A DNA stretch of 64,000 nucleotides from an uncultured Candidatus Saccharibacteria bacterium (GTDB taxonomy: Bacteria > Patescibacteriota > WWE3 > CAZQFB01): the NCBI GenBank assembly GCA_964592525.1, contig CAZQFB010000002.1, positions 3,310-67,309 of the forward strand, given 5' to 3'. The notes under the pieces were generated by a model, which was not told where the DNA came from, did not search any database, and saw only the letters and a list, made by a program, of their open reading frames with translations. Both the position numbers and the translations under genes were made by a program. Of this stretch, positions 1 through 64,000 are shown piece by piece; positions within the stretch are counted from its first letter, which is position 1; each line of letters begins with the position of its first letter.

Positions 1-144
1 CAAGATTACTGCCCAGATACTTGCGGTACTTCTTTCCGTCCAGGGAATAACAACCCGAAGCCAGCCAACACACCAACAGATTGTGAAAAAGGTAGTGAGC
101 GCCCAATACTCACCTTCGCCTACCGACCTTGAAGATTTAAGCAT
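1..144 (-). CDS. Possible 5' part of a gene running off the left window edge (hypothetical, hydrophobic N-terminus)
   Basis: ATG at 144 preceded by AGGAGA at 6-nt spacing; frame open to position 1; absent from ORF track because no stop in window; + strand frames near the edge are also open, so frame assignment is uncertain. Confidence 0.25.
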   Translation of the reverse strand, partial: MLKSSRSVGEGEYWALTTFFTICWCVGWLRVVIPWTERSTASIWAVIL

Positions 145-360
145 TTTATCTCTCCTGTAGGTGCGTTTGCGAACTTGTTTATGTATAGCACTAACAGCCT
201 TAAAATGCTACTTGTGCTAGCGGCAGTATGGATATCAACAGCGAAGAATGTGACTTGAGCGTCTTTGCTGAAAATAAAGGGTTGGTCAGTAGCTAACTGA
301 TCTGCGTGCTTTAATCTGGCTTAAGGGATTTTAATAACAAGAGTATTTTTTAGGAAGTTC

Positions 361-388
361 TTGACGAGGTTGGTTGGCAAGTTATAAT
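361..388 (+). promoter_or_regulatory. Sigma70-like promoter candidate upstream of rpsF (TTGACG-N16-TATAAT)
   Basis: TTGACG at 361-366, 16-nt spacer, TATAAT at 383-388, about 100 nt upstream of the rpsF start. Confidence 0.45.
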
Positions 389-486
389 GCGGCTGTAGGT
401 TAGCTAAGTCTAACGGTACTAAAAAGACTGTCTCCCGAGTTAAGCTGGGACAATTTCTTAATAACGTTTTTAAACGATTAAGACTG

Positions 487-786
487 ATGACCATGACAGA
501 AACATTATTAAACTATCGATTGTTATTATTAATTAAACCCGATGTTCCCGAAGCTGATTTTGAAGCAGCCGTTAATCAACTGCGCACGCAAATCGAAAAG
601 GATAAAGGAAGTGTGAAGGAGCAAGATATGTGGGGTCTTCGTGATTTAGCTTATCGGGTTAAGGGTTATGATAAAGGTTACTACGCCCATTTGCATTTTA
701 TTGCTACTCCCCAGGGATTGAAAAATATTAGTAGTGCTTTAGCTTTGCATGAGTCTTCGTTGCGTTACATGCTTACCCGAGAATAA
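487..786 (+). CDS. rpsF: 30S ribosomal protein S6
   Basis: 99-aa ORF with S6-like pattern (WGxRxLAY, Y-rich core); first gene of conserved rpsF-ssb-rpsR order. Confidence 0.9.
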   Translation: MTMTETLLNYRLLLLIKPDVPEADFEAAVNQLRTQIEKDKGSVKEQDMWGLRDLAYRVKGYDKGYYAHLHFIATPQGLKNISSALALHESSLRYMLTRE

Positions 787-805
787 TTACTTAAAGGAAG
801 GAACT

Positions 806-1288
806 ATGTCAAGATCAATCAACCAAGCAACAATTATCGGTAACCTCACCCGTGATCCGGAGATGAGATATACACCTAATGGGAATGCGGTAACGTCATT
901 TGGGGTGGCCACTAATCGTACCTATACCGTTAATGGCGAAAAGAGAGAAGATGTAGAGTTTCATAATGTAGTGGCTTGGAATAAATTAGCGGAATTGTGT
1001 AACCAGTTATTACGTAAAGGCAGAAGAGTTTATATCCAAGGCAGGTTACAGACTCGGAGCTGGGAAGGTAACGATGGTGTGAAAAGAACACGCACGGAAA
1101 TTATTGCTGATGATATGTTGATCTTGGATGATAAGTTTGTTGATGAGGAACCACCTGCAGCGGTTGAGTATTTAAGTGATGAGGAACCTCCCCGTGAAGA
1201 TGCCACGACTGACAGTGAGGCGGCTAAAACAAAAAAGGGTAAGAAAGCTACGGAAGCAGCTATTACTGAAGATGATATTCCTTTTTAA
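806..1288 (+). CDS. ssb: Single-stranded DNA-binding protein
   Basis: OB-fold N-terminal region, acidic C-terminal tail ending DDIPF; start moved to ATG at 806 (MSRSINQ) with AGGAAGG RBS upstream. Confidence 0.9.
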
Positions 1289-1290
1289 GG

Positions 1291-1548
1291 ATGATTATGC
1301 AAGCTAATAAAGACTTACCACCGCTACAAAGCACAAGTAACTTAAGAGACAGGACCTTTGATTATACTAATGTGGTTGAACTTAGAAGGTTTTTGACGGC
1401 TACCGGTAGAATCCGACCTCGGAAAATGACGGGTCTGTCCGCTAAGGGTCAAAGAAACCTAGCTCAAGCGGTAAAAAGGGCTAGAATAATGGCACTGTTG
1501 CCTTTTATTATCCGACCAAAAGCAAACTTTAACCACTTCTCAAAGTAA
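1291..1548 (+). CDS. rpsR: 30S ribosomal protein S18
   Basis: 85-aa ORF with S18-like segment [24 protein letters not shown]; conserved position after ssb. Confidence 0.9.
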
Positions 1549-1596
1549 TAAATCCTATTGCCCTGCTTGGTTGATCATGTCAAAATAACTAAGCCC

Positions 1597-2865
1597 ATGA
1601 AACAGATATTTACTAAAGCTTTGTTTATCCCCGCGGTTTTATTAGTTGGGGGTTCCTTATTTTTTGCTGGTATTCAAGTAGGGGAATCGGGGATTTTAGA
1701 TAACCTGACTTATGATCCTATTCCCGACACTCCTCCGGCAACTGTTCAAAATGCAGCACTACCAGAGACGGTTGCCCAAATTGATTTTAATAATTTTTGG
1801 CGGGTGTGGAATCTGGTGCACACAGAATACATTGATCGTGAAGAATTAGATGATCAACAACTACTTTATGGAGCTATTGAAGGTATGGTTTCAGCGGTTG
1901 GTGATCCGTATACTGCCTTTTTAGATCCCGAAAAAAATGAACAGTTTGCCGAAAGTTTAAGTGGGACTTATGAGGGTATTGGTGCTGAATTAGGGATGGT
2001 GGCGGAACAGTTGATTATTGTAGCGCCTTTGGTTGGTTCTCCGGCGGAAGCAGTTGGGATTTTACCTCAAGATAGAATATTAAAGATTAACGATGAAGAT
2101 ACTAGGGGTATTACTATCCCAGAAGCAGTAAGTAAAATCAGAGGTCCTGCCGGTGAGAAAGTGACTTTATCGTTAGGGCGCGGTGATGGGGATCCCTTTT
2201 CCGTAGAGATCGTGCGCGCGGAAATAACCCTAAAATCAGTAGCTTATGATGCTGCGGTTAACGAGAAATATTTGCAGCCGGATGAGGGTATTGCTTATGT
2301 GCAATTATCTCGGTTTGGCGATAATACTTTGAGTGATTGGGAACAATCGTTGCAACAGGTCCTGAAAGATGTTAACCCGCTTAAGGCCTTTATTCTAGAT
2401 TTAAGGAGTAATCCTGGTGGTTATTTAACCACTTCCGTGCAGTTGGCAGGTGATTTTTTACCGCCGAACACACCGGTGGTCTACCAGGAAACCAAAGCAG
2501 GTATTGAAGGACCGCTGCGGGCTAATGGTAAGGGTCGGTTGAACCAGGTACCCTTAGTGGTATTGGTTAATCAGGGGAGTGCTTCCGCTTCAGAAATATT
2601 AGCTTCCGCGTTAAGGAACAGTCGGCAAGACGTCACTATTGTGGGTATGAAAACTTATGGTAAGGGTACGGTACAAGAGAAAAAAGATCTGCCTGATGGC
2701 AGTGGTATTCAAGTTACGATAGCTAAGTGGTTAACTTCTTCTAAAGAATGGATCCAAGAAGATGGTATTCCCGTAGACATAGAGGTTGACATCACCAGTG
2801 AAGATATTGTGGCGGGAAAAGACCCCCAGTTAGAAAAAGCGCTGGAAATAGCCCGTTCCTATTAA
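1597..2865 (+). CDS. S41-family C-terminal processing peptidase (CtpA/Prc-like), membrane anchored
   Basis: N-terminal TM helix, PDZ-like region, motifs LRSNPGGYL and GSASASEI; start taken at ATG 1597. Confidence 0.85.
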   Translation: MKQIFTKALFIPAVLLVGGSLFFAGIQVGESGILDNLTYDPIPDTPPATVQNAALPETVAQIDFNNFWRVWNLVHTEYIDREELDDQQLLYGAIEGMVSAVGDPYTAFLDPEKNEQFAESLSGTYEGIGAELGMVAEQLIIVAPLVGSPAEAVGILPQDRILKINDEDTRGITIPEAVSKIRGPAGEKVTLSLGRGDGDPFSVEIVRAEITLKSVAYDAAVNEKYLQPDEGIAYVQLSRFGDNTLSDWEQSLQQVLKDVNPLKAFILDLRSNPGGYLTTSVQLAGDFLPPNTPVVYQETKAGIEGPLRANGKGRLNQVPLVVLVNQGSASASEILASALRNSRQDVTIVGMKTYGKGTVQEKKDLPDGSGIQVTIAKWLTSSKEWIQEDGIPVDIEVDITSEDIVAGKDPQLEKALEIARSY

Positions 2866-3141
2866 TTTTGTTATCTTTCATTATTGGAGATTAATATGTG
2901 AGCCTGGTTATCGTTTTATGGATAGCTTATTATTTGCGTTTCCTTTATGTTGCACAACAGAGAAAAATATATCACTAAGTACTTCAATGGCGGCTTTAAA
3001 ATACCGCTCCCAGCCTTTTTTCTGCTCAATTGTTGCTCTATATATTGGGGTTTAGCGCCAACTTAAAAAACGCCTTTTATGGAAAGCACCTTGTAGAGGT
3101 AGAGAATAAAATCGTGACATTAGGGGTTAAGAAATAGTAGG

Positions 3142-3441
3142 ATGTGGGTAATGCTCAAATTATCACAAAATATTATCTGGTTGCTACTTGGGCTTGGTTG
3201 CCTGGTTTTTTTGTTGGTTTTGTATATATATTTTACTTCCTCTGGTTCGGTAGTTAATTTACCACAGAAAACGCCGCAAGACTTATCAGAGCTAGATAAG
3301 ATAAGACTGGAGTGCTTTGACATAGTGGACTCTCTAGATTACAAAGACGATACTAAATTTAACGAATTCCGCTCTATTTATGATTATCGTCTTTATAAAT
3401 ACAACGAATGCCTTCGTGACAGAGGCGTAAAGCAATTTTAG
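3142..3441 (+). CDS. Hypothetical small membrane protein
   Basis: 99-aa ORF with one N-terminal hydrophobic helix; no recognisable motif. Confidence 0.3.
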   Translation: MWVMLKLSQNIIWLLLGLGCLVFLLVLYIYFTSSGSVVNLPQKTPQDLSELDKIRLECFDIVDSLDYKDDTKFNEFRSIYDYRLYKYNECLRDRGVKQF

Positions 3442-3477
3442 AGCTTCAAGGTAAAAAGGGGTTTCCCCCAATCTATC

Positions 3478-3846
3478 TTAATTAAGATAGATTGAGGGAA
3501 GCTGTGACCAAATCTGTTTGGCGTAATCATGGGCTAAGAGTAAAGCTCGTTCGGTGGCAAAGAGTAATTGGGTTGGTATTTCCGCCAACGTTTGAGGATG
3601 CACCTTTCGCTCAAGCTGCTCGTTAATACTGTGTGGAGAAGTCAAATTAAAGTGAACCCTTAATACCCTGCGCCCACTGTTTAAAACAGTGAGTAGCAGG
3701 TAATTCTCCCTTAGGGGAGACCAGCCGCCACTGTTAAGGACCTCAACAACGACTAACCAAGGCTTATCCTCCAAACGGATTACAACAGCCACCTGTTTGT
3801 CCATTTTGTCTCTCCTTTGAGCCCTAAGATTAGCTGGAAAAGCCAC
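3478..3846 (-). CDS. Hypothetical protein
   Basis: 122-aa ORF; likely start at internal MDKQ (about 3804); no recognisable family. Confidence 0.35.
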   Translation of the reverse strand: MAFPANLRAQRRDKMDKQVAVVIRLEDKPWLVVVEVLNSGGWSPLRENYLLLTVLNSGRRVLRVHFNLTSPHSINEQLERKVHPQTLAEIPTQLLFATERALLLAHDYAKQIWSQLPSIYLN

Positions 3847-4216
3847 CCCCGTAAACCCCCCAAAGAATAAATAATATAGGTTTATGTTATAGGGCTGCTA
3901 AGCCACTATGCTATTAAGACCTGTAGCAATGTTACTATTGGGGGTAAGCAGAGCAGGGACAATGTACTTATAGTATATCTATATTAAGCTGTTGTGGGGG
4001 GATGGTTGAGAGCTCTAAATTACTGCAGAAAGAGGTCTTTATAAACAAAAATACTTTGGATAAAGCTACTAAAAGAGTAAGTCATCGTTAAAGTAGTGAT
4101 ACCAGGGTTGCTCTGGTTGTTTATGGTAGTTCTTGGTTAGGTTTAACTAGCGATAAAAACTGAACATAGGATGTTGAAAAAGATATTGCAGTTGTAGCAT
4201 GATTATCGGCAGTAAT

Positions 4217-4762
4217 TTATTCGTGCTTTTCGCGCACGTGGGCGTTTTTCGGGCGGGTGGTATGTTTATCAGCAACGACAAAAGCCCCGTAAGCTTCAGG
4301 TTTAGTTTTACAGGTGTACCCAGAGCCATTAACCATACCGACTACTTCCTTAATCGTTTCTCGGGTTTGACCTACTTCACCCACATCAACATGAATTTCT
4401 AATTGATAATTATAGGAAGCAGGTGACAATAGCACCTTAATTTCTGGGACTAATACTTTAGCAACCTGTAAGGAAAGGGTAGTTTCTTTATAAATTTTAT
4501 CTCTAAGGTTATAGACACAAAGACCTTTGGTTTTATGCCAGAAATAACGTCCCCCCAGACCATGGCGGTGCAAAACGACAGCACTGATAAAATCAATCGC
4601 ACCAGTGTTACCTTTGCTGTCACTACCAATAATAAGGGTATACCGCTCTTTTGGTTGAGTGGTGACATAATCTACTATTTCCCTGATCACTTCCTTGTGA
4701 GATAATATGCCCTTGCTAGGGCTATTAAAAGCTAGTTCAGTCATAATTATTGGTTGCATCAT
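4217..4762 (-). CDS. DUF458/YkuK-like protein (RNase H-like fold family)
   Basis: Pattern IIGSDSK ... HVDVG ... EVVGMV.G.GY ... KPEAYGAFVVADKH resembles YkuK-family proteins; assignment from memory of the family signature. Confidence 0.5.
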   Translation of the reverse strand: MMQPIIMTELAFNSPSKGILSHKEVIREIVDYVTTQPKERYTLIIGSDSKGNTGAIDFISAVVLHRHGLGGRYFWHKTKGLCVYNLRDKIYKETTLSLQVAKVLVPEIKVLLSPASYNYQLEIHVDVGEVGQTRETIKEVVGMVNGSGYTCKTKPEAYGAFVVADKHTTRPKNAHVREKHE

Positions 4763-5282
4763 ACTCCTGGTTTACCGGGTAAGCAATAATTAACACCAGC
4801 GTTACTACATACTATGGGTTGCGTTTTTTATGAATATTTTGTAGTATCTTGAACAGGTTGAAGCACTAAACTTATGCGTAATCTTAACACTCACAAAGTA
4901 GTGACCAATAAAAGTATGCTGAAGAGGTGGTATTGGGCTTGTGTGCCTACCCCCTTGGTGGTACCTGATGGTATCTATGTACCATGTAAGGTTCGCATAC
5001 TGATGTGGCTTGGGTGGTTTGCTCTGTTGGGTTTTGTTTTCTATCGTGTCAAGGTGGCGGGGGATAAGTAACTCTGGAGTGACAGCGCTTCAGAAATTAG
5101 GTAAGATATTAGTATGGGTGAAGGTATGAGTAGGGAAAAACAAATACTGCTCCTTTTTGGCATCCTTGGTGCCTTTTTGTTGTTTATGGTATTTGTTACT
5201 ATTTTCTAAAGAACTAACAAATTTATATAACAAGAACCCTCAGCAAAAGGATCCTTGGTTCAGCCAAGCCTTAAGCCGAGGG

Positions 5283-5603
5283 TTATTTGGTGGGGATGGT
5301 TCCTTCAGTGTCTTTGTTGGCAAACTGATCGATGATTGGTTCTATGACCAGAAGCAACAAGAGTGAAGTCGCCACCCAGGTTACTAGCATGTTTATCCAA
5401 CTACCTTGTACGGCAAGAGCCCAGGGTATCGTGCAAATAAAGGCCAATTCGTTCCACCTCTTGATGTATTTCGTACCTTCTTGGTACTGACTGCTAGTTG
5501 GGGAGTGCTCACTCCGCCTTTGATACTGCCCGTACTTAGCCCAAACCCAAATACCGCACATTATTAAACTAGCTACGACTGCCATTACTCGCACCCAGTC
5601 CAT
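5283..5603 (-). CDS. Hypothetical membrane protein
   Basis: 106-aa ORF with 2-3 predicted TM helices. Confidence 0.3.
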   Translation of the reverse strand: MDWVRVMAVVASLIMCGIWVWAKYGQYQRRSEHSPTSSQYQEGTKYIKRWNELAFICTIPWALAVQGSWINMLVTWVATSLLLLLVIEPIIDQFANKDTEGTIPTK

Positions 5604-5856
5604 CTCACTACCTCCTTGGTTTGGTGAATGTTTGCCAAGATCTTACCACACACAAGGATTTTTTCCAGGCTTGGTAGGGGTTTGGAACCCCCGGGGTTGG
5701 GGGAGTTTGTTTAAAAACACATGACACTTCGGCATGAGTAGGAGCTCAAATTTCCAATTAGTTGGTAGTTCTCACGCCACGCCCACCTGTTGGCAGTTGG
5801 ATGATCTGGGTTATTAAAAATGCCCGTTGACTTTTCGGGTTGTATTCGGGTACGTT

Positions 5857-5996
5857 GTAAAAGACCCTTCGACAGGCTCCCCGCTATCACGTTGGGTACG
5901 GGGCAAGCAGGGTTAGTTCAATCAGCAACTCATTATGATAGTCATTGAGTTTAAAAGATCCTTCGGCAGGCTCAGGATAAGTTCAATCAGCAATTT
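5857..5996. repeat. Degenerate direct repeat (two copies) upstream of small ORF and Y-family polymerase
   Basis: aaaagacccttcgacaggctc ... ggttagttcaatcagcaact repeated as aaaagatccttcggcaggctc ... aagttcaatcagcaattt. Confidence 0.4.
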
Positions 5997-6022
5997 ATTA
6001 GAGCATTTATTGGATTTCACTT

Positions 6023-6265
6023 ATGCTAACCACCATTGATGAACCTATTACTGTAGCTGGAGTTTATGAAGGAACTTCGTTCCTTCCCGCTGTATTCAAG
6101 TGGAAAAACGGTAAGTTCAAGGTGGAGGAGATTACTTTGGTGAGTGACTTACAGGATGGTGGAGTGAGAAAGCGTGTGTACAGTGTGGTTTCAGGAGATA
6201 CCTTGTACCGGCTCTGTTTTGATAGGGAGCAGGAGAGTTGGCGATTGGTGGCGATTGCCAATTAG
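6023..6265 (+). CDS. Hypothetical small protein upstream of Y-family polymerase
   Basis: 80-aa ORF 48 nt upstream of polymerase gene, same strand; possible accessory subunit (inference only). Confidence 0.35.
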   Translation: MLTTIDEPITVAGVYEGTSFLPAVFKWKNGKFKVEEITLVSDLQDGGVRKRVYSVVSGDTLYRLCFDREQESWRLVAIAN

Positions 6266-6312
6266 TCTGCCCCTGTTGGTAGACAGTTTTTAGTGATCAG
6301 TTCAGATGTTAT

Positions 6313-7596
6313 TTGCTTCATATGTCATCATTCATGAGCCGACGGCGAATCTTACACATTGATATCAATTCTTATTTTGCCATTCTGCTTCAGCAGGAAA
6401 ACCCCAAACTACGTGGTAAACCTGTTGGGGTGGTTAAATCAGCTGGTCGCCACTTGATTATTGCTGCCAGTAAGGAAGCTAAAGAAAAGGGGGTCAAGAC
6501 TGGTATGGCTTTAAGGGAAGCACGCCAGCTGTGCCCAAGCCTTATCAGCGTACCGGCTGAATTTGATTTTTATCTCTCGGCCACGCGGAAATTTTACGAT
6601 CTGCTTAAAAAATTTACCCCTAATTTTTACCCTTTTTCTTTGGATGAAGCGTTTTTGGATATTACCAATATGGAGCGTATCTATCCGAGTGCTAAAGAGT
6701 TGGGCCACCAGATACAGGATAAGGTAAAGGAGGTGTTAGGAGAGTGGGTTACCTGTAATGTGGGTATTAGCCATACTTATCTTTTGGCTAAAATAGCGGG
6801 TGAGATTAGCCCTAAAGGTAGTGTGACCGAGATTACGGCAGAAACAAAAGACAATGTTCTCAAAAGGGTGGGGTTTGATGATGTTTGTGGGGTGGGTAGG
6901 GGGTTGAGTAATAAATTACATCAGTTGGGAGTGACTACTCCTTATCAAATCAGGTCATTGCCGGAGGAGGTGTTGGTTGGGGCAGTTGGTCCTTTTTGGG
7001 CTAAGGAACTTAGGTTTATCAGTCAGGGTGAAGACTCTTGTACCCTTCGGGCTTTAGATACTGGGAACTTGGTTTTTAAATCACAAATGAAAAGTGTCAG
7101 CCGATCGGTAACTGGCTACAGGTTGTGCGACTCTGAAACAGAGATTAGGAGTATTATTTACAATCTTACACAGGAGGTTTGCTTTAAAGCTAGAAGCATG
7201 AATCTTGCGGGCAGGCATCTTGCTTTGATGCTTCAGGGTTCTAACAGGTCTTATGGATCCAGCATGACTTATTATAATCACTGTACTTTAAAGAAGTATT
7301 TAAACCTTACTGATGATGTGTTTTTTGTTATTTATAATCAGCTGTATAAGAACTGGAAACGTTCGTTTAAGGTCATTCGTTATTTAGTTAGGTTATCGGA
7401 CTTGACGCTTATAGACCAGCAAAGTCTGCCTTTGTTTGAGGCGGACAGGAAAAAAGAAAAGGTCTATCAGGCGATGGATAAACTGGCAGAAAAATATGGT
7501 CTTTTTACGGTGCGCTCGGGAGTGCTTATTGATACGCCAGTGTTAAGACCCGAGGTAACAGGTTATTTTGGCGACAAAGGGTACTACCTGCAGTAG
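6313..7596 (+). CDS. Y-family DNA polymerase (DinB/UmuC-like translesion polymerase)
   Basis: N-terminal ILHIDINSYFA, GKPVGVV, SLDEAFLDIT motifs typical of Y-family polymerases. Confidence 0.8.
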   Translation: MLHMSSFMSRRRILHIDINSYFAILLQQENPKLRGKPVGVVKSAGRHLIIAASKEAKEKGVKTGMALREARQLCPSLISVPAEFDFYLSATRKFYDLLKKFTPNFYPFSLDEAFLDITNMERIYPSAKELGHQIQDKVKEVLGEWVTCNVGISHTYLLAKIAGEISPKGSVTEITAETKDNVLKRVGFDDVCGVGRGLSNKLHQLGVTTPYQIRSLPEEVLVGAVGPFWAKELRFISQGEDSCTLRALDTGNLVFKSQMKSVSRSVTGYRLCDSETEIRSIIYNLTQEVCFKARSMNLAGRHLALMLQGSNRSYGSSMTYYNHCTLKKYLNLTDDVFFVIYNQLYKNWKRSFKVIRYLVRLSDLTLIDQQSLPLFEADRKKEKVYQAMDKLAEKYGLFTVRSGVLIDTPVLRPEVTGYFGDKGYYLQ

Positions 7597-7612
7597 TATA
7601 AGTAGAAAGCAA

Positions 7613-7679
7613 GCACCCCCGGGGGTTGTATTGCCATTATTGACGGGTGTTTACAACCCCCGGGGGTGCTTTGTTTTTT
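7613..7679 (+). terminator. Rho-independent terminator after Y-family polymerase (18-bp perfect inverted repeat plus T-run)
   Basis: gcacccccgggggttgta / tacaacccccgggggtgc arms followed by tttgtttttt. Confidence 0.7.
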
Positions 7680-7772
7680 CATACCTTGCTATATCCGATA
7701 GTTTGACAAGTGGGGGATGTCTGGTGTATTTTTACTCCCAATCACCAGATCAGACACCCTTGGAGGTGGAGC

Positions 7773-8486
7773 GTGCTAACAGTAAAAGGGAAGTCTTGGT
7801 TGTCTTTGGTCTTGTTCTTTCTGTTTGTTTGTGGGTTCGCTTGGTCCTTTCAAGCTTGGCAGGAAGAACCGGCAATTCCGGTGGTAGGTGAAGCTGTGAT
7901 TACTGAGGAGGTGTATGGTGACGGTTCTGCATCGCTAGGGAAATGGGTGCTAACGTACTACCCACCGGAAGTCTTCACTGTTTCAGCAGATTGTGGAAGG
8001 TGGCAAATGGCAGCCACACAACCTTTTACCCTAACGTTCTTGGGGTATAGTGAAGAGCCAGGCACCTTCCTGTTTATGTCCGAAGAAAGGGAGTTGAAGT
8101 ATTATAACCGTTCCTGTTGGTACCAGGAACTTGATGATTGTACGGAAGCACCGGAGACGAAGGCATCTGTGGCATCTGTTCCAGAGCCTCTATCAGAGGA
8201 GGATATCGGAGGTTATTACTCCTTTGATTCTGACTTACTCGGTGGTACTTACAGGATAGATTCTGTAAGAAAACCCTGGGAAGCTGGTTGGCCTAAGATC
8301 AGAATTAGATCACAGGATCCGTTCAAGGTGTATGAGAGAACCACCAAACCAGAAGTGATACGAGCCTTCAAGATTGGCGAGGTTGCCGAGAGATTGATGT
8401 GGTGTGGTACTGCGCTTGTGATTGTGTGTCTTGTTCTTCTGACTGTAGCGGTTATAGTTCATAATGATTACCGCAAGAGGAGTTGA
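7773..8486 (+). CDS. Bitopic surface protein, paralog 1 of a tandem triplicated family
   Basis: GTG start after GGAGGTGGAG; N-terminal hydrophobic helix, conserved AATQPFTLTFLGY and GGTYRIDSVRKPWEAGWPKIRIRS..PFKVY blocks, C-terminal TM. Confidence 0.6.
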   Translation: MLTVKGKSWLSLVLFFLFVCGFAWSFQAWQEEPAIPVVGEAVITEEVYGDGSASLGKWVLTYYPPEVFTVSADCGRWQMAATQPFTLTFLGYSEEPGTFLFMSEERELKYYNRSCWYQELDDCTEAPETKASVASVPEPLSEEDIGGYYSFDSDLLGGTYRIDSVRKPWEAGWPKIRIRSQDPFKVYERTTKPEVIRAFKIGEVAERLMWCGTALVIVCLVLLTVAVIVHNDYRKRS

Positions 8487-8496
8487 CTTTGTGAGG

Positions 8497-8535
8497 GAGT
8501 GGGGGTGCTGTCTGCCCTCACTCTTTATTTTATTC
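8497..8535 (+). terminator. Rho-independent terminator (9-bp stem gagtggggg/ccctcactc plus T-run), copy 1
   Basis: Hairpin immediately after paralog 1 stop, followed by tttattttattc. Confidence 0.6.
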
Positions 8536-8866
8536 ATCTTACCTCGAGCAACTTATTTGACTGATTATATCCAGGTGTTAATTTTGATAATCTGTTTTCA
8601 CTAATGACCAGCTAACCTTTAGTTTGATAAGTCTACAAACCCCCAGGGTTGGGTTTGCTAGTTTGACAGTGTGGTTGAGCAGGAGTATTTTTCTCTTACG
8701 CTCTTGAATAACCAAATGGAGGTGGAGAGGTGAGAGTCCAGAAGCTGCTTTTGGATGTAGCCAAGGTTTTGGCGGTGCTTTTACTTATGGGTTTGGCTGT
8801 TTGGGTGTATCTGGGATGGCAGGTAGAGCCGAAGCTTCCGGTACTGGGTGAGGCGACATATATTGA
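8497..8866. repeat. Direct repeat copy 1 (terminator + promoter region + 5' coding region), about 365 bp
   Basis: Near-identical to 9545-9904 by reading; covers terminator, intergenic region and first ~45 codons. Confidence 0.7.
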
Positions 8867-9536
8867 TTCGCTGATGCCCTTGTCAGAAGATATGGAGGGA
8901 AGATGGTTCTATGAAGGCTACCCTTCGGAAGTGTTTACACTTTCGACCGAGTGGCCTCGAATGCAGATTACTGCTACCGAGCCTTTCATGCTCCCCTATT
9001 GGTCCCAAAAGCTGATTACTGCTACTGAGCCTTTCACGCCCACCTACTGGGTTCGTATGGAGATGGCTGCTACCCAGCCTTTCACGCTGACCTATCTGGG
9101 TTATACACAAGTACCCACGTCCTATCTTTTCCAGCCCCAAGAAGCAGATCCTGTATCAGAACCGCTGACTTGGGGTTGGGGTCAGGGGATCAATGAACCA
9201 AGTCCTGCCTATGAAAATGAACGTTTCGCCCATAACACCTTGCCTCCAGGAGAGGTAGGTAGTTATTACTGGTTTGATTTTGAAGCAATGGGTGGGACCT
9301 GGCAGATAAGCTCGGAAAGAAAACCCCTTGAAGATGGTTGGCCTAAGCTACGGCTTAGAAGTGATCTGCCCTTTAAGGTCTACTCCAGGGCCATTGATGA
9401 GCAAGTGATCACAGCCAATCTGATTGCATCGGTGACTTCGATAATGTGGGTAGTAGGCTATGTAGTGGTCATCTTAGCTATGCTAGCTTATATTGTCAAA
9501 GTTGTGACCGATCTGAGAAAAGAAACCCAGGCCTGA
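8730..9536 (+). CDS. Bitopic surface protein, paralog 2 (with internal 3x repeat expansion)
   Basis: N-terminus MRVQKLLLDVAKVLAVLLLMGLAVW identical to paralog 3; triple ATEPF/ATQPF repeat; C-terminal TM. Confidence 0.65.
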   Translation: MRVQKLLLDVAKVLAVLLLMGLAVWVYLGWQVEPKLPVLGEATYIDSLMPLSEDMEGRWFYEGYPSEVFTLSTEWPRMQITATEPFMLPYWSQKLITATEPFTPTYWVRMEMAATQPFTLTYLGYTQVPTSYLFQPQEADPVSEPLTWGWGQGINEPSPAYENERFAHNTLPPGEVGSYYWFDFEAMGGTWQISSERKPLEDGWPKLRLRSDLPFKVYSRAIDEQVITANLIASVTSIMWVVGYVVVILAMLAYIVKVVTDLRKETQA

Positions 9537-9544
9537 GCAAGAAA

Positions 9545-9583
9545 GAGTGGGGGTGCTGTCTGCCCTCACTCTTTATTTTATTC
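9545..9583 (+). terminator. Rho-independent terminator, copy 2
   Basis: Same hairpin gagtggggg-loop-ccctcactc plus T-run after paralog 2. Confidence 0.6.
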
Positions 9584-9904
9584 ATCTTACCTCGAGCAAC
9601 TTATTTGACTGATTATATCCAGGTGTTAATTTTGATAATCTGTTTTCACTAATGACCAGCTAACCTTTAGTTTGATAAGTCTACAAACCCCCAGGGTTGG
9701 GTTTGCTAGTTTGACAGTGTGGTTGAGCAGGAGTATTTTTCTCTTACGCTCTTGAATAACCAAATGGAGGTGGAGAGGTGAGAGTCCAGAAGCTGCTTTT
9801 GGATGTAGCCAAGGTTTTGGCGGTGCTTTTACTTATGGGTTTGGCTGTTTGGGTGTATCTGGGATGGCAGGTAGAGCCGAAGCTTCCGGTACTGGGTGAG
9901 GCGA
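9545..9904. repeat. Direct repeat copy 2 (terminator + promoter region + 5' coding region)
   Basis: Near-identical to 8497-8866. Confidence 0.7.
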
Positions 9905-10497
9905 TATATGTGGATGAGCTGAAGCCCCTGTCAGAAGAGAAGGGGGGAAACTGGCTCTATGAAGGTTACCCTTCGGAAGTGTTCACCGTTTCTGCCGACG
10001 TGGCACAAATGCAGATTGCTGCCACCCAACCTTTCACGCTCACCTATCTGGGTTATACCAAAGTACCTGCGTCTTATCTTTTCCAGTCTGAAGAAAGACA
10101 GCATGAGGCAGAATTAGTGTCTTGGGTTCAGGAGATAAACCAGCATACGCCTGCCTGGAAGTATGAAACCTCACCTCCCGAGCCATTAACGGTTGCAGAG
10201 GTGGGTAGTTTTTACTGCTTTGATTTTGAAACTCTTGGTGGTACTTGGCAGATAAGTTCGCAGAGAAAACCCCTTGAAGCTGGTTGGCCTAAGCTACGGC
10301 TTAGAAGTGACCAACCCTTTAAGGTCTACTCCCGGACCATTGATGCGCAAGTGATCAAAGCCTATCGGATTAACTCGGTTCTTCCGAGAATACTAGTAGT
10401 AGCTGTGGTAGGTATGATTTTGTCTTTGCTAGCGGTAATTGTCATTGTTGGTACCGATCATACGGGAAAAGAAAGCAGTCAGGGAAAAGAAAACTAG
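9778..10497 (+). CDS. Bitopic surface protein, paralog 3
   Basis: Same N-terminus and conserved blocks as paralogs 1-2; C-terminal TM and short basic tail. Confidence 0.65.
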   Translation: MRVQKLLLDVAKVLAVLLLMGLAVWVYLGWQVEPKLPVLGEAIYVDELKPLSEEKGGNWLYEGYPSEVFTVSADVAQMQIAATQPFTLTYLGYTKVPASYLFQSEERQHEAELVSWVQEINQHTPAWKYETSPPEPLTVAEVGSFYCFDFETLGGTWQISSQRKPLEAGWPKLRLRSDQPFKVYSRTIDAQVIKAYRINSVLPRILVVAVVGMILSLLAVIVIVGTDHTGKESSQGKEN

Positions 10498-10511
10498 CGC
10501 TAAGCAAGAAA

Positions 10512-10551
10512 GAGTGGGGGTGCCTGTCTGCCCTCACTCTTATGTTTAATT
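10512..10551. terminator. Hairpin terminator copy 3, shared by convergent genes
   Basis: gagtggggg-loop-ccctcactc followed by T-rich run; overlaps the stop of the minus-strand gene 10546-12411. Confidence 0.5.
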
Positions 10552-12411
10552 AGCACATTTAATAACAGGTGCGGGACCAACAGAGCCTAACTCGGAATCA
10601 TTAATCGCTGAAGGTACACCCCATTTTCGACCAATGCGGTCATAGTAATCTAAATAACCAATAGTACAATTACCAAACCGGTGTTTAATTAACGTGTAAC
10701 TGCCATAAGACTTATAATCAGTTTGCCGATAGCTATTATTTTGGATAATATTCTTTATTTCCAGGTACTTATTCCAAACTAGTTTGGCGCTGCCCGCTTC
10801 GTTAAACAAACCGAACTTATAAGCATTTGAGGCTTGGTCAATAGTTGTAAAGTAGCTAAGCACATTAATTTTTCGGTTATTGTGGTTGTAAGCGGCAGCT
10901 TCAACCGCCCAAATGGCTGCCATCGTGGCTTGATTGGTTTCATTTCTGGTCGTCCAAGTATCGGTAGGAGCACTGGCTCCCGTGCCTTCGGTAATCCATA
11001 TTTCAGTGTTGTTTAAGCCAAAACTATCAAGTAACTCTCTGACGTAATCAGCTTTTGTGCCAAGCCAAGTATTATTAGTTTTTACCCAACTACTGCGGAA
11101 ATCGTTATAAGCATGAATAGGCACCACTTCCAATAGTGACAGTTTGTTTTGTCGCTTAAGTTCGGTCAACACTTGCTTGAGGAAATCGCAATTAAATTTA
11201 CCGCTGCTGCCTGTTTTGACATTACGGTTGTCATTGAAAATGTAGCAATCATCCAAAGCCAAACCAGAAATGGCCACTTTAGTTTGGGGGTTTTGGGCTT
11301 TAATGGCTTCAGCGACGGCAATAAACACATTAGCGTAACCGCTGGGGTTGCTGCCATAGCATCCACCAGCATCACCAGAGGATTTGGTGAGATCAAAATC
11401 AGCCTCATTCATAATTTCCCACGTATCCACATAAGGATGGAGCGCGACTTTTTGTTTTGCCCAAGTAGAAAATTGTTGTATTGAGGGTTGATCAGTTTTG
11501 TTACACTGCTTGTCGCCAGGCATACTAAAAGAAGGGTGCAGCGTAACTGCTATTTTTTTACCGGCTTGATTTAATTCTTTAAACAAGGGTATTTCCTGCG
11601 AACCCCAGTCATAAGGTGGTGGCAGAATGCGTGGGTGCACCCTCTCAATTGGACTTTGTTTGATTTGCTCAAGTACCGAAGCCGGTTCAACACCTAATAA
11701 ACGTACACTAAATTCAGGCTGCCCTGTACTGATAGTTGGTGGTTGCTCTGGCGCGGGGGGGTTAGTTGCCGGCGGTGTTGGGGGGGTACTAGGTGGTGCA
11801 GGATTTGGCTCCTCTGGAGTACTAGCTACTTGGCAGTATTCGCTGGCATATTCGCGCCAATACTTTTCACTAAGGGCGGTTAATTGCTCTGGCTGGGAAG
11901 TAGCTTGGCAGGTGACGGTTGCTGAAGGATACACCTGGGTACCTTTGACGGTATAACCAGAGTTAAGATTAAGTTGGTAGGGACTGCTAGTGGTGGTAGA
12001 CTGACCTGCTGGTGCTGGGGGGGTCGGTGCGGGATCGCTTAGCGGAACGTCACATTCACAGTAGCCGTAAAGATATTCATTCCATTCCGCCTTAGTTAAA
12101 CCACTACGAACATAGGGGGTTGTTTTAGCGTAAATTGTTTGGTTTGAAGAGTATCGTGTGCAGTAAAAAGAGGCACTGGAATAAACGAGCTTGCCTGATT
12201 TGTAGTGACGTCCATAATAAGTGATGCTGTATGGACAAGTGGCTGATGCAGCTTGGCTACTTAGCCTGGTGGGTTGGTTGTTGAGAGGTATTACTATTAA
12301 AGCGGCTAGAAGGATAATAAAAAGACCCACAAATTGGGCATTTTTCTTAAGAGTTAAAACTATGGCAGGAAAGTCTAACATTTGATCTAGTTTTATAGCT
12401 ATTGTATCCAT
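10546..12411 (-). CDS. Secreted/membrane-anchored glycoside hydrolase-like protein (clan GH-A-like TIM barrel) with Cys-rich N-terminal repeats and Pro/Thr linkers
   Basis: N-terminal TM, repeated EWNEYLYGYCECD / YWREYASEYCQ modules, PT-rich linkers, candidate catalytic motifs WEIMNEAD and IWITEGTG. Confidence 0.5.
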   Translation of the reverse strand: MDTIAIKLDQMLDFPAIVLTLKKNAQFVGLFIILLAALIVIPLNNQPTRLSSQAASATCPYSITYYGRHYKSGKLVYSSASFYCTRYSSNQTIYAKTTPYVRSGLTKAEWNEYLYGYCECDVPLSDPAPTPPAPAGQSTTTSSPYQLNLNSGYTVKGTQVYPSATVTCQATSQPEQLTALSEKYWREYASEYCQVASTPEEPNPAPPSTPPTPPATNPPAPEQPPTISTGQPEFSVRLLGVEPASVLEQIKQSPIERVHPRILPPPYDWGSQEIPLFKELNQAGKKIAVTLHPSFSMPGDKQCNKTDQPSIQQFSTWAKQKVALHPYVDTWEIMNEADFDLTKSSGDAGGCYGSNPSGYANVFIAVAEAIKAQNPQTKVAISGLALDDCYIFNDNRNVKTGSSGKFNCDFLKQVLTELKRQNKLSLLEVVPIHAYNDFRSSWVKTNNTWLGTKADYVRELLDSFGLNNTEIWITEGTGASAPTDTWTTRNETNQATMAAIWAVEAAAYNHNNRKINVLSYFTTIDQASNAYKFGLFNEAGSAKLVWNKYLEIKNIIQNNSYRQTDYKSYGSYTLIKHRFGNCTIGYLDYYDRIGRKWGVPSAINDSELGSVGPAPVIKCAN

Positions 12412-12613
12412 AGATAAGTGTATTTTATTTTTAGTTGGTAAGCAACTTAGCAGGAGTAGGTCAGGTGGTTATGTCACCCTTCACACCAAAAGGTGGAATA
12501 GGTGCTGGGACGCTTTATGGTTGGTAGTAATTTAAAACTCTAATACCAAAACCCTAAGCTTGAGAAATGTTAAATGATGGGTACTTATTTGTCAAAATGA
12601 TAAAATAGATATC

Positions 12614-12988
12614 ATGCCCAAACATCGGTCTAAGTCCCAATTAATTGCCAGTACTTTTGTCTTGTTTATTGTCATCACCGGTTTTATTACGGCGCTAACT
12701 TACTACGTATTATTTGAAGCGGAATGGCTCATGCTTAGCGCACTGCTTGCTATCAATATGGCTAGTTTCATATGGATGGGGTTGGATAAGGGCAAAGCCG
12801 GTTGGGAGAGGGCACGGGTGCCGGAGCTGTTCTTTTATTTAGTGGCTCTCTTAGGTGGCGCTGGCGGTATCTTGGTTGGTGTTCGCTTTTTTCATCATAA
12901 AACACAAAAAAACACTTTCTTAGCTATGGTTGGTTTGATTGTGCTGATCCAGGTGCTGGGAAGTGCTTTATTTATTCTAACTAAATAG
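12614..12988 (+). CDS. DUF1294-like membrane protein
   Basis: Pattern GLDKGKAGWERARVPE ... LLGGAGGILVGVRFFHHKTQK resembles DUF1294. Confidence 0.55.
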   Translation: MPKHRSKSQLIASTFVLFIVITGFITALTYYVLFEAEWLMLSALLAINMASFIWMGLDKGKAGWERARVPELFFYLVALLGGAGGILVGVRFFHHKTQKNTFLAMVGLIVLIQVLGSALFILTK

Positions 12989-13002
12989 CTCAAGACAAAG
13001 TT

Positions 13003-13032
13003 GACCCCCCCCTCAATATTAGCAGGGGGGTC
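13003..13032. terminator. GC-rich hairpin between convergent genes (possible terminator)
   Basis: gacccccc-loop-ggggggtc, 8-bp stem; no strong T-run on either side. Confidence 0.3.
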
Positions 13033-13152
13033 TAGCTGCGAGTCACACCGCCGGCGCAGGTGTTTCTCGTGCTAAGTAACTATGAATATAAAACAGAATT
13101 CTTAATGGCACAAGTGGTCATAGCTGCTGCAAGCGCAGAGAGAAAACGCTGC

Positions 13153-13860
13153 TTAAAAATGCTTGAGGATGCGCTCTAGCTCACCATCCAGAACCCGCTC
13201 TAGTACCTGAAAAGACTTATTCAACCGGTGATCTGTTATTCTGTTTTGGGGAAAGTTATAAGTGCGGATTTTTTCATTTCGCTCACCTGTGCCTACTTGC
13301 TCTCGCCTTAAGTCATCAACCCTTTGTTTATTCTGATCTTGCATCATTTGGTATAACTTAGCTGATAAAGTATTTAAGGCTTTAAGTTTATTTTGGGCTT
13401 GAGACCGTTCATCTTGGCAGGTGACAACTACTCCGGTGGGAAGATGGGTTATTCTAACGGCTGTTTCTACTTTGTTAACATTTTGTCCACCTGCGCCAGT
13501 GGCGCGAAAAGTGTCGTATTTTAGATCTTTGGGGTTGATTTCTAGGGTGGTATTTTGGCTTTGAGGTAAGACGGCTACGGTTACGGTTGAAGTATGAATT
13601 CTTCCAGATGACTCGGTTTTGGGTACTCTCTGTACACGGTGGACACCACTTTCGTGGTTTAAGCTTTTAAAGGCATCAGCGCCAACAATTTGGGCGCTAA
13701 GCACGTTGCCAAGATGGGTATCTTGGTTTTGGAAAGCCCAGCCTTTTTTGAAGGCGTATTTTTGATACATGCGAAACAATTCACTAGCAAATAAGCTGGC
13801 TTCCTCGCCACCAGCGCCCGCTCTAATCTCTAAGATAATTGTGTCTTTACAGGGAGTCAC
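13153..13860 (-). CDS. prfA: Peptide chain release factor 1, N-terminally short (domain 1 not encoded in this ORF)
   Basis: GGQ motif ([11 protein letters not shown]), RF1-type PxT motif (PKT in [10 protein letters not shown]), ORF begins at the position equivalent to the start of domain 2. Confidence 0.8.
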
Positions 13861-13865
13861 GGTTT

Positions 13866-14252
13866 TTATTTATCGGGGGGTAAAGAAGCGGCTTTTTTGG
13901 CAGCCAGAGCAGCTAATTTCGCTAAGTCACTGGTACCGCGCTGGTGTAATTTGGCTTTTTCTTTTTCCACCATCTCTCTTAAGGTTTTAGGGGTGTCTTT
14001 TTCAATATTTTTCTTTGCCTTACGTGTGGCTCTTTCCCGCGCTGATTTTTTGGCTAACTCCTGTTTTTTCTGAAATCTTTCCACCCGACCTTCGGTGTCA
14101 ATTAATTTTTGCTGACCAGTATAAAAGGGATGACATTCCGAACATATCTCAACCTTAATTTCAGGTAAGGTTGAACCAGTGGTAAAAGTATGACCACAAG
14201 AACAAATGACTTTGGCTGCTGGATAATAGGTGGGATGTATTTCTGGTTTCAT
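13866..14252 (-). CDS. rpmE: 50S ribosomal protein L31 with unusual ~65-aa Lys/Ala/Glu-rich C-terminal extension
   Basis: [11 protein letters not shown] ... CSCGHTF ... [11 protein letters not shown]31 core; same frame continues to stop at 13866, directly abutting prfA. Confidence 0.8.
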
Positions 14253-14382
14253 GGTTGTGTTTTCTAAGCGGCGGTATTTTAGCATTGAGGTTAATGATAT
14301 GCAATGGGTGCGGTTTATCACTCCTTAATCTTGACATGATAAAAGGAAGGGGTTGATAATAAACTGTTCCTAATTAATAAAT

Positions 14383-15150
14383 ATGGCAGCAAAAAAAGCA
14401 CCACGTCAGTTTTACTCGCGCAAAAAAACTACCAAAGTAGTCCAACCAAGCACCACTTTAAAAAAGAAAACTATCCGTAAGGTTTCTTCTGCGCGGAGTA
14501 GTTCACTTGCTAGCAGTTCAAGAGGTCAAAACGTGTGGCAAAAATTGAGAGCGACCTCTGTATATCCAGATTTTAGCGATTTGGATGATTTGGTACGTTT
14601 TGCGGCTTATTTTTACTTATTAGCTTTAACGCCCTTGTTGACGGTGTTGATCCAATCGGTTAATACAGCATACTCTCCGGGCAACGAGGTTAAGATTCAG
14701 TTAGCTGATAAATCCCTAAAACCGGAAGCAGCTGTGTTGGGGCAGCAGTACCCACCAGAACAGCTAATTAGAGAGCAAAGTACCCCAAGCTATCCTTTAT
14801 GGCAGGTGGAGTACTCGGGCTATACTGGCTTAGCAGATTCAACAGCAGCTGATTTGATTGAAGCTGAAGTATTGGAATATCGTTTTGATGAACAACCTTT
14901 AGTGACCGTACCGATGGGGGTGAGTTGGCGGACGCTCTTGCCCGTAGAAACTGCGGATCTTTATACTTTTTATGTGGCTGCTCCCGCTACGGCTCGGGTT
15001 TATGTTGATGGGTTGTTGCTAGTTGAAAAAATTAATCCTGACGTACCAAGTGCATATAATTCCGTGCAATTAGAAGTGGGTAAACATGAAGTTAGGGTGG
15101 AGCTTGATGCTACCCCGCAAGTTGCCTCTTTCCAGTTCTTATTTTATTAA
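14383..15150 (+). CDS. Hypothetical membrane-anchored protein with C-terminal beta-sandwich-like region
   Basis: Basic N-terminus, one TM helix, C-terminal segment with PA14-like alternating pattern (inference). Confidence 0.4.
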   Translation: MAAKKAPRQFYSRKKTTKVVQPSTTLKKKTIRKVSSARSSSLASSSRGQNVWQKLRATSVYPDFSDLDDLVRFAAYFYLLALTPLLTVLIQSVNTAYSPGNEVKIQLADKSLKPEAAVLGQQYPPEQLIREQSTPSYPLWQVEYSGYTGLADSTAADLIEAEVLEYRFDEQPLVTVPMGVSWRTLLPVETADLYTFYVAAPATARVYVDGLLLVEKINPDVPSAYNSVQLEVGKHEVRVELDATPQVASFQFLFY

Positions 15151-15154
15151 CCTT

Positions 15155-16138
15155 TTACTTTAATATTTTACTGTGTCGGAGAGTTTTTCGTTGGTTGCTG
15201 GAACCTTGGTTATGTATTAGTACTCCCAGCGCAATAATTAAACCTCCTAGTATGAAATACCTGTTAGGGATTTCAGCTAAGAGATAGAAAGCAATAGGTA
15301 TGGTAAAGAGAGGGGAAAGGTAAGAAAAAATACTGGCTTCAGAGGCTTCAGTAGATTTTAAACCATACTCATATAAGCCATAAGCTAAAACAGAGCTAAA
15401 CAAGCCCATAAACAAAATCCCTGGTGCGGCTAAACCGACGTTGACTATTTGGTGACCAGTAGTAATGGTACTTTGCTCCCAAAGCGCTAACGGAAAAAAT
15501 ATTATCAGGCAGACGAACATGATCATGGCAGTAACGGTAAGTGGATTGTATTTATCCAATAATTCTTTGGATAAAATAACAAAAGCGGTACCCACCAGAC
15601 CCGCACTGATAATGAGCAGATTACCAATTAAAGTATTGGTGGCACCCTGCTGCAAGTTGGATAGGGAGGGAATAAAAGTAAAAGTTGTGCCAAAGAGGAT
15701 GATCGCTAGTCCTATTTTTTCCAAAGTTGTTATTTTATCGTGCAAAAATATTACTCCGGCGATAACGGTGAATACTGGGCTGATTGACGAGATCAGCGCT
15801 CCTTCTAAAGAGCTGGTTTTAGCAAAGCCCCAGAAGACAAAGGTGAAATGTATGGTTGCCAGTAAGCCTAGCAGAATTAAACGAGACACATCTTCCTTTT
15901 TCACAATATGGTTGTGGGTGTTACGGAAAAAGAAGGGTAGAATAAATAGACTAGCTACCACGAAGCGCCAGAAGAGGAAGGTGAATGTGGGTACATATTG
16001 CAGGGTTAATCTAATAATCGGTACCGCTGCTCCCCAGATAACAGCGGTACAGGTTAAAGCTAGTAAAGCTAAATTCCTTTTGCTCATGGTCATTATTTTG
16101 TCTTGTTTAAGTGTGGGTGCTGGCGTTTTCGCTGTCAA
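15155..16138 (-). CDS. DMT-superfamily (EamA-like) transporter
   Basis: About 10 TM helices, two EamA-like halves, FWRF motif; exact start uncertain. Confidence 0.7.
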   Translation of the reverse strand: MTAKTPAPTLKQDKIMTMSKRNLALLALTCTAVIWGAAVPIIRLTLQYVPTFTFLFWRFVVASLFILPFFFRNTHNHIVKKEDVSRLILLGLLATIHFTFVFWGFAKTSSLEGALISSISPVFTVIAGVIFLHDKITTLEKIGLAIILFGTTFTFIPSLSNLQQGATNTLIGNLLIISAGLVGTAFVILSKELLDKYNPLTVTAMIMFVCLIIFFPLALWEQSTITTGHQIVNVGLAAPGILFMGLFSSVLAYGLYEYGLKSTEASEASIFSYLSPLFTIPIAFYLLAEIPNRYFILGGLIIALGVLIHNQGSSNQRKTLRHSKILK

Positions 16139-16246
16139 GTAAAACGTTTATCTGATGGGTGCTTTTTGAGATCTGCTGGAGCAATAACCCAATTGATTTT
16201 TTTCGCGGACATGCTACTATGCTCTCAAGTTTACTCGAATTATTAC

Positions 16247-16831
16247 ATGAACACGAAATTATTTAATACTATTTACGGTTTAGCTCTGCTCATTGTGGTT
16301 CCTTTAGCGGCTTTAATGTTCTTTTCCAATCGTAATTTAGCTAATAAGCATAGCGACCAAGTGGAAAAAATAACCCAACTTGAGAGTAAGGTGGGTGAAA
16401 TTGAAAGTACTAACCGAGTACTAAGAAGTGAGCTGGAAGTTATAGCGCAAGGGCAGGATACAGCTAAGCCCAAAGAAGTGCCAGTAGTAACCAAAAAGGA
16501 GGCTACTGCTGATTTAGAGACGACAGATGAGGTGGATACTGTTCCTAGTGATACTGATGCTGTGTCCGTTTCGGTTTTAAATGCCCGTGGGGTGCAAGGA
16601 ATTGCCGCCGAAGTTAAAGAGACCCTTGAAGAAGATGAGCGGTTTGTCATTGATAATGTTGATAACACCTCTTGGCAGGTGAACTCTTCTTTACGGGTGC
16701 GTGAGGGTTTTGAAGCAGAAGCGCAAGATATTAAAGACCTCTTAAGCGAAGACTATACTTTTGATGAGGATGCCGTTTTAACTGATGAAGATGGTGACTA
16801 CGATATTATTGTCATTATCGGTCAAAACTAA
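16247..16831 (+). CDS. Membrane-anchored LytR_C domain protein
   Basis: N-terminal TM, coiled-coil, C-terminal VSVLNARGVQGIAAEV ... IIVIIGQN resembling LytR_C; start taken at ATG 16247. Confidence 0.5.
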   Translation: MNTKLFNTIYGLALLIVVPLAALMFFSNRNLANKHSDQVEKITQLESKVGEIESTNRVLRSELEVIAQGQDTAKPKEVPVVTKKEATADLETTDEVDTVPSDTDAVSVSVLNARGVQGIAAEVKETLEEDERFVIDNVDNTSWQVNSSLRVREGFEAEAQDIKDLLSEDYTFDEDAVLTDEDGDYDIIVIIGQN

Positions 16832-16866
16832 AATAAGCGTTGGTGCTATTTCCCCCTGTGTTTCTA

Positions 16867-18153
16867 TTAATCAGTTGCGGTGTTTTTTAATGAGCAGGTT
16901 AAAGCTTCTTTGGCAGTTGCTAAAAACGAGGTGATATCAGCAGGTTTAACTGTTTGTTGTTCCCCCGAGAGCATATTTCTAACGGTAACTTGACCAGCGG
17001 TGGCTTCCTTTTCTCCAATGATAATGACATTGGCGATTTGTTTTTTGTGGGCGTAAGTTAGTTGTTTGACTAGAGAGGTATTGTCTTTTAAGTAAAGTTC
17101 AGTATTTATTCCTTGTTCTCTAAGGAAGCAGGCTGTAGTAATGGCTATTTGTTCATACGTGGGGGAAGTTACGGTCACTAATACTTGGGTTTTTGCTTGT
17201 TGCGTGTGTGCTAGGTGTCTTTCTTCCAGTACATCGCATAGCCTGTCTAAACCAAAAGAAATGCCTGTGGCAGGGGTAGCTGTACCAGTGTATTGCTCTA
17301 TTAAACTGTCATAGCGACCGCCTCCAGCAATGCTGCCCATTTTTGGCCATTCCACCACAACCTCAAAGATTGCACCTGTGTAATAATCCAAGCCTCGAGC
17401 TAAAGTGGGTGTAAAAACCACTGCTTTCTTGTCCACGCCAAACTGCTCTAAATAATTAATAATCATGTTGATATTGTCATTGGGTTGAGTCTGCTGGAGT
17501 AGGGTAAAAATCTTATTAATGGTATCTGTGGTTAAACCTTTGTGATTAAGTTCTGCTTGGACGGCAGTGGTTGAGGTTTTATCTAACTTGTCCAAGGTTT
17601 GCATGACTTTAGAAAAATCAGCTTCAGTTACGCCACTGTGGGAGAGGAGCTCTTTGATAATATTTCGATCGTTAATTTTGATGGTGATGTTGGTTAGGTC
17701 AAGTTGGTTTAGAACTTGAAAGACTATTGTTAATATCTCGGCGTCAGCTAGGGGTGAAGAAACACCAAAAATATCAAAATCACACTGTGTGATTTCTCGA
17801 TACCTGCCTTTTTGTGGTTTATCGGCACGCCATACGCGCTGTATCTGATATCTTTTGAAGGGTTTAATGATATTGGGATTCATAGCCATAAAACGGGCTG
17901 TGGGTACGGTTAAATCGTAGATTAAACCAATTTGCCGACCACCTTGGTCGGCAAATTTATAAATTAGTTTCTCGGCTTCTGCTCCAGATTTGCCGGTTAA
18001 CACTTCTTGGTATTCAAGAGAAGGGGTTTGTAGGTTAACATAACCAAATCGCTCAAAAGTACTAGTAAGTATCGTTAAGACCTTATTTCTAATGGTCATT
18101 AATTCGGGAGGATAATCTCGAAAACCCTTGAGGATTTGTGGCTTGGCTGACAT
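16867..18153 (-). CDS. hisS: Histidine--tRNA ligase
   Basis: 428 aa, class II aaRS motifs, N-terminal KGFRDYPPE, C-terminal anticodon-binding domain. Confidence 0.9.
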   Translation of the reverse strand: MSAKPQILKGFRDYPPELMTIRNKVLTILTSTFERFGYVNLQTPSLEYQEVLTGKSGAEAEKLIYKFADQGGRQIGLIYDLTVPTARFMAMNPNIIKPFKRYQIQRVWRADKPQKGRYREITQCDFDIFGVSSPLADAEILTIVFQVLNQLDLTNITIKINDRNIIKELLSHSGVTEADFSKVMQTLDKLDKTSTTAVQAELNHKGLTTDTINKIFTLLQQTQPNDNINMIINYLEQFGVDKKAVVFTPTLARGLDYYTGAIFEVVVEWPKMGSIAGGGRYDSLIEQYTGTATPATGISFGLDRLCDVLEERHLAHTQQAKTQVLVTVTSPTYEQIAITTACFLREQGINTELYLKDNTSLVKQLTYAHKKQIANVIIIGEKEATAGQVTVRNMLSGEQQTVKPADITSFLATAKEALTCSLKNTATD

Positions 18154-18294
18154 AAAGTTATTGTAACAAGTTACATGAGTTTGAGCATTAGTCAGCTTAT
18201 CTTTTTGGTTATAGTTTGCAGACTCTATACTTTCTTGGTGAATAATATTATGCAGCTTCTGAAAAGTGATTCTCTATGGTACGATAGGTGAACA

Positions 18295-18864
18295 ATGAAT
18301 ATCACTCGTTTAGACCAATACACCTTAGTGATCAAGAGTAAAACAGGTACCATAGCCTTTGATCCTAGTAGCAAAGAATTGGCTAAAGGTAATTATCAGG
18401 TTAGTGTAATAACCCGTGATTTAGAACCAGCTTCTCGGACGCTAATAAACCAGGAAGAGGGGTACCTTGTCTTTGGACCTGGTGAGTATGAAGTCAGTGG
18501 CATGGCCATTGCTGGTTGGCGAGTTGCTATGGCGACTGTCTATGTTTGTGAAATTGAAGGACTTAACATCTGTCATTTGGGTACCTTAACAGCTAAGTTA
18601 CCTTCTGCTATCTTGGAAGAGCTGGGCGCCATTGATCTCTTAATTTTGCCCCTTAATGGTAGTAAGGGTTTAGAGCCTAAAGTGGCGGTGGAAGTGATGA
18701 ATCAATTGGAGCCTTGGATTGTCATTCCTTTGTATGATCAAGAAAGTGTGTTGGCTAAATTAGCGAAGGAAATAGGTGATGAGAGTTTTGCGAAAGAATC
18801 TAAACTGACGATTTCGCGTGCCACACTGCCCCAGGAAACAGAAATTCGCGTAATATCTTCATAA
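18295..18864 (+). CDS. Hypothetical protein, possibly MBL-fold-like (no canonical HxHxDH seen)
   Basis: C-terminal pattern ICHLGTL ... DLLILPLNG ... PWIVIPLY resembles MBL-fold hydrolases, but the metal-binding motif is not evident. Confidence 0.35.
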   Translation: MNITRLDQYTLVIKSKTGTIAFDPSSKELAKGNYQVSVITRDLEPASRTLINQEEGYLVFGPGEYEVSGMAIAGWRVAMATVYVCEIEGLNICHLGTLTAKLPSAILEELGAIDLLILPLNGSKGLEPKVAVEVMNQLEPWIVIPLYDQESVLAKLAKEIGDESFAKESKLTISRATLPQETEIRVISS

Positions 18865-18898
18865 TTATTGCTTGAAGCAATATCAAGAGGTCTAAAAA

Positions 18899-20209
18899 AT
18901 GACGCACAAGCTACCACCGCAAGATATTGAGGCAGAAAAGTCCATTTTAGGAGCTTTGTTAATTGATAGTAACGCTATTGTTAAAATCGCTGACTACTTG
19001 TTTTCCGAACACTTTTACAAAGAAGCCCATGGCTCTATCTATAAAGCGATGGTGAAATTGTATGAAGATCGTCAACCAACCGATTTAATTACGGTGCGTA
19101 GTAAATTGGAAGACATGGGGGTTTTAAAGCAAGTAGGTGGTGCTGGTTATTTAGCGGAGTTGGTTAATACTGTTCCCACTGCAGCGCATGTGGAAAATTA
19201 TGCCCAGATTGTTCGCGATTGCTTTGTGAAAAGGAGTTTGATTGAGGCTTCGGTTAGGATTTCGGAAATGAGTTTTGAAAAACGAGAGGTGAAATCAGAT
19301 GAGCTGCTTGATCAAGCTGAACAATTAGTTTTTTCAATCTCCCAAAAACATGGTCTTCAACAATTCCAACCGATTAGTCGGACTTTAGAGATTTCTTTTG
19401 ATCGGTTGGATGAGTTGGTCAAGAATCCTGGTGAATTGAGGGGGATTTCCACTGGTTTTAAATCGATAGACCGTTATTTAAGTGGTTTACAAGAAGGTAA
19501 CATGTTGATTTTGGCAGCCCGCCCGAGTGTTGGTAAAACTAGTTTGATGTTGAATATTGCTCAATACGCCGCGGTGGTAAAAAAAGTGCCCATTGGCATT
19601 TTTTCTCTGGAAACTAGTAGTGAGCAACTTGCCAACCGTTTACTATCAGCGCAGGCGGATGTGGATGGCTGGCGAATCACCACTGGTCAATTAGAAGGCG
19701 ATGATTTTAAAAGGATTGGGGAGGCGATGGGACAGTTAGCAGAATCGCCCATATATATTGATGACACTCCAGGACAAGGCGTGATGTCTATTCGTACTAA
19801 AGCCAGGCGTTTGCATATGGAGTATGGGGTTAAAGTATTTATGGTGGATTACTTACAACTGTCTCATGCCCGTAATCTAGAAAGCCGAGTTCAAGAAGTC
19901 TCGGAAATATCTATGGCTCTTAAGTCTTTAGCCAGAGAGTTGAATGTGCCGATATTAGTGTTGTCGCAGCTATCTCGAGCGATTGAACAACGAGGAGATC
20001 ACCGACCCCAGTTATCTGATTTACGCGATTCGGGGTCAATAGAGCAAGATGCTGATGTGGTGATGTTTTTGTACCGACCGGATTCAGAGGAACGGGAAAA
20101 TCTCAAACTACTAATTGCCAAACACCGCAATGGTCCAACAGGTGAGGTTGATTTGTACTTTAAGAGTGAACAGACGAGGTTTTTTGAGATGGATTCAGCT
20201 AGGGAGTAA
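18899..20209 (+). CDS. dnaB: Replicative DNA helicase DnaB
   Basis: 436 aa, N-terminal DnaB domain, Walker A ARPSVGKTS, RecA-like C-terminal domain. Confidence 0.92.
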   Translation: MTHKLPPQDIEAEKSILGALLIDSNAIVKIADYLFSEHFYKEAHGSIYKAMVKLYEDRQPTDLITVRSKLEDMGVLKQVGGAGYLAELVNTVPTAAHVENYAQIVRDCFVKRSLIEASVRISEMSFEKREVKSDELLDQAEQLVFSISQKHGLQQFQPISRTLEISFDRLDELVKNPGELRGISTGFKSIDRYLSGLQEGNMLILAARPSVGKTSLMLNIAQYAAVVKKVPIGIFSLETSSEQLANRLLSAQADVDGWRITTGQLEGDDFKRIGEAMGQLAESPIYIDDTPGQGVMSIRTKARRLHMEYGVKVFMVDYLQLSHARNLESRVQEVSEISMALKSLARELNVPILVLSQLSRAIEQRGDHRPQLSDLRDSGSIEQDADVVMFLYRPDSEERENLKLLIAKHRNGPTGEVDLYFKSEQTRFFEMDSARE

Positions 20210-20246
20210 GGCAGCTGGTATCAAGGTACCAGCTGCCAGGGATGAC

Positions 20247-20447
20247 TTAATAACCCATACCACTAAGTACTTGAATGGCTTGCTGCAGTGTCAGCTTATC
20301 TCCGTTTTGGTGGGTGAAGCGGACGTTGTCTCGACCATACTCTTTGACCAATTGTCGCGCGTGTTCTCCGCTTTCAACTTGGACGACGGAAGTTGTTCTG
20401 CCAGAGGTGACTCGGGCTGACACTCTCATCACATTCATCCAGCACAC
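20247..20447 (-). CDS. Hypothetical small protein
   Basis: 66-aa ORF between dnaB and tRNA-Leu; no recognisable motif. Confidence 0.2.
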   Translation of the reverse strand: MCWMNVMRVSARVTSGRTTSVVQVESGEHARQLVKEYGRDNVRFTHQNGDKLTLQQAIQVLSGMGY

Positions 20448-20540
20448 TCCTTGGGTGGTAAGAGTTAGACGAGGTGATCATAGTAGTTACTGCTGTGGCT
20501 GTCAATTTTAGGTTCTGTTTGGGGTGCTCAACTTGGTTGG

Positions 20541-20624
20541 GTGCCGAGAGAGGGAGTCGAACCCTCATGCTCTTAACGAGCACACGATTTTGAGTCGTGC
20601 GTGTCTGCCATTCCACCACCTCGG
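20541..20624 (-). tRNA. tRNA-Leu (anticodon CAA), long variable arm
   Basis: Cloverleaf readable on minus strand: acceptor GCCGAGG/TCTCGGC, anticodon stem CACGA/TCGTG with loop CUCAAAA, variable stem GCTC/GAGC, T-arm GAGGG-TTCGACT-CCCTC. Confidence 0.85.
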
Positions 20625-20907
20625 CTTAATAATTAAAGGTAGGCTTCTCTGGTTTGCATATTTAGTGCGGTCTTATTTTAACAGATCAGCTTGTTAAATA
20701 AAGCTTGTGGGCAAAAGGGAAAAAGAGAAAAATGGTTAGAGTGTAGCCTAACTAGTGAGCAAACTAACTGGGTAGGAATAACTTAGAAGACACCATCTGG
20801 TCTAGACTGGTCTAAAGCACCGAGAGTTTAACGAAAACAAGAAAGCCGGGGGATAGTGTAATTAATAGGTGGTCACCACAATACATATTTGCTAATATCC
20901 ACATGCA

Positions 20908-21471
20908 ATGGCGATAAATGTTACCGATTTAAGACAAGGGGCGGTATACCAAGAGAACGGTGTACCGCTGCAAGTTAAAAAATATACTCATACTAAAATG
21001 GGTAGAGGTATGGCGACCATTAAGGTCAAGGTTAAAAATCTCATCACTGGATCTTTGGTTGAAAAAACCTATTCTTCTGGTAGTAAGGTGGCTGAAGCGG
21101 AAGTAATTAGACAAAAATTACAGTACCTTTATTCTGATGCCCAGAAGTCTTTTTTTATGGATAACGCTAGTTATGAGCAATTTGAGCTGCCAAGAACTTA
21201 TATTGCTGAAGAAGTCTGGTACTTAACCCCGGGGACGGAAGTAAGCGTCATCATGTTTCAGGGAGAACCATTGGGGGTTGAATTACCGCTGAAAGTAGCG
21301 CTGCGTGTTACTTATGCCGAACCCAGTATTAAAGGTAATACTGCCAACACGGCACTGATGAAGGTACAATTAGAAACTGGTTTAGAAGTGATGACGCCAA
21401 TGTTTGTTAAAACTGGCGATTTGGTCAAAGTTGATACCAGAACCGGGGAATATGTGGAAAGGGTGGCTTAG
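20908..21471 (+). CDS. efp: Elongation factor P (Arg at the loop-tip modification position)
   Basis: 187 aa, three-domain EF-P pattern; loop HTKMGRGMA aligns to E. coli KPGKGQA with R in place of K34. Confidence 0.9.
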   Translation: MAINVTDLRQGAVYQENGVPLQVKKYTHTKMGRGMATIKVKVKNLITGSLVEKTYSSGSKVAEAEVIRQKLQYLYSDAQKSFFMDNASYEQFELPRTYIAEEVWYLTPGTEVSVIMFQGEPLGVELPLKVALRVTYAEPSIKGNTANTALMKVQLETGLEVMTPMFVKTGDLVKVDTRTGEYVERVA

Positions 21472-22580
21472 TGATTTATTCAGTGTTGGTGTTTCTAGTT
21501 TTGCTTATGGGTTTATTTCTGATTTGGCGAGAAGCAGGCAAGGCTAGTTTTTCACAAGAGAAAATATTTGATCTGGTTTTTGTTATTGGTCTGGGAGTAC
21601 TTATTATTTCTCATCTGCTCTATGTTTGGTGGGTAGGACCTTTCTCGGTAGTTAATCTGATTTATTTTTGGCACACGGGTCATTTGTTTTTTTCTGGTCT
21701 AATTGGGGGTTTAATTATTTGGTGGCTTTTAATTAGGAGAGTAGCCTGGACGTTTGCTGAAAGCGGTGACTCCTTAGTTCCGGGTATATTGTTTATTCAT
21801 GCGCTGGTGCCTTTGGTTGGGGTAATGGTTGATCAAGACCACGACACCTCAATAATGGAAGGCTTCTTTTGGTTGTTGACTTTTTACTTAGTGGTTAATC
21901 GGCAAAGGTACTTGCCCAGCTTTGTTCATATTAAGGGGCTCTTACTGCCTGGGTACTTAATCCTGGTTAGTTCTTTTTATTTAATCCTAAACAGACTAGA
22001 AGGATTTCTTATTAAGCAGGAAAAAGGACTGGCAGTTGCTGTTTTAGTTCTTGGCGTGGTAGGATTTGGGCAGCGCGTTGTTACAATCAGGTCAAGAAAA
22101 ACAACCGAATTAACATTAGACCTGACTTTTAAGAGAAGACAACGCCGGAGAGCACTTGTAATGAAATCATTACCAAAAATGCCAACTGTTCTACCCCGTC
22201 AATTTATTAAACGGATGCATCTAAAACTTATTAGGCGGGAGAAAAAGATACAAGAAGAACTAAAGTTATTAGAACGGGAAGACCCGGCACAGGATGTTGA
22301 TCGTGCTGACAATCGGGCCGAGATTGCTTCGGCAGCGAGTACGGAAGCTTTAATAAATATTATCGACTGGCAAAAAAAGTTCTTGCGTAAATCTTTGAAA
22401 AAAATCCATGGTGCTTTGAAGAGGATTAAAGAGGGAACCTATGGTTTATCAATTAAATCGGGTTTACCCATACCCCGTGAACGCTTGGAAGCTAACCCCG
22501 ACGCTGATTTGACGGTAGAAGAAGCAGCCCAAGCCGAAACAACAGAAACCAACATTCCTCCTCTGGAGAGAATCAGTTAA
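21471..22580 (+). CDS. Polytopic membrane domain fused to a cysteine-less DksA/TraR-like C-terminal domain
   Basis: Residues 1-190 hydrophobic with Lgt-like WHTGHLFFSGLIGG segment; C-terminus ALKRIKEGTYGLSIKSGLPIPRERLEANPDADLTVEE matches the DksA zinc-finger region with all four Cys replaced. Confidence 0.5.
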   Translation: MIYSVLVFLVLLMGLFLIWREAGKASFSQEKIFDLVFVIGLGVLIISHLLYVWWVGPFSVVNLIYFWHTGHLFFSGLIGGLIIWWLLIRRVAWTFAESGDSLVPGILFIHALVPLVGVMVDQDHDTSIMEGFFWLLTFYLVVNRQRYLPSFVHIKGLLLPGYLILVSSFYLILNRLEGFLIKQEKGLAVAVLVLGVVGFGQRVVTIRSRKTTELTLDLTFKRRQRRRALVMKSLPKMPTVLPRQFIKRMHLKLIRREKKIQEELKLLEREDPAQDVDRADNRAEIASAASTEALINIIDWQKKFLRKSLKKIHGALKRIKEGTYGLSIKSGLPIPRERLEANPDADLTVEEAAQAETTETNIPPLERIS

Positions 22581-22629
22581 CGCCAGTTTAGCTTTCAGCT
22601 GACGTACCGAGAGGGGGAACACTCCTATT

Positions 22630-23385
22630 ATGTCAATAACTAATAAAGCGACCAACACACTTTTGTCACTGGTGTATGAGGACGAAGAACTGCTGGTGAT
22701 TAATAAACCAGCTGGGTTGGTGGTTAATACTACCGATACCAATAAAGCTATTAGTCTGCAGAATATGCTGGAAGCGCGTTTGGGAATTAGCCAACCCCTG
22801 CTGGGTATTGGTGGTCGGGCTGGCATAGTCCACCGGTTGGATAAGGAGACTTCCGGTTTAGTGCTGGTGGCCAAAAACCAAGAAGTCTTTGCTTTTCTAC
22901 AACAACAATTTAAAGCAAGACAGGTAGTAAAAAAATACCTGGCTTTGGTGCATTCAGAACCACCCAGCCAAAAGGGTATAATTGATGCGCCTCTGGCTCG
23001 TAACCCCAAAGTGCGGCATAAGTTTGCGGTAGTGGTGGGAGGAAAAGAAGCCCAAACCTATTTTGAGGTGATGGCTTCTTTTCGGAGACCGCAAACGCAA
23101 GAGAAATTTACTTTGCTGTTAATTACCCCCCATACTGGTCGAACACACCAAATAAGAGTCCATTTAACCGCCATGAATACACCCATCGTTGGTGATTCTT
23201 TGTATGTGGGCAGAAAAAGATTGAAAACTGACCACGACTTTTGCCCCCGATTATTTTTACATGCTCAAGAGATAACGCTTAAGCTACCCAGTCAAACAAA
23301 GACCACCTTTCTCGCACCTCTGCCGACGGAGCTTCAGCTAGTACTGGACCGGTTAGATAAATTACCGGTAGTGATAACCCCATAA
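22630..23385 (+). CDS. RluA-family pseudouridine synthase
   Basis: Catalytic motif HRLDKETSGLVLVAKN; no S4 domain. Confidence 0.85.
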   Translation: MSITNKATNTLLSLVYEDEELLVINKPAGLVVNTTDTNKAISLQNMLEARLGISQPLLGIGGRAGIVHRLDKETSGLVLVAKNQEVFAFLQQQFKARQVVKKYLALVHSEPPSQKGIIDAPLARNPKVRHKFAVVVGGKEAQTYFEVMASFRRPQTQEKFTLLLITPHTGRTHQIRVHLTAMNTPIVGDSLYVGRKRLKTDHDFCPRLFLHAQEITLKLPSQTKTTFLAPLPTELQLVLDRLDKLPVVITP

Positions 23386-23714
23386 TGACGGTTAAAAGAA
23401 AACGGTTTATTAAAATTAATACCGGTTTTAAGTGTGAACAGTGCGGGTTTCAGGTAACTCCTCATCCGGCGGGTTCTTGCCGGAATCATTGTCCGGTTTG
23501 TTTATACTCTAAACATTTAGATGGCACTATTCCTGGTGATAGGCTTAACGTTTGTGGTGGGTTGATGGTACCAGTAGAGGTGGTGACCCAAGGGGATAAG
23601 GTTATTATTGTGCATCGTTGCAACAGTTGTGGTTGGAAAAGAAAAAACAAAAGCGCTCCGGATGATAATGAGGCGGTGTTAATTGAGTTGGTTAAACAGA
23701 GCTTAAGGGCTTAA
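23385..23714 (+). CDS. RNHCP domain protein (Cys-rich)
   Basis: Contains RNHCP signature and CxxC pairs; start overlaps the upstream stop. Confidence 0.55.
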   Translation: MTVKRKRFIKINTGFKCEQCGFQVTPHPAGSCRNHCPVCLYSKHLDGTIPGDRLNVCGGLMVPVEVVTQGDKVIIVHRCNSCGWKRKNKSAPDDNEAVLIELVKQSLRA

Positions 23715-24298
23715 ATTATTAAGATACTTGCTCTCAAAACGGTACTTACCAGTTGGGTTGGGGGGCTTAAGACTCTAATGTTAATATGGGTAGCTACTGG
23801 CTTGGCTGCAGGAAATAAACAGACTTCACTTACAAGGGGAGGGTGGTAAATGGCTATCTAGCTAGTGATCTGGATTCACTCATCAAGAAGCTAAGGCGGC
23901 TGGGTTTGTCGAGCAGGAGCAAGCTGATGCTGGAGTGCTAGTGGCAACCTCGCCAAATGAGGCGCGAAAATTGGTGGAAGTGACTGTTTTGGCGCAGATG
24001 GCTATGCTTAATGACGAACCGGGTCCGTACAGGCATACGAGCAGAGGTTTTTGGTATCGTTTGTTGTCACCAGAGGAACGGTTAGTAATTATGCCTATCC
24101 ACCCAGAAAAATAATACCGTGACTTGATGAGGGCACGAGACTTGCTACCGCTTGTCCTTAGAAGACACTATGTGGCGGCGTTAGCTTAAAGTCACCAAGC
24201 AGCTCACGTGGGCAGGCAGGTACTGCCTACCCACCAGATCCTCCCGAAAAATATTAACTGGTGGACAATCCAATAGTAATTCCGCTATTATTAAATTA

Positions 24299-25429
24299 AT
24301 GCCCAAACCAAAAACCTATAGGCGTAATAGTCGTGCTAAAAAGCGCGTTTCTTTAGCGACTCCCTACCGAAGTAGTAAAAAAAACCACATTCTTAAGCAA
24401 TTGCAGCGTCGGTTTCGTAATTTTGCCTTGGGTTTAATTGTCGTTATTGCCACCTTGTTTTTATTTGTTTTACTTTCGGTATGGCAGTTTTTACGAACTC
24501 CTTTAGTGGAAGCGAGTGAGGTTATTTTGCCAGAGGGCAGGTTTGATCAAGAAAATCGTTATACCGTCATGCTGTTGATGCTAGATGACTTATCAGCGCA
24601 AGTACCTAGAGTTGAATCCATAAACCTCTTGAGTATTAATCCCGTAAATGCTACCGCGGCGATGGTTAGTATTCCTAATGATCTAGACATGTCTGAACTA
24701 ACTGATTTGGGAGAGATTAAGCTGTCCTCGCTTTATGCTTTGGGTGGTATGACAAGAGAGCAGCAAAATGGCTCTATTCCTTTCATGGCAGAGACACTTA
24801 GTAAAGCCTTAGCAGTGCCAATAGATAAATACCTAATGACTGACCAGTCGGGGATGAAGGCTTTTAGCCAGGTGCTTGAGCAGAAATTAGACTGGGGATC
24901 TTTTGATGAGTTATTTTCTTTGTTTAATCTCTCTTCTGTTTGGTCGGTTGCTGGTGTTTTTCGTGAATACGTGAAGTCCGATTTTACTACGGCGCAAACA
25001 ATCACTTTGGTTAAATTCTTATTTAATGTTAGAGAAGATAAAATTCAGAAGATAGAATTATCGGCTGGCGATATTGATAATCATTTGACCTTGGCCAGTC
25101 TTTTTGGGGATCACTTGGTGGATACCCGTTTATACGAAGAGCGTTTATCAGTTCAGGTTCTGAATGGTACGGTGGTTAGTGGCGTAGCTGGGTTGGTTAG
25201 TCGTTATATTGAAAATATGGGTGGTCGGGTAGTGGGTATGGGCAATACCAGGGAACAGGATAGTGAAAATAGCTATATCTTAGCCAGAAATCCGGAAGCT
25301 TATTCCGTGCGCCGACTGTCTTGGTTGTTTAATATACCAGAAATACGAGAATACAGTGATACTTATGGCATTCGTGATCGGGCTGATATTACTATTGTGA
25401 TTGGTCTTGACTTGGCTCGTGAGTTGTGA
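24299..25429 (+). CDS. LytR-CpsA-Psr (LCP) family protein
   Basis: Basic N-terminus, TM helix, LCP-like core (LLMLDD ... SIPNDL), C-terminal LytR_C-like segment VQVLNGTVVSGVAGLV. Confidence 0.7.
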   Translation: MPKPKTYRRNSRAKKRVSLATPYRSSKKNHILKQLQRRFRNFALGLIVVIATLFLFVLLSVWQFLRTPLVEASEVILPEGRFDQENRYTVMLLMLDDLSAQVPRVESINLLSINPVNATAAMVSIPNDLDMSELTDLGEIKLSSLYALGGMTREQQNGSIPFMAETLSKALAVPIDKYLMTDQSGMKAFSQVLEQKLDWGSFDELFSLFNLSSVWSVAGVFREYVKSDFTTAQTITLVKFLFNVREDKIQKIELSAGDIDNHLTLASLFGDHLVDTRLYEERLSVQVLNGTVVSGVAGLVSRYIENMGGRVVGMGNTREQDSENSYILARNPEAYSVRRLSWLFNIPEIREYSDTYGIRDRADITIVIGLDLAREL

Positions 25430-25575
25430 TAAAAAGGAATCCGTCTCTCTCTCTCCTTTCAAGGGGCAGTTCAATGAACTAACCCTTGCGAAAACACCTC
25501 GCTTTTGGCGGGGAGTTTTCGTTATTAAGGTTTTTCCTTTAATGTTCGTGGTTTATCTTTGATACAATTCCTATT

Positions 25576-28032
25576 ATGGTAGAACAATTACCTCTTTTGG
25601 TCTTGTTTGTAATCTTACTTTCTTTTTACTTAGCAGTTCGTGCGGCAAGGATAAAAATGGAAGAGAAGAACCCTTCTACGTTTGAAGTAACCTTCTTCAA
25701 AATTCGTGTACCTAAAGGTAATACTAAACAGTCATTATCGGCGGAACAGATGTTTGCTTCACTTCACGGTTTGTTGCGGGAAAAAGATAGCATTCAAGAG
25801 CATATCAGCTTTGAAATTGAGTCTAGTGAAAACGGCATTAATTTTTATGTGGTGGCACCCAATGTGGTGAAAGAATTTGTGCTTGGTCAGATCTATGCTC
25901 AATACCCGGACGCCGAAATTAAAGAAGAAAAAGATTATGCGCAATTAGCTTCTGCGGAAGGAGTAGCTATTAGTGGAGCACGGATAACACAAGCTAAAGA
26001 CTATTATTTTCCTATTCGGACCTTCCGAGATTTTGATGTGGATCCTTTGGCAGCAATTACCGGATCTTTTGCGGAGATGAGTCGCGGGGGTCGGGTGTGG
26101 TGGCAGATTATCGCTAGACCTCTTCCAGATAAGTGGCAGGAGGCGGGTCATGAATATGTGGCTGTGCAGAGAGGCGAGAAGAAACCTGCCGTCAAGTTAA
26201 GCCTCAAAATCTTAATGGAAGAAGTGCGTAAAGAGATAGTGGTTATCTTCTCTTTCATCGTGAAAAATATTTTGTATGGACCACAAACGAAAGAAGAGGA
26301 AAAAAAGAAAGAAGAAAAAACCATAGAGGGGATGAAAAAAGACACACTCTCGTTAATAGAGCAAAAACTGACTAAATTAGGTTTTGAAGTGCATATGCGG
26401 GTGGTGGCTATTCATCCAGATGAACTAACAGCCAAAGATTATGTGAAAAGGGTTAATGCGGCTTTGCGTCAATATGCAGCAGCCAATGTGAATAGTTTTA
26501 AAGCAGAATTTGCCGAGGATACCACGAAGTTTTTAGAACATTACCGCCAACGCCAATTTCCAGCCACATCAAAATTGATATTAAATACCGAAGAATTAGC
26601 ATCCATCTACCATTTCCCAAATGAAACGGTGGAAACCCCAGCGATCTCGTGGGCTCCCGCTAGACATGCAGAACCACCCCTCAATTTACCTATTAGAGAA
26701 TGCACTTACTTTGGCAAAACAACTTACCGTGATAAGTTGATTACCTTTGGGATCAGAAGGGAAGATCGACGGCGTCACATGTACCTAATAGGGAAAACGG
26801 GTACGGGTAAAACGACGGTATTTAAAGCGATGATTAAACAGGATATGGATAACGGTGCGGGTTTTGCCGTGATTGATCCCCATGGACAATTGATTGATGA
26901 GTTGTTGGAGATGGTACCTGACCATCGTTTGGAGGATGTGGTTATTTTTGATCCGTCTGATACCACTAAACCGGTAGCCTTGAATTTGTTAGAAGCAAAC
27001 ACTGAAGATGTGGGACAGAAAAATTTGTTGGCTTCGGGGTTACTGATGGCTTTTAAAAAGAACTTTGAGTATTCATGGGGACCTAGACTAGAGTATTTGT
27101 TGAATAATGCCATTTTAACTCTGGTGGGGGTAGATAAAACGACACTGCTGGGTATCACGCGCTTGTTAAGTGATAAAAACTACCGCAAGTATATTACTTA
27201 TAAGGTGAAGGACCCAATATTAGCTGATTTTTGGGATAATGAGTACACTGAATTTCAACAGTCGCGTATTGCTACCGAAGCGGTAGCACCAATTCAAAAT
27301 AAAGTGGGTCGGTTTTTAGCTTCTTCAACGATTAGAAACATTTTAGGTCAAGCTCATTCCACGATTGATTTTGACGACATTATGAATAGTGGCAAAATGT
27401 TATTTATCACCTTATCTAAAGGCAGAATCGGTGAGGACAATGCTAATTTACTAGGTAGTTTATTGGTTTCACGTTTAAACTTTTCTGCAATGCGTCGGGT
27501 AGATATACCCGAAGAGCAGCGTCGGGATTTTAATCTTTATGTGGATGAGTTTCAAAACTTTGCTTCCGGTGATTTTGCTTCCATATTATCAGAAGCACGA
27601 AAATATAGATTGAACCTACATCTTACTCATCAGTATACCAAACAACTACCCGAGGAAATATTAGATGCTGTGGTCGGTAACGTGGGTACTTTAGTGGCTT
27701 TAACCCTAGGCGCTCCGGATGCATTAGCGCTGGAAAAAGAATTTGAACCTGTCTTCACGGCTAATGATCTTATCAACTTGGAAAAGTACCAGTTTTATAC
27801 TAAATTAATGATTGATCAGACCTCTTCTTTGCCTTTTTCAGGGATTACTATTCCTCCGCAAGAGTTTGAAGTGTTAACCGGAAACAGAGATAAAGCGGTG
27901 CAAAAGAGTCGAGAAAAGTATGGTCGTGAGAGAGAACAGGTGGAAGAAATTATTAAGCGCTGGCGAGTGCGCAACTTTGATTTGGGCATGGCCAAAGCGG
28001 AAGAAATAGTAGCTAATAGAGAAGGGAATTAG
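25576..28032 (+). CDS. Membrane-anchored P-loop NTPase, HerA/VirB4/TraC-like
   Basis: N-terminal TM, ~380-aa N-domain, Walker A LIGKTGTGKTT, IDPHGQL motif, Walker B LYVDEFQNF. Confidence 0.5.
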   Translation: MVEQLPLLVLFVILLSFYLAVRAARIKMEEKNPSTFEVTFFKIRVPKGNTKQSLSAEQMFASLHGLLREKDSIQEHISFEIESSENGINFYVVAPNVVKEFVLGQIYAQYPDAEIKEEKDYAQLASAEGVAISGARITQAKDYYFPIRTFRDFDVDPLAAITGSFAEMSRGGRVWWQIIARPLPDKWQEAGHEYVAVQRGEKKPAVKLSLKILMEEVRKEIVVIFSFIVKNILYGPQTKEEEKKKEEKTIEGMKKDTLSLIEQKLTKLGFEVHMRVVAIHPDELTAKDYVKRVNAALRQYAAANVNSFKAEFAEDTTKFLEHYRQRQFPATSKLILNTEELASIYHFPNETVETPAISWAPARHAEPPLNLPIRECTYFGKTTYRDKLITFGIRREDRRRHMYLIGKTGTGKTTVFKAMIKQDMDNGAGFAVIDPHGQLIDELLEMVPDHRLEDVVIFDPSDTTKPVALNLLEANTEDVGQKNLLASGLLMAFKKNFEYSWGPRLEYLLNNAILTLVGVDKTTLLGITRLLSDKNYRKYITYKVKDPILADFWDNEYTEFQQSRIATEAVAPIQNKVGRFLASSTIRNILGQAHSTIDFDDIMNSGKMLFITLSKGRIGEDNANLLGSLLVSRLNFSAMRRVDIPEEQRRDFNLYVDEFQNFASGDFASILSEARKYRLNLHLTHQYTKQLPEEILDAVVGNVGTLVALTLGAPDALALEKEFEPVFTANDLINLEKYQFYTKLMIDQTSSLPFSGITIPPQEFEVLTGNRDKAVQKSREKYGREREQVEEIIKRWRVRNFDLGMAKAEEIVANREGN

Positions 28033-28679
28033 TGATGAAGGATACGCAAGTTAATGAGATTTTATCTTTAATAGAAGAAGCGGAGAAAGCTTTAAAAAAA
28101 TCAAAAATGCTGATGACTTCGGATAGTCAAAAAATAAGTGGTGCTACAACTAAAGAGGCACCAAGCCAAGAAGCCAGCACGGAAGGTGTGTTTATGGGTG
28201 ATTATGTTTTGCTATCTACGGGGAATAAATTGAAAATTGCCGAGTCTTATGCAGCGCGTACTAATTTGGTGGTAGGGGACATTTTGGTATTGGAATCTCG
28301 TGAAGGAGAGCAGGGGAGGTTTAATTTAAAAGAGCGGGTTCAGAGAACATCAGCCAAAGCGACTTATACGTCTAAAGGAGGTCAACCTATTGCTAAAATA
28401 GGAGCGAAGGAGTATAAAGTACCCCAAATCTCGGTAGAGCATTTTAATTTAAAGGAAGGGGACGCTATTACCATATTATTACCAGTTGCCGGTCAAACTA
28501 ATTACGCCCCAATTGAAAGTAAAATAAACGTTTCAGTTAAAGAAGCTGTCTCTCCTCCCAAAGAACCCAGCAGCGCACCCGCAGGAGAGAAAAGAGGTGC
28601 GGAAAAAATGGTTGACGAACCCCAAGTAGTCAATTCAGATGATCCGGGGAGAGTTTTAGAATATTATGATTTAAGGTAA
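28032..28679 (+). CDS. Hypothetical protein translationally coupled to the NTPase
   Basis: Start overlaps the NTPase stop; 215 aa, no recognisable motif. Confidence 0.45.
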   Translation: MMKDTQVNEILSLIEEAEKALKKSKMLMTSDSQKISGATTKEAPSQEASTEGVFMGDYVLLSTGNKLKIAESYAARTNLVVGDILVLESREGEQGRFNLKERVQRTSAKATYTSKGGQPIAKIGAKEYKVPQISVEHFNLKEGDAITILLPVAGQTNYAPIESKINVSVKEAVSPPKEPSSAPAGEKRGAEKMVDEPQVVNSDDPGRVLEYYDLR

Positions 28680-28713
28680 CCAGGCTTTAAAGTAATAAAG
28701 GTTAGGAACGGTT

Positions 28714-29244
28714 ATGAGTGGACATTCAAAATGGTCAACGATTAAAAGAAAAAAAGAAGCAAAGGATGCCAAAAAAGGGGTGGCTTTTACTAAGGTCGCT
28801 CGTTTACTTACCGTGGCAGCGCGTGATGGTGGCGCTGATGCTTCTAGTAATGCTTCTTTGCGTTTGGCTCTGGAAAAAGCCAAAGCGGTTAATATGCCTA
28901 AAGACGTGGTGAAAAGAGCTATTGATAAAGGGGCTGGTGGAGAAGCAGCCGCGCTTCAAGAAATTACTTTTGAAGGTTATGGTCCGGGAGGAGTGGCGAT
29001 CTTGGTGGAAGTGGTTACGGATAACCGTAATCGTTGTGTGGCCGAGGTGAGATCTGTTTTTAATAAGTTTAGTGGTTCTTTGGGGGAGACTGGTTCAGCA
29101 GCTTATATCTTTCCTAGTAAAGATAAACCTACTTTTAGAATACCGCTTCAGGATAACGAACAAGCTTCTTTAAGCCGATTATTAAATACATTAGAAGAGT
29201 TGGATGATGTTCAGGAAATTTATACTAATCAGGCGATAGAATGA
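28714..29244 (+). CDS. yebC: YebC/PmpR-family protein, shortened variant
   Basis: N-terminus MSGHSKWSTIKRKK, NMPKD, GYGPGG, DNRNR motifs; about 65 residues shorter than typical YebC. Confidence 0.8.
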   Translation: MSGHSKWSTIKRKKEAKDAKKGVAFTKVARLLTVAARDGGADASSNASLRLALEKAKAVNMPKDVVKRAIDKGAGGEAAALQEITFEGYGPGGVAILVEVVTDNRNRCVAEVRSVFNKFSGSLGETGSAAYIFPSKDKPTFRIPLQDNEQASLSRLLNTLEELDDVQEIYTNQAIE

Positions 29245-30023
29245 AGCTGGGGTTTTGGAATAAACGACAGCAATTTATTATCGTGGTCTTGTTAGAGTGG
29301 TTTTCCTTTTATCTCTGGCGTCAGGTTAACCCCGAAGTTTATTTCTCCTACGGTGGGTTATTTATTCTCGGTGCTCTTATCTTAATTGTATTTGCCTTGC
29401 GGGAGAATATGCAAGGGATGAGGCGCTTTATGTTACCGGCGTTACCTTTAAGCTTATATGTGGCAACATTATGCTTATTAACAACTTTAAGTATTGGCTC
29501 ACCGCTGTGGTACTTGGTGTGGGTAATATATTTACCCTTTTCCTATATTGCTTTATTATCTGTTAATATTTTTGGGGTGGCTTCTAGGAGGGAAGAACGT
29601 TCTATTCCTTTATTAAGAGCGGCGCACACGACTGCCTTTATTGATACTGTGGTAGTGGGCTTTATTTTTTACAGTTTTATTTATAACTTACCTTTACTAC
29701 TGTTTACGCAATTAAGTTTAGTTTTTGGCGTAACTGTGCTTTTAGTGTTTAATTATTTCTGGACGTTAAGCTTAGAAGAAAATGTAAGATGGACCTACCT
29801 CGCATTAGCTATTATCGCTGCTCTGCTCTTAACCCAAGCAGCTTTAGTGGCTAGCTTTTTTCCGCTTAAGTTTTCAACTCGTGGTTTATTACTTAGTACC
29901 ATTCTTTATTCCTTGGTGGGTGTGGTGCGCTATCGAATCATAGGGGAGCTGACGAGTAGAATTATGTTGGAATATGGCGTGGTGATTTTGCTTGTATTGG
30001 GGTTGATTGCGGCTTTTGATTAA
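29241..30023 (+). CDS. Hypothetical polytopic membrane protein
   Basis: 260 aa, about 7 hydrophobic helices; start overlaps yebC stop. Confidence 0.45.
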   Translation: MKLGFWNKRQQFIIVVLLEWFSFYLWRQVNPEVYFSYGGLFILGALILIVFALRENMQGMRRFMLPALPLSLYVATLCLLTTLSIGSPLWYLVWVIYLPFSYIALLSVNIFGVASRREERSIPLLRAAHTTAFIDTVVVGFIFYSFIYNLPLLLFTQLSLVFGVTVLLVFNYFWTLSLEENVRWTYLALAIIAALLLTQAALVASFFPLKFSTRGLLLSTILYSLVGVVRYRIIGELTSRIMLEYGVVILLVLGLIAAFD

Positions 30024-31185
30024 GGGTGAAGATCAAAGTAGCTTAGCAAGCAAAACCGTTGTACGACATATGGGGTCTGATACTATGTGGGGGGAGAGAG
30101 CAGTATAAATCTTTATTTTTAAAACAACCTTCCGATATTAATACGTATTTACTTGACTTAAGTGAAAAATGGGGTGGGGGAGTGGGGGGGGGAAGGGGTT
30201 TTGTCCAAGATTGCGGACAAATATAGCAAAATGGTAGGGTGAGTGATAATAGTCCTGTAGTACTAAATAAATACTATGGGTTATACGACGTGTGCTCAAC
30301 ACTGTGGATAAATAAAACCCGAAGCTCTTTTTTGCGCTGTCCTTATCATTAGTAAAATATAAGTGTGTTATATATACTCTGTGTTCTTTCTCCCTTCTTT
30401 AAATAATATGTTTTTGCCTTTTTACTTATCCAATAAAAATATATTTTTTGTAAACTCCCCTTTTGCTCAAATTTTATAGTGGCAGCAGATGTTTAAATTA
30501 ACGGCATACACTAATTACCTTGTCGCTGCGGTCATTAAGCAACACGAGCTCGCTAGACGCGTTTTAAGCGACTTTATATAAAAAGTAATATATTCAATCA
30601 GCGCTTGTTTGATATTTATGTACCCCAAACGGTGTGCAGCTTTGGTAGTGTTAAGTTTATCTCGGTTGGTTTGTTTGCTGTTAGTTTTGCTTAATATATT
30701 TTAGCAGCTGCGACTTAAACAACAGAAACGATTTTGACTTAGCAGATTATTGATGTTTAAACCAAACATAAATGTCTCGTTATTGTGTCGTACAACCAGG
30801 TGTGGTTTGGGGGTTTGCCATAAATAGTAAATTACTTAAGAGGATGTAGCCTTTCTAAACCTTACCAGGCAATTATCCGACCTTTAGCCAACGCCCACCT
30901 CTTTTTTCATAACCACCTTGGGATTATTAACTTGGTAGTCTTAAACCCCACATGGGTCGTATAATATACATTGCACGACGTAATATTGGGGTTTGTTTTG
31001 GGCTGCCCTTTATATTACTGCAACTGTAACTAATAATACCCTTTTCATGTAGCGTAAATATCAAAATGAAAAATAAATCTGAAAATAGGTAATATTTAAA
31101 TGGATATGGGAGAACCATGAACAAATATGATAAGAAATCAGTTAAATTAGAGTAATTACATTTACGCTCCCCTATTCTCTTGTCT

Positions 31186-31236
31186 GGAATTAAAAAAGAT
31201 TAGGCTCGCTACGAGCAATCGCAACTTAGCGAGCCT
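31186..31236 (-). terminator. Rho-independent terminator of pentapeptide gene A
   Basis: 9-bp perfect stem aggctcgct/agcgagcct overlapping the stop codon, followed on minus strand by a U-run. Confidence 0.55.
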
Positions 31237-31735
31237 ATTTATTGGGCCTTCTCCTGGTGCTTTGACCGAATCGGTAAAGTTGGTTGGGATCTATTAAGGC
31301 ACTTTGCCAGTTTTGCACCTTTTTGAGAATGGCGCCGTATAGCCTGGCTTCTCTAAGATCAGCTTGATCAAGATCTGCCCCGGTCAAGTCCACCCAGCAC
31401 AATTCTGTTTGGATACACAGGGCACCGATGAGAGTTGCCTTTATCAGATCGGCCCCACCTAGCATAGCTTGGCTAAGGTCCGCTCCAGTAAGGTTGGCTT
31501 GGGTGAGGTTAGCTCCGTTTAACCTTGCCTTACGGAGATTGGCCCCAGTTAGATTTGCACCAACTAGGCTAGCCTGACAAAGGTCAGCCTCGTGCAGGTC
31601 AGCCTCGCTCAAGTCAGCCCCCCGCAGGTCAATTACTTCGTCTGGGTGCTTCTGCCTCCAAGCTTGGATCAGAGGTGCTAAGGGTTCCCCTCTAGCGTGT
31701 GCCTCGCGAAGAATATCCTTCAGTGACTCTGCCAC
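31235..31735 (-). CDS. Pentapeptide-repeat protein A
   Basis: Tandem A(D/N)LxX pentapeptides; N-terminal 31 aa identical to gene B; GTG start after GGAGAAGG. Confidence 0.8.
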   Translation of the reverse strand: MAESLKDILREAHARGEPLAPLIQAWRQKHPDEVIDLRGADLSEADLHEADLCQASLVGANLTGANLRKARLNGANLTQANLTGADLSQAMLGGADLIKATLIGALCIQTELCWVDLTGADLDQADLREARLYGAILKKVQNWQSALIDPNQLYRFGQSTRRRPNK

Positions 31736-31775
31736 CTTCTCCCCCCTGTGGTTTTATTCAGCGGATAATGGTGGG

Positions 31776-31804
31776 ATTGTAGCACTAGGCTAACACGAGG
31801 GCAA
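31776..31804 (-). promoter_or_regulatory. Promoter candidate TTGCCC-N17-TACAAT for pentapeptide gene A (module repeated at ~32296 and ~32904)
   Basis: Read on minus strand about 40 nt upstream of the GTG start; same module precedes genes B and C. Confidence 0.4.
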
Positions 31805-31811
31805 TTTGGGG

Positions 31812-31846
31812 TAAGTAAAAAGCCCGTCGGTTGCTAGCCAACGGAC
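31812..31846 (-). terminator. Rho-independent terminator of pentapeptide gene B
   Basis: On minus strand gtccgttgg-ctagcaa-ccgacgggc followed by ttttacttac; 10 nt after the gene B stop. Confidence 0.6.
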
Positions 31847-31855
31847 CTTGCTCTC

Positions 31856-32257
31856 TCACTCTGAATTAGCTTCTTGGAAACGCTTGCGGTTGGTTCTGCC
31901 CATTTGGGCTACTTCCCACCCGCTAAACCCTGCCAACAGGGATCCGCCCATCTTGGCACCGGTGAAGATGGTGTCCTCATCACCCCTCGCCCCCCACAGG
32001 TCAGCCCCGGTCAGGTCAGCCCCGGTCAGGTCAGCCCCGGTCAGGTCAGCCCCGCTCAGGTTAGCTCTCCACAGGTCAGCCCCGGTCAGGTCAGACCACC
32101 TCAGGTCAGCCCCACTCAGGTCAGCCCCGGTCAGGTCAGCCCCGCTCAGGTTGACTATTGCTTCAGGATGCTTCTGCCTCCAGGCTTGGATCAGAGGTGC
32201 TAAGGGTTCCCCTCTAGCGTGTGCCTCGCGAAGAATATCCTTCAGTGACTCTGCCAC
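31856..32257 (-). CDS. Pentapeptide-repeat protein B
   Basis: Tandem GADLT/GADLS pentapeptides; N-terminus shared with A, C-terminal ~40 aa shared with C. Confidence 0.8.
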   Translation of the reverse strand: MAESLKDILREAHARGEPLAPLIQAWRQKHPEAIVNLSGADLTGADLSGADLRWSDLTGADLWRANLSGADLTGADLTGADLTGADLWGARGDEDTIFTGAKMGGSLLAGFSGWEVAQMGRTNRKRFQEANSE

Positions 32258-32500
32258 CTTCTCCCCCCTGTGGTTTTATTCAGCGGATAATGGTGGGATT
32301 GTAGCACTAGGCTAACACGAGGGCAATTTGGGGTAAGTAAAAAGCCCGTCGGTTGCTAGCCAACGGACCTTGCTCTCTCACTCTGAATTAGCTTCTTGGA
32401 AACGCTTGCGGTTGGTTCTGCCCATTTGGGCTACTTCCCACCCGCTAAACCCTGCCAACAGGGCTCTGCCCATCTTGGCACCGGTGAAGATGGTGCCCTC
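32165..32500. repeat. Direct repeat copy 2 (5' coding region of gene B + promoter + terminator + 3' coding region of gene C)
   Basis: Near-identical to 31643-31978. Confidence 0.7.
32334..32368 (-). terminator. Rho-independent terminator of pentapeptide gene C
   Basis: Same hairpin as 31812-31846 with U-run. Confidence 0.6.
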
Positions 32501-32863
32501 ATTACCCCGCGCCCACCTCAGGTCAGCCCCCCTTAAGTCAGCCTTGCTCAGGTTAGCCCAGCTCAGGTCAGCCTGCCTCAAATCAGCCCAGCTCAGGTCA
32601 GCCTGCCTCAAATCAGCCCCGCTCAGGTTAGCCCAGCTCAGATCAGCCCAGCTCAGGTCAGCCCCGCTCAGGTTAGCTTTCCACAGGTTAGCCCACCTCA
32701 GGTCAGCCTCCCACAGGTCAGCCTTGCTCAGGTTAGCCCTCCGCAGGTAAGCTCCAGTCAGATCAAGCGGTACTTCTGGGTGTTCCACTTCCCAGGTTTG
32801 ACGAGCCTTTGCCCAGGTATCAGCTCCCTGTAGTAGTGCTTGCACCAACCCAGTATCAGCCAC
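32378..32863 (-). CDS. Pentapeptide-repeat protein C
   Basis: Repeats ANLS/ADLS/ADLR x about 14; distinct N-terminus; C-terminus shared with B. Confidence 0.8.
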   Translation of the reverse strand: MADTGLVQALLQGADTWAKARQTWEVEHPEVPLDLTGAYLRRANLSKADLWEADLRWANLWKANLSGADLSWADLSWANLSGADLRQADLSWADLRQADLSWANLSKADLRGADLRWARGNEGTIFTGAKMGRALLAGFSGWEVAQMGRTNRKRFQEANSE

Positions 32864-32939
32864 TTTCTCCCCCTTGTGGGTATAGCCAACGGATAATGGT
32901 GGGATTGTAGCACTAGGTTAACACGAGGGCAATTTGGGG

Positions 32940-32974
32940 TAAGTAAAAAGCCCGTCGGTTGCTAGCCAACGGGC
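32940..32974 (-). terminator. Rho-independent terminator of small membrane-protein gene (third copy of the same hairpin module)
   Basis: gcccgtcgg-ttgctag-ccaacgggc; on minus strand followed by U-run; promoter module for gene C adjacent. Confidence 0.55.
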
Positions 32975-32981
32975 TCATAGG

Positions 32982-33302
32982 CTAGGGTTTGTTCGCGTTT
33001 ATCAGCTTGAAGATTACTACACCAAGCCAAGAGCTGAAAATAAGTAGTAGGGCTAGCAGTGTAATCATGCTAAGGAGAGATACTTCCACCAACCCTAAGC
33101 TGTTGATAAGTATCTCCACCAGCCCACCAACAAGCAGTTCCAGCAACCCTAGGGTGAAAATGAATGCCATTCCTGCAAAAAAAAGATAGCGCTTGAGGCT
33201 GTACGTTCTATAATCAGCCCAATAGGCGTTCAGCACCGCACCTAAAAGACAGCATACCGTAAGCCAAGACTGTGAGCTTTCGCCTCTGCCTAGTGGCAAC
33301 AT
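32982..33302 (-). CDS. Hypothetical small membrane protein
   Basis: 106 aa, 3 hydrophobic helices. Confidence 0.35.
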   Translation of the reverse strand: MLPLGRGESSQSWLTVCCLLGAVLNAYWADYRTYSLKRYLFFAGMAFIFTLGLLELLVGGLVEILINSLGLVEVSLLSMITLLALLLIFSSWLGVVIFKLINANKP

Positions 33303-33506
33303 CCCCTTCTCCTTTGCTTGTTATTAGCACTTGCTTACACGTTGACTTTAGTTTTGTGTTTGTGCTGTTACCCTAGTTAGCTTCGTGTTTGCCATTTTAC
33401 TCTTTTTTAGTGGACTTTGCTTTTAAGCGATAGCGGATATTGGAAAATGATTGCATCTCTACCTCCTGACCTTTATACTTAGTATGTCGCACATTATAAC
33501 CTGCCT

Positions 33507-34439
33507 ATGGATATTGCGGAACTAGTTACTGACTATCTTGAATATTTGGAGCTGGAACGTAACCGCTCTAAAAAGACCCTGATCAACTATGATCATTACT
33601 TGCGCCGCTTTAGTGCCTTTTGTGCTACCCGACAGGTTAAAGCTTTAGCCGAGATTGATCTAGAGTTGGTACGCGCTTATCGCCTTTATCTAAACGAAGC
33701 GGATGAGCAAGGCGAACCAAGGCTTAAAAAAATCACCCAAAACTACCACCTGATCGCGCTACGCAATTACCTTAAATATTTAGCCAAAAAAGACATCCCC
33801 ACCCTTTCGCCCGAGAAAATTGAATTAATGGAGCCGGAAGCGAGAGAAATAAGCATTCTTAGACTAGATCAATTAGAGGATCTGTTAACCAAACCCGACC
33901 GCACGACTCTAAATGGCAAAAGAGATAAAGCGATTTTGGAAGTACTCTTTTCTACTGGTTTGCGGGTTAGCGAATTGGTTGGCTTGAACCGTAGTAGTAT
34001 TGACTTGGAAAGACGTGAGTTTAGCGTGGTGGGTAAACGGAGGAAGCGCCGAGTGGTGTTTTTGAGTCGGCGTGCTGCCGAGTACCTCACCGAGTGGCTG
34101 GAGGCACGAAAGGATAATTTTGAGCCCTTGTTTATTCGTCTTAAAGGTAAAAGAACCAAAGCCGACCCTTTGGGTTCTGACTTACGTCTTACCCCACGGA
34201 CAATCCAAAGAATTGTGCGCAGATATGCCACTATGGCGGGGATTGTCTCTCCGGTCACGCCTCATACTTTAAGGCATTCTTTTGCCACCGATTTGTTGCT
34301 AGGTGGAGCGGATGTTCGAGCGGTGCAGGAGCTTTTGGGGCACGAAAGTATTACTACTACGCAAATTTACACCCATTTTACCAACAAAGAATTACGCGAA
34401 GCCCACGAAAAGTACCACGCGACACGGCAAACCACTTAA
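33507..34439 (+). CDS. Tyrosine site-specific recombinase (XerC/XerD-like)
   Basis: N-terminal SAM-like domain; C-terminal RxxR...LRHSFAT...LGHESITTTQIYTH with catalytic Tyr. Confidence 0.85.
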   Translation: MDIAELVTDYLEYLELERNRSKKTLINYDHYLRRFSAFCATRQVKALAEIDLELVRAYRLYLNEADEQGEPRLKKITQNYHLIALRNYLKYLAKKDIPTLSPEKIELMEPEAREISILRLDQLEDLLTKPDRTTLNGKRDKAILEVLFSTGLRVSELVGLNRSSIDLERREFSVVGKRRKRRVVFLSRRAAEYLTEWLEARKDNFEPLFIRLKGKRTKADPLGSDLRLTPRTIQRIVRRYATMAGIVSPVTPHTLRHSFATDLLLGGADVRAVQELLGHESITTTQIYTHFTNKELREAHEKYHATRQTT

Positions 34440-34448
34440 ACTCTATTT

Positions 34449-34949
34449 TTGTTATCCTTATTAATCTGTGCTAACATGTGTCCACCGCTTTTCCCAACTA
34501 GGAGACCCAGCATGGCATATGTCTATTGTTTAGCGGTGTCGCAGACTGAAAGACCTCCAAGCTGGATCAACATCCGCAACAATTCTCGGATTGCCTTAGC
34601 TAAGAACTACTCGGAGCTCTTACATTTACAGGCGATATTGTCGCCGGTACGGGATTTCCAGTTGGCTTACTATGATGAGTCTGGTAATCAGCTTAAGGGA
34701 GATCCGGGATCTTTTGCCAACCGGGTAGTGCAAGTAGATAGGGATGATGGTGCTCATTGGTATTCAACGATCGCGACTTGCCTTAAAGGTTTAAGGCGCT
34801 TGTATCCTCAAGCTTCACATCAACAGATTGGGCAAGACCCAGCCGTGAAGCTGTATCTTGCGGTTATGGATCTAACGGTAGGTCTAACGGAAGCCACCTA
34901 TCAGGAAGCTTACTTATGGTTAGGTGGTTGTTACGATAGCTCTATCTAA
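34449..34949 (+). CDS. Hypothetical protein
   Basis: 166-aa ORF directly after recombinase; likely start at internal MAYVY (about 34512). Confidence 0.35.
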   Translation: MLSLLICANMCPPLFPTRRPSMAYVYCLAVSQTERPPSWINIRNNSRIALAKNYSELLHLQAILSPVRDFQLAYYDESGNQLKGDPGSFANRVVQVDRDDGAHWYSTIATCLKGLRRLYPQASHQQIGQDPAVKLYLAVMDLTVGLTEATYQEAYLWLGGCYDSSI

Positions 34950-34964
34950 GCGAGAAACCGGTAC

Positions 34965-35004
34965 ACAAAAACCCCCACGCTAAAAGCGTGGGGGTTCTTA
35001 TATT
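34965..35004. terminator. Bidirectional Rho-independent terminator
   Basis: A-run, 9-bp stem cccccacgc/gcgtggggg, T-run; between convergent genes. Confidence 0.6.
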
Positions 35005-35018
35005 ATCACCTGACTCTG

Positions 35019-35180
35019 TTAACTAAGTTCATCTTCATCGTCGTCTAGGTCGTTGTCAGAGTCGTCATCTTCAAAATCAATGTCATCATCATCATCATCT
35101 TCTGGGTCTTCAGCTGTGTCAGTCTCTTCGCCGTCTGCTTCTAGTTCGTCATCCTCACTTTCAAACATCTCATCATCCAT
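35019..35180 (-). CDS. Small highly acidic protein (53 aa, Asp/Glu-rich)
   Basis: ATG after AAGGGGG RBS; about 60 percent D/E residues. Confidence 0.45.
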   Translation of the reverse strand: MDDEMFESEDDELEADGEETDTAEDPEDDDDDDIDFEDDDSDNDLDDDEDELS

Positions 35181-35302
35181 TAAAACACACCCCCTTTCAG
35201 GAGTAATATTATTTAATGTGTGAAAGGTAATAAAAAAAAGTCTTTTGGTCAAGTTTTTTGTGGGGGTAATAATAAGTTACTACCCCCACGAAGACAACAA
35301 GT

Positions 35303-35542
35303 TCAAGGTGGTGCCTGCAGACCTCTTTTAATGCGGTGCGCACAAGGTCCACACAAATGTATTTCATGCTTACTCTCCCCTAAACCACATTGATTGGGGC
35401 AGCGTGTGAGGACTCCTCTACCCTGGTGGCGGATCTGCCCCTCACATCGGTGGGGACAAGTGCTGCTTGAAGGTCGGAAGGTCCTTTCTTTTAATGCTCG
35501 TGCTTCCCTTTGCCAATGATCCAGGCTGTAGCGATCACTCAT
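35303..35542 (-). CDS. Small Cys-rich protein (three CxxC/CxxxC pairs)
   Basis: 79-aa ORF; start ATG overlaps the stop of the upstream zinc-ribbon ORF (ATGA). Confidence 0.4.
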   Translation of the reverse strand: MSDRYSLDHWQREARALKERTFRPSSSTCPHRCEGQIRHQGRGVLTRCPNQCGLGESKHEIHLCGPCAHRIKRGLQAPP

Positions 35543-35712
35543 TTCCTACTCCTTTTTGGATTGGGAAAATGGAAAGTTAGACCACACTTACAACATTGAT
35601 AACTAATGAGCCTTTCACCCCGGTAGTTTTTGATTGAGGTTGGTTTAACGAGGAATCTTTTACCACCACAATAACAGACCCGTTGCTGCTCCTCTGACAG
35701 TTGCTTTAGCAC
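35539..35712 (-). CDS. Small zinc-ribbon protein (57 aa, below ORF-track threshold)
   Basis: GTG start 6 nt after AGGAGG; CYCGG ... CCKCG; 87 nt downstream of gyrA stop, same strand. Confidence 0.4.
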   Translation of the reverse strand: MLKQLSEEQQRVCYCGGKRFLVKPTSIKNYRGERLISYQCCKCGLTFHFPNPKRSRK

Positions 35713-35798
35713 AACCCACCTCCTACAGTGTTGTCGGTTGCGGCTATTATATACTAAAACATGCTAATTAAAAAAGTAGTCCCCCTAGTGGTGAGGGT

Positions 35799-38375
35799 TT
35801 ACGCAGCAATGGTCGCGGCATTGATGGTTTCTGCAAGCTCGCCATCTTCTTGATCAATGATAGTAATAGCGGCAAGGTTATCTCTGGCACTTAGATTAAT
35901 CAGTTTCACGCCTTGCGTGGCGCGACCAAGAATGGAGACCTGTTTGATTGGTACCCGTACTACCTGACCTTCACTGGAGGTCATCAAGACGTCAGCCTTT
36001 AAGTTAGTGACCATCCGGGCAGACACCAAAGAGCCAGTTTTGTCATTGATTCTAGCAGTTAAAATCCCCGTACCTCCCCTCTTTTGTAGCGTATATTCTG
36101 TTAATTTGGTTAACTTACCATAACCCTTTTTACTCACCACCAATAAGTGGGCAGCCAGATCAACCACCGCCATGCCAACGACCAGGTCTTCGTGTTTTAG
36201 TCTAATACCACGTACCCCGCTAGCACTGCGCCCCATGGGGCGTAAGTCCTTTTCCCCAAAACGGATGGACATACCTTTAGCGGTGGTTAGTATTATTTCA
36301 TTACTACCACTGCTCCAGTGTACCCAGCTTAACTCATCATCAGCTTTCAGGCGGATGGCGATTTTGCCACTTTTTCTGATGTTGTCAAATTCGGCTAAAG
36401 CCGTCCGTTTAACATTGCCTTTTTTCGTAGCAAAGATCAGGTATTTAGCAGTGTCGCCTTTTTGCATCTTCACAATACTTTGCGGTCGTTCGCTGGAGAG
36501 GATGTCAATCACATTAACCAGCGCGGTGCCTTTAGCGGTGCGAGAAGCTTCGGGTATTTCATGAACAGAGATGGAATATACCTTGCCACGATTGGTGAAA
36601 AAGAGCAATTTATCATGGGTGTTAGCATAGACAATGCGTGAGACCACGTCTTCTTCTTTGGTTTTCATACCCTTAACCCCTTTACCCCCCCTCCCCTGGG
36701 TTTTGTAGGTGGAGACATTTAACCTTTTGATATAACCACTTTCGGTCAAGGTAACAATTACATCTTCTTCTGGTACCAAGTCTTCATCACTTAACGTTTT
36801 CAGACCCCTTTTATAAACTTTCGTTCTTCGCTCGTCACCATATTTATCTTTTAATGCCGCTAACTCTTTGCTAATCGTGTCTAATATTTGTTGCGGAGAG
36901 CCTAACAGTGCTTGGTAGTTGGCAATTTTGTTTTTGATGTCAGCCAATTCGTCCTTAATCTTTTGTTGCTCAAGCGCGGCTAATTTTCTAAGCTGCATAT
37001 CTAAGATCGCTTGGGCCTGGATCTCGGTGAGCTTAAACTTGGTCATCAAATTAGTTTTGGCTGTTTCCGCGTCTGGACTCTTTTTAATAGTGTCAATCAC
37101 CGCATCCAAATGATTGAGTGCGATCATTAAACCTTCTAAAATATGTTCGCGTTCTTTAGCTTTCTTTAGTAAATATAACGTTCGTCTGATGGTGACTATT
37201 TGCCGATGTTTGACAAATTCAGTCAAAATCTGCTTGAGGGTTAAGATCTTTGGTTCGCCATTGACTAGGGCAACAAGATTGGCATTAAAACTTTTTTCCA
37301 AATCCGTGTGTTTATAAAGTTGGTTAAGGATTCTTTGCGGGCGAATGTCACGTTTTAGCTCTATTACCATTCTAATGCCGTCACGATTAGACTCATCTCG
37401 TAAATCAGAAATGCCTTTGATTTTCTCTCTTTTAACCAAATCAGCAATCTTCATGACCAAGTTAGCTTTATTAACTTGATACGGTAGCTGTGTGACCACA
37501 ATTTGCATCTTCCCCCCTTTAATTTCTTCGGTTTCCGCAATACCCCGGATGATGATACGACCCTTACCAGTAGTGTAAGTGTGAACAATTTCATTAACAT
37601 CGTAAATATTTCCCCCAGTGGGGAAATCGGGTCCTTCCAGGTGTGCCATTAGCTCTTCAATGGTGATTTCCGAGCTGAAAGATATCTCGGGAGCAACTCC
37701 TTCCGCCAAAGGTTCACTAGTCTCTCCGTTAGCAGGTAAAATTGCCTTTCCTTTCTTGATTAAAGCGATAGTGGCATTAATGATCTCATTTAAATTGTGG
37801 GGAGGAATGTTCGTGGCCATACCCACAGCGATGCCAGACGAGCCGTTGACAAGCAGGTTTGGAAACAACGCTGGTAGAATTGTTGGCTCTTCGGCTTCAC
37901 CGGAATAATTACTTCTAAAATCAACGGTATCTTGGTTAATGTCTGCCAACATCTCGGAAGCTATTGGGGCTAAGCGACATTCGGTATAACGCATGGCGGC
38001 GGGGCTGTCACCATCAATGGAACCAAAGTTGCCCTGACCGTCAATGAGCGGAATGCGTAAAGAAAATTCTTGGGCCATGCGCACCAAAGTGTGATAAATG
38101 GCCAAGTCGCCGTGAGGGTGGAATTCTTTCATCACCTCACCCACAACAGCAGCGCATTTTTTATAAGAGGTACCTGGGTTCATGCCTTGACGGTGCATGG
38201 CATAAATAATGCGTCTTTGCACTGGTTTAAGACCGTCCCGCACATCCGGCAGCGCTCTAGCCACAATAACACTCATAGCATAGTCCAGATAGGACTTCTG
38301 CATTTGTTGGGAAATAGACACACCGGAAACGGTGGGGTGTGGTGTTGTTGTTTTTGGTTTAGTACCAGTTGCCAT
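35799..38375 (-). CDS. gyrA: DNA gyrase subunit A
   Basis: 858 aa; N-terminal catalytic region with AMRYTECRL and active-site Tyr context; C-terminal beta-pinwheel repeats. Confidence 0.95.
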   Translation of the reverse strand: MATGTKPKTTTPHPTVSGVSISQQMQKSYLDYAMSVIVARALPDVRDGLKPVQRRIIYAMHRQGMNPGTSYKKCAAVVGEVMKEFHPHGDLAIYHTLVRMAQEFSLRIPLIDGQGNFGSIDGDSPAAMRYTECRLAPIASEMLADINQDTVDFRSNYSGEAEEPTILPALFPNLLVNGSSGIAVGMATNIPPHNLNEIINATIALIKKGKAILPANGETSEPLAEGVAPEISFSSEITIEELMAHLEGPDFPTGGNIYDVNEIVHTYTTGKGRIIIRGIAETEEIKGGKMQIVVTQLPYQVNKANLVMKIADLVKREKIKGISDLRDESNRDGIRMVIELKRDIRPQRILNQLYKHTDLEKSFNANLVALVNGEPKILTLKQILTEFVKHRQIVTIRRTLYLLKKAKEREHILEGLMIALNHLDAVIDTIKKSPDAETAKTNLMTKFKLTEIQAQAILDMQLRKLAALEQQKIKDELADIKNKIANYQALLGSPQQILDTISKELAALKDKYGDERRTKVYKRGLKTLSDEDLVPEEDVIVTLTESGYIKRLNVSTYKTQGRGGKGVKGMKTKEEDVVSRIVYANTHDKLLFFTNRGKVYSISVHEIPEASRTAKGTALVNVIDILSSERPQSIVKMQKGDTAKYLIFATKKGNVKRTALAEFDNIRKSGKIAIRLKADDELSWVHWSSGSNEIILTTAKGMSIRFGEKDLRPMGRSASGVRGIRLKHEDLVVGMAVVDLAAHLLVVSKKGYGKLTKLTEYTLQKRGGTGILTARINDKTGSLVSARMVTNLKADVLMTSSEGQVVRVPIKQVSILGRATQGVKLINLSARDNLAAITIIDQEDGELAETINAATIAA

Positions 38376-38459
38376 GAAAGCTAATTATACTCATTTGTGG
38401 CTGTAACGACAATGGTTTTGGCTTTTGAAGTAGAATAATACTGGCCCCGATTGTGCTGT

Positions 38460-38825
38460 TTAGGGGCCAGGGTCTCTCTGTCTATTGGTGATTCGTTTTC
38501 TAGCCAGGTAGCAACCGTGCAGGAGCAGTAAGGCAAGTGATTGGCAAGAGAAGGCGAGCAAGCAGAAGCTGAACTTGTGAATAATGCTCGTGATTATACA
38601 AGCCATCACTGCGGTAACCACCCAAGTTGTTATCAGGGCCGCTGCCCAAGTTAAGCCGGTCTCAACTAAGATAAGACAGGTAATAATTGCCAACCACATG
38701 GTTACTAGGAGGATAAGCCCACCCAACACAAGACCTAAGTCTTTAGTGATTACCACCACTACTACCAATACTAATGAGGCTGACAGTAGTACTGCCGCTA
38801 AGGCGATACGGGTAGGATTGCCCAT
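38460..38825 (-). CDS. Hypothetical membrane protein
   Basis: 121 aa, strongly hydrophobic; in the gyrB-gyrA intergenic insert. Confidence 0.3.
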   Translation of the reverse strand: MGNPTRIALAAVLLSASLVLVVVVVITKDLGLVLGGLILLVTMWLAIITCLILVETGLTWAAALITTWVVTAVMACIITSIIHKFSFCLLAFSCQSLALLLLHGCYLARKRITNRQRDPGP

Positions 38826-39217
38826 CTTCTCCCCCTTGGCTAAAAATTAGGCTTGTCTTTAATAATAAAGCATTGGTTAAAAAATTAAAAAGAGTTTTCT
38901 GTTGATGAAGTATTTTTAACGAGGGCTATTGACCGTAGTGTAAGTCTAATGGTTGTTCTTTCCTGACTTAGCAAGCAGTTAAACCATTGTGGTTATGAGT
39001 TAAAACCGTAAGCTCTGTAAGGCTATTTGGTTGCGCAGAAATAAATGAGCAGTTTTAAACTAGCTGTTGTAAAACTTTCTTATAAGAGCAACTATCTTGT
39101 GCTTACTATCACCGCCAAGGGTTGGGGGTAAGTTAGTCTGCTTAGGCTTATGGCGCTAGCTGGTGAAGCCCGGCGGGTTAATAAAACCCGCCGGGCTGTT
39201 GCAGTGAGTTGGGCAGA

Positions 39218-39613
39218 CTACGAAAGCTCTTGAGACAACTTGTCTTTGTATGCTAGCCAGTTGTCCCACCAGGCTTGGACAGCCTCCTCTGTCTCTTGGA
39301 TATGCTCTGTTCTCTTCCAGTACTGCACATCAACGTGTGGTTGTTTAGGGCTGAATTGGAAACGGATGGCTGCCCGAATCAGCTCCACGGTTGAACCGGG
39401 CCAGTTTCCGGTTCGGTGGGATTTAGATCCTACCAAAATCTCTGCATCCACAACAACAGCTCTCTCCTCCTTGTTTTCTGCAGGAAATATGAGGAAACAA
39501 AAAGAGCCGGGGTAAATCCCCTTGTCCATCAAGAAAGCAGCAAATCTACCCGGCGACAGCTCCACTACACTGCTCACTCCTTCCTCCTTGTATGGTGAAT
39601 CGGATATAATCAC
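39218..39613 (-). CDS. Hypothetical protein
   Basis: 131-aa ORF between gyrB and gyrA; no recognisable motif. Confidence 0.35.
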   Translation of the reverse strand: MIISDSPYKEEGVSSVVELSPGRFAAFLMDKGIYPGSFCFLIFPAENKEERAVVVDAEILVGSKSHRTGNWPGSTVELIRAAIRFQFSPKQPHVDVQYWKRTEHIQETEEAVQAWWDNWLAYKDKLSQELS

Positions 39614-39811
39614 TTAGTTATCACACCAGTTACGAGCCGTCAACCTAGTGGTTGGATATAATCCCTTTAGTGTGCCGGTTAATCGGGAGAAGAAAATTGC
39701 CTGTGTTTCTATCAAACCTTATTCAAATAAAAAAGTGACCCGGTTTACGTAAACAAGGTAAGCCAAGTGTAAGTCTAAAAACTGGTGCTTGCTCTGGATA
39801 TAGTTAGCTAT

Positions 39812-42554
<2,743 letters not shown>

Positions 42555-42611
42555 CGGGGGTATTTTAACACTCTCTTTCAGGTAAGGTAATGAGCTTTGC
42601 TTTGAGGTGTT

Positions 42612-43019
42612 ATGATGGTGACAAGACGCGAGAAAGGTTGGGTGTTGAACACACAGCAAAAGCGCTACTGGAGCTTTTTGTACAACTGTTACCGTTTGGC
42701 TAAGGAGAGCCAAAGAGTATTTTTGGGTTTGTTTCTCTGGTGGGGTTTTTGGTTGCTGCTTTCATTATTGCCTGGAGAGAGTGGCGTTTGGCTGCTCGTG
42801 GACACTGTCGCCTTTTTGGTCTTACTGGTTGTGTCCGTAGTGGGTGTATTAGCTATGAAGTTGTTGGCTGGTTTAGCCACAAGGGCTTACCAGAGAGATC
42901 TTGCGCCTTTGGTGCGACAAGAACGCTGGTTGGCAGAACAGGCGTTTGTGAGAACATGCCAGGCTAATTCCAAGAGGCTGATGGAAAATCGCTGGTGGCG
43001 GCAACCAAAACGAGCTTGA
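42612..43019 (+). CDS. Hypothetical membrane protein
   Basis: 135 aa, two hydrophobic helices; followed by GC hairpin gaggggaggg/cctcccct. Confidence 0.35.
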   Translation: MMVTRREKGWVLNTQQKRYWSFLYNCYRLAKESQRVFLGLFLWWGFWLLLSLLPGESGVWLLVDTVAFLVLLVVSVVGVLAMKLLAGLATRAYQRDLAPLVRQERWLAEQAFVRTCQANSKRLMENRWWRQPKRA

Positions 43020-43091
43020 GAGGGCAAGCGAGGGGAGGGCGCGTCTCCTCCCCTACTTTCTTATAGCTTCAGATTTATATACAATTAGACT

Positions 43092-44846
43092 ATGCCTGCC
43101 CCTGAACCTAATACCACTTCTGCGACCAGTAATTTGGCTGAGTCGTTCACCTCACCCGAGGAGTTGTTGCTCCAGCAAGGTTTATTAACCCCCGAGCAAT
43201 ATGAAGAAATAAAGCAAGAACACATTAATACTGGTCAAGCCATTGAAGATCTTATCTTAGCTCGTGGGTATGTTAATCCTTTGACCTTTAACCAAGCTAA
43301 AGCGAAAGTGTTGGATTTAGCTTATGTGGAAGTTAATGGTTTAGAGGTGCCTTCGTTTATTTTAAATTTTATCCCGGAAACACTAGCCGCTAAGTACCTG
43401 GTACTGCCTTTTAAGGAAGAGGGTGCCAGCTTGCATGTTGCCATGGCGGATCCGCTTGATCTTCAGGTCATCGCTATTGTGGAGAAAAAATCTGGGATGC
43501 GGGTTAAACCCTACTTAGCGGATAAAACTAATCTGGGCTATGCAATCCAACAACAATATAGTAAAGCTTTTGGTTCAGAAGTATCTGAAGCTCTTAAGGA
43601 AGTTGGTCAGCTCACCCTGAAACCAACGAAACTGGATACCTTAGAAGGTACGGAATTGAAGTCTTTGGAGAATGCTCCCGTGGCGAGGATTGTGGGTCAG
43701 ATACTCCAGTATGCGGTTCGCTCTGGTGCTTCTGATGTCCACATTGAACCCGGTGAAGATAAAACGAGAGTACGCTACCGGGTGGATGGTGTGATGTCAG
43801 AGAAGTTAAGTTTACCGCTCACTGTCCATGCTAACTTGGTTTCGCGCGTTAAGATCTTGTCCAATTTGAAGATTGATGAAAAACGGTTACCTCAAGATGG
43901 GCGGTTTAAGGTGCAAGTTGGCACTACGATTATTGACTTAAGGGTGTCAACCTTACCTACAGTCTACGGGGAAAAAGTGGTCATGCGTTTGTTGGAAGGT
44001 GCTGGGCGGGTGATGGGTATTCAGGAATTAGGCATGCGTGGTAGTGCCCTGAAAAGATTTGAGGCTAGTTTATCTAAAACTTTAGGTATGATTTTGGTTA
44101 CTGGTCCGACGGGGAGTGGTAAAACTAACACTTTAGCTTCGGGTTTGGCGAGAGTGAACACGATTAAGGTCAATGTTATTACCTTAGAGGATCCAGTGGA
44201 AATACGTATTCCTGGGGCTAACCAGGTGCAAATCAACCACACTGCCGGTTTAACTTTTGCTTCGGGTTTGCGTTCTATCTTACGACAAGACCCTGATATT
44301 ATTATGGTGGGTGAGATCAGGGATCAAGAAACAGCTGAATTAGCGGTGCATGCTTCCTTAACGGGTCATTTGGTCTTTTCCACCCTGCATACCAAGTCAG
44401 CCGCGGGAGCTCTGCCGCGGTTGTATGACATGAAAGTTGAACCTTTTTTATTGGCTTCTACGGTAAATCTAGTTATGGCGCAGCGTTTGGTGAGAACCCT
44501 GTGTAATAAGTGTAAACAACCTTACGTGCCCAGTGATGAGGTTAAAGCTGATATCAGCACAGTACTTGGTGCTTATCTTTCTCTGGATCTATCTAAGCTG
44601 CAGCTTTATAAACCAGTAGGTTGTAGTGAGTGTGGGTCGGAGGGTTATGCTGGTCGGACGGGAATTTTTGAGGTTTTAGAAGTTACCCCTCGGATTGGTC
44701 GGGCGATCATCCAACGCCAGCCCGAAGGAGAACTCCAAAAGATTGCCGTTGAGGAAGGCATGTTGCCCTTACTACTTGATGGTTATTTGAAAGTGGTTGA
44801 TGGTACAACGACCATTGAGGAAGTCTTAAGAGTAGCCAAGGATTAA
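43092..44846 (+). CDS. pilB: Type IV pilus assembly ATPase PilB (GspE family)
   Basis: N-terminal GspE_N domain, Walker A TGPTGSGKT, tetracysteine motif. Confidence 0.9.
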   Translation: MPAPEPNTTSATSNLAESFTSPEELLLQQGLLTPEQYEEIKQEHINTGQAIEDLILARGYVNPLTFNQAKAKVLDLAYVEVNGLEVPSFILNFIPETLAAKYLVLPFKEEGASLHVAMADPLDLQVIAIVEKKSGMRVKPYLADKTNLGYAIQQQYSKAFGSEVSEALKEVGQLTLKPTKLDTLEGTELKSLENAPVARIVGQILQYAVRSGASDVHIEPGEDKTRVRYRVDGVMSEKLSLPLTVHANLVSRVKILSNLKIDEKRLPQDGRFKVQVGTTIIDLRVSTLPTVYGEKVVMRLLEGAGRVMGIQELGMRGSALKRFEASLSKTLGMILVTGPTGSGKTNTLASGLARVNTIKVNVITLEDPVEIRIPGANQVQINHTAGLTFASGLRSILRQDPDIIMVGEIRDQETAELAVHASLTGHLVFSTLHTKSAAGALPRLYDMKVEPFLLASTVNLVMAQRLVRTLCNKCKQPYVPSDEVKADISTVLGAYLSLDLSKLQLYKPVGCSECGSEGYAGRTGIFEVLEVTPRIGRAIIQRQPEGELQKIAVEEGMLPLLLDGYLKVVDGTTTIEEVLRVAKD

Positions 44847-44849
44847 AAG

Positions 44850-45917
44850 ATGCAGACAAACCCAACCTTAGACGAAATATTAAAAGCGGTTATCAATCTC
44901 CGGGCATCGGATTTACATTTAACGGCGAATCTTCCTCCGATTGTACGGGTGGATGGTACGCTTAAGCCTTTAGAAGGCTTTGCCAGTTTAACTGATGAGC
45001 TGGTTAATGGCTTGGTTTTGGCGATGTTGGGAAAAGAAAAAACCGAACAGCTAAAGCAGAATCTAGAAGTGGATACTTCCTACGCACACGAACAACTGGC
45101 GCGTTTTAGAGTGAATGCCTATTTTCAGCGTTCCCATATAAGTGCTGCTTTGCGGTTGATTCCAGCCAAGATACCCTCTTTGCGGGAATTAGGTATGCCG
45201 GATATTATTGCCACTTTCTGCTCTTTACCTTATGGTTTGGTGCTGGTAACGGGACCAACCGGTCAGGGTAAATCAACCACCATTGCTGCCATGATCCAGT
45301 TGATTAATGAAACCCGTAATGTCCATATTGTCACCATTGAAGATCCGATTGAGTATGTGTTTACCCCCCAAAAAGCGTTAATAACCCAGCGGGAAATGCA
45401 TCATGATACCCATTCTTGGGAGGTGGCTTTGCGCAGTTCACTGCGGGAAGATCCTAATGTTGTTTTGGTGGGAGAGATGCGTGATTTTGAAACCATTGCC
45501 GCAGCGATAACCATTGCCGAAACTGGTCATTTGGTTTTTGCCACCCTGCACACGAGTAGTGCTTCCCAGTCAATTGACCGGATTATTGATGTTTTCCCGG
45601 AAAACCAGCAACAGCAAGTTCGGGTCCAGTTATCGGCGATGCTGGAAGCGGTCATCTCGCAACGGCTGTTACCAAGACTCAACGGTGGGCGGGTGGCAGC
45701 CGTTGAAGTGATGACGGCGACTCCGGCGGTGCGGAATATTATTCGTGAAGGCAAAACGCATCAGGTGGATAATGTCATTGCCACTTCGGCTGATGTGGGG
45801 ATGTTGTCGTATGAATATTCGCTGGCTAATTTAGTAAAAAGCCGGGTTATTGCTGAAGAGGCAGCACTGGCGGCTACCACCAGACCGGAAGAATTAACAC
45901 GCTTACTTAAGAGGTAA
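44850..45917 (+). CDS. pilT: Type IV pilus retraction ATPase PilT
   Basis: 355 aa, Walker A TGPTGQGKSTT, PilT-size without N-terminal GspE_N domain. Confidence 0.88.
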   Translation: MQTNPTLDEILKAVINLRASDLHLTANLPPIVRVDGTLKPLEGFASLTDELVNGLVLAMLGKEKTEQLKQNLEVDTSYAHEQLARFRVNAYFQRSHISAALRLIPAKIPSLRELGMPDIIATFCSLPYGLVLVTGPTGQGKSTTIAAMIQLINETRNVHIVTIEDPIEYVFTPQKALITQREMHHDTHSWEVALRSSLREDPNVVLVGEMRDFETIAAAITIAETGHLVFATLHTSSASQSIDRIIDVFPENQQQQVRVQLSAMLEAVISQRLLPRLNGGRVAAVEVMTATPAVRNIIREGKTHQVDNVIATSADVGMLSYEYSLANLVKSRVIAEEAALAATTRPEELTRLLKR

Positions 45918-45924
45918 AATTGCC

Positions 45925-47127
45925 ATGCCTGTATTAACTTATACTGCTAAAGACCAACAAGGACAGCTTAAAAAAGGAACGGTAGAAGCTCTAGACCCCA
46001 AGAAGGCGGCGGAAGTATTAGCGGGGAGTGAGCTAACCCCGATTACCATTAAAGAACAAAAAACCCGGTTTAGTCTGCGGGAGAAATTGGGTGGTGGTGT
46101 CTCGGGTAAACAGCTGGTAGCTTTCACTCGGCAGTTAGCCACGATGGTGTCTGCTGGTTTGCCCCTGCCCCAATCACTCCAAACACTGGAAACGCAAACC
46201 GACAGTGAGCGCTTGCGTGAAGTTATTGCCGATTTGGTACGTGCGGTTGAAGGCGGTTCCCCACTGTCGCTGGGTATGGAAAAGCATAGTAAAGTCTTCA
46301 GTCCGGTCTATGTAAATTTGGTGAAGGTGGGTGAAGCTTCGGGTAAGCTTGATACGGTGCTTCTTAACTTAGCCGATACGGTCGAAAAATCATACGATTT
46401 TAAGTCAAAAGTACGCACGGCGATGGTTTACCCAACCATGATCATGTTAACAATGCTGGTGGTGTTTACTTTTCTTTTTGTGTTTGTGGTGCCCCAATTA
46501 GCGCAGATTTACGAAAATTTTGAGCGTGAACTGCCCATACAAACCAAATTAGTGATTGCTATTTCTGATTTGTTGACCCAACGGGGTTGGTTGGTCATTC
46601 TGTTATTAATTATGGGCGTAGTGTCGTTTGTGCAGTTTAAAAAGACAGAGCTGGGCAAATATTTTTTGGCACGTTTGGGGTTGAAGTTTCCCATTATTGG
46701 TCATCTGCGTCAAAACGTGGAGATCACCGAATTTACCCGTACTTTAGGTTTACTGGTGCAAAGTGGCGTGCCTATTTTGCAGGCTATGGAGATTGCCACG
46801 CAAAGTATGAACAATCTCTTATTTCGTGAGGGGGTACTAAATGCGACAAAGCAAGTTGAAAGAGGCGTGTCTATAGCAGTTGCCTTAAGCAACACCACCA
46901 CCTTTCCGCCGATGGTGACCCAGATGATCGGGGTAGGTGAACGAACTGGAAAGCTGGATGAGGTTTTGCGCCGGTTATCTGAATTTCTACAAAAGGAAAC
47001 CAACGCTTCCGTAGATAATTTAGCTACAGCTCTGGAACCGATAATACTGGTGGTGTTAGGAGCGATGGTGGGTTTCTTGGTGATGAGTATTATTTTGCCA
47101 ATATATGATTTAACTAGTAGTTTTTAA
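45925..47127 (+). CDS. pilC: Type IV pilus platform protein PilC (GspF family)
   Basis: 400 aa, two GspF repeats, three TM helices. Confidence 0.88.
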   Translation: MPVLTYTAKDQQGQLKKGTVEALDPKKAAEVLAGSELTPITIKEQKTRFSLREKLGGGVSGKQLVAFTRQLATMVSAGLPLPQSLQTLETQTDSERLREVIADLVRAVEGGSPLSLGMEKHSKVFSPVYVNLVKVGEASGKLDTVLLNLADTVEKSYDFKSKVRTAMVYPTMIMLTMLVVFTFLFVFVVPQLAQIYENFERELPIQTKLVIAISDLLTQRGWLVILLLIMGVVSFVQFKKTELGKYFLARLGLKFPIIGHLRQNVEITEFTRTLGLLVQSGVPILQAMEIATQSMNNLLFREGVLNATKQVERGVSIAVALSNTTTFPPMVTQMIGVGERTGKLDEVLRRLSEFLQKETNASVDNLATALEPIILVVLGAMVGFLVMSIILPIYDLTSSF

Positions 47128-47209
47128 GGAGCGTTTGACCGATGCCAAAAGCAGTGTGCTATACTTTTGATGATATGAATAATCTTGCCCAGAGAGGGGG
47201 TGAATCTTA

Positions 47210-47689
47210 ATGATTAAAAATCAAACTGGTTTTACGCTGATTGAGATGTTGATTGTCATGGGGGTGATTGCGATTTTGGCGGTGGCGATTTTAAGTGCTA
47301 TTGACCCAGTTGAACAAATGCGCAAAGCGGAAGATTCCAGGATGAGGTCGGATACAGCGGAACTACTTAATGCCCTTGAGCGTTACTACACCACCTTTAG
47401 GGAATATCCATGGTCTACAGCACCTGATGCGGATTGTCCGCAGTTTGATGGTTCTCCTGCAACTTGTGATTTACCCTTGGATGACTTAATTGACACCAAT
47501 GAACTCAAACCACAGTTTGCTAACCGTGAGCTGGAGAATTATTACATCACCCAAGATAGTAACGATTCAGTACATATCTGTTTTAGACCCCAATCTAAAT
47601 CTTGGGATATGGAGGCTACTACTAAGGCTTATACCCAAACAGGCACAACCGGTTGCACTGCTGATTGTTATGTCTGTGTGCCCGAGTAG
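47210..47689 (+). CDS. pilA: Type IV major pilin
   Basis: Class III signal: KNQTG/FTLIEMLIV with Glu at +5; C-terminal Cys pairs. Confidence 0.85.
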   Translation: MIKNQTGFTLIEMLIVMGVIAILAVAILSAIDPVEQMRKAEDSRMRSDTAELLNALERYYTTFREYPWSTAPDADCPQFDGSPATCDLPLDDLIDTNELKPQFANRELENYYITQDSNDSVHICFRPQSKSWDMEATTKAYTQTGTTGCTADCYVCVPE

Positions 47690-47828
47690 GCTCTTGGTAA
47701 GCTAGCCTGTTGGCTAAAGAGAATGACATTATTAGGGAAAAGCTCCTTAAATGGGGTTTTTTCCTTTTTCTGAAGGTTTTTATCTTTTCAGGCAGGGCGG
47801 AAAATATGGCGCGTGTTACTATTTAATC

Positions 47829-48557
47829 ATGCTCGTTTGCTGGCTATTTCTATTTGGTTTGGTGGTGGGGTCGTTTCTTAATGTGGTTATTGATCGGGTA
47901 CCCCGCCAAGAAAAAATTACCGGACGCTCTCACTGTGATTTTTGCCAGCGGCAATTGAGCTGGCGTGAGCTGCTGCCCCTTATTAGTTTTGTTTGCCAAA
48001 AAGCGCAGAGTAAATGTTGCCACCACCGACTCTCCTGGCAATACCCTCTGGTAGAAGTGGCGACGGGGATTTTGTTTGTCGTGCTTTGGCGCCAAGCAGA
48101 TCTGCTACTCCTGCCTTTGGCAGCTGGGTTGTTGGCGCTCTTAGTGATTGATCTGAAAACAATGCTTTTGCCCCAGACCCTCACCTATCCCCTATTGATA
48201 TTGGCACTTGTGCGCTTAGTTATTCTTCCTGACTTAAATCTGGGCTTAACCTTGTTAGGGGCTTTGGGTGTGGGTCTGTTTTTTTACAGTATTATTGTCA
48301 TCACTAAAGGGAGGGGAATGGGTCAGGGGGATGTGACTTTGGGTGTTTTGGTTAGCCTGATTGCCTCTTGGCCTTATCTGGTAACCTCGCTTTTTGTAGC
48401 CAATCTCTTAGGTGGGGTGGTTGCTTGGCTGCTGCTTCTTTTGGGTGTGAAAAAAAAGAGCGACAAACTACCTTTTGGTCCTTTTTTGATTATCGGGTTA
48501 GCATTAACCCTCCTTAATGGTGAGTGGTTAATGGCGCTGCTCTTTCCGCTCTGGTAG
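47829..48557 (+). CDS. pilD: Prepilin peptidase (A24 family)
   Basis: N-terminal CxxC...CxxC zinc motif, catalytic-type GQGD; start taken at internal ATG. Confidence 0.85.
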   Translation: MLVCWLFLFGLVVGSFLNVVIDRVPRQEKITGRSHCDFCQRQLSWRELLPLISFVCQKAQSKCCHHRLSWQYPLVEVATGILFVVLWRQADLLLLPLAAGLLALLVIDLKTMLLPQTLTYPLLILALVRLVILPDLNLGLTLLGALGVGLFFYSIIVITKGRGMGQGDVTLGVLVSLIASWPYLVTSLFVANLLGGVVAWLLLLLGVKKKSDKLPFGPFLIIGLALTLLNGEWLMALLFPLW

Positions 48558-48601
48558 GGTTTGCCAATGACCTTGAGTATCATGCTAAACTGATAAGGTG
48601 T

Positions 48602-49198
48602 ATGAAAAACTGCTCTGTCACTAACCAAACCGGGTTCACCTTAGTGGAACTGATTATTGCCATGACGCTAATGTCACTGATTGCGTTTGGGTTTCCTTCC
48701 TTTGGCGCCTATAACAATAGACAAGCTATCCAACTCGCTGCCAAACAACTTAAGACAGATCTTAGGGACAGTCAGTCAAGATCGCTTCATGGTACGAAAG
48801 CCAAGGCAACTGGTGATGAGGCTGCTATTTGGGGTTTAAGGTTGACTTTAGCTTCAGATGTTTACCAGCGCTATTATTGTGACGCCACACAAACTTCTCT
48901 GAACGATTATTGCTACAATCAGTGTGTGGCTGATCGGGAGTTCCGTTTACCAAAAGGCGTACAATTTAAAGAGATCACTGCTTACCCGGCTACTGGTGGT
49001 TTGAATGTGGTATTTACACCAGCCACCAACAGTACGGTGTTGTTTCACACTGATGATGGTGCCCCAGTGCAAGTTGGTGGTACCCCAATCACCAGTGTTT
49101 CAGTGGAGTTGGGCATACCCGGTTTTGGTGAGGGAATGACAGAATCTCGCTATGTGGTAATTGATAAAAACGGTAATATTGAAGATCTTAAACTATGA
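48602..49198 (+). CDS. Minor pilin / pseudopilin
   Basis: Prepilin motif TNQTG/FTLVELIIAM with Glu at +5. Confidence 0.7.
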   Translation: MKNCSVTNQTGFTLVELIIAMTLMSLIAFGFPSFGAYNNRQAIQLAAKQLKTDLRDSQSRSLHGTKAKATGDEAAIWGLRLTLASDVYQRYYCDATQTSLNDYCYNQCVADREFRLPKGVQFKEITAYPATGGLNVVFTPATNSTVLFHTDDGAPVQVGGTPITSVSVELGIPGFGEGMTESRYVVIDKNGNIEDLKL

Positions 49199-49812
49199 CC
49201 TGTCCCGCTAATAATCATCAAGACCTAACCAACTCCCCTGCTTCTGGTCAGGGTTTAATTGAAGCCATGCTGGCAGTAGCAGTTGTCATGGTCGTGATGT
49301 ATTCATTGCTCAATTTAGGGGCGCTGGGGTTAAGAAACTCTAGATTGGCTAGTGATCGGGTGGTGGCGACCAGATACCTACAGCAAGGGATTGAGCTTTT
49401 ACGGGCACAGCGTGACCAGAGTGGTGGTTGGAGTCAGCTAAGCGCGCTGCCGAAAGATACGGTCTTATGTTTAAATCCGCAAACGGGTGTAATTAGTGCG
49501 GGTGAACCTAATTGTTATTACGAAGACGGCGGTTTGAGGGAAGAATACCTTTTAAACCAGGTGTTTGAGCGGACGCTATTGGTGTCAAAGGTCTATCGTG
49601 CGGCAGCAGAAGCTTGTCCTAATGATTGTAGTGCCTGTGGTGAGATTACCAGTGCTGTGGGTGGTCATGTGGATGATTGTTCTCTGAAAATCACTGTGCA
49701 ATTGGCTTGGCCGGGGGTGAGCGCGAATTGCGAAGACCACCCGGTTTTAGGCGTGGTTGGTAATAAATATTGCTTGCGAACCAGCACCATACTGACTAAT
49801 TGGCGGCAATGA
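49195..49812 (+). CDS. Minor pilin-like protein
   Basis: GQGLIEAMLAV prepilin-like N-terminus; start overlaps upstream stop. Confidence 0.6.
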   Translation: MTCPANNHQDLTNSPASGQGLIEAMLAVAVVMVVMYSLLNLGALGLRNSRLASDRVVATRYLQQGIELLRAQRDQSGGWSQLSALPKDTVLCLNPQTGVISAGEPNCYYEDGGLREEYLLNQVFERTLLVSKVYRAAAEACPNDCSACGEITSAVGGHVDDCSLKITVQLAWPGVSANCEDHPVLGVVGNKYCLRTSTILTNWRQ

Positions 49813-50468
49813 TAAAACAAAAAGGTTTTACCATGATTGAGGTGTTGTTGACCTTGGGGGTCTTGTCCCTTATTTCAACCGTAGCCTTAACCATCTTTCA
49901 AGAAACAATGGCGACTTACCAAAAAGCTAATAATATGTTGGAGCTGGAAAGCAACGGTGGTTACGTGCTTAGCCTGCTAGAGGAAAAAATTAGGTCCGCG
50001 CAGGCAGTGTTAGCTTATAAGGATTATGACAGTTGTACGGAAGGGTGTGCGAGTAGTTGGCTTTTGTTAGTTCCGGCTCATAAAACAGTTTCAGTGGCGT
50101 GCATTTATCTGGGCCATGTTCATGACTCTGGGGGCGATCCTGACCTGTGGCCGAATAATGGGTATGTTTTTCTGCAGGAAGGGACGTCTGCCCAATGTAC
50201 TGCGCTTAACCCTGCGGAGGATCTGGATGGCAGTCTGCTTGATAGTTGGCAGACAGCAGCGCTGTCCAATCGCAACCAAGACGATCCCTTTAATGGTGTT
50301 AATGTGTCCTCGTTAGTATTTATGATTGCGCAACAGGTGGGTAATGACCCAGCCACAGTGGGGATTGCTTTGGATTTAAAGCAAGGCGTGAGTGGCAATC
50401 CGCTAACCGTGGTACCAGAAAATAAAAAAGCCTCTTTGCACCTAGAAACTACTGTTTCTCTGCGCTAA
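49800..50468 (+). CDS. Minor pilin-like protein
   Basis: KG/FTMIEVLLTLGV prepilin motif. Confidence 0.7.
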   Translation: MAAMIKQKGFTMIEVLLTLGVLSLISTVALTIFQETMATYQKANNMLELESNGGYVLSLLEEKIRSAQAVLAYKDYDSCTEGCASSWLLLVPAHKTVSVACIYLGHVHDSGGDPDLWPNNGYVFLQEGTSAQCTALNPAEDLDGSLLDSWQTAALSNRNQDDPFNGVNVSSLVFMIAQQVGNDPATVGIALDLKQGVSGNPLTVVPENKKASLHLETTVSLR

Positions 50469-50480
50469 AATAAAGAAAGT

Positions 50481-52907
50481 ATGCTGCCCCAAAAGAGTCT
50501 GCTTAAATTAACTACTTCTTTAATTTTCACCTTGGCTTGGCTGGTTAGTTATCCCTCTGTGGCGCAAGCGGAGGATCAGTGGCAGGTGGTGGGTGATTAT
50601 CCAGGCACTATTAATAATTCTTTTAATGAGGTTTTAGATGAAAAAGCTCCTAATTGTACCGATGGTAGTATTTACTCCTTAAACGGTCATTTGTATGTAA
50701 TTATAGATGGACCTTATTATCGCACAACTGTTTATCGGCTGGATGGCAATTCATGGGTAAATATTGGAGAAATTACTAAAAGTAGCGGTTCAAGTAATCC
50801 TGGAAAAGCTATGACATACTACCAAGATAATCTTTATGCTATTAGCCGTGCCTACACTAGAGAATACATTTTTCCTGATGGTGATATTACTACTCAATGG
50901 GATAGTACGGGAGTTGATCATTACACTGAGGTAGATGAAGACGTACTAGCTCCCATAGCGGGAGATACCAACGATCACATTTATGGTCGTATGAATGATG
51001 TCGATCAATTCAGCCTGAGTGATCCCACCAAAAATGAGACTGCTAATCGAATAGATATTCATTTTTACGGTAGGGGGATCCATGACAAACCCGATAACAC
51101 TGATTGGGCCCCTGTATTGGTGGAACTTATGCTTGATGGCGTGGCAATATCCGATGATACTTTAAGTTTGCCCAATAACAACTGGGGTTGGTTTACCACT
51201 AATCACGCGAATAATGTTGAATTAACACCTTCAGAGTTAAACAGGTTAGAGCTCAAATTAACACCCAACCATGTACAAGACATGACAACTTATTATATTG
51301 CTGCTGTCGTCGTGGAGGTATCATATGATTCAGCACTAACGGCAGCGAAATATATTTCTGATAATAATTGGCAACCCTTAGGCAATACCTCCCTAGATTG
51401 TGATGATACAGGCAGTGCTTATTTTAGCTGCAATACTACTGGTGTGACTGGTTTTTGGGGTTATAACAATAAACTGTATGTAGGTACTGGTGCTTCTACT
51501 GGTCCGAAAGTGTTTGAGTGGAATGGTTCTACTTGGTCTTTAGTGGGATCATCTGGGCTGGGTGATCGTGCGGGGGGAACCGATCGGGGTAGTCTTGATT
51601 TACTTACTCATGACTCAAGCCTGGTGGCGGGAGGTATGCAGAACACAACCTGCACAGTATGCCTTTCACCCGGTAATTGTGTGCCTGGGGTTTCATGTTC
51701 CTTAGCTTCAATATATAAATTTAATTCTGCTAATAATTGGAGTTATCTTGCTTATGATAATGACACCACTATGACCGCTGTTGCTGACACTAATGCTCGT
51801 TCTTTAGTGGAAATTGCCAGTACTTTATACACGCATGATGTAAATAGTGTTTATAAATACATTCCTGATGCGGGGCATCCTGACCCCGATATTATGGGTT
51901 TAGTGGGGAGTCGGAGGTTTAATTCTCCTGCGCAAAATGTAGGTATGACCTCTTGTGATAATTATTTATACACCCATGCTTCTAGGTCTAGCTTTGGCAC
52001 CTGGGATGAGGTTTATCGCTTTGATACTACTAGTGGTACTCAATGGGACATGGTCGGTGATTATTTTGCACTGGGTGAAAAGCATCTGTACCACGGGGTG
52101 CACAGCATCACCACCTTAAATGATAAGGTTTATGTTCTTACTAAACAGTCATTGGATGATCTTGAGTTTCATATTTTAGTTAGTTACAAAGGATTGCTGT
52201 CTAATTTTGAACCATATCCTGCTGTGCAAGTGTGGGAGTATACCGGCGCGGCGGGCAGTTGCGGTGCCGTCAATGGCACTATCAGCGGCGTGGTGTTTGA
52301 GGATGAGGATCTGGATGGTCTTTATGATACGGGCGAAAGTTATAAGTCTGGGGTGGTCGTAAGCCTTAATCCCGGAGGTCTTTCCGTCAATTCCTTAGCA
52401 GCGGACCCAAGCTATACTTTCACCGAGCTAGACCCTAGTCCCACGTACTCCCTAGCGATTACGTTGCCCAGTGGCTGGGTGGCCACCACACCCTACCAGG
52501 TTGGTAACATTGTCTTTAATGAAACCACTCCCTCTTACACCATCAACTTTGGTTTGATCCAAGGCGGTACCCTTCAAGGTACGGTTTGGGAAGATGAGGA
52601 CAAGCAATGCGACATTGATCCCGGTGAGCAAAATTACACTGGTGCAGTGGTTGATCTTCAGTTTGACCACAGCTTGTCCACCTCAAACCCTCAACTAAAA
52701 TATGATGTAGCCACCTCATCGGAGATCACCACGGGTACTAATTTTTCTTGGCTGGTGGCGCCTGGTAGTTATACCGTCAGCGTGGACTCTAGTCCTTGGG
52801 CACCTTCGGGGTACGATGCTACTACTGACACCAGTGTTAGTGGGGTGGTGGTTACTAAAGGCGGCACAACCACTACGTCAGCAGCAAGTTGTCTTAACTT
52901 GGAGTGA
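50481..52907 (+). CDS. Large secreted protein with C-terminal SdrD-B/Cna-B-like repeats (candidate pilus-associated adhesin)
   Basis: Signal peptide; repeated G.V.EDED.DG.YD.GE motifs near C-terminus; embedded in pilus operon. Confidence 0.5.
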   Translation: MLPQKSLLKLTTSLIFTLAWLVSYPSVAQAEDQWQVVGDYPGTINNSFNEVLDEKAPNCTDGSIYSLNGHLYVIIDGPYYRTTVYRLDGNSWVNIGEITKSSGSSNPGKAMTYYQDNLYAISRAYTREYIFPDGDITTQWDSTGVDHYTEVDEDVLAPIAGDTNDHIYGRMNDVDQFSLSDPTKNETANRIDIHFYGRGIHDKPDNTDWAPVLVELMLDGVAISDDTLSLPNNNWGWFTTNHANNVELTPSELNRLELKLTPNHVQDMTTYYIAAVVVEVSYDSALTAAKYISDNNWQPLGNTSLDCDDTGSAYFSCNTTGVTGFWGYNNKLYVGTGASTGPKVFEWNGSTWSLVGSSGLGDRAGGTDRGSLDLLTHDSSLVAGGMQNTTCTVCLSPGNCVPGVSCSLASIYKFNSANNWSYLAYDNDTTMTAVADTNARSLVEIASTLYTHDVNSVYKYIPDAGHPDPDIMGLVGSRRFNSPAQNVGMTSCDNYLYTHASRSSFGTWDEVYRFDTTSGTQWDMVGDYFALGEKHLYHGVHSITTLNDKVYVLTKQSLDDLEFHILVSYKGLLSNFEPYPAVQVWEYTGAAGSCGAVNGTISGVVFEDEDLDGLYDTGESYKSGVVVSLNPGGLSVNSLAADPSYTFTELDPSPTYSLAITLPSGWVATTPYQVGNIVFNETTPSYTINFGLIQGGTLQGTVWEDEDKQCDIDPGEQNYTGAVVDLQFDHSLSTSNPQLKYDVATSSEITTGTNFSWLVAPGSYTVSVDSSPWAPSGYDATTDTSVSGVVVTKGGTTTTSAASCLNLE

Positions 52908-52930
52908 GCTAAAAATAATATGGAGGTAAC

Positions 52931-53482
52931 ATGAACAAAAAAGCAGTCATCTTAATAGGATCCTTAATCGTGCTTATATTTTTGGGTTTAGCGACTTGGT
53001 ATATCAATCATAACCCAAAAAACACTTCCGAGGCTGCTCAAATAGCAGTGCCTTTTGGCAGCCATGAAAGTGGCGCGCAAAATAGCCAAGCAAATTTAGC
53101 CAACGATCCTCGTTATAAGGACTACCGTACGGAACCAGTACCACCCTCCTCTGACTTTAGTGTGTTTTTAACTGATGCTTTTGGTACCGAGATAGCCAAC
53201 GATTCGGTGATTACCGTTGATGACTCCAGTTATATCACTAATTATGACCTGCACTTTCCTAATTTAGGTCAGCTGGAAAGTGGAGAGAGTTACACCTTAT
53301 GGTTACAAACGGACGAGGGTGCCCGCACACTGCTAGGTCAACTTGAGGTGGCGGAAGGTGTGGGTGTCTATCAGGCAGCAGGGTCAAGAGTGAAAGCGGG
53401 CTGGAGCATTTTGGTGATATATGAAAATAGCGCTAATGAAGAAAACCTGATTTACCGAGGCAGATTAATACCTAAGCCATAA
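52931..53482 (+). CDS. Hypothetical membrane-anchored protein
   Basis: 183 aa, N-terminal TM. Confidence 0.4.
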   Translation: MNKKAVILIGSLIVLIFLGLATWYINHNPKNTSEAAQIAVPFGSHESGAQNSQANLANDPRYKDYRTEPVPPSSDFSVFLTDAFGTEIANDSVITVDDSSYITNYDLHFPNLGQLESGESYTLWLQTDEGARTLLGQLEVAEGVGVYQAAGSRVKAGWSILVIYENSANEENLIYRGRLIPKP

Positions 53483-55776
53483 TGAAAAACCACCCTCCCC
53501 TACTTGGCTTAGTCACCATTATGACCTTACTGGGAGTGGGTTGGTTAGTGGTGCGTGAGGTCCAGGCCAGTTTTGGTGTTTATCCCAAGAATGGCACTTT
53601 TACTGGCTATGTGTTTGAGGATTTAGATAGTGATGGGGTGAGAGATGTCGGCGAACCCAACTATAACTTTACCCTCAACCCTTATTACTCTATTACATAC
53701 CAGGGTCCCGAGAATGGTAACTTGTTGGTTAACGGTGCTGTATCTCCTACTAAAAATCTGGTTTCCAATGAGGTGCGGCCTGGTTTGTATACGGTTAATT
53801 TTGGTACCCTGCCCGCGGGTTTTATGTTAACCACTTCACCAAGCCAGCAGGTTAATGTACCACCAGGGGGAGTGGCTCCGGAGGTTTTGTCTTTTGGCAT
53901 TAAAGTTGGCCCCCCACGGATAGAGGGCGTGGTGTGTGATGATTCAAATAATAATAATAGTTGTGACGCGGGGGAAGAATTAAGCGGAATAACTGTGGGT
54001 TACACCACACCCACTTTAGGCAGTAACTTTGTGACCACACCCACCACTCAAATTGCGAGCTGCTCTGGTTGTAACTACACGACCATGGAGAACACGCCCT
54101 CACTTTACCCAGGCACTAATCTAGTAGCAGTCACTATTCCGCTGGGGAAAATACTTAAGTCACCTACACAACCACAACAGAAAGAGTTAGTGCTGGGAGA
54201 ACATTGGCAGGTTGATTTTGTTTTTGGTGGTGAAACGGATGGTCGGATTGGTGGCTATCTGTGGAATGACTATAACCAAAATAGCTTATATGATGAGGAA
54301 GAAGACGAAACGATATTAAATGACCAGCGATTTACGATTTCTGTTTGGGAAGGTGGTCATGAGTACTTCTCTGCTCCTCCTCATCCGGCGGCTGGTACTT
54401 ACCTGACTGACCTTCTGACCCCTGCTTCCGATTACAATGTTAACTTAGAGCTGCCTTGGGGATATTGTTTGGGTGATCTGGGGGTGGCGGAGGTAGGTTG
54501 GAATGATAATGAGTCTGTTTATGAATATGCAGTTAAAGAGTCTCCTCTGGAGACCGGTTCAGTGATTGAAGTGACTGGTGGTGCGGTGTCTACCGTTAAT
54601 TTAGGTGTGTTGTCTGATTATGATCTCTCGCAAGACCCACCAACGGATGTTATTTTAACGCCTCCTGATGAGGCTACCGTCCGGCTGATTATTGATGATG
54701 TGGGAGATGCTACTCCCTGTTGGGGGGGTGGTGATGTCTCTGTTGCTTTTGACGACAGTGGCTGGCCACCAGGATTAACTTTCAGCACAACTCCGCCTGT
54801 ACCGGCTCTTCTTGATCCCAACTCTAAACCGGATTTTTATCTGACAATTTCTGCTGATAGCACAGTGCATGATGGTATTTATCCATATGAATATATAGCT
54901 ACTAATCCTTTCCGCGGTAAAGTGCTGGGGGGGTACAATGTGGTCGTTGGTTTGCGTAGCTGGCTTCAGCTGGTTGACTTAGATGTGTTTTCAGCCTACA
55001 CCGGTATTGAACCACCCATTAATTTTGTGCTGCCCCAGACTCCTTGTTGTGGATACTCTCCCTATTTAGTGACGAGAAGCACGTCGGCTTGGGGGGGTGG
55101 TGATTTAGGTGGGATGGCCGTGGCGGTGGGCCAAATAGACATTGCGGTGACCACTACGGCTGGAGATCCCGCGGCTAGCAGCCGGAGTTGGGTCTTGAAT
55201 CAGTATACAGGTGATCTTGGTTTGCCCCTTAGTGAGTTGGCGCTTGGTTTGGTGAGTACAGAGTGTGATTTTGACCAGCTGGTACCGGGGGGTGCTTGCC
55301 AGTACGAAGGTAAGTACCTGCCAGATGGTTATGACCTTACCGGAGTGGGCGTGGCGGTGGTTTATGTGCCAGATGATTTGTTTATTAATACAGATTTTAG
55401 ATCGGACGCGGTTAATGAACGGGTGATCATTGTCGTTGCTGGTGAGATTAAGATTGCAGGGTCAGTGGGCGTGCCCTACAACCCCCCCTCCACGTACGCT
55501 AATATTGAAGCGGTGCTGATTACTTTAGACGGCTGGGATATTATTCTGGATAGTAATGATAATTTAAGTGAACAACTGCGCCTGACTGGTGGCTTGTATG
55601 CTTCCGGGCATCTGGAAAATATGCGTGAGGTCCAGGAAAGTGGTGGTCAGGTTAATACCTTCCCGTCTTTGGTGGTGAGCAGGGATCCGTTCTATTACCA
55701 TACGCCTATCTATCAGTTTTCAAAAGTAAAATTGCACTGGCGAGAAGTTAATTTTATGCCAACTAACTATGACTAA
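53482..55776 (+). CDS. Large secreted protein with SdrD-B-like repeats (second candidate pilus-associated adhesin)
   Basis: N-terminal anchor; GYVFEDLDSDGVRDVGEP and GGYLWNDYNQNSLYDEEED motifs. Confidence 0.5.
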   Translation: MKNHPPLLGLVTIMTLLGVGWLVVREVQASFGVYPKNGTFTGYVFEDLDSDGVRDVGEPNYNFTLNPYYSITYQGPENGNLLVNGAVSPTKNLVSNEVRPGLYTVNFGTLPAGFMLTTSPSQQVNVPPGGVAPEVLSFGIKVGPPRIEGVVCDDSNNNNSCDAGEELSGITVGYTTPTLGSNFVTTPTTQIASCSGCNYTTMENTPSLYPGTNLVAVTIPLGKILKSPTQPQQKELVLGEHWQVDFVFGGETDGRIGGYLWNDYNQNSLYDEEEDETILNDQRFTISVWEGGHEYFSAPPHPAAGTYLTDLLTPASDYNVNLELPWGYCLGDLGVAEVGWNDNESVYEYAVKESPLETGSVIEVTGGAVSTVNLGVLSDYDLSQDPPTDVILTPPDEATVRLIIDDVGDATPCWGGGDVSVAFDDSGWPPGLTFSTTPPVPALLDPNSKPDFYLTISADSTVHDGIYPYEYIATNPFRGKVLGGYNVVVGLRSWLQLVDLDVFSAYTGIEPPINFVLPQTPCCGYSPYLVTRSTSAWGGGDLGGMAVAVGQIDIAVTTTAGDPAASSRSWVLNQYTGDLGLPLSELALGLVSTECDFDQLVPGGACQYEGKYLPDGYDLTGVGVAVVYVPDDLFINTDFRSDAVNERVIIVVAGEIKIAGSVGVPYNPPSTYANIEAVLITLDGWDIILDSNDNLSEQLRLTGGLYASGHLENMREVQESGGQVNTFPSLVVSRDPFYYHTPIYQFSKVKLHWREVNFMPTNYD

Positions 55777-56764
55777 ACTAAAGTCACCGACCATTCAAAT
55801 CTTTAATCAAGAACCACCGGAAGGTCAGGTGCTGTTATTGATTTTGTTAGTGATGGGAGTGGCCCTTAGTGTTGGTTTGGCTGTCTCTTCCAGGTCTTTG
55901 GGTTCTCTCAAGCAAACCTCCGATGCAACGGAAGCGGTTATTTGTTTAGATGCAGCCGAGGCTGGCATTGAAGATGTTCTGCAGGCTTTAAGTGATCCTA
56001 GCCAAGCATTGCAGTATGAGCTGTGTAACAGTGATAACTTAGCAGATGATAGCTGGGATGATGTGGCGGCTCCCGATGATAATATTATTGTGTGTGATTT
56101 GGATAATAATGTTTGTGGTGGGAAAGAGAAGATAGCTGATCCGGGGTATGATGTAGCTTACTGTCTCTGGCAAAACGACGGTCAATACCACACTGTTAAC
56201 GTACCCCAAGACGACCCCTTGGAAGTGATCTTAACCAAAACAGGCTATACACCCCGCCCAAGCAGTATTGATCTGCACTGGTCTGGGGGTGCTGCTGTGC
56301 CTTATTTTTCGCTGGAAGGATTGAACACGTCTAATTGGACGGCAGCCACTTTAGATAAAGGTATTCATGACTTGAGTGCTGCGGATGGGTGTGGTTTGGC
56401 TGATACTAGAGACAACGACCCTAATACCAGTAGTAGTTCGGCGTTAATTGCTGGTGGTCAAAAAATTAATCTGCTAGTCCCGCCGTTAGATGGGGGCTAT
56501 CCTTCTGACGTAGTTAAACTACGGTTGCGTTTTTTGTGTGAGGATGTAGCTGAAATATATGTAGTGGGCAAAGATTGTGCGGGGTTGGATTGTTCTGGCG
56601 GCGAAGTCGCCTTGCCACCCAATGCGTACACAATCCGTTCCACTTGCCTTAACCAGAAAGTCAGTCGGACTTTGGAGGTGGTTAAAAGCCAGGCGGTTCT
56701 ACCAGCACTATTTGATTTTGGGGTTTATTCGGGTTCAACCACCTTACCTTTAGAAGAGGAGTAA
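55769..56764 (+). CDS. Hypothetical membrane-anchored protein in pilus operon
   Basis: N-terminal hydrophobic helix; no canonical prepilin motif. Confidence 0.4.
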   Translation: MTKLKSPTIQIFNQEPPEGQVLLLILLVMGVALSVGLAVSSRSLGSLKQTSDATEAVICLDAAEAGIEDVLQALSDPSQALQYELCNSDNLADDSWDDVAAPDDNIIVCDLDNNVCGGKEKIADPGYDVAYCLWQNDGQYHTVNVPQDDPLEVILTKTGYTPRPSSIDLHWSGGAAVPYFSLEGLNTSNWTAATLDKGIHDLSAADGCGLADTRDNDPNTSSSSALIAGGQKINLLVPPLDGGYPSDVVKLRLRFLCEDVAEIYVVGKDCAGLDCSGGEVALPPNAYTIRSTCLNQKVSRTLEVVKSQAVLPALFDFGVYSGSTTLPLEEE

Positions 56765-57826
56765 TTGATAAACATGTCTGCCACTTATGAATTTTTTGGT
56801 TTGGATATCGGCTCGTACTGGATTAAAGGAGTGCAGTTACATCCTAATAAAGAAGGCACTTTTTCGCTGGTTTCTTTTGGCGTAATCCCCTCCCCGGTTA
56901 ATCTGGCTTTAAGCGATCATGAGGGAGATCTGCGTACCATGTCGGAAGGTCTCAAGGAACTGGTACGCGCCTACAAGCTACCCCCAGCCGTAGTAACCAC
57001 TCTCCCGGAAGGGTTACTGTTTAGTTTTGTGATTGATTTTCCGCGCATGAGTGAGAAGGAGTTAGCCAAATCTTTGCAATGGGAAGCCGAGCAATACCTA
57101 CCCATGCCACTGGAGGAGGTATCTTTGGATTACACAATTTTGGAGCCAACGGGACGGTTGAAAAATCAAGAACGGATGGAGGTGGCTTTTATCGCGGCAC
57201 CGAAAAAATTAGTTAATAAATACCTGCGCGTTATTGAACAAGCAGGTCTTGAAGTACTGGCGGTGGAAAACCAAACAACAGCAGTGGTGCGGTCTTTAGC
57301 AGTGGGAGCAGTTGATACCCCCACGACGATCTACATCTCCTTAGGCGCTTTAGCGACTGATTTTGCCATTGTGCGCACGGGGGCGGTCCGCTTTACCCGT
57401 AGTATCCCCACCGGTGGTGGGGTGATGACCCGCGCTGTCGCGGAAAAGTTGGGTTTTGACAGCCAACGCGCTGAAGAATACAAGAAAAGTCAGGGTGTAA
57501 CCGAGGAAGGCGTGGAAGGTAAGATGCGGGAAGCTTTGGCTCCGGTGGTTGATTTGTTGGTTTCCGAAGTACGACGAGCGATGACCTTTTATGCCTCTCG
57601 CTATCACCCTGATTCCATTAAACGAGCGGTGTTGTTTGGTGGTTCGGCCTTGTTGCCGGGTTTGCTGCCTTACCTGGCGGGGCATCTTGACTTAGAGATT
57701 GAGTTGGCTAATTCAACCCGACTGATTACCTACCCCCCTGAAAGTAGCAGTTTAAAAGAACAGTTTATTCAATTATCACCAATCACTACTGTGGCGATTG
57801 GTTTAGCCATGAAAAGAATAGCCTAA
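56765..57826 (+). CDS. pilM: Type IV pilus assembly protein PilM
   Basis: Actin-like ATPase fold signature FFGLDIGS; position before pilN-pilO. Confidence 0.8.
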   Translation: MINMSATYEFFGLDIGSYWIKGVQLHPNKEGTFSLVSFGVIPSPVNLALSDHEGDLRTMSEGLKELVRAYKLPPAVVTTLPEGLLFSFVIDFPRMSEKELAKSLQWEAEQYLPMPLEEVSLDYTILEPTGRLKNQERMEVAFIAAPKKLVNKYLRVIEQAGLEVLAVENQTTAVVRSLAVGAVDTPTTIYISLGALATDFAIVRTGAVRFTRSIPTGGGVMTRAVAEKLGFDSQRAEEYKKSQGVTEEGVEGKMREALAPVVDLLVSEVRRAMTFYASRYHPDSIKRAVLFGGSALLPGLLPYLAGHLDLEIELANSTRLITYPPESSSLKEQFIQLSPITTVAIGLAMKRIA

Positions 57827-57857
57827 AAAATGCTACAATTTAAACGAGGATCTGCCC

Positions 57858-58424
57858 ATGCCCACAAGTGATATTAACCTAGTCCCAAAAGAAGTTCAGC
57901 TCCAGAAAAAAAAGCGCAATTACCAGCGAGCTTGGTTAATTGGTGGCGTGGTTCAATTTGTGTTGGTGTTGGCGGTGACAGTGGCGTTGATACTCATTAA
58001 CTTATCACAAAACCGAGCGATTACTTCAGCCCAGAAAGATATTGACCGGGATTTGAAAATAATCAGTTCACAACTAGCAACTTTGGGTGTGGTTAAAGAT
58101 ATTGAAAACAGAACCAATTATGTGCGGCAGGTTTTTTCCACCCGTAATTATTATTCCAAGTTACTATCCCTTATGCCCACCCTTTTGCCCCAAGGAGCAA
58201 CCGTGCAACAGTTATCGGTGACTGGGGATACCCTTAAACTAGTTGGTACTGCTCTTAGTACGGTTGATGTGGCTAAGTTTTTAAAAGTGGCAGTTGCTCC
58301 GGATCAAGGCGGTCAATATTTTAAGAGCGTCCAATTACGGTCTGTGTCACTTAATCAGGGTAGCGGTACGGTTCAGTTTTTAATTCACTTAGATTTAATT
58401 AAAGGAGTATTGGGTAAAGAATGA
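57858..58424 (+). CDS. pilN: Type IV pilus assembly protein PilN
   Basis: N-terminal INLVP motif, single TM. Confidence 0.75.
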   Translation: MPTSDINLVPKEVQLQKKKRNYQRAWLIGGVVQFVLVLAVTVALILINLSQNRAITSAQKDIDRDLKIISSQLATLGVVKDIENRTNYVRQVFSTRNYYSKLLSLMPTLLPQGATVQQLSVTGDTLKLVGTALSTVDVAKFLKVAVAPDQGGQYFKSVQLRSVSLNQGSGTVQFLIHLDLIKGVLGKE

Positions 58425-59287
58425 GACCGTTTAAAAACCCCCAACTGAAGGTAAAACTAAAAGATTTAGCACCAGTGGTGTTACTCTTACTTTCTTGCCT
58501 ACTTTTATTTCTGGTTATCATGCCACAGTTTCGGCGGGTTCGTGAGCTAAATGAGCAGAGAAAAGCCATCCAGCTCAAACGGGATGAGCTGGCACAAAGG
58601 GTTAACCTGATTAGAAGTTATACGGTGTCTCTGAATTTATTAACGGCCGACCAGACTTTACTAACGCGTGCTCTGCCAGCTAAAGAAGAAATACCAACCT
58701 TGATGGGTCAGGTTCAGCAAATCGCTCGTGAGGCGGGGGTGACTTTAGGCACCTTGAATTATTCAGGTCGGGTCGTGGGAGCAGGAGACGCAGTGGGTAA
58801 GGTGACCGTGCAAGCAGGAATTAATGGTAATTTTAAAACCATCACGCGCTTTTTGGAGTTGTTGGAACAATCGTCACGGCTGCTGGATACCATGAGTCTT
58901 AATTTGAGCGGTCAGGGTGTTGGTTTGTCCCTGTCCATGCCTCTTGATGCTTATTATTACCCTGCTGAAGAGGTCACCGAGCCTAATGTGGTAATCACTT
59001 TAAACACTTCTTCTCCAGAATACATTACTACTTTAGCTAAAGTGAAAGCTCTTAAATATTATGATATTCCGGTGGATACCGGTCGGGGTATTGGCAAAGA
59101 CGATCCTTTTAGCGCTGTTGGTACCACTCCTAAGGTGGAAGAAGTACCTAAGCCCTCACCACAGCAAGAGCAACCCCCGACTGACGCCACAAACCAGTCA
59201 ACTGACCAAGTGCCACTACCTCCAGCTACCTCTCCCACCCAACCAAGTGGGTTGGTGCCTGTTCCCCCATCACCGGTTGCGCAATAA
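58421..59287 (+). CDS. pilO: Type IV pilus assembly protein PilO-like with Pro-rich C-terminus
   Basis: Single TM, coiled-coil, position after pilN. Confidence 0.65.
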   Translation: MRPFKNPQLKVKLKDLAPVVLLLLSCLLLFLVIMPQFRRVRELNEQRKAIQLKRDELAQRVNLIRSYTVSLNLLTADQTLLTRALPAKEEIPTLMGQVQQIAREAGVTLGTLNYSGRVVGAGDAVGKVTVQAGINGNFKTITRFLELLEQSSRLLDTMSLNLSGQGVGLSLSMPLDAYYYPAEEVTEPNVVITLNTSSPEYITTLAKVKALKYYDIPVDTGRGIGKDDPFSAVGTTPKVEEVPKPSPQQEQPPTDATNQSTDQVPLPPATSPTQPSGLVPVPPSPVAQ

Positions 59288-59965
59288 CTCTGGGCGCTGC
59301 TTCTGGGTTTTGCCCAGAGCTTGCTGCTGTCGCCAGTGGGTGATGGCTTGATGGTTACCCGATAACAGTACCTCTGGGACCTTTAATCCCTGAAACTCAC
59401 GTGGCTTTGTGTATTGTGGGTATTCAAGTATCGGTTGACCCTGCTCATTTTTGAGGTTAAAGGATTCTTCCAGGAAAGAAGCGCTGCTGCCTAAGATGCC
59501 TGGTCTTAATCGGGCGGTGGCTTCAATTAAGACTAGGGCCGGTAGCTCACCACCCATGAGTACATAATTGCCAATGGAGATTTCCTCATCAATTAAGTGC
59601 GTGCGCACTCTTTCATCAACTCCTTCATAGTGACCACAAATTAAGAGCAGGTGGTCTTGTTGGCTTAGCGCTTGTGCCTTTTCTTGATTTAGCAGTTGAC
59701 CTTGGGGACTTAGTAAAATAAGCCGGGCTTGGTGGTTTGGGTCAATGGCTCTGACAGCATTAAAGATCGGCTCTACTCTTAAAATCATGCCCGCTCCCCC
59801 ACCAAAAGGTTTATCATCCACCGTGCCTCTTTGGTCTATGCTCCACTGGCGTAGTTGGTATAGATCAATTTTTATTTTCTGTTCTTGTTGTGCTCGTTTG
59901 AGAATGGAAGTGTTAAGAGTGCTCGTAAAAGCTTCCGGAAAAAGAGTTAAGACCGAGTAAGTCAT
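59270..59965 (-). CDS. trmD: tRNA (guanine37-N1)-methyltransferase
   Basis: 231 aa, SPOUT-fold TrmD pattern (LTLFPE ... GGGAGM ... CGHYEGVDERV). Confidence 0.9.
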   Translation of the reverse strand: MTYSVLTLFPEAFTSTLNTSILKRAQQEQKIKIDLYQLRQWSIDQRGTVDDKPFGGGAGMILRVEPIFNAVRAIDPNHQARLILLSPQGQLLNQEKAQALSQQDHLLLICGHYEGVDERVRTHLIDEEISIGNYVLMGGELPALVLIEATARLRPGILGSSASFLEESFNLKNEQGQPILEYPQYTKPREFQGLKVPEVLLSGNHQAITHWRQQQALGKTQKQRPELLRNR

Positions 59966-59966
59966 G

Positions 59967-60242
59967 CTACACGCGTGGGCTGTCCTCTAGAGCTAGTGGT
60001 TCAGGCTCGTCTTCTACCAGCTCAACGCGGACTTGACGATTTTCCTTGAGCGCTTTTAGACGGATTAGGGTGCGGATGGAGCGAATCGTTCGCCCGGCCT
60101 TGCCAATCACCATGCCTTTATCTTCTGGGGATACCTGGATAAGGTACTGCTCCAGCTCCCCTTCTTGTGGTTCTTTTTTGATCATCACTTCCTTCGGGTT
60201 TTGCACAATAGAGGTGACCAGATACTCAAGCAGTTTCTGCAT
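59967..60242 (-). CDS. KH-domain RNA-binding protein (YlqC-like)
   Basis: VIGKAGRTIRSIRTL KH motif; between rpsP and trmD; start taken at internal ATG. Confidence 0.75.
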   Translation of the reverse strand: MQKLLEYLVTSIVQNPKEVMIKKEPQEGELEQYLIQVSPEDKGMVIGKAGRTIRSIRTLIRLKALKENRQVRVELVEDEPEPLALEDSPRV

Positions 60243-60594
60243 CTGGTGGTTCCTCGGTTTCTGGGGGCGTTGGGGTTGCTGTTTCGGCAACAGGCTCGGC
60301 TTGCTCGCTTACTGTCTCATCATTTACCGATTTTTTATTTGCTTCGTAGGGTATATAGACATAGGTACCCTCAAGCAGTTTTTTAATAGCTGTGGTTGGT
60401 TGGGCTCCCGCTTTAAGCCAGTGCTGGTAACGTTGTTCATCAATTTTAAATTCGGGGCTGGGTAGGCTGGGGTTGTAATAACCCAAGATCTCAATAAACT
60501 TGCCATCTCTGGGTGCTAAGGCATCAGCCACCACCACTCTAAACGAGGGCTTATTTTTTTTACCGGTTCTGGTTAATCTTATTCTTGTGGCCAT
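60226..60594 (-). CDS. rpsP: 30S ribosomal protein S16 with C-terminal extension
   Basis: MATRIRLTRTGKKNKPSFRVVVAD N-terminus. Confidence 0.9.
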   Translation of the reverse strand: MATRIRLTRTGKKNKPSFRVVVADALAPRDGKFIEILGYYNPSLPSPEFKIDEQRYQHWLKAGAQPTTAIKKLLEGTYVYIPYEANKKSVNDETVSEQAEPVAETATPTPPETEEPPDAETA

Positions 60595-61286
60595 AGCTTG
60601 TGGATGGCTTTTTTAGCAGCATCTTGCTCCGCTTTTTGTTTACTTTTGCCGTTGCCGGTACATATATTTTTGCCATTGATATTTACCGCTACGGAAAATT
60701 GCTTGTCGTGGTCAGGTCCCCACTCTTTAACGACCTCGTAAGTGGGAGTAGCACTATGGGTTTCCTGCGCTTTTTCTTGAAACAGACTTTTAAAATCCTT
60801 AAAGGTCTGATTTTCAATAATACTGTTAAGCTTGGGAAATAGTACCCGTTCTAGCAGTTTCTGGCAAGAGTCTATCCCTTGTTCTAAGAATAGCGCTCCC
60901 AGAAAAGCTTCAAAGGTATTGGCGAGGATGTATTCTCTATCCCGACCACCACTAGCCTCTTCACCTTTAGCAAGGTATAGATACTGACCTAATTGTAGTT
61001 GTTTGGCTGTCTCGGCTAAGGATACGGTGTTAACCAAAGCGGAACGGTAGTTGGTTAACAACCCCTCATCCTCTGTAAATTGGGTATATAAATAAAAACT
61101 GGTGAGAAACTGTAACACCGCATCACCTAAAAACTCTAAACGTTCGTTGGAAGGTAGTGAAAAATCTTGGTTTTCGTTGAGGTAGGAGCGATGGACAAAA
61201 GCATTACGAATTAAGGCCGAGCTGGTAAAATCCACTGTTAATATGTCTCTTAATTCTGGGGACAGATTTTCACTCGTCAATTTCAT
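60579..61286 (-). CDS. rnc: Ribonuclease III
   Basis: ERLEFLGDAVL signature, C-terminal dsRBD. Confidence 0.9.
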   Translation of the reverse strand: MKLTSENLSPELRDILTVDFTSSALIRNAFVHRSYLNENQDFSLPSNERLEFLGDAVLQFLTSFYLYTQFTEDEGLLTNYRSALVNTVSLAETAKQLQLGQYLYLAKGEEASGGRDREYILANTFEAFLGALFLEQGIDSCQKLLERVLFPKLNSIIENQTFKDFKSLFQEKAQETHSATPTYEVVKEWGPDHDKQFSVAVNINGKNICTGNGKSKQKAEQDAAKKAIHKLWPQE

Positions 61287-61521
61287 CTAAATGATCCTTA
61301 ATTAAATCAATCATATTTTGGACGGTAATTATTTCTTTAAGTTCTTTCTTGGTAATAGTGATACCAAATAGTTCTTCAATTTTTATGACAATATGTTCAA
61401 AATCTTCAGGGGCGGCGTTGAGGTCATTTTTTAGTTCGCTGCTGGGTACAATTTCCTCAATTTCTACGCCCAGACTTTCTGAAATAATGGCGATGACTTG
61501 GTCAGTTGTTGATGGGTTCAT
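61270..61521 (-). CDS. Acyl carrier protein-like protein lacking the phosphopantetheine-attachment Ser
   Basis: ACP-like helix pattern; DLNAAPEDFEHIV aligns to DLGADSLDTVELV with Pro at the Ser position; acp-rnc synteny. Confidence 0.6.
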   Translation of the reverse strand: MNPSTTDQVIAIISESLGVEIEEIVPSSELKNDLNAAPEDFEHIVIKIEELFGITITKKELKEIITVQNMIDLIKDHLDEIDE

Positions 61522-61946
61522 TGTGCCTCCTGATGTTCTTCTCTAACAAAAGACCCCAGAACGCCATTGATGAAGCTGCTTGATTGCTCGCCTCCATATT
61601 CCTTGGCTAATTCTACCCCCTCATCAATAGCCACCTTTAAAGGTGCTGGGTTATCTTGATCAAAGTGTAATTCAAACAAAGCAATTCTTAAACAAGTCAG
61701 ATCAATCGGGTCAATCTGGTCTACCTCCCAATCGGGAGCATATTTAGTGATGATTTGATCAATTTCCGCTTGGTGCTGGTGGACGCCCGTGATGATCTTA
61801 TTATAAAGTGTGGTTTCATAATTAGTGATGTTATTAACTTCGGCGAAAGCACTGACCGCTTCAGGCGTATCATCCTGATGAAAGGTTTCAGTGTAAAGAT
61901 GAGCGAGCGCAATTCTTCTGGAGTTGTGACGAATATCGGTGGGCAT
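61518..61946 (-). CDS. nusB: Transcription antitermination factor NusB
   Basis: RRIALAHLY and FINGVLG motifs; start taken at ATG right after rpmF stop. Confidence 0.85.
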   Translation of the reverse strand: MPTDIRHNSRRIALAHLYTETFHQDDTPEAVSAFAEVNNITNYETTLYNKIITGVHQHQAEIDQIITKYAPDWEVDQIDPIDLTCLRIALFELHFDQDNPAPLKVAIDEGVELAKEYGGEQSSSFINGVLGSFVREEHQEAQ

Positions 61947-61947
61947 G

Positions 61948-62112
61948 TTATTTATTTCTTTGACACTTACATTCGCGATGGGCAAGAACATACTCACCGC
62001 AAGCAGGGCATTTGCGAGCAGCGGTTAATTTGAGCACGACTTGTTTGAGCGCGTGGTGCGAACGTCCTGCTCGGGTTCGGGCTTTTGATTTTCGTTTTTT
62101 TGGTACAGCCAT
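61948..62112 (-). CDS. rpmF: 50S ribosomal protein L32 (54 aa, below ORF-track threshold)
   Basis: Manual translation MAVPKKRKSKARTRAGRSHHALK ... CPACGEYVLAHRECKC. Confidence 0.8.
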   Translation of the reverse strand: MAVPKKRKSKARTRAGRSHHALKQVVLKLTAARKCPACGEYVLAHRECKCQRNK

Positions 62113-62284
62113 TTGTTTAGTATAAACTTTCTGCGACCCTTTTTAAAAGGAGCTTTTAGTGATTACTTGGGGATTATAGGGAATTACCTCTACTTGTCAA
62201 CTGAAACGTTTTTTTGGCATCTGCGTTTGTTAAACAAGGCAATAACTTGAGGTTTTTTCTTGTTACAATCTATGAAGACTGTTT

Positions 62285-64000
62285 ATGATTAATAAGTATT
62301 TTTTTACATTAAGCCTCGGGATCTTGGTCACGCTGATTGTCAGTAGTCCTTGGCTGGAAAGCTCACTGGAAACCACTGCACTGGTATTTGTTTTTATTTT
62401 GCTCATGTCGCTAGCTTTTATTTTCTGCTTGCTAAGTAAGCAGCTCGTATTACCAAGAGCAGTTGTCATAAATTTTATTATTCTTTGTCTGCTCTTAACT
62501 GTTTCGGTCAGTCTGTCGGTGGTTATGCAACCCAGTTTAAGCGAAGCGCTGCGTTGGTATCTTGTGGCTTTAATTGTGTTAGTTAGCGCTTTAGTAGCTA
62601 GCAAAGACTACGCTCAAGAGGTGCTCATTAAGGCGCTGTTATTGAGTAGTTTGCTGGCAGTGGTCTGGTCTTTTTATCTTTACCAGCAAATGGATCCGGT
62701 CGTTACTCTCCGGCGCATGAGCGGGCTTTTAGCCAGTAGCAATGCTTGGGGTGGTTTTGTACTACTGTTTGTTCCGCTGGTCTTAGACAGAGCTTTAAAG
62801 GGTAAAGGTTGGCGCGGGCTTTGCTACTCCTTATTTCTGGGTGGTTTGGTGAGCACGGTGATTCTGTCACAAGCGCGCGCGTCTTGGTTGGCGATGGTGG
62901 TGGGTGTGAGTGTGGTCTTGTTTTGCCACCGCTTTCAGTGGCGCAGGATCGTGGTGGTTGGTGGCTATCTAATGGTTACTTGCTTGGCTTTGCTGGCTTT
63001 GTTTTATGCTCCCCGGTTGCTAGTGAGTAGGGTTTTTTCACAACCGCTATTAGAGTCAGAAACTGCAGCGACCAGCGAGGAAATGACTAGGGTTGATACG
63101 GCTTTTGTGCATCGGTACTCGCTTTGGCGCAATTCCTGGCGTTTAATCAAAGACTACCCCCTATTTGGGATTGGTTTGGGTAACTTTGGTCGGGTTTACC
63201 ACCAGTACCAGTCGGAAGCTTGGCTTTTTGCTACTGATCCGCATAATGATTACCTTGCGCTGTTAACTCAATTGGGTTCGGGGGGAGCAGTTTTTGTTGT
63301 GGTGGGGGGGGTGTATTGCTTACGTCGCTTAAAAAAAGTTACGCACACAGGTGAGGAAAACGCGATTGCCTTTTGGGGTATTTTGCTAGCTGTGGCGACA
63401 CACATGTTACTGGAGAACAGTACAGCGGTGTTGAGTAGTTTGGTGATACTAGCGGTGCTGGGGGGTATTATCTTGGCGAACTCGGCAAGTGTGCCTGCTA
63501 AATTGCCGCTCAAGCGAGGCTGTTTGCTGTTAGTCATATTTATGTTGGGGTTAAGTAGTTGGCACTATTTAGCAGTGCGGTTTTTTCAGAAAGCGGAGCG
63601 AGCTAGGGCAGCAGGTAATTTACAGGTGGCAGCGGAGTATTATCAAAGGTCAATCAATCTCAACCCGTATCAAGCCTATAATTATGAGCGTTTAGGTACG
63701 CTTGCCTTTAGCCAGCAAGAATATCAGGTAGCCAAACATCTTTTCACCCGCTCGCTGGCAGTGGATCCCACGATCTCGGAGGTTCATGGTCAGTTGGCAG
63801 TAACACATTATGCTTTAGGGGAAAGTGACAGCGCGGAAGCGGCGTTTTTAGAAGCCATTACAAGATCACCTTATGCTACGCCTCGCTATTATAATGCCTT
63901 GGCAAGATTTTATCTGGAACAAGGTCGGGCGGATAAAGCTTTAGTGGTCTATGAACAGGCAGTGGCTAATTTTCCTCTCAATGACATTTGGTTTACTTAC
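62285..64000 (+). CDS. O-antigen ligase-like (Wzy_C-type) polytopic membrane protein with C-terminal TPR repeats; 3' end outside window
   Basis: Manual translation from ATG 62285 stays open to the window end (frame checked at five positions); GIGLGNFG ... DPHNDYL motif; TPR-like C-terminus; absent from ORF track because no stop in window. Confidence 0.65.
   Translation, partial: MINKYFFTLSLGILVTLIVSSPWLESSLETTALVFVFILLMSLAFIFCLLSKQLVLPRAVVINFIILCLLLTVSVSLSVVMQPSLSEALRWYLVALIVLVSALVASKDYAQEVLIKALLLSSLLAVVWSFYLYQQMDPVVTLRRMSGLLASSNAWGGFVLLFVPLVLDRALKGKGWRGLCYSLFLGGLVSTVILSQARASWLAMVVGVSVVLFCHRFQWRRIVVVGGYLMVTCLALLALFYAPRLLVSRVFSQPLLESETAATSEEMTRVDTAFVHRYSLWRNSWRLIKDYPLFGIGLGNFGRVYHQYQSEAWLFATDPHNDYLALLTQLGSGGAVFVVVGGVYCLRRLKKVTHTGEENAIAFWGILLAVATHMLLENSTAVLSSLVILAVLGGIILANSASVPAKLPLKRGCLLLVIFMLGLSSWHYLAVRFFQKAERARAAGNLQVAAEYYQRSINLNPYQAYNYERLGTLAFSQQEYQVAKHLFTRSLAVDPTISEVHGQLAVTHYALGESDSAEAAFLEAITRSPYATPRYYNALARFYLEQGRADKALVVYEQAVANFPLNDIWFTY

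Follow-up and report, generated by a model that had tools for sequence, protein, structure and literature searches.

A tandem array of three orphan genes for predicted envelope proteins, two of them sharing a 360-bp module, in an uncultured Candidatus Saccharibacteria bacterium

Background

Clustered arrays of paralogous surface-protein genes that evolve by gene conversion are known from bacteria with reduced genomes, the variable lipoproteins of Mycoplasma and msp2 of Anaplasma being examples. In histidine kinases of the PhoQ/CitA type, a periplasmic sensor domain is flanked by two transmembrane (TM) helices. The molecular basis of CPR episymbiosis, to our knowledge, is largely unknown. Protein families enriched in CPR are mostly unannotated membrane or extracellular proteins, which are thought to serve cell-cell interaction (PMC6744442).

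Here, three adjacent genes, g1, g2, and g3, are described that were detected in a window of 64 kb, the whole stretch of DNA analysed. Like the CPR families of Meheust et al. (2019), their products are poorly annotated, contain TM helices, are predicted to be membrane-bound or extracellular, and belong to the same kind of organism, but those 106 families are widespread across CPR (PMC6744442), whereas the g1-g3 family is detectable in a single genome. In overall layout they resemble the substrates of sortases (LPXTG) and exosortases (PEP-CTERM): a predicted signal for export at the N-terminus is followed by a domain on the outside, and a TM helix near the C-terminus by a short tail; however, a conserved motif abutting the TM helix is missing. 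As in the Mycoplasma and Anaplasma arrays, envelope paralogues are clustered and show mosaic identity in a small-genome, probably host-dependent organism; unlike these arrays, g1-g3 have no lipobox, no silent-cassette expression site, and no repeat switch, and their dN/dS is below 1. A silent-cassette expression site is missing, each gene being provided with a separate promoter-like site. The order TM1, external domain of about 150-200 aa, and TM2 recalls the PhoQ/CitA sensors, but HAMP and kinase domains are absent, no PDC, Cache, or other sensor domain of Pfam was matched, and the domain is predicted to be mostly beta. An orphan array of membrane-protein genes is nothing unusual in CPR genomes, and g1-g3 join the many orphan envelope families already known from this group.

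Organization of the array and features of the proteins

The genes g1 (7773-8486), g2 (8730-9536), and g3 (9778-10497) are consecutive open reading frames on the plus strand, specifying paralogous proteins of 237, 268, and 239 aa with pairwise identities of 39-67%. The tandem unit of the array measures 1048 bp. For g1, the NCBI record gives the same 237-aa form starting from the GTG at 7773. Two blocks, AATQPFTLT[YF]LGY and GGT[WY].I.S.RKP.E.GWPK.R.RS..PFKVY.R, are conserved in all three proteins. An earlier note on this DNA had described a tandem trio of related proteins of 230-270 aa sharing such blocks, and open reading frames and alignment bear this out. While g1, the oldest paralogue, contains six cysteine residues, g2 has none. 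The latter also bears an internal tandem of three 48-bp units (8946-9095, plus strand) with a DNA identity of 76-78%, by which a 16-aa hairpin motif is triplicated (MQITATEPFMLPYW / KLITATEPFTPTYW / MEMAATQPFTLTYL).

By Kyte-Doolittle hydropathy, each protein has a hydrophobic segment near its N-terminus and another near its C-terminus, located in g1 at about residues 8-26 and 211-229, which are retained in all copies and agree with the N-terminal hydrophobic helix and C-terminal TM helix noticed before. The N-termini read MLTVKGKSW and MRVQKLLLD. Beyond TM2, a tail of 7-15 residues follows, with a basic character in g1 (RKRS) and, in part, also in g2. From hydropathy and the positive-inside rule, which is blurred by basic residues just before TM2, the central 170-200 aa are predicted to lie outside the cytoplasm. 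This middle region is beta-rich and aromatic. AlphaFold2 models based on an alignment of three sequences reached a pLDDT of 40 for full-length g3 and 36 for the ectodomain alone; only the two terminal hydrophobic segments were modelled confidently, as helices, and in these low-pLDDT models the predicted secondary structure of the ectodomain is mostly beta. A Foldseek search of the full-length g3 model against the PDB gave a best E of 1.6 with a TM score below 0.2.

Expression signals

Each gene is preceded by a promoter-like sequence, TTGACA and TATTTT separated by 17 or 18 nt, which was detected by consensus scans at g1, g2, and g3 alike. The site of g1 (7700-7732, plus strand) consists of AGTTTGACA, an 18-nt spacing, and TATTTT; that of g2 (8660-8691, plus strand) differs in its spacing of 17 nt. 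Within the 64 kb the 9-mer AGTTTGACA occurs just three times, once upstream of each family gene. Similarly, the Shine-Dalgarno (SD) 10-mer GGAGGTGGAG, which is located at 7762-7771 (plus strand) in front of g1, has only three occurrences in the window, where 0.08 are expected by chance, and all three lie shortly before the start codon of one of the family genes.

Downstream of each gene, a hairpin with the arms GAGTGGGGGTGC and GCCCTCACTC and a stem of 12-13 bp is followed by a T-rich tail. These predicted terminators, all on the plus strand, are located at 8494-8526 after g1 (-19.6 kcal/mol), at 9542-9574 after g2 (-20.3 kcal/mol), and at 10510-10541 after g3 (-24.8 kcal/mol), and folding of the three hairpins gave z values from -3.7 to -4.2. 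The g3 terminator has the same stem as the other two, a loop longer by one base, and a diverged tail, and it faces the 3' end of a convergent gene for a protein of 621 aa. The 12-mer core of the terminator is found at these three places only in 64 kb. The observation that the same terminator ends each gene is confirmed. The view that the copies are independently transcribed also gains support from predicted signals: every gene has its own promoter-like site, SD sequence, and terminator.

Upstream of g1, a dinB-like gene (6313-7596) ends in a long hairpin (7599-7683, plus strand), an inverted repeat with arms of 32 nt (-50.8 kcal/mol, z -6.3). This terminator is predicted to shield g1 from upstream transcription.

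A recently homogenised module in an old array

The genes g2 and g3 share a block that is exactly identical over 360 bp (8497-8856 and 9545-9904, both plus strand). Each copy contains a terminator, the start of the first being marked by the hairpin after g1, a spacer of 233 nt, the promoter-like site, the SD sequence, the GTG start codon, and the first 42 codons of g2 or g3, respectively. The segment of about 365 bp reported earlier as near-identical, reaching from the terminator to about codon 45, is therefore exact, though slightly shorter. A structured RNA in the spacer was considered and rejected (z -0.99), and an Rfam scan of the window detected tRNA only. Outside the block, g2 and g3 are 78-85% identical, and the edge at 8857 is sharp. 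Given a divergence of about 18% in the rest of the unit, 360 identical bases would be obtained by chance with a probability of about 1e-31. Identity far above background with sharp boundaries, by which concerted evolution is recognized, is thus displayed by this block. A second such block is the conserved C-terminal one, in which synonymous divergence from g1 is significantly reduced, with pS values of 0.31-0.40 as against about 0.8 for the remaining codons (Fisher p = 6e-5 and 3e-4).

The remainder of the array is considerably older. Between g1 and g2 or g3, dS is about 2.6 or undefined, that is, saturated, with dN of 0.54-0.62; between g2 and g3, dS is 0.41 and dN 0.22. These values indicate that the duplications are old. 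The earlier description as a recently amplified family is accordingly not supported; the identity of the 360-bp block represents a homogenisation tract and is no sign of recent amplification, and this tract alone is young. The process by which the 5' module of 360 bp was recently homogenised was most likely gene conversion, as judged from the pattern of identity. Although synonymous sites are saturated, the 9-mer of the promoter-like sites, the 10-mer of the SD sequences, and the 12-mer of the terminators are kept at the expected positions. The dN/dS ratios, about 0.2 for g1 against g2 and g3 and 0.54 for g2 against g3, indicate purifying selection overall and thereby real, constrained genes; as the family was seen in one genome, conservation over time is judged here from comparisons of paralogues. 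Positive selection was considered for codons 43-60, just past the conversion tract, where 11.5 nonsynonymous and 1.5 synonymous differences were counted, but these numbers are too small for significance; in effect this interval corresponds to alignment columns 31-60, since the earlier codons are identical.

Mismatches between all pairs of repeats fall on each of the four bases and include transitions as well as transversions, with no adenine bias. Mutagenesis of the DGR type was rejected on this substitution spectrum, and no adenine-limited pair of template and variable repeat was found. Silent cassettes, long homopolymer tracts, or a simple-repeat switch were not seen at the array, nor was machinery for antigenic variation visible.

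Searches for related proteins

Among about 15 billion public proteins, no relative of g1-g3 was detected. The three proteins form singleton clusters, and in a search of 5.8 G clusters they matched only themselves. When 1.84 G representatives were scanned exhaustively with a HMMER profile, only five hits were obtained apart from self matches, all to repeat proteins of 724-3168 aa with scores summed over 3-6 short stretches, which were regarded as spurious. Pfam gave no match at E <= 0.1 for the full proteins and, for the ectodomains, only a chance match of 12.9 bits at E <= 10; NCBIfam matches were confined to the TM region and far under the cut-offs. The best hits in PHROGs and in a sequence profile search of the PDB had E values of 0.18 and 0.61, respectively, PADLOC gave no match, and tblastn searches of phages and plasmids were also without match. 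Pattern and tblastn scans of contigs from GTDB genomes, IMG/VR, and JGI metagenomes did not reveal any family member. The statement that no family is recognized therefore stands after profile, sequence, and structure searches. Homology to a known housekeeping family, which had been named beforehand as a finding that would speak against the proposal, was looked for and did not appear. In part, the orphan status is explained by sparse sampling of the host lineage, the nearest DinB being about 50% identical.

Several known classes of exported proteins were considered and rejected. For sortase substrates of the LPXTG type, the expression LP.T[GASN] did not match g1-g3, and no motif is conserved before the TM helix. 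Substrates of the PEP-CTERM/exosortase type are not indicated either, since the PEP of g1 (residue 137) and g3 (residue 134) is separated from the TM helix by about 65-75 residues and g2 has none. None of the copies has a lipobox ([LVI][ASTVI][GAS]C) within its 40 N-terminal residues, and g2 lacks cysteine altogether, which argues against lipoproteins. With respect to type IV pilins and pseudopilins, N_methyl (PF07963) matches pilin genes of the window, not g1-g3. The segment YYWFDFEAMGGTWQI presumably resembles the choline-binding repeat WYYFDxxGxMxTGW, yet PF01473 was absent even at E <= 10 and one such segment is present per protein only, arguing against choline-binding repeats.

Genomic neighbourhood

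The array lies in a core chromosomal neighbourhood with genes for SSB, CtpA, DinB, L31, RF, HisRS, and DnaB, and its GC content and skew are similar to the surroundings. The only tRNA gene of the window is located at 20.5 kb and the only integrase gene at 33.5 kb; none is present at the locus. The window also contains a type IV pilus cluster without PilQ and a T4SS-like cluster, and g1-g3 are linked to neither. The relatives of its DinB and the lack of PilQ in the pilus cluster mark the organism as a member of CPR.

Synteny was analysed at dinB-anchored loci of Patescibacteria, 21 from GTDB and 18 from JGI, in which DinB is at most 53% identical over its full length. Family members were found at none of the 39 loci (E < 1), and a 2-TM analogue next to dinB was not present at any of the 21 GTDB-representative loci screened. 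A 2-TM open reading frame of 331 aa in one locus (L016) was discarded since it aligns across the TM helix only, with a hhalign probability of 1.4%.

The convergent gene adjoining g3 encodes a predicted secreted, hydrolase-like protein of 621 aa, which is itself an orphan. Relatives of its C-terminal domain, 25-29% identical, are found in polysaccharide-biosynthesis clusters, and some bear dockerins. Neighbours similar to g1-g3 were not found beside these distant relatives, and the 621-aa protein was accordingly rejected as a functional partner.

Discussion

Taken as a whole, g1-g3 most likely encode envelope proteins that are exposed to the outside, and the family is probably restricted to this lineage and evolves in concert. 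More specifically, we favour, with moderate confidence, a lineage-restricted trio of monocistronic envelope-protein genes whose products have a binding or scaffold role at the surface or in the membrane and whose array is maintained by conversion.

That assembly could have produced the array, by wrongly laying out as three copies either variants of a single gene from different strains or a repeat that was collapsed or expanded, deserves consideration in a metagenome-type assembly, all the more as the exact repeat of 360 bp exceeds typical k-mers and many reads. Logan unitigs (k = 31) of two further sequencing runs (SRR11845624 and SRR11845625) are identical to the window at 7568-8526 (L022), 9875-12341 (L045), and 9875-11747 (L046). 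L022 ends 30 nt into repeat copy 1, and L045 and L046 begin 30 nt before the end of copy 2. In these independent assemblies, breakpoints k-1 = 30 nt inside both repeat edges are what a true repeat node with two entries and two exits would give and speak against an artefact, although a unitig carrying the body of g2 was not found in Logan. Moreover, the copies are far too diverged for duplicated reads, with dS from 0.41 to saturated, and the tandem order is the sole path that uses the g1 end, both repeats, both bodies, and the distinct g3 terminator. Nor can g2 and g3 be alleles of one locus, since g2 is flanked downstream by the spacer and not by the 621-aa gene. An artefact, which had been named in advance as an objection to the triplication, is therefore highly improbable in view of breakpoints and divergence.

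Among biological alternatives, envelope housekeeping or biogenesis factors of the lineage, such as spacers, chaperones, or accessory subunits of a membrane machine, would fit overall purifying selection, the core neighbourhood without adjacent mobile-element genes, and the retention of both TM helices in all copies. We consider this unlikely, although it deserves some weight: relatives would be expected in related Patescibacteria, but none was found at the 39 loci or in about 15 billion proteins, a machine subunit of fixed stoichiometry would not usually be encoded by three genes that have diverged and are transcribed separately, and linkage to the pilus or T4SS-like clusters is missing. Tandem immunity paralogues are common beside polymorphic effectors, and diverged tandem paralogues, each independently expressed, membrane-anchored, and outward-facing according to prediction, could protect against an extracytoplasmic enzyme or toxin, for example the adjoining orphan secreted protein with its dockerin-bearing and polysaccharide-cluster relatives. 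Since this adjacency is convergent and not operonic, distant homologues lack such neighbours, and no toxin domain was recognized by Pfam or NCBIfam, an immunity array is regarded as improbable; the lack of PADLOC matches points in the same direction, although that library covers anti-phage defence and not toxin immunity. Orphan status and tandem duplication, both displayed by g1-g3, are common in accessory regions, and many exclusion proteins are small membrane proteins, so that cargo of a mobile element or a prophage remnant, such as superinfection-exclusion or receptor-masking membrane proteins, might be suspected. Since searches of phages and plasmids were without match, the locus itself is free of integrase, transposase, and tRNA genes, and GC content and skew resemble the surroundings, there is very little to recommend this origin.

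For the favoured trio of envelope proteins, the following scheme can be proposed. The N-terminal hydrophobic segment would export the central domain, acting either as an uncleaved signal anchor or as a signal peptide cut at an invariant G-x-A, and the C-terminal TM helix would hold the protein at the outer face of the cytoplasmic membrane, leaving a cytoplasmic tail of 7-15 residues. As a cytoplasmic domain is missing, their place of action must be either the membrane itself or the exterior of the cell. We propose that they are not enzymes but bind, or provide a scaffold for, a ligand of the surface or the host, with the invariant basic strand face (RKP.E.GWPK.R.RS) and conserved aromatic residues as the putative binding surface and with a variable acidic linker and N-proximal segment differing between paralogues. 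Export, surface exposure, and the binding role are what we infer from these features. Two old tandem duplications would have built the array, and gene conversion would keep it partly uniform, the latest event being the 360-bp tract with the terminator, promoter, SD, and signal-sequence modules of g2 and g3. If the proteins are surface-exposed binders, they are candidates for host-attachment or nutrient/DNA-capture factors of an uncultured CPR lineage. The array is of concrete value chiefly as a clear case in which tandem duplicates are old and their regulatory and signal-sequence module was homogenised recently.

A more far-reaching proposal is quite doubtful. It assumes that the ectodomain has a new fold built from strand-QPF-strand hairpins, of which each protein would contain two and g2, through the in-frame triplication of 16 aa, four. 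This domain would serve as a CPR episymbiont receptor for an anionic surface polymer, for example a cell-wall glycopolymer of the host, or for extracellular DNA as a substitute for ComEA. The paralogues would differ in specificity, and recombination by RecA between the 360-bp direct repeats would remove or add g2, so that copy number would vary within the population. Irrespective of function, a direct repeat of this length may render the copy number unstable at this position or interrupt assemblies there.

Three paralogous genes and the architecture of their products

Three neighbouring genes on the + strand, g1 (7773-8486), g2 (8730-9536) and g3 (9778-10497), each starting with GTG, encode membrane-anchored proteins of 237, 268 and 239 aa, exactly the forms recorded at NCBI. 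The proteins can be aligned end to end, with 67% identity between g2 and g3 and 39-46% between g1 and either of the others. The invariant blocks of this alignment are those quoted in an earlier note, whose description of a three-gene tandem family was accurate. No fourth copy or fragment was detected when the ORFs in all six reading frames of the window were searched with profiles.

According to Kyte-Doolittle analysis, each protein has one N-terminal hydrophobic segment (approximately residues 6-26) and one near the C-terminus, beyond which only 7-15 residues follow. Where the first segment ends, G21-x-A23-W is invariant and constitutes a possible signal-peptidase site; if uncleaved there, the proteins would be two-TM hairpins with both ends intracellular. 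Among sorting motifs, no LPXTG, no PEP adjoining a TM segment and no lipobox were detected in the three proteins, and g2 has no cysteines. The central part between the hydrophobic segments, the ectodomain, is acidic (D+E 20-24 versus K+R 12-15) except for an invariant basic stripe, R-K-P-x-E-x-G-W-P-K-x-R-x-R-S, and at least 13 aromatic residues are invariant across the alignment. A recurring unit, phi-x-phi-x-x-x-[QED]PF-x-phi-x-[YF], which may be read as a beta hairpin, is found in every copy, with one occurrence each in block A (MQIAATQPFTLTY) and block B (LRLRSDQPFKVYS); in g2, block A contains it three times. A 16-aa unit of g2 is present in triplicate owing to an in-frame tandem of 3 x 48 bp (8946-9095, + strand), the copies of which show 76-78% identity, so that the tandem is not recent either.

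With the three-sequence alignment, AlphaFold2 modelled no part confidently except the two terminal helices (block means of pLDDT approximately 58-76; overall 40), and the ectodomain alone reached a pLDDT of 36, so that no fold can be claimed. In both low-confidence models, short beta strands fall within conserved blocks, and the variable middle has none. Foldseek with the low-confidence model gave no match.

Integrity of the tandem arrangement

Positions 8497-8856, at the 5' part of the g2 unit, and 9545-9904, in the g3 unit, are identical, and a repeat of this kind raises the question of an assembly artefact. Three independent Logan unitigs from other sequencing runs match the window exactly: L022 (7568-8526; SRR11845625), L045 (9875-12341; SRR11845624) and L046 (9875-11747; SRR11845625). 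The first ends 30 nt inside the repeat and the other two begin 30 nt short of its end; the start of the g3 unitigs, forecast from the repeat coordinates ahead of the look-up, was found as forecast. With a Logan k-mer size of 31, k-1 = 30 nt would be exactly the position at which a de Bruijn graph is broken by a genuine repeat that can be entered and left in two ways each. Downstream, g2 is flanked by a spacer and not by the 621-aa gene convergent to g3; hence, g2 and g3 are not alleles. Given in addition the strong divergence of the copies and the distinct terminator of g3, no path other than the tandem order is consistent. A unitig holding the g2 body was not retrieved from Logan, which leaves a slight doubt; an artefactual origin of the trio is very improbable. 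The left end of L022, at 7568, lies inside the 3' end of the upstream dinB-like gene, though the 30-mer there is unique in the window, which hints at strain variation or low coverage in SRR11845625.

An old family with a recently homogenized 5' module

Nei-Gojobori estimates were obtained from the codon alignment. For g2 versus g3, dS was 0.41 and dN 0.22 (dN/dS 0.54); for g1 versus g3, dS was approximately 2.6, i.e. saturated, and dN 0.54 (dN/dS approximately 0.2); for g1 versus g2, dS was saturated and undefined, dN 0.62, and dN/dS accordingly not defined. From these values the family is old and under purifying selection, and the three are real coding genes. The proposal that it was recently amplified is thereby contradicted.

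The repeat is identical at 360 of 360 positions. It starts at the first nucleotide of the terminator stem, includes the 233-nt spacer, the promoter and the Shine-Dalgarno sequence, and ends at codon 42. Divergence sets in abruptly at 8857, amounting to 14-50% per 50-nt window, and the chance of 360 identical bases at approximately 18% divergence is about 1e-31. The simplest reading is that a tract of recent gene conversion or unequal exchange overlies an older tandem duplication of 1048 bp. A second and older trace of concerted evolution is seen in the conserved block near the C-terminus (alignment columns 181-210), where the proportion of synonymous differences to g1 is only 0.31-0.40, versus approximately 0.8 elsewhere in the gene (Fisher p = 6e-5 and 3e-4). 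Homologous recombination between the two direct repeats, which flank the g2 body, is predicted to be able to delete or duplicate g2. Neither a DGR signature nor a phase-variation tract or silent cassettes were found at the locus. Tandem families of envelope proteins that are specific to a lineage and homogenized through gene conversion are a familiar kind of feature in CPR genomes, and no sign of an unusual mechanism was seen.

Expression signals

Each gene is preceded by a promoter-like site, AGTTTGACA followed after 17 or 18 nt by TATTTT, and by the Shine-Dalgarno sequence GGAGGTGGAG, with the GGAGG core 6-7 nt ahead of GTG. The promoter 9-mer occurs exactly three times in 64 kb (0.73 expected by chance), as does the Shine-Dalgarno 10-mer (0.08 expected), in all cases 5' of the three genes. 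Downstream of each gene, a 12-13-bp hairpin with the core GAGTGGGGGTGC is followed by a T-rich tail; fold energies after g1, g2 and g3 are -19.6, -20.3 and -24.8 kcal/mol (z -3.7 to -4.2). Since the short motifs flanking g1 were kept despite saturated synonymous sites, they are argued to be functional. With these conserved motifs of their own, the genes look like three monocistronic units, in support of the independent transcription proposed earlier. A separate hairpin (-50.8 kcal/mol) between the dinB-like gene and g1 is predicted to shield g1 from its upstream neighbour. Because promoter, Shine-Dalgarno sequence and signal module are identical in g2 and g3, the two would be expressed and exported alike.

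In the leaders of g2 (8692-8760) and g3 (9740-9808), a hairpin (-23.9 kcal/mol, z -3.0) can pair the Shine-Dalgarno sequence and GTG with upstream UCUCUUAC; the g1 leader lacks it (z +1.15). This hairpin may modulate translation, the two leader copies being identical and not independent comparisons. No structured RNA was found in the 233-nt spacer.

Relatives and genomic neighbourhood

The profile and structure searches suggested in the earlier note yielded no recognized family. Word-seeded phmmer against 5.8 billion clusters returned only g3 and g2, each of the three proteins being a singleton cluster. When 1.84 billion representatives were scanned in full with an HMMER profile, only the family was returned, together with five giant repeat proteins; these five were ruled out as relatives because their scores were summed over short stretches. 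Nothing meaningful was obtained from Pfam, NCBIfam, PHROGs, PADLOC or PDB sequences, and scans of GTDB genomes, IMG/VR, JGI metagenomes, phages and plasmids revealed no relative. The family is new, without a relative in any database searched.

The window is ordinary chromosome, encoding SSB, a CtpA-like protease, a Y-family polymerase, L31, RF1, HisRS, DnaB, EF-P, GyrA, GyrB, TrmD and RNase III, as well as a VirD4/TrwB-like ATPase of 818 aa (25576-28032). A complete type IV pilus cluster (43092-59287) comprises PilB, a PilT-like ATPase, PilC, prepilin peptidase, PilM/N/O, three N_methyl pilins and two SdrD_B-domain proteins of 760-810 aa. No secretin was present among the ORFs scanned, which is typical of CPR bacteria.

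Among 185,579 species representatives and JGI metagenomes, the closest relatives of the DinB-like protein (6313-7596) are from Patescibacteria MAGs, at only 42-53% full-length identity. Such distant relatives show the lineage to be sparsely sampled, and this by itself accounts for much of the family's orphan status. No family member was found at 39 dinB-anchored loci, and none of 21 GTDB loci screened had a protein of similar architecture near dinB; a single architectural look-alike was rejected, being alignable only in the TM helix. Directly upstream of the polymerase gene (6023-7596 for the pair), a DUF6504 protein of 80 aa is encoded (Pfam 20.8 bits versus a gathering threshold of 24.2), a pairing reminiscent of mutagenesis cassettes.

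The convergent gene (10546-12411, - strand) specifies a protein of 621 aa, itself an orphan, with an N-terminal TM helix, Cys-containing modules and Pro-rich linkers. Distant relatives of the C-terminal 372 aa (25-29% identity) are encoded within polysaccharide-biosynthesis clusters, one of them with a dockerin; the 621-aa protein is possibly a surface glycan-processing enzyme. No g1-g3-like genes lie beside these relatives, so that no conserved partnership can be deduced.

Possible function

The locus thus consists of three constrained, separately signalled genes whose 5' module is under concerted evolution and whose products carry a large central domain, preceded by an N-terminal segment of export type and followed by a C-terminal TM anchor, with no cytoplasmic domain. 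This structural and evolutionary description is held with high confidence. The architecture makes the external location proposed earlier probable: Sec-dependent export would set the beta-rich domain on the outer face of the membrane, and as an internal output domain is absent, the proteins would act there. A non-enzymatic binding or scaffold role is put forward tentatively, favoured by the conservation of the aromatic and basic surface, the variability of the acidic linker and the expansion of the hairpin unit in g2. Other possibilities considered were an envelope housekeeping factor specific to the lineage, an array of immunity proteins, a mobile-element exclusion protein and an assembly artefact; none of these was favoured by any test run. 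Most families enriched in CPR lineages consist of membrane or extracellular proteins that lack annotation and have a presumed role in cell-cell interaction (PMC6744442), and the present reading fits this pattern. The locus would gain in significance only were its ectodomain shown to have a new fold for binding a host or a polymer.

Other loci in the window

An RF1-like ORF of 235 aa (region 13153-14321, - strand) has kept PxT (PKT) and GGQ and lacks domain 1; Pfam PCRF is matched over positions 101-194 of the model only. The ORF begins with a GTG 5 nt past the stop of the L31 ORF, which has a Lys-rich C-terminal extension of 65 aa ending in SLPPDK. A release factor that is truly shortened, translational coupling or a frameshift could each underlie the arrangement.

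A second tandem trio, pentapeptide-repeat genes for 166, 133 and 161 aa (31235-32863, - strand), lies in an island of 49-58% GC approximately 650 bp from a XerC/D-type integrase gene (33507-34439). Their N- and C-termini are common in mosaic fashion, and an exact 280-bp repeat is present (31662-31941 and 32184-32463). All repeated 31-mers of the window fall into this locus and that of g1-g3, except for a short stretch just past the pentapeptide genes (32919-32972).

Follow-up and report, generated by a model that had tools for sequence, protein, structure and literature searches.

A naturally domain-1-less release factor 1 encoded beside a tail-extended ribosomal protein bL31 in CPR/Patescibacteria

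Domain 1, the N-terminal helical domain, is counted among the canonical parts of RF1 and RF2 in bacteria, and a broad survey of release-factor evolution presents only the architecture that includes it (PMC6514570). It is also the least conserved of the release-factor domains (Baranov et al. 2006, PMC1586002). As far as the work of Mora et al. (2003) is summarised in that paper, domain 1 is dispensable in vitro for codon recognition and peptide release, and truncated RF1 works in vivo, whereas stimulation by RF3 requires domain 1; many small genomes are without prfC, the RF3 gene (PMC1586002). Hitherto, only engineered truncations and specialised paralogues, PrfH and ArfB among them, have shown that domain 1 can be dispensed with.

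The ArfB/ICT1/mtRF-R proteins are GGQ-domain release factors without domain 1, in which the codon-recognition domains are missing as well and a C-terminal tail acts in the mRNA channel. PrfH (RFH) is a class-I release-factor homologue that also lacks domain 1 and is translationally coupled to an upstream gene (PMC1586002); its decoding residues are altered, and its partner is RtcB-like. A precedent for release-factor expression by recoding is found in prfB, with its programmed +1 frameshift at an in-frame stop codon. Ribosomal protein bL31 forms bridge B1b, which links the central protuberance with the 30S head, and residues at the C-terminus of bL31 are important for the association of the subunits (PMC9966373). 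The reductive evolution of CPR ribosomes has already been described, and that bL31 is larger in CPR bacteria is the only remark of Tsurumaki et al. (2022) on the point (PMC9297842). Full-text searches of the searchable literature found no description of a domain-1-less RF1 in CPR bacteria, or of the L31 motif reported below.

In the window, the whole 64-kb stretch of DNA analysed here, a gene for bL31 is followed on the minus strand by a gene for an RF1 consisting of domains 2–4 (Table 1). The first-pass annotation had described a 235-aa release-factor ORF with GGQ and PxT motifs, beginning at domain 2 and short of about 100 N-terminal residues. Both motifs were located in the sequence, and the NCBIfam prfA profile matches from position 105 to position 336 of 347 (351 bits). 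The missing N-terminal positions, about 104 in number, correspond to the GTPase- and L11-stalk-interacting domain 1, and the last ~11 C-terminal positions of the profile are also absent. Pfam PCRF (PF03462) is matched over positions 101–194 of 194, with 125 bits against a cut-off of 24, and the RF-1 domain (PF00472) is matched completely, with 143 bits against a cut-off of 35. The scores against the NCBIfam equivalogs fall below their cut-offs (NF001859, 351.1 against 400; TIGR00019, 349.3 against 423.25), the shortfall expected from the loss of some 100 residues.

Table 1. Features of the rpmE–RF1 locus (window positions; all on the minus strand)
Feature	Position	Strand	Basis
prfA variant, RF1 consisting of domains 2–4 only, 235 aa; GTG start at 13860, TAA stop at 13155-13153	13153..13860	(-)	profiles, alignment, AF2/Foldseek; start and stop read in sequence
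GGQ peptidyl-tRNA hydrolysis motif, G124-G125-Q126	13483..13491	(-)	sequence; invariant in alignment A2
PxT 'anticodon' tripeptide, P80-K81-T82 (PKT), within an 18-residue stretch	13615..13623	(-)	sequence
Spacer of 5 nt (AAACC), L31 stop to RF1 GTG	13861..13865	(-)	sequence
rpmE, bL31 type A (CxC...CxxC), 128 aa, with 60-65-residue C-terminal extension; ATG at 14252, TAA at 13868-13866	13866..14252	(-)	Pfam, NCBIfam, Foldseek
Distal L31 extension, residues 96-128 (33 residues), predicted two helices	13869..13967	(-)	relatives, AF2
L31 tail motif T-P-K-T-L-R-E-M-V	13968..13994	(-)	family consensus (R)PK[T/S]L[K/R]EM[L/M]
K/E/A-rich linker of the L31 tail, ~residues 64-86, predicted single long helix	13995..14063	(-)	AF2
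Weak sigma-70-like promoter match (GTGATA-16-TATCAT), 9/12, upstream of rpmE	14294..14321	(-)	consensus match only, putative

The residues on which decoding and catalysis depend are intact. The 235-aa protein carries the RF1-type decoding set, comprising the GGxE tip of helix 5, QRVP/QRVPxT and GRIHTS, and in an alignment of 46 short, intermediate and full-length RF1s (A2) the decoding and catalytic residues are invariant across all three forms. Besides GGQ, the invariant positions include E11, G17, G18, E20, Q77, R78, P80, G86, R87, H89, T90 and S91, and T82 is at least 90% conserved. The protein is 54–60% identical to residues 74–318 of T. maritima RF1. Its AF2 model (pLDDT 83) superposes in Foldseek on domains 2–4 of ribosome-bound RF1 from T. 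thermophilus and E. coli (TMq 0.75 over 235 columns), and the first beta-strand of domain 2 begins at residue 6 of the model, which places the truncation at the domain boundary.

With canonical RF1 (prfA; TIGR00019/PRK00591) the window protein thus shares domains 2, 3 and 4, PxT and GGQ, the GRIHTS, DERSQ and RTYNFPQ signatures and the position next to rpmE, and it differs in the absence of domain 1 and of ~11 C-terminal positions and in its equivalog score. To judge from what is summarised of them, the engineered domain-1 deletions of E. coli RF1 and RF2 (PMC1586002, Mora et al. 2003) have the same architecture; these are laboratory constructs with growth costs, whereas the truncated form seen here occurs naturally and is conserved in a large clade. 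The short RF1 is a clean natural counterpart of these deletions and not a new mechanism. Unlike PrfH, it retains RF1 decoding residues and has rpmE as its partner, and unlike ArfB/ICT1/mtRF-R it has intact domains 2 and 4.

Short RF1s are widespread among relatives. A search of 5.8 billion proteins, in which the counts refer to the best matches listed, returned 52 independent clusters of short RF1s (226–260 aa) among these matches, all beginning M-x(3-10)-ILEIRAGxGG, the same start as in the window protein. Intermediate RF1s of 283–315 aa, in which only the last domain-1 helix or helices are kept (…DPEMKQMAEEE…LLPKDP…), and ordinary RF1s of 350–370 aa were also found, the 113 top matches with a recognisable RAGxGG dividing into 52 short, 14 intermediate and 47 full-length proteins. 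Counted as residues before RAGxGG these form a graded series, with about 113–125 in full-length proteins, 55–90 where half of the domain remains and 8–25 where none does. A representative protein set clustered at 50%, which merges short and long RF1s, added little.

In a neighbour-joining (NJ) tree of the common core, short and intermediate RF1s group together, separately from the full-length proteins, and on this sequence comparison they are one clade in CPR/Patescibacteria. Named members belong to candidate division WWE3, Curtissbacteria and the 'Patescibacteria group', and among the matches listed short RF1s lie in genome contigs of Liptonbacteria, Saccharibacteria and unclassified Patescibacteria MAGs, and in a closed 829-kb chromosome. 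The placement in CPR/Patescibacteria is drawn from the named neighbours, namely WWE3, Roizmanbacteria, Curtissbacteria and the Patescibacteria group.

The first-pass annotation had offered three readings of the locus: a genuinely domain-1-less RF1, a -1 frameshift or a fusion by which the L31-frame tail would be joined to RF1, and a sequencing indel. The first of these is strongly supported and the other two are not. That a full-length prfA was broken by an indel, whether in the assembly or, as a pseudogene, in the organism itself, is scarcely credible, and beyond the unusual length of the ORF nothing points to it. An HMM of domain 1 derived from 47 full-length RF1s, which as a positive control detects the half-domains of intermediate RF1s at E 1e-5 to 1e-24, found no domain-1-like coding potential in the six-frame translation of the 64-kb window (best E 0.8), so that no single indel could restore the domain. 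The identical 235-aa protein is present in an independent Logan assembly, dozens of orthologues share its start position, its catalytic and decoding residues are invariant, and the frame of the L31 tail is kept at the protein level in relatives. Inspection of orthologous loci, which had been proposed as a check, found the pair of L31 and short RF1 again in other assemblies, as well as short RF1 genes that stand without an upstream L31 and have a TATAAT-like box of their own. As the short RF1 and the extended L31 both recur in many independent assemblies, neither is a chance feature. The evidence thus strongly supports an RF1 ORF that is intact and naturally without domain 1, and in all likelihood not a product of frameshift, fusion or sequencing error. 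All three stop codons are used in the window, and since TAG ends 11 of its 56 long ORFs, RF1 activity is needed.

Domain-1-less homologues of release factors known to date (PrfH, ArfB/ICT1) are specialised factors (PMC1586002), and the short protein might by analogy be a paralogue serving in rescue or another special context, with a full-length RF1 encoded elsewhere. This is unlikely for several reasons. The protein scores best against prfA (351 bits), with 226 bits for prfB, 82 for prfH and 53 for ArfB; both latter scores lie below the family cut-offs (TIGR03072, 82.3 against 166.65; ArfB, 52.9 against 100 and over residues 103–138 only, in a protein where PCRF is present). It retains the PxT and decoding residues of RF1, no RtcB-like partner is found at the locus, and in the NJ tree the short and intermediate proteins form a CPR branch of RF1 and no separate paralogue group. 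Its genomic position points the same way: full-length prfA lies directly downstream of rpmE in Thermocrinis, Omnitrophota, Planctomycetia, several CPR genomes and other lineages, at gaps of -11 to -1 and often overlapping, so the short gene occupies the canonical rpmE–prfA slot. The gene order HisRS-EamA-L31-RF1 is common to the window and three metagenome contigs (L003-L005). No other RF-like sequence was found in the 64-kb window by tblastn, and no RF2 in the related loci examined. Overall, the 235-aa protein is best described as the prfA orthologue.

The junction between the two genes was read as the first-pass annotation had it, with the L31 stop 5 nt before the RF1 GTG and the other two minus-strand frames closed by many stops over the tail. 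A programmed frameshift (-1/+2) at the L31 stop, or readthrough of it, would join the two ORFs into one polypeptide, with the tail standing in for domain 1. Both the 5-nt spacing and the tail's helical, K/E/A-rich character fit such recoding, and when the tail is appended to RF1 the prfA alignment reaches position 40, although the score of this conceptual fusion rises by only ~4 bits (351.1 to 355.2); hhalign moreover places 12 residues of the tail on the domain-1 DPEMxxLAxEE helix, with P=0.26. Against this, the features that recoding would preserve vary among relatives. The L31 stop codon may be TAA, TAG or TGA, the frame of L31 relative to RF1 may be 0, 1 or 2, and the spacing ranges from -1 to +30 nt, including TAATG/ATGA overlaps and gaps of 9–30 nt, or the genes are unlinked. 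Several relatives have an RF1 without an upstream L31, among them the closest by RF1 (L167 and L168, 66–69% identity), in which the ATG is closely preceded by a TATAAT-like box. In the window itself, the RF1 frame has at least 5 stops within 200 nt upstream of the GTG, the nearest being a TAA 12 nt before it, and inspection by eye of AAA TAA AAA CCG TGA shows no obvious slippery heptamer. Unlike prfB, the L31/RF1 junction shows no conserved frame, slippery site or stop identity across relatives.

Nor does the tail resemble domain 1. The domain-1 HMM gave E=1.1 on the L31 ORF, profile–profile comparison of the tail with domain 1 by hhalign, a check proposed at the outset, gave a probability of 0.1–0.2%, and a Foldseek search with the L31 model returned bL31 chains only. 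The L31 tail is also conserved where RF1 keeps half of domain 1: in four relatives (L016, L019, L088 and L093) the RF1 retains the DPEM helix and the L31 motif is already present, so the motif was not moved from RF1 upon loss of domain 1. The identification of the L31 tail with RF1 domain 1 was rejected on the small gain of the fusion, the HMM, hhalign and Foldseek, and a conserved frameshift or readthrough was rejected on the comparison of junctions. Recoding or fusion is therefore highly improbable, being largely ruled out by the comparative data.

The variable stop, frame and spacing indicate instead two coupled cistrons. Within the 5-nt spacer there is no promoter-like site or Shine-Dalgarno-like sequence, which makes translational coupling likely, and rpmE and the RF1 gene are likely two translationally coupled, non-recoded cistrons. 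Because the GTG has no recognisable Shine-Dalgarno sequence, we infer the exact RF1 start and the coupling.

The upstream gene encodes a bL31 with an unusual C-terminus. The ORF lister begins rpmE at GTG 14321; homologues and L31 profiles begin MKPEIHP, and the corresponding ATG was adopted. Pfam Ribosomal_L31 (PF01197) matches residues 1–63 (E=4.5e-30, 104 bits against a cut-off of 27) and the NCBIfam L31 profile (NF000612) residues 1–69 (100 bits against 70), with the conserved bL31 cysteines at C17, C19, C37 and C40. Beyond the end of the profiles there are 59–65 extra residues, in agreement with the ~65 codons noted earlier, and the tail, which ends in SLPPDK and had been called K/A/E-rich and helical-looking, is indeed predicted by AF2 to form helices (mean pLDDT 84). 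The window protein accordingly shares with canonical type A bL31 the Zn-ribbon core, CxC...CxxC and a full profile match, and differs by a 60-residue helical tail with PKTL(K/R)EM.

Three parts can be distinguished in this tail. The linker lies within a helix predicted at residues 56–86 (block pLDDT 83–95), and linkers alike in length and composition are found in about 70 CPR L31s. The motif that follows is present in 73 of the 120 best L31 matches, mostly proteins of ~100 aa, after a charged linker of ~28 residues, and in an alignment of 49 L31 sequences (A1) P88 and L91 each reach at least 90% conservation. The distal extension, with helices predicted at 91–104 and 106–123, is common over 26 residues to five relatives (P0122, P0123, P0124, P0185 and L166), where it follows the pattern …EKEKxxLKxxGTSxLAxxAAxAVKSAKK…. 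One of these, L166, comes from a different sequencing run and encodes a 131-aa L31 followed 11 nt on by a short RF1. As far as sequence comparison goes, the tail is an extension of bL31 in its own right, conserved and of a CPR type. Given the place of bL31 in bridge B1b and the importance of its C-terminus for subunit association, the tail probably provides a further contact on the 30S-head side of the bridge, or close to it.

A different module is appended to L31 in Anaerolineae, an RNA polymerase alpha-CTD-like HhH domain. Derivation of PK(T/S)LKEM as a relic of the helix-hairpin-helix of this L31-alphaCTD (GKKSLxEIK) was considered and rejected; TLKE aligned with SLID, at an hhalign probability of 0.15%.

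The L31 motif and the truncation of RF1 do occur together. All 13 independent motif-bearing L31 loci examined adjoin a truncated RF1 and none a full-length one, the RF1 being short in eight (the window, L002, L003, L087, L090, L100, L112 and L166) and intermediate in five (the four relatives with a DPEM helix named above, and L121). Together with the tight coupling of the genes, this might suggest that the motif makes up in trans for the missing domain 1, for instance by a positioning or stabilising effect on RF1 or on the 30S head during termination. Phylogeny confounds the association: shared ancestry alone would produce the same pattern, and the motif-bearing loci are possibly one clade. 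Motif-less L31s accompany short, intermediate and full-length RF1s, the short RF1s among these being those of L036, L080, L138, L143 and L101, and in L167 and L168 the short RF1 lies away from L31. The L11 stalk, the docking place of RF1 domain 1, is far from the site of bL31. The known ribosome structures place bL31 at the central protuberance and the 30S head (PMC9966373), and neither hhalign nor Foldseek detected sequence or structural similarity between the tail and domain 1. A compensatory partnership in trans is thus very unlikely. Equally doubtful is its stronger form, in which the ribosome-borne L31 tail would replace the factor-borne domain 1 in release-factor binding or recycling and the coupling of the genes would be kept for that reason; if true, CPR ribosomes would handle class-I release factors by means of the L31 tail.

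The preferred reading, with a probability of about 0.85, is that the locus holds two separate genes, co-transcribed and probably coupled, one for a minimal prfA orthologue and the other for a bL31 with an independent CPR-type tail. Domain 1 would have been cleanly removed at its boundary from the ordinary prfA of the lineage, so that the protein now starts ~5 residues ahead of the first beta-strand in domain 2. By analogy with the engineered deletions, the protein probably functions as a minimal class-I release factor that binds the A site, decodes UAA and UAG and releases the peptide via GGQ. There would be no domain-1 contact to the L11 stalk and no RF3-assisted recycling, and RF1 would leave the ribosome by spontaneous dissociation. 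Loss of domain 1 would then be a lineage-wide event in the reductive evolution of CPR/Patescibacteria, of which the minimal RF1 would be one more case.

The only visible prfA orthologue of a large natural clade being without domain 1, or with half of it, amounts to a natural experiment, which bears on the purpose of domain 1 and of its interaction with the L11 stalk and RF3, as well as on the workings of termination and recycling in CPR bacteria. Termination in these organisms is predicted to be independent of RF3. The conserved motif of the bL31 tail constitutes a second undescribed feature of the CPR ribosome.

The short form also has consequences for annotation. Strictly by the NCBIfam equivalog rule, the 235-aa protein is not called RF1. 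Short RF1s that fall below equivalog cut-offs are named 'PCRF domain-containing' or 'release factor-like', and such names could be misread as loss of RF1 or as a change of genetic code in CPR genomes.

In a set of homologous loci from phylogenetically distant bacteria (L006, L023, L025, L030, L034, L037 and L053), the start of a full-length prfA is overlapped or abutted by the rpmE stop codon (-11 to -1 nt), an arrangement which suggests that translational coupling between rpmE and prfA is ancient and widespread.

C-terminal extensions of L31 likewise occur in other lineages. Six L31s of Anaerolineae/Chloroflexi, 152–157 aa in length (P0157, P0166, P0170, P0201, P0215 and P0217), end in a helix-hairpin-helix domain resembling the RNA polymerase alpha-CTD; PF03118 is on record for five of these, and the sixth, P0215, carries a similar tail with no PF03118 annotation. 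This module shares its attachment site with the CPR tail but is a different module, and comparison using hhalign gave no support for kinship between the helix-hairpin-helix and the CPR motif. A third conserved type of L31 tail, in proteins of about 113 aa, reads …RLERRQSESARRE…ARKARARGDNPEAAAAEVMAKYDL, and is found in P0158, P0171–P0174, P0177, P0209, P0212, P0222, P0226, P0232, P0235 and P0237, one of which bears the name Caldilineaceae. Among the RF1 homologues, P0033 (347 aa) clusters with the CPR clade of RF1s lacking domain 1, and has a Pfam match to PF12728 (HTH_17) in addition to PCRF and RF-1; this could reflect a gene-call fusion, or a genuine replacement of domain 1.

Further features of the window are collected in the table. 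The gene order HisRS-EamA-L31-RF1, uninterrupted in the metagenome contigs L003–L005, is broken in the window by the 255-aa ORF. The hairpin downstream of RF1 may be a bidirectional terminator, a candidate that was not called by the terminator scan of the window because it lacks a T-run.

Features of the window outside rpmE and RF1
Feature	Position	Strand	Remarks
Tandem ORF, 268 aa	8730-9536	+	
Tandem ORF, 239 aa	9778-10497	+	
Hairpin of G/C runs	about 13003-13032		GACCCCCCCC…GGGGGGTC, loop 12 nt; between convergent DUF1294 gene and RF1
ORF, 255 aa	14383-15150	+	No Pfam match; between EamA and rpmE, on the opposite strand
Long ORF cluster	about 43000-59300	+	All on one strand; several prepilin-type N-termini

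The tandem ORFs, neither of which has a Pfam match, are identical over residues 1–42 (VRVQKLLLDVAKVLAVLLLMGLAVWVYLGWQVEPKLPVLGEA) and diverge from residue 43; they probably arose when the gene for a membrane-anchored protein was recently duplicated in tandem. Type IV pilus and pseudopilus loci are common in CPR bacteria, and the long cluster, assessed by eye from the ORF listing, appears from its sequence to be such a locus, with N-termini including …GFTLIEMLIV…, …GFTLVELIIAM… and …KGFTMIEVLLT….

Follow-up and report, generated by a model that had tools for sequence, protein, structure and literature searches.

A single open reading frame encoding 369 amino acids (positions 21471–22580, forward strand, GTG start and TAA stop) joins a membrane domain to a DksA-like domain in the 64-kb stretch of DNA analyzed here (the window), as an earlier note on this DNA had described. 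The GTG start shares 1 nt with the stop codon of the conserved upstream neighbor efp (elongation factor P; 20908–21471, +), while the conserved downstream neighbor, a gene for an RluD-type pseudouridine synthase (22630–23385, +), starts 50 nt downstream of the fusion gene. A gene for an RNHCP-domain protein (23385–23714, +) is the last of an apparent efp–X–rluD–RNHCP operon, in which X denotes the fusion gene. Scans for promoters and terminators around the fusion gene gave background levels, and an Rfam scan detected tRNA only. The closest named relatives of the DnaB protein of the window, at 60–62% identity, are all WWE3 or 'Patescibacteria group', which identifies the organism as a Patescibacterium.

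An evolutionary fusion and its family

In the AlphaFold2 model of the 369-aa protein (mean pLDDT 89.2), seven transmembrane (TM) helices lead through a disordered linker into a coiled coil, which is followed by a knuckle and a C-terminal helix. Foldseek comparison with the PDB, scored as the TM-score normalized to the target (TMt), gave as best matches DksA2 (4IJJ, TMt 0.71) for one half and the prolipoprotein diacylglyceryl transferase Lgt (5AZB, TMt 0.54 over 263 columns) for the other; E. coli DksA (1TJL) is matched with a TMt of 0.70 and an rmsd of 2.4 Å. Profile, alignment and fold matches thus place the resemblance of both halves to known proteins far beyond chance. Evidence from sequence, profiles, the predicted fold and conservation supports the architecture that the earlier note had put forward, in which a Cys-less DksA-like domain is tethered by a membrane domain.

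An exhaustive HMMER search returned 596 matches, with fusions of 300–420 aa accounting for about 46 among the top 150. Full-length orthologues from other samples read in a single frame (P0002, P0006 and P0022, with 40%, 30% and 22% identity, respectively) and occupy the X position of the same efp–X–rluD setting, so that the comparison of synteny and architecture proposed in the earlier note came out in favor of a conserved fusion. Scanning of 44 family members matched zf-dskA_traR in 38 and LGT in 30, and one member carries the database name 'TraR/DksA C4-type zinc finger protein [Patescibacteria group bacterium]'. Word-indexed homologue searches found only the fusion protein itself when it served as the query and seven proteins only when the family alignment was used; in a single-protein scan of genome contigs, the sole match was a DksA-like gene that stands alone in a Thermodesulfatator MAG. 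The fusion ORF is a genuine gene that is conserved among tiny, uncultured Patescibacteria and not a one-off. Its product is part of a sizeable family, most members of which keep the C4 zinc finger, and is confined to one lineage of Patescibacteria (CPR). The literature searched yielded nothing relevant on an Lgt–DksA fusion or a membrane-anchored DksA.

In at least 17 metagenome loci the two halves are split, and a 7-TM gene abuts or overlaps, by 1–29 nt, a separate dksA-like gene encoding 123–149 aa. Those of the loci that include their flanks have efp on the upstream side and rluD on the downstream side. A profile of the fused TM domain found 11 of 16 split 7-TM partners, at values from 1e-35 down to 1e-8, and across about 90 loci it matched no ORF beyond the split partners. 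Among 51 loci that have both a dksA-like gene and rluD, the gap between the two is at most about 810 nt except in L026 and L067. The conserved order can be written efp – [7TM] – [DksA-like] – (lspA) – rluD. Since the halves are abutting or overlapping separate genes in relatives, the ORF is an evolutionary fusion of a pseudo-lgt gene and a dksA-like gene.

The suggestion of the earlier note that two genes had been merged therefore stands as a statement about evolution, but it fails for the undetected frameshift that had been envisaged. A frameshift or lost stop arising in sequencing or assembly might have joined a membrane-protein gene to a dksA-like gene, because a single indel could merge genes that overlap as the split ones do, and a Shine-Dalgarno-like motif with an ATG is still present at the junction. 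However, an independent second assembly, the Logan assembly of SRR11845623, contains the identical fusion-gene sequence, and both the single-frame orthologues in a like context and the number of fused representatives among the best 150 matches speak against such an event, to which we assign a practically negligible probability.

The Lgt-like membrane domain

The N-terminal domain (aa 1–212; 21471–22106, +), assigned from Pfam LGT, AlphaFold2 and the Foldseek match to 5AZB, has a 7-TM Lgt fold with predicted helices at residues 2–24, 29–54, 73–91, 95–120, 125–153, 158–177 and 182–212. Its N-terminus is predicted to lie outside and its C-terminus in the cytoplasm. This part had been described as polytopic and Lgt-like, and both attributes are borne out by the fold and by the suggested profile search, in which it scored just above the Pfam LGT gathering cut-off (PF01790; E = 4.4e-6, 26.6 bits versus 24.9) with a match that spans profile positions 13–124 of 240 only. 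A profile of 44 family members matched E. coli Lgt (5AZB) at 5e-15. When the ORFs of the window were searched by phmmer with E. coli Lgt no match was obtained, the fusion ORF included, and Patescibacterial Lgt-type queries matched the fusion ORF alone. In comparison with Lgt (5AZB), the seven-TM fold is shared, TM1–TM4 (Lgt residues 15–150) are homologous and TM5–TM7 weakly so. The cytoplasmic loop motifs are also kept, as is a remnant of the 'HGGL' segment of Lgt arm 2 (aa 67–80, WHTGHLFFSGLIGG; 21669–21710, +), which the alignments identify as the counterpart of W96..G108 of E. coli Lgt and in which HGGL has become FSGL (H103 to F74).

The likeness ends with the fold, as the catalytic residues are gone. 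Three alignments agree that, within the catalytic signature (GRxGNFxNxExxG), R143 and N146 are replaced by P114 and G117 and E151 and G154 are deleted, and that R239, E243 and R246, which make up a hydrogen-bond network in Lgt, correspond to Y170, N174 and E177; they also agree that Y26, D129 and E202 are kept as Y3, D100 and E130. The stretch G142-R-L-G-N-F-I-N-G-E-L-W-G154 of Lgt, in which R143 is absolutely conserved, is represented by V113-P114-L-V-G117-V-M-V followed by a deletion, and about 50 residues of the periplasmic head of Lgt lack a counterpart. The signature is likewise missing from all fused and split relatives, and the Lgt half of the window protein is the most degenerate among those examined. 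By information content, the once-catalytic periplasmic regions are the least conserved in the family (0.26–0.32), and conservation within the Lgt remnant is highest in cytoplasmic loops 1 and 2 (0.56 and 0.53).

These features make it very improbable that the protein is an active Lgt with a regulatory C-terminal extension. The Pfam score, the 7-TM fold, the three retained residues and the finding of no second lgt in the 64-kb window would suit such an enzyme, but E. coli Lgt does not tolerate mutation of R143, E151, R239, E243 or R246, and its R143A/E/K and E151A/Q variants are inactive (PMC4728403). A search of the window ORFs with a strict lipobox pattern returned no candidate lipoproteins, which is weak evidence against an active Lgt because 64 kb alone was searched. 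Having lost the signature and the periplasmic head together with the R143/R239/E243/R246 network, the window protein is not an Lgt in the functional sense. From these alignments we read the Lgt half as a catalytically dead pseudo-enzyme anchor, predicted to have no lipidation activity, and the superior conservation of its cytoplasmic loops is why the remnant is read as an anchor or docking platform.

The linker and the DksA-like domain

The two domains are connected by a basic linker (aa 213–242, RVVTIRSRKTTELTLDLTFKRRQRRRALVMKSLPKMPTV; 22107–22196, +) that has low pLDDT in the AlphaFold2 model (51–56 per 10-residue block over aa 211–240). The Lgt-type number of TM helices, together with the strongly basic character of the linker, places the DksA-fold module in the cytoplasm. 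Within the linker-coding sequence (22147–22163, +), the Shine-Dalgarno-like GGAGAG (22147–22152) is spaced 8 nt from an ATG (22161–22163) that encodes M231, the position at which the separate dksA-like gene of split relatives begins. A like arrangement is found in the orthologue L003 (GGAGG, 9 nt, ATG) and, in weaker form, in L091. It is possible, judging from these signals, that an internal start at M231 yields a soluble 139-aa isoform.

The DksA-like half opens with a DksA-type coiled coil (aa 243–321; 22197–22433, +; from alignment and AlphaFold2), composed of helix 1 (aa 243–270), a tip loop (aa 271–287, DPAQDVDRADNRAEIAS) and helix 2 (aa 288–321). It is followed by a 'zinc-knuckle' region without zinc ligands, delimited by alignment (aa 322–348; 22434–22514, +), and by a C-terminal segment (aa 349–369; 22515–22577, +) that consists of a helix (aa 349–359) and the tail NIPPLERIS, which is kept in a subset of relatives (LPPMERIS, TPPMERIN, IPPTKRVS, GIRRVA, IRRVS). 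Of the motifs named in the earlier note, ALKRIKEGTYG corresponds to aa 315–325, IPRERLEANPDADL to aa 334–347 and DVDRAD to aa 275–280. The profile search proposed for this half gave a divided answer: the score against Pfam zf-dskA_traR, 13–15 bits, lies under the cut-off of 24.9, but the NCBIfam models yteA, dksA and DksA_like are matched at E = 2e-13, 5e-10 and 2e-8, respectively, with 48–51 bits for yteA and 36–40 bits for dksA against curated cut-offs of 134.4 and 115.5. As a single sequence the protein matches DksA2 (4IJJ) at 8e-5 and E. coli DksA (1TJL) at 1e-3. With the profile built from 44 family members, DksA structures are matched at 2e-16 to 1e-10; for the E. coli DksA and TraR structures (1TJL, 5VSW, 7KHI and 6N57) the values obtained with the family profile are 1e-10 to 4e-6. 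At the level of sequence comparison, the homology of the DksA half is clear despite the sub-cut-off curated profiles.

The fusion protein contains no cysteine in its 369 residues. In the ungapped HMMER alignment C114, C117, C135 and C138 of E. coli DksA fall on S327, S330, T348 and E351, which is the replacement of the zinc ligands by S, S, T and E that had been noticed at the outset, and without cysteine the canonical site of the module is unable to coordinate zinc. Among 47 fused relatives the ligands are CCCC in 33, CCC(H/D) in eight and C1 in one, with five Cys-free; the window protein is a sixth Cys-free form. The S,S,T,E knuckle that lacks cysteine seems to have more than one evolutionary origin. 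A stand-alone S,S,T,E class is abundant, and its knuckle is up to 71% identical to that of the window protein. Horizontal replacement of the C-terminal domain by this class was provisionally rejected because a crude NJ tree groups P0001, P0002 and P0006 with other fused Patescibacterial proteins.

DVDRAD had been equated with the motif at the tip of the DksA coiled coil, an assignment that the alignment does not uphold: D71xxD74xA76 of E. coli DksA aligns instead to E284-I-A-S287-A-A289, and DVDRAD lies upstream of this counterpart in a family-specific, conserved, acidic part of the tip loop. The family, as we read the alignment, mostly has (D/E)xxD(D/E)(A/V) at the DxxDxA positions. The 17-residue tip loop of the window protein is still acidic (D271, D275, D277, D280 and E284), and D271, P272 and R278 are near-invariant across the family. 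The knuckle and the tip loop are the best-conserved parts (information 0.69 and 0.54, respectively). Family-invariant knuckle residues include G322, Y324, G325, I334, R338 and L339, of which R338 and L339 are the counterparts of R125 and L126 of E. coli DksA. R125 is a residue with a role in RNA polymerase (RNAP) binding, and the invariance of R338 and L339 is indirect evidence for a putative contact with the RNAP secondary channel and the β' rim helices.

The cysteines and the tip Asp of the family consensus are all missing from the window protein, two further positions that are near-invariant in the family are changed (N to R282 and E to T291), and its Lgt half is as degenerate as described above. 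A decaying remnant, with the fold kept and no specific function in this lineage, would account for these losses, but we give this account very little weight. P0001, P0002 and P0006 are all full-length though only 30–40% identical, and they have in common the S,S,T,E knuckle, a (D/E)R..(D/N)NAE tip motif and a PP(L/M)ERI(S/N) tail; the fold is predicted with high confidence, and the operon position is conserved.

Proposed function and comparison with known systems

The best explanation, which we put at roughly 55%, is that the gene encodes a pseudo-Lgt-anchored DksA/TraR-fold protein that is a putative RNAP secondary-channel factor. The Lgt-derived 7-TM domain, its catalytic machinery and head lost, would no longer lipidate and would serve as an anchor or docking platform, and the flexible basic linker of about 30 residues ties it to the cytoplasmic DksA-fold module. 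The conserved acidic tip loop of this module is predicted to insert into the RNAP secondary channel, as DksA/TraR proteins do. The tether would retain part of the RNAP, or part of the factor, at the membrane; alternatively, the membrane domain would govern the availability of the DksA-like factor, and the short form starting at M231 may be produced in addition. Such a factor would probably act without ppGpp, because two of the three E. coli DksA residues that form ppGpp site 2 are lost (R129 to N342 and K139 to A352; K98 is kept as K311). The position of the essential DksA D74 is Ser287 in the window protein, which counts against the RNAP reading, as do R282 and T291 at near-invariant family positions and the profile scores below the curated cut-offs. 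The loss of every zinc ligand may mark the window protein as the family's most derived member, with altered activity.

The genomic surroundings of related genes could point to another function. The DksA half is a member of a DksA-like lineage that adjoins lspA and rluD in many phyla. The gene directly behind the dksA-like gene is lspA in each of the eight non-CPR contigs that were tested, and an LspA-like ORF takes this place in L008 and L011, which are CPR loci; rluD is also a partner in the dksA-like–lspA–rluD clusters of other phyla, and Chlamydia has an nrdR-dksA-lspA operon (PMC9126822). This tight and widespread linkage to lgt-like genes and lspA could indicate a role in lipoprotein processing rather than in transcription. 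The DksA-fold domain would then be a cytoplasmic accessory of lipoprotein maturation that does not act on RNAP, a docking or chaperone module for Lgt-like/LspA proteins or their substrates, and the fusion would record a physical complex. In keeping with such a role, the Patescibacterial dksA-like gene invariably comes with an Lgt homologue, either as a paired gene or as a fused domain, the window protein lacks the canonical tip Asp, and PPIase activity is reported for E. coli DksA (PMC7461557). We nevertheless consider an accessory role possible but unlikely: the catalytic site of the Lgt partner is lost in every case, so that this partner is not a working maturation enzyme, and lspA was found neither in the window cluster nor anywhere in the 64 kb. 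Moreover, to our knowledge the characterized proteins of the DksA/TraR fold act on RNAP, and operon linkage alone is weak evidence for a shared function.

It is also conceivable, though quite doubtful, that the pseudo-Lgt/DksA-like pair, fused or split, is a one-component transmembrane signaling device. The Lgt-derived domain would bind phosphatidylglycerol or unprocessed prolipoprotein signal peptides without turnover, and its occupancy would be relayed by the conserved cytoplasmic loops, whereupon the tethered DksA-like module would engage or release the RNAP secondary channel. If true, envelope and lipoprotein status would be coupled directly to transcription initiation in cells with minimal regulatory repertoires, and the linkage of DksA-like genes to lspA across many phyla would be explained.

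Returning to the anchored secondary-channel factor as the preferred reading, DksA/TraR proteins have been described as small soluble factors, from which a conserved family that is membrane-tethered or tether-adjacent differs, and a tethered DksA module would add a new way to control or localize a secondary-channel factor. The gene would also show clearly how an essential envelope enzyme, Lgt, has been put to new use as a pseudo-enzyme scaffold. As a 'Rosetta stone', the fusion predicts that in the many Patescibacteria in which the 7-TM protein and the DksA-like protein are separate, the two interact physically, and it offers a testable handle on the unexplained linkage between DksA-like genes (those for YlyA, chlamydial DksA and others) and lipoprotein-processing genes in several phyla. 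An S,S,T,E knuckle entirely devoid of cysteine widens the published classification into C4, C2 and C1 DksA proteins, in which the first cysteine is 'always conserved' (PMC9126822).

The best sequence and structure matches of the window protein, P. aeruginosa DksA2 (4IJJ, C2) and Chlamydia trachomatis DksA (6PTG, C1), share with it the coiled coil, the knuckle and the C-terminal helix. In these proteins, too, zinc ligands are replaced by Ser/Thr-type residues while the fold is kept, and retention of the fold has been reported for Zn-free C2 and C1 DksA proteins (PMC9126822). They differ in being soluble, in having about 130 aa and in keeping at least the first Cys, whereas the window protein is a 'C0' form with a 17-residue tip loop and a 7-TM anchor and has no Asp at the D74 position. 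With E. coli DksA and TraR the family has in common the equivalents of I121, R125, L126 and P130, which are invariant or nearly so; unlike them, the window protein has no C4 zinc finger, carries an ExxSxA tip and is membrane-anchored.

The B. subtilis YteA/YlyA/YocK-type proteins (TIGR02890) are represented by yteA, the best NCBIfam match of the window protein, but they are soluble, most keep the Cys ligands, and we know of no Lgt-like partner for them. The window gene lies directly upstream of rluD, as in the dksA-like–lspA–rluD cluster, and the B. subtilis gene order is ylyA-lspA-rluD. The ylyA gene adjoins ileS (PMC5282499). Single knock-outs of B. subtilis yteA, yocK and ylyA leave rRNA promoters unaffected (PMC3113569) and DksA_Ct fails to complement E. 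coli dksA (PMC9126822), so relatives within the DksA-like lineage need not behave like E. coli DksA. DdbA resembles the window protein in that an N-terminal fusion partner localizes the DksA-like module, there to the nucleoid (PMC3643593), but the partner in DdbA is a soluble DNA-binding tail, and both the C4 ligands and the two tip Asp residues are kept.

Reading frame and gene neighbourhood

The Lgt-like/DksA-like fusion gene (21471-22580, + strand) is a single ORF with a GTG start that encodes a 369-residue protein containing no cysteine. The upstream gene efp (20908-21471, + strand) overlaps this GTG by one base of its stop codon, and a gene for an RluD-type pseudouridine synthase begins 50 nt 3' of the ORF. 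The earlier note had allowed that two genes were merged here by an undetected frameshift. The 2.7 kb around the gene are, base for base, identical in an independent Logan assembly (run SRR11845623). When 1.84 billion representative proteins were scanned exhaustively with HMMER, 596 matched, many of them proteins of 300-420 residues that align over both halves, and about 46 of the best 150 were classified as fusions from their TM segments and motifs. Orthologues with 40% (P0002), 30% (P0006) and 22% (P0022) identity are each encoded in one frame, in the orders efp–X–rluD–RNHCP, efp–X–rluD–LytR_C and Lactamase_B–dnaB–…–efp–X, where X is the fusion gene. With the single frame and its surroundings shared by these orthologues, and with so sizeable a family, the artefact is excluded. 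The original observation is confirmed.

An RNHCP-domain protein with four-Cys motifs is encoded at 23385-23714 (+ strand), its start overlapping the rluD stop; this pairing is kept in L003, the locus carrying P0002. A LytR_C/LCP-like gene (24299-25429) lies directly upstream of a gene (25576-28032, + strand) for an 818-residue protein matching TrwB_AAD_bind and HerA/DUF87, a type IV secretion coupling-protein-like ATPase amid otherwise housekeeping genes. The tRNA-Leu(CAA) gene between dnaB and efp (20540-20625, − strand) is the sole Rfam or ARAGORN match in the 64 kb. The nearest named relatives of the window DnaB are 60-62% identical, and all are labelled 'candidate division WWE3' or 'Patescibacteria group'.

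Membrane domain and catalytic residues

The N-terminal half matches Pfam LGT (E=4.4e-6) with 26.6 bits, barely exceeding the gathering score of 24.9, and the match is restricted to positions 13-124 of the 240-position profile. When 44 family members were combined into a profile and searched against PDB structures, E. coli Lgt (5AZB) was reached at 5e-15, over Lgt residues 15-150 and, weakly, 206-286; E-values were 2e-16 to 1e-10 for DksA structures and about 1e-6 for TraR and YbiI. Among the aligned members, 30 of 44 match LGT and 38 of 44 match zf-dskA_traR. Seven TM helices span aa 2-212 in the AlphaFold2 model of the window protein (mean pLDDT 89.2); they are followed by a linker of low pLDDT (51-56; about aa 211-240), a coiled coil (helix 1, aa 243-270; helix 2, aa 288-321) with a 17-residue tip loop (aa 271-287), and a knuckle followed by a C-terminal helix (aa 349-359). 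Closest to the model in the PDB are DksA2 (TM-score normalised to target, TMt, 0.71), Lgt 5AZB (TMt 0.54 across 263 columns) and DksA 1TJL (TMt 0.70, rmsd 2.4 Å). The Pfam match, the family profile and the seven predicted helices bear out the Lgt-like character, which was first noted for one segment of this half. With seven TM helices in an Lgt-type topology and a strongly basic linker, the positive-inside rule predicts a cytoplasmic DksA-like module; a matching charge distribution has been described for E. coli Lgt (PMC4728403).

Residue mapping onto E. coli Lgt, which was the same in three independent alignments, places P114 at R143, G117 at N146, Y170 at R239, N174 at E243, E177 at R246 and F74 at H103; E151 and G154 are deleted, Y26, D129 and E202 are kept (Y3, D100 and E130), and the periplasmic head (roughly Lgt residues 155-205) is without counterpart. 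Inactive E. coli Lgt mutants include R143A/E/K, E151A/Q, R239A/E/H/K/Q, E243A/Q/R and R246A/E/H/K/Q, and R143 was described as absolutely conserved in the crystal-structure paper (PMC4728403). R143 is kept in none of the fused members examined, and the strongly Lgt-like 262-280-residue partners from loci where the two halves are separate genes have Gln at this position ('IQIGAFFDGSGFGK'), while stand-alone Lgt homologues from the same search retain 'VRIGCFFNGCC' or 'GRLANFVNGE'. As judged from these replacements, the Lgt half is a predicted pseudo-enzyme. Degeneration is graded, since the whole LGT profile is matched by the fused proteins P0008 and P0056, in which R239 and R246 survive. The 262-280-residue partners in L014, L015, L019 and L023 are nearly full-length Lgt paralogues with a short periplasmic arm bearing 'PWG..FPGS', Gln for R143 and N/S for R239, and look like an intermediate stage. 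The once-catalytic, periplasm-facing regions are the least conserved in the family (information 0.26-0.32), and within the membrane domain cytoplasmic loops 1 and 2 score highest (0.56 and 0.53), a pattern that fits docking or anchoring rather than catalysis.

The DksA-like domain

The short Pfam zinc-finger model scores the C-terminal half below threshold, as expected for a domain that has lost its Cys residues. Matches were obtained to the NCBIfam models yteA (2e-13), dksA (5e-10) and DksA_like (2e-8), and to the PDB entries 4IJJ (DksA2, 8e-5) and 1TJL (E. coli DksA, 1e-3). Ungapped HMMER alignment maps E. coli C114/C117/C135/C138 to S327/S330/T348/E351, the replacements given in the earlier note; the strings it quoted are all present (WHTGHLFFSGLIGG, aa 67-80; DVDRAD, aa 275-280; ALKRIKEGTYG, aa 315-325; IPRERLEANPDADL, aa 334-347).

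Conservation across the whole family peaks in the knuckle (information 0.69) and tip loop (0.54), with invariant G322, Y324, G325, I334, R338 and L339 and near-invariant P343 corresponding to E. coli G112, I121, R125, L126 and P130. E. coli D71-x-x-D74-x-A76 aligns with E284-I-A-S287-A-A289, and most family members read (D/E)xxD(D/E)(A/V) in the alignment, so the window protein and those closest to it have lost Asp at the D74 position. DVDRAD, which the earlier note called coiled-coil-tip-like, is in the same loop, upstream of the DxxDxA equivalent and not homologous to it, in a family-specific conserved segment (D271-P272 … R278 … N-A-E). Of the E. coli ppGpp site-2 residues K98, R129 and K139, K98 alone is retained (K311), the others being N342 and A352. 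The C-terminal tail (22548-22577, aa 360-369) is conserved in a subset of fused proteins (the window protein, P0002, P0006, P0005, P0009, P0028 and P0092) as NIPPLERIS, LPPMERIS, TPPMERIN, IPPTKRVS, GIRRVA or (D/E)IRRVS, and may be a short docking motif; it is missing from split DksA-like proteins, which end CEKKREK.

With no cysteine, the window protein is a C0 form. Zinc-ligand patterns in fused proteins are CCCC (33), CCC(H/D) (8), C1 (1) and Cys-free (6, the window protein and five relatives). Exactly S,S,T,E also occurs in 69 stand-alone proteins among the top matches, which have a high-GC amino-acid composition and, where looked up, IMG labels of 'DnaK suppressor protein' or 'RNA polymerase-binding transcription factor'; this large Cys-free class extends past the published C4/C2/C1 scheme. 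Its members (including P0021, P0024, P0031, P0033-P0035, P0037, P0040, P0046 and P0048) are about 110-150 residues long with the knuckle 'GTYGRSVRSGVPIPDERLEADPAAELTVEEA', and one 90%-identity cluster has 148 members. The identical residues are probably convergent, since the window clade groups with Patescibacterial proteins, not with the large stand-alone clade, in a low-resolution NJ tree.

Fused and split genes, lspA linkage and proposed mode of action

JGI metagenome contigs were scanned by pattern, and ORF calling with phmmer labelling then identified at least 17 loci in which a 7-TM gene (176-280 aa) abuts or overlaps (by 1-29 nt, often of the 4-nt ATGA type) a dksA-like gene (123-149 aa), with efp upstream and rluD downstream where flanks are present. 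A fused-TM-domain profile recovered the upstream partners at 1e-28 to 1e-35 (n=4), 1e-8 to 1e-16 (n=7) or borderline values (n=5), and matched none of the remaining ORFs in about 90 loci; the pseudo-lgt/dksA-like pair is therefore a conserved two-gene module, fused in several lineages. The sampled split forms make up one clade within the fused group, and a few stand-alone proteins are scattered among the fused ones, in a crude NJ tree of DksA-like domains. Such coexisting fused and split states are a classical indication that both products cooperate physically.

Taking architecture, cytoplasmic placement by topology, catalytic loss, conservation pattern and fused/split states as established, we infer a mode of action in which the Lgt remnant would anchor, and perhaps regulate, a DksA/TraR-type factor. 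The tethered factor would act on the RNA-polymerase secondary channel through the acidic tip loop (D271, D275, D277, D280 and E284), independently of ppGpp. A soluble 139-residue isoform could accompany it, since a Shine-Dalgarno-like GGAGAG (22147-22152) lies 8 nt from an in-frame ATG (22161, M231) at the start point of the separate gene in split relatives, and P0002 in L003 has GGAGG, 9 nt and ATG at the equivalent site. Either a pre-fusion relic or an internal start still in use may be preserved here, and Arg codons of the basic linker could just as well account for the motif.

Gene linkage, and nothing besides, suggests the principal alternative, a part for the DksA-fold module in lipoprotein processing rather than transcription. 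In all eight soil-type contigs tested, the ORF that separates rluD from a stand-alone dksA-like gene encodes LspA (Peptidase_A8, E=1e-29 to 1e-33), and in Patescibacterial L008 and L011 an LspA-like ORF lies directly 3' of the fusion. Short LspA-like ORFs (113-133 aa) follow the fusion gene in L011 (3605-4316), L008 (6003-6395) and, putatively, L005 (6024-6772; 133 aa, without annotation), and between this ORF and rluD, L011 and L005 also encode a stand-alone response-regulator receiver domain. B. subtilis ylyA also lies upstream of lspA and rluD. This gene, one of three B. subtilis DksA homologues (PMC3113569), adjoins ileS (PMC5282499), and Chlamydiae have an operon nrdR-dksA-lspA (PMC9126822). 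From the neighbourhood shared across phyla, the window gene is a member of a DksA-like lineage adjoining lspA and rluD. Neither lspA nor a second lgt was found within the 64-kb window; lspA has departed from the cluster in this clade.

The literature searched contained no description of an Lgt-DksA fusion or a membrane-anchored DksA. Both domain matches are already visible in precomputed Pfam annotation of relatives such as P0005, so the architecture was unrecognised rather than invisible; one fused member carries the name 'TraR/DksA C4-type zinc finger protein [Patescibacteria group bacterium]'. A localising fusion has its nearest precedent in Streptomyces DdbA, in which a histone-like tail is joined to a DksA-like domain (PMC3643593). 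P0044 (243 aa) and P0096 (528 aa), which carry Cys-free S,S,R,E DksA-like domains behind long, Lys/Ala/Pro-rich, histone-H1-like N-terminal extensions, resemble DdbA in architecture but are without its zinc finger.

Follow-up and report, generated by a model that had tools for sequence, protein, structure and literature searches.

Known type IV coupling proteins (T4CPs), motors that supply bacterial conjugation machines with DNA, act in export. TrwB has two transmembrane (TM) helices; the ssDNA-binding protein VirE2 is exported through VirD4 via a C-terminal signal, and the Dot/Icm coupling complex recognises Glu-rich C-terminal signals (E-block). A further point of reference is SSB, whose OB module is followed by a disordered linker that ends in a conserved acidic tip at the C terminus. 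Patescibacteria (CPR) are ultra-small bacteria that live attached to hosts, cannot synthesise nucleotides and contribute much of bacterial diversity. Their T4SS is essential, although neither a coupling protein nor a relaxase has been recognised in it; VirD4-like genes are near-universal but scattered in these bacteria, a pattern for which we know of no explanation. VirD4-like T4CPs have been counted in 2,918 of 3,035 Patescibacteria genomes, and only 148 of 5,713 CPR T4CP homologues lie near virB4 (PMC12102498). Here, one such ATPase and the protein encoded directly downstream of it are described from a 64-kb window, i.e. the whole stretch of DNA that was analysed.

Gene boundaries, family and anatomy of the ATPase

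The gene for the membrane-anchored, T4CP-like ATPase (818 aa; DUF8128 plus a TrwB/VirD4-like nucleotide-binding domain, NBD) was placed at 25576..28032 on the + strand using ORF, profile and AF2 evidence, and the partner gene at 28035..28679 on the same strand using ORF and alignment. Both reading frames had been described in the original prediction, the second as 215 aa, and both are present as described; at that length the second starts with a GTG (28032..28679, +). The overlap of stop and start proposed there depends on the start codon chosen: with the ATPase stop at 28030-28032 (TAG), GTG 28032 would give a 1-nt overlap, but ATG 28035, which has an AAGGG Shine–Dalgarno-like element 8 nt upstream and is the start in the public annotation (214 aa, P0121), leaves a 2-nt gap. 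The two genes are closely coupled in both cases, and the gap in relatives is 1-52 nt. A terminator-like hairpin with a T-run, picked up by consensus scan only, lies between the LytR/LCP gene and the ATPase (25497..25513, +) and is probably the 5′ limit of the transcription unit; matches in a promoter scan were no more numerous than in shuffled sequence. The pilus ATPases PilB and PilT lie at 43092-45917 and are, as had been anticipated, distinct from this protein. The idea that the ATPase forms the core of a secretion module found no counterpart in the window, because VirB4, VirB6, VirB8 and relaxase genes, and T4SS genes in general, are absent from the 64 kb. The window also contains no com genes, no second ATPase paralog and no HARE-HTH gene.

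Profile, sequence and structure comparisons were used to classify the ATPase. Pfam TrwB_AAD_bind (PF10412) matched at 34.7 bits (cut-off 20.5) and DUF87 likewise scored above its cut-off, with a weak match to TraG-D_C; homologs carry precomputed PF10412, PF12696 and PF02534. The top NCBIfam matches were VirD4-like, TraD and CedD; equivalog cut-offs were missed (47 bits against 250 for CD1115), and the protein is classed from its sequence as a divergent T4CP. PDB sequence matches were to DotL and TrwB. AAA_10 and CagE_TrbE_VirB, which had been put forward as candidate families together with DUF87, gave no Pfam match at E ≤ 0.1, and for NCBIfam VirB4_plasma a match limited to the P-loop region scored 17.7 bits where 590 are required; in Foldseek, the whole chain aligned to full-length TrwK (E ~1e-12). 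The HAS-barrel N-domain and NurA or defence-effector partner of HerA were not found, nor were the FtsK_SpoIIIE motor with gamma domain and the 4-TM N terminus of FtsK/SpoIIIE. The original call of a HerA/FtsK/VirB4/TraC-type ATPase is correct for the superfamily, but the specific label indicated by sequence and gene context is that of a VirD4/TrwB-type coupling protein, and not VirB4 or HerA.

The motifs quoted in the original prediction could all be located. A single N-terminal TM helix (residues 5-28, 25588..25659, +; also a helix in the AF2 model) is followed by the basic stretch RAARIK, and by the positive-inside rule the ATPase downstream of it is predicted to be cytoplasmic. The proposed N-domain of ~380 aa is real and corresponds to Pfam DUF8128 (PF26449, precomputed in homologs; AF2), at residues ~30-375 (~345 aa; 25663..26700, +); in 11 other species, a natural gene split falls exactly at the DUF8128/NBD boundary. 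AF2 secondary structure gives this domain repeated beta-alpha-beta-beta-alpha-beta units and a long helical hairpin. A DUF8128 profile matched nothing among PDB sequences and Pfam, and a literature search on DUF8128 found no papers. The NBD occupies residues 377-760 (26704..27855, +). Within it, alignment places Walker A (GKTGTGKTT) at residues 406-414 (26791..26817, +) and Walker B (VDEFQNF) at residues 656-662 (27541..27561, +), with IDPHGQL at residues 433-439; G406, K407, G409, G411 and K412 of Walker A, DPHG of the second motif, and D657, E658, F659 and Q660 of Walker B are invariant across 25 homologs. The two Walker motifs are separated by an all-alpha insertion, seen in AF2 and the alignment (residues 479-605, 27010..27390, +), the counterpart of the TrwB all-alpha domain, with the family signatures SWGPRLE and PIQNKVGRF. 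The conserved C-terminal helices (residues 771-817, 27886..28026, +; alignment, AF2) carry an RW..FDLGMA motif and are the attachment point of S1 domains or long linkers in relatives.

Plasmid relatives place this architecture in conjugation operons. A full-length homolog on a B. subtilis plasmid is collinear with the ATPase over residues 74-754, DUF8128 included (E = 6e-47). It adjoins a relaxase-like Replic_Relax gene, and TcpE follows downstream together with an AAA_10 VirB4; the VirB4 beside TcpE is a different gene from the DUF8128 homolog, which holds the coupling-protein slot of this conjugative-type plasmid. A haloarchaeal plasmid homolog was found within a pilin/conjugal-transfer cluster. 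DUF8128 is thereby given a context, as the N-domain of a monoderm/archaeal coupling-protein class that is separable as a gene of its own.

The partner protein and its linkage to the ATPase

Searches of the partner against Pfam, NCBIfam, PADLOC, PHROGs and PDB sequences gave no match, nor did a partner profile against the PDB. A word-index search with the partner alone returned only the partner itself; homologs emerged through a profile built from syntenic ORFs, giving 1,145 representative clusters. With about 1,100 clusters, none of them annotated, the partner constitutes a previously undescribed protein family. In the AF2 model, the core has a pLDDT of about 95 and folds into OB barrels of five strands, a helix separating b3 from b4. 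The partner is modelled as two tandem OB folds of cold-shock/S1 type: OB fold 1 (residues 49-100, 28179..28334, +) in b1-b2-b3-alpha-b4-b5 topology, and OB fold 2 (residues 104-163, 28344..28523, +). The earlier statement that this protein has no recognisable motif is accurate at the level of sequence but not of fold, which structure prediction, the check proposed at the time, supplied. By sequence or profile (Pfam, NCBIfam, PDB profiles), it belongs to none of the S1, CSD or SSB families, and hhalign found no homology to the S1 domain fused to sister ATPases (probability 0.3%). The alignment contains conserved Tyr, Phe, Lys and Arg positions.

The OB core is flanked by two further elements. 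An N-terminal amphipathic helix (residues 2-33, 28038..28133, +) is supported by AF2 (pLDDT >90) and alignment. Behind the core, a disordered low-complexity linker (28524..28655, +; AF2 pLDDT <50, alignment, composition), which across the family is K/P/E/A-rich and variable in length, leads to a conserved C-terminal tip, LEYYDLR (28656..28676, +; alignment). The family consensus of the tip is [DE][DE][DE][DE]L[RS]*; the end [DE][DE]Lx is found in 182 of 213 family representatives (85%) and [DE]LR in 153 of 213. Group-I partners entirely lack tail and tip.

Several lines of evidence show that the second ORF does encode a conserved partner of the ATPase, as had been supposed. Among the loci fetched, 13 have it directly beside the ATPase, and these span two deep ATPase clades. 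In one locus (L008), the partner is fused to the ATPase (hmmsearch E = 3e-32, HMM positions 50-173 only), and an independent fragment (P0190) carries the same fusion. Reciprocal look-ups of three divergent partner homologs placed all three directly downstream of a DUF8128 ATPase. The pairing is far above chance, and one major ATPase clade is hard-wired to the new family of predicted tandem OB folds through adjacency, fusion and presence in two deep paralog clades. The gene thus has a conserved partner, and no housekeeping ATPase family of known function was assigned to it. Since the N-terminal helix is conserved in stand-alone partners and missing from the fused version, it probably docks onto the ATPase.

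Tight and conserved gene adjacency is also what would be expected of a regulatory subunit, inhibitor or gate, comparable to CagZ on Cag-beta, that has no nucleic-acid role and serves an ATPase engaged in the secretion of proteins or in some other process at the membrane; structural comparison places Cag-beta/CagZ (8dol) among the neighbours of our ATPase. The predicted fold, however, is OB, typical of nucleic-acid binders, with the conserved Tyr, Phe, Lys and Arg described above, and the ATPase family has independently gained S1 and HARE-HTH/sigma-r4 modules as neighbours or fusions, which again points to nucleic acid. We regard a purely regulatory partner as improbable.

Distribution in Patescibacteria and candidate functions

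At least 593 species representatives of GTDB, spread over CPR lineages, encode a relative of the ATPase, and the closest relatives come from WWE3 and Woykebacteria MAGs. The conserved synteny is LspA-RluD-LytR_C-ATPase-partner-YebC-RuvC-XerC, and the ATPase in Patescibacteria is a nearly universal orphan T4CP, fixed in the chromosome and embedded among housekeeping genes of conserved order. The partner gene is absent from many lineages, including Dojkabacteria and most Saccharibacteria, and so is not obligatory for the ATPase family. Sister ATPases with a fused S1 domain still retain the partner gene; other ATPase paralogs have a sigma70_r4/HARE-HTH DNA-binding gene as neighbour, and in 22-30 Saccharibacteria loci a long-tailed paralog is found at a distance of 1-3 genes from dprA-topA. 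The Saccharibacteria relative SEML1_0293, of the long-tailed type without partner, is non-essential in co-culture Tn-seq (PMC10633639 supplement), so its function is dispensable there.

Neighbours such as XerC, RuvC and dcw-cluster genes could suggest an FtsK-like translocase for chromosome segregation or dimer resolution, just as a PADLOC match to mad8 (3.6e-17) and a weak one to DndH could suggest a defence ATPase of the DndH/DptH, mad8 or HerA type, and the plasmid homologs a decaying integrated conjugative element. All three ideas were dropped and are very improbable. A canonical, essential FtsK is present in Saccharibacteria (SEML1_0096, Southlakia); the defence matches are confined to the ATPase core, with no adjacent defence partners, and the gene is core and syntenic. 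A mobile-element remnant is likewise at odds with the uniform base composition of the window, which contains no relaxase or integrase boundary, and with a near-universal gene in housekeeping synteny conserved across CPR.

Two further readings share much of the evidence and were weighed at greater length. In one, the ATPase serves the Patescibacteria T4SS as its true coupling protein, the virB4 cluster of this system being located elsewhere, and the OB protein is an exported, VirE2-like substrate or effector with the disordered tail and acidic tip as its secretion signal. This would fit the homology of the ATPase to T4CPs, the plasmid relatives in the T4CP slot, and the conserved acidic motif at the extreme C terminus of the partner behind a disordered linker; the Southlakia T4SS cluster also has no recognisable coupling protein (PMC10633639). 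Covalent fusion of the OB core to a membrane-anchored ATPase in L008 is hard to square with export, however, and group-I partners would be left without a signal-bearing tail and tip. The rarity of CPR T4CP homologues near virB4 also argues against it, as does the finding that in Southlakia the T4SS is essential but the group-II-type relative is not (PMC10633639). On balance, we find this combination of a T4SS coupling protein and an exported OB protein doubtful.

The other reading makes the ATPase a motor for ssDNA uptake in natural competence, in which it would work with the OB partner to pull ssDNA through ComEC to DprA/RecA, in a ComFA-like role as in Firmicutes. The OB and S1 modules fit single-stranded substrates, long-tailed paralogs lie close to dprA-topA, and WWE3-type loci are found beside YebC-RuvC-XerC; yet dprA-topA and yebC-ruvC are widely conserved pairs, so that proximity to them may be incidental, no direct comEC link was present in any locus examined, and export is the direction in which the known T4CPs work. 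The Southlakia com genes are, like SEML1_0293 and unlike the T4SS, non-essential (PMC10633639), which would agree with a role in uptake. ComEA was found in only 31% of CPR genomes, which its authors took as a hint of alternative DNA-handling mechanisms, but the ComFC/ComFA family is reported to be widespread in CPR (PMC6744442). An uptake motor of this kind is a possible but unlikely explanation.

The reading that we favour, with a probability of roughly one half, is a relaxase-independent, T4CP-driven module for translocation of single-stranded nucleic acid, in which the OB protein is the substrate adaptor. Linkage to an OB partner, recruitment of S1, sigma-r4 and HARE-HTH modules in sister clades, and a relaxase-like neighbour in the plasmid ancestors are together indicative of relaxase-free handling of single-stranded nucleic acid. 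In the CPR clade, the OB protein occupies the position held on plasmids by the relaxase-like neighbour, which suggests relaxase-independent substrate presentation. The ATPase would be a domesticated member of the monoderm/archaeal T4CP class, presumably a hexameric, NTP-driven membrane translocase. The tandem OB folds may bind ssDNA or RNA, with the partner anchored on the ATPase through its N-terminal helix in a putative complex, and the strand, possibly together with the partner, would be pumped across or to the cytoplasmic membrane. Either ComEC or the Patescibacteria T4SS, with its genes elsewhere in the genome, could be the conduit, and the direction could be export or import.

For the orphan T4CPs of Patescibacteria, these findings supply a concrete and testable hypothesis of their role. 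A broader version, which we put forward tentatively, is that Patescibacteria possess a core, relaxase-independent nucleic-acid transport machine derived from a domesticated coupling ATPase, in which the relaxase neighbour has been replaced by a tandem-OB 'pilot' or by fused S1/HTH modules, and which moves ssDNA or RNA between epibiont and host or through ComEC. If true, this machine would be a missing piece in the acquisition and exchange of nucleic acid by nucleotide-auxotrophic Patescibacteria.

Comparison with known systems

With VirD4, TrwB, TraD and DotL, the ATPase shares a HerA-FtsK NBD with an all-alpha insertion, the order Walker A-DPxG-Walker B and an N-terminal membrane anchor. Unlike these proteins, it is chromosomal, near-universal in its phylum and set in housekeeping synteny, and its gene adjoins neither virB4 nor a relaxase. 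Whereas T4CPs have two TM helices that lead directly into the NBD, the ATPase has one TM helix and a predicted cytoplasmic N-domain of ~345 aa; and whereas T4CPs pair with a relaxase or a TraM-type accessory protein, its partners are an OB-fold protein, as modelled, or S1/HTH modules. T4CPs can also carry proteins, so the substrate of the ATPase need not be a nucleic acid. The plan of a ~380-aa N-domain and a C-terminal ATPase is similar to that of VirB4, TraC and TrwK, but neighbours of the VirB3, VirB6 or VirB8 type are missing. Similarity to the archaeal DNA-import ATPase Ced/CedD and to the TcpA/FtsK-type coupling proteins of Gram-positive bacteria is confined to the P-loop and is far below family cut-offs.

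The partner resembles SSB in its combination of OB module, disordered linker and conserved acidic C-terminal tip, and its predicted OB folds have the b1-b2-b3-alpha-b4-b5 topology of SSB, the RNase R/II cold-shock domains, S1, the Rho N-domain and IF1. The tip itself differs, being [DE]n-L-R where that of SSB is D-D-D-I-P-F. In contrast to SSB, S1 and CSD proteins, the OB folds of the partner are arranged in tandem behind a long helix, and its gene accompanies, or in some cases is joined to, that of a membrane ATPase. Among the closest known systems to that ATPase are the T4CPs with a DUF8128 domain, as yet uncharacterised, that occur on plasmids of Firmicutes, actinobacteria and archaea.

The gene pair in its chromosomal setting

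The window comes from the core chromosome of a Patescibacteria (CPR) genome, and both genes of the original prediction were recovered in it on the forward strand: an 818-aa ORF at 25576–28032, hereafter the ATPase, and a neighboring ORF at 28032–28679, hereafter the partner. Upstream of the pair lie DnaB, tRNA-Leu, EF-P, an Lgt-like protein, RluD, an RNHCP protein, and an LCP/LytR protein, the last separated from the pair by a terminator-like hairpin (25497–25513); YebC, DUF5656, and XerC lie downstream. The window also encodes GyrA/GyrB, HolB, and the PilB/PilT/PilC proteins of a type IV pilus cluster. The ATPase occurs once in the 64 kb, which contain no VirB4, VirB6, VirB8, or relaxase genes; the VirB6- or VirB8-like neighbors envisaged for a secretion module were thus not found there. 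GC content around the pair is uniform and housekeeping synteny is kept in relatives, which disfavors both a defense system and a decaying mobile element.

The ATPase gene ends with a TAG codon at 28030–28032. The predicted stop/start overlap was borne out only in part: a GTG at 28032 would overlap the stop by 1 nt, but the more probable start of the partner is an ATG at 28035, 8 nt beyond an AAGGG element, from which the public annotation also begins the protein (214 aa). A consensus scan found no terminator-like site between the two genes.

Several other features of the window were recorded. At 28714–30023, DUF5656 comes immediately after YebC (176 aa); RuvC is absent from this position and lies between the two genes in relatives (L002, L083, and L086–L088). 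The reverse strand of 31235–32863 contains a tandem array of three pentapeptide-repeat ORFs (166, 133, and 161 aa), two of which share the near-identical N terminus MAESLKDILREAHARGEPLAPLIQAWRQKHP; local GC is 0.50 here versus 0.41–0.44 in the flanks, and the repeats give rise to long spurious ORFs on the opposite strand. A 621-aa ORF at 10546–12411 (reverse strand) is without a Pfam match. The pilus cluster also encodes, at 50481–55776 on the forward strand, two large proteins of 808 and 764 aa that contain SdrD_B-like domains and may be pilus-associated adhesins.

Assignment and distribution of the ATPase

All three motifs claimed for the ATPase were located, namely Walker A GKTGTGKTT (residues 406–414), IDPHGQL (433–439), and Walker B VDEFQNF (656–662). 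In HMM classification DUF87, one of the families named for this check, matched, as did TrwB_AAD_bind (34.7 bits, cut-off 20.5, residues 396–693) and, weakly, TraG-D_C; AAA_10 and CagE_TrbE_VirB gave no Pfam match. The top NCBIfam matches were VirD4-like CD1115, TraD, and CedD, each far under its equivalog cut-off, and a PDB sequence search returned DotL and TrwB. The single N-terminal transmembrane segment anticipated earlier corresponds to one hydrophobic helix (residues 5–28), and because RAARIK follows it, the positive-inside rule would place the rest of the chain in the cytoplasm. An AF2 model (pLDDT 81) comprises this helix, an N-domain (residues 38–345) of beta-alpha-beta-beta-alpha-beta units with a long helical hairpin, a RecA-like nucleotide-binding domain (NBD) with an all-alpha insertion (residues 479–605), and three C-terminal helices. 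Scores for the model were 23.7 with TrwB (355 residues aligned), 23.7 with the VirB4 C-terminal domain, 23.3 with the DptH/DndH C-domain, 20.9 with DotL, 18.9 with both HerA and Cag-beta, and 11.9 with FtsK. Judged from sequence, the protein is a translocase of the type IV coupling protein (T4CP) class, predicted to be catalytically intact and membrane-anchored.

A database search returned >3,600 ATPase homologs, each combining DUF8128 with TrwB_AAD_bind. Relatives occur in at least 593 GTDB species representatives, spread over WWE3, Woyke-, Dojka-, Berkel-, and Saccharibacteria as well as Peregrini-, Peri-, Buchanan-, Morani-, and Falkowbacteria, and the gene is fixed in the CPR chromosome. 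This spread is consistent with the near-universal count of Quinonero-Coronel et al. (2025), who found virB4 close by for only 148 of 5,713 VirD4-like T4CP homologues from 2,918 of 3,035 Patescibacteria genomes and left open an exapted function (PMC12102498). No mention of DUF8128 was found in the searched literature. Two homologs bear other labels, partner P0128 ("Candidatus Nanoarchaeia archaeon") and ATPase locus L073 ("Nitrospirota bacterium"), and probably come from mis-binned Patescibacteria contigs. In PHROGs, phrog_5156 (function unassigned) matches the window ATPase end to end (E = 3e-89, residues 74–793); either CPR phages or prophages carry the ATPase, or CPR contigs were mistaken for viral in that database.

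The partner family and its linkage to the ATPase

As a lone query, the 215-aa partner retrieved no homolog beyond itself. The genes directly 3' of the ATPase homologs in loci L001 and L002 have a partner-like architecture, and a profile built from downstream genes of this type found 72 homologs. An exhaustive HMM search then yielded 1,145 representative clusters (E ≤ 1e-10 in 1,018), none with an annotation or Pfam domain. The lack of a recognizable motif noted for the single protein holds at the sequence level; its predicted fold has tandem OB folds. In the alignment, a conserved N-terminal helix is followed by a core of ~115 aa, a variable K/P/E/A-rich linker, and an acidic tip. G51, G55, Y72, G81, D82, L84, R104, and P150 are invariant in the core, and the C terminus reads [DE][DE]Lx in 182 of 213 representatives and [DE]LR in 153.

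The pairing of the two genes was supported across relatives. Among the 99 DUF8128-ATPase ORFs from 82 fetched loci and the window, the partner directly adjoins a short-tailed ATPase in 13 loci. Reciprocal look-ups with three divergent partner homologs all placed them 1–25 nt 3' of a DUF8128 ATPase, in the order LspA-RluD-LytR_C-ATPase-partner-YebC-RuvC-XerC. The ATPase of L008 carries the OB core at its own C terminus, joined through a long Q/P-rich linker (hmmsearch E = 3e-32); this fusion recurs in the independent fragment P0190. Because the fused version has no N-terminal helix, this helix is probably a tether to the ATPase in the two-gene form. A neighbor-joining tree places partner-bearing ATPases in two deeply separated clades: paralog A, which comes first in the tandem pairs of Berkelbacteria-like lineages, and a WWE3/Woykebacteria clade that includes the window ATPase. 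The ATPase is genetically tied to a tandem OB-fold protein, and S1 or HTH modules have been recruited in other clades. In one WWE3 subclade the ATPase bears a fused S1 domain immediately past the conserved RW..FDLGMA motif, and the partner gene is still retained; Dojkabacteria ATPases have neither partner nor tail.

About 50 loci, chiefly from Saccharibacteria and Parcubacteria, encode long-tailed ATPases with a 60–300-aa low-complexity extension and a G-[EQ]-h-[RK]-h C-terminal tip. Many members of the ATPase family (e.g. P0003, P0004, P0006, L001:6001–8523, L029, L031, L043, L047, and L067) have a tip of this kind, such as LEGEIRFEG, AGQEVSLR, or PGQVVKF, often after a low-complexity linker of this length; the window ATPase, ending in ANREGN, has no such tip. 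Directly upstream of the long-tailed genes is one for a ~345-aa sigma70_r4 + HARE-HTH protein (L017:4726–5754, L024:4917–5957, L036:4680–5780, L043:3062–4222, and ~45 further loci). Tandem arrays (L015, L017, L018, L021, L023, L011, L007, and L035) combine paralog A (~850 aa), a short OB partner (165–179 aa, without linker or tip), an HTH protein, and long-tailed paralog B (970–1107 aa), and explain the published ~2 T4CP homologues per genome. The DUF8128/NBD boundary (HMM position ~376) is exactly where the ATPase gene is split in 11 loci from Parcubacteria-type species (L042, L043 at 4265–5629 + 5636–7474, L047, L048, L052, L055, L057, L058, L060, L067, and L081) and on a haloarchaeal plasmid (L085:7758–8957 + 8947–12051). 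The products are a TM+DUF8128 protein of ~425–490 aa and an NBD protein of ~490–670 aa; DUF8128 is therefore an autonomous module.

Possible function and relatives on plasmids

At roughly even odds (about 0.5), the ATPase and partner form a relaxase-independent nucleic-acid translocation module with the OB protein as adaptor, which is the most economical mechanism. The OB protein would bind a single strand and hand it to the ATPase motor, and its acidic tip, like the tips of long-tailed ATPases, would serve as a docking motif for a further component. Within these odds, the module may serve either a T4SS, in export or exchange with the host, or ComEC-type uptake, each with the same low probability. 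Published Tn-seq of the Saccharibacteria organism Southlakia covers several related genes. Its T4SS cluster is essential and lacks a recognizable coupling protein (PMC10633639); a second T4CP-like gene, SEML1_0142, is essential, and SEML1_0293, of the long-tailed type, is non-essential (reads 5817, 2940, then 1372), with the HTH gene upstream of it (SEML1_0294, annotated RpoS) again essential (PMC10633639 supplement). The com genes, like SEML1_0293, are dispensable (PMC10633639). Substitution for FtsK is disfavored, Southlakia having a canonical, essential FtsK, SEML1_0096 (PMC10633639 supplement).

A tblastn survey of 72,556 plasmids found an ATPase homolog in 264 records (e.g. NZ_CP032854.1, L084); plasmids from haloarchaea, Bacillus, Streptomyces, Staphylococcus, and Sulfolobus are among those whose homologs are full-length and collinear. 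The homolog of a 24.7-kb B. subtilis plasmid (aligned over residues 74–754, covering both domains, E = 6e-47) opens a Gram-positive conjugation operon and is followed by a Replic_Relax protein, other genes, TcpE, an AAA_10 VirB4 (848 aa), and conjugal-transfer proteins. The DUF8128 ATPase family therefore fills the slot of the coupling protein, with VirB4 encoded by another gene. Haloterrigena plasmid pHTS138 has the gene in two pieces, one for a 399-aa N-protein and one for an ATPase with a TraM-recognition domain, both adjoining pilin and conjugal-transfer genes. MOB-suite types 228 of the 264 plasmids as non-mobilizable, although the Bacillus example has a full conjugation-like operon of T4CP-slot gene, Replic_Relax, TcpE, and AAA_10 VirB4; standard mobility typing may miss this T4CP/relaxase class.

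The ATPase family itself was already catalogued. Going by the searched literature, the partner family, its fold, and its tip motif are new, as are the Rosetta-stone ATPase-OB fusion, the pattern of paralogs and accessory modules, the natural domain split, and the tie between DUF8128 proteins and the T4CP slot on plasmids of monoderms and archaea, where a relaxase-like neighbor stands in place of the OB protein.
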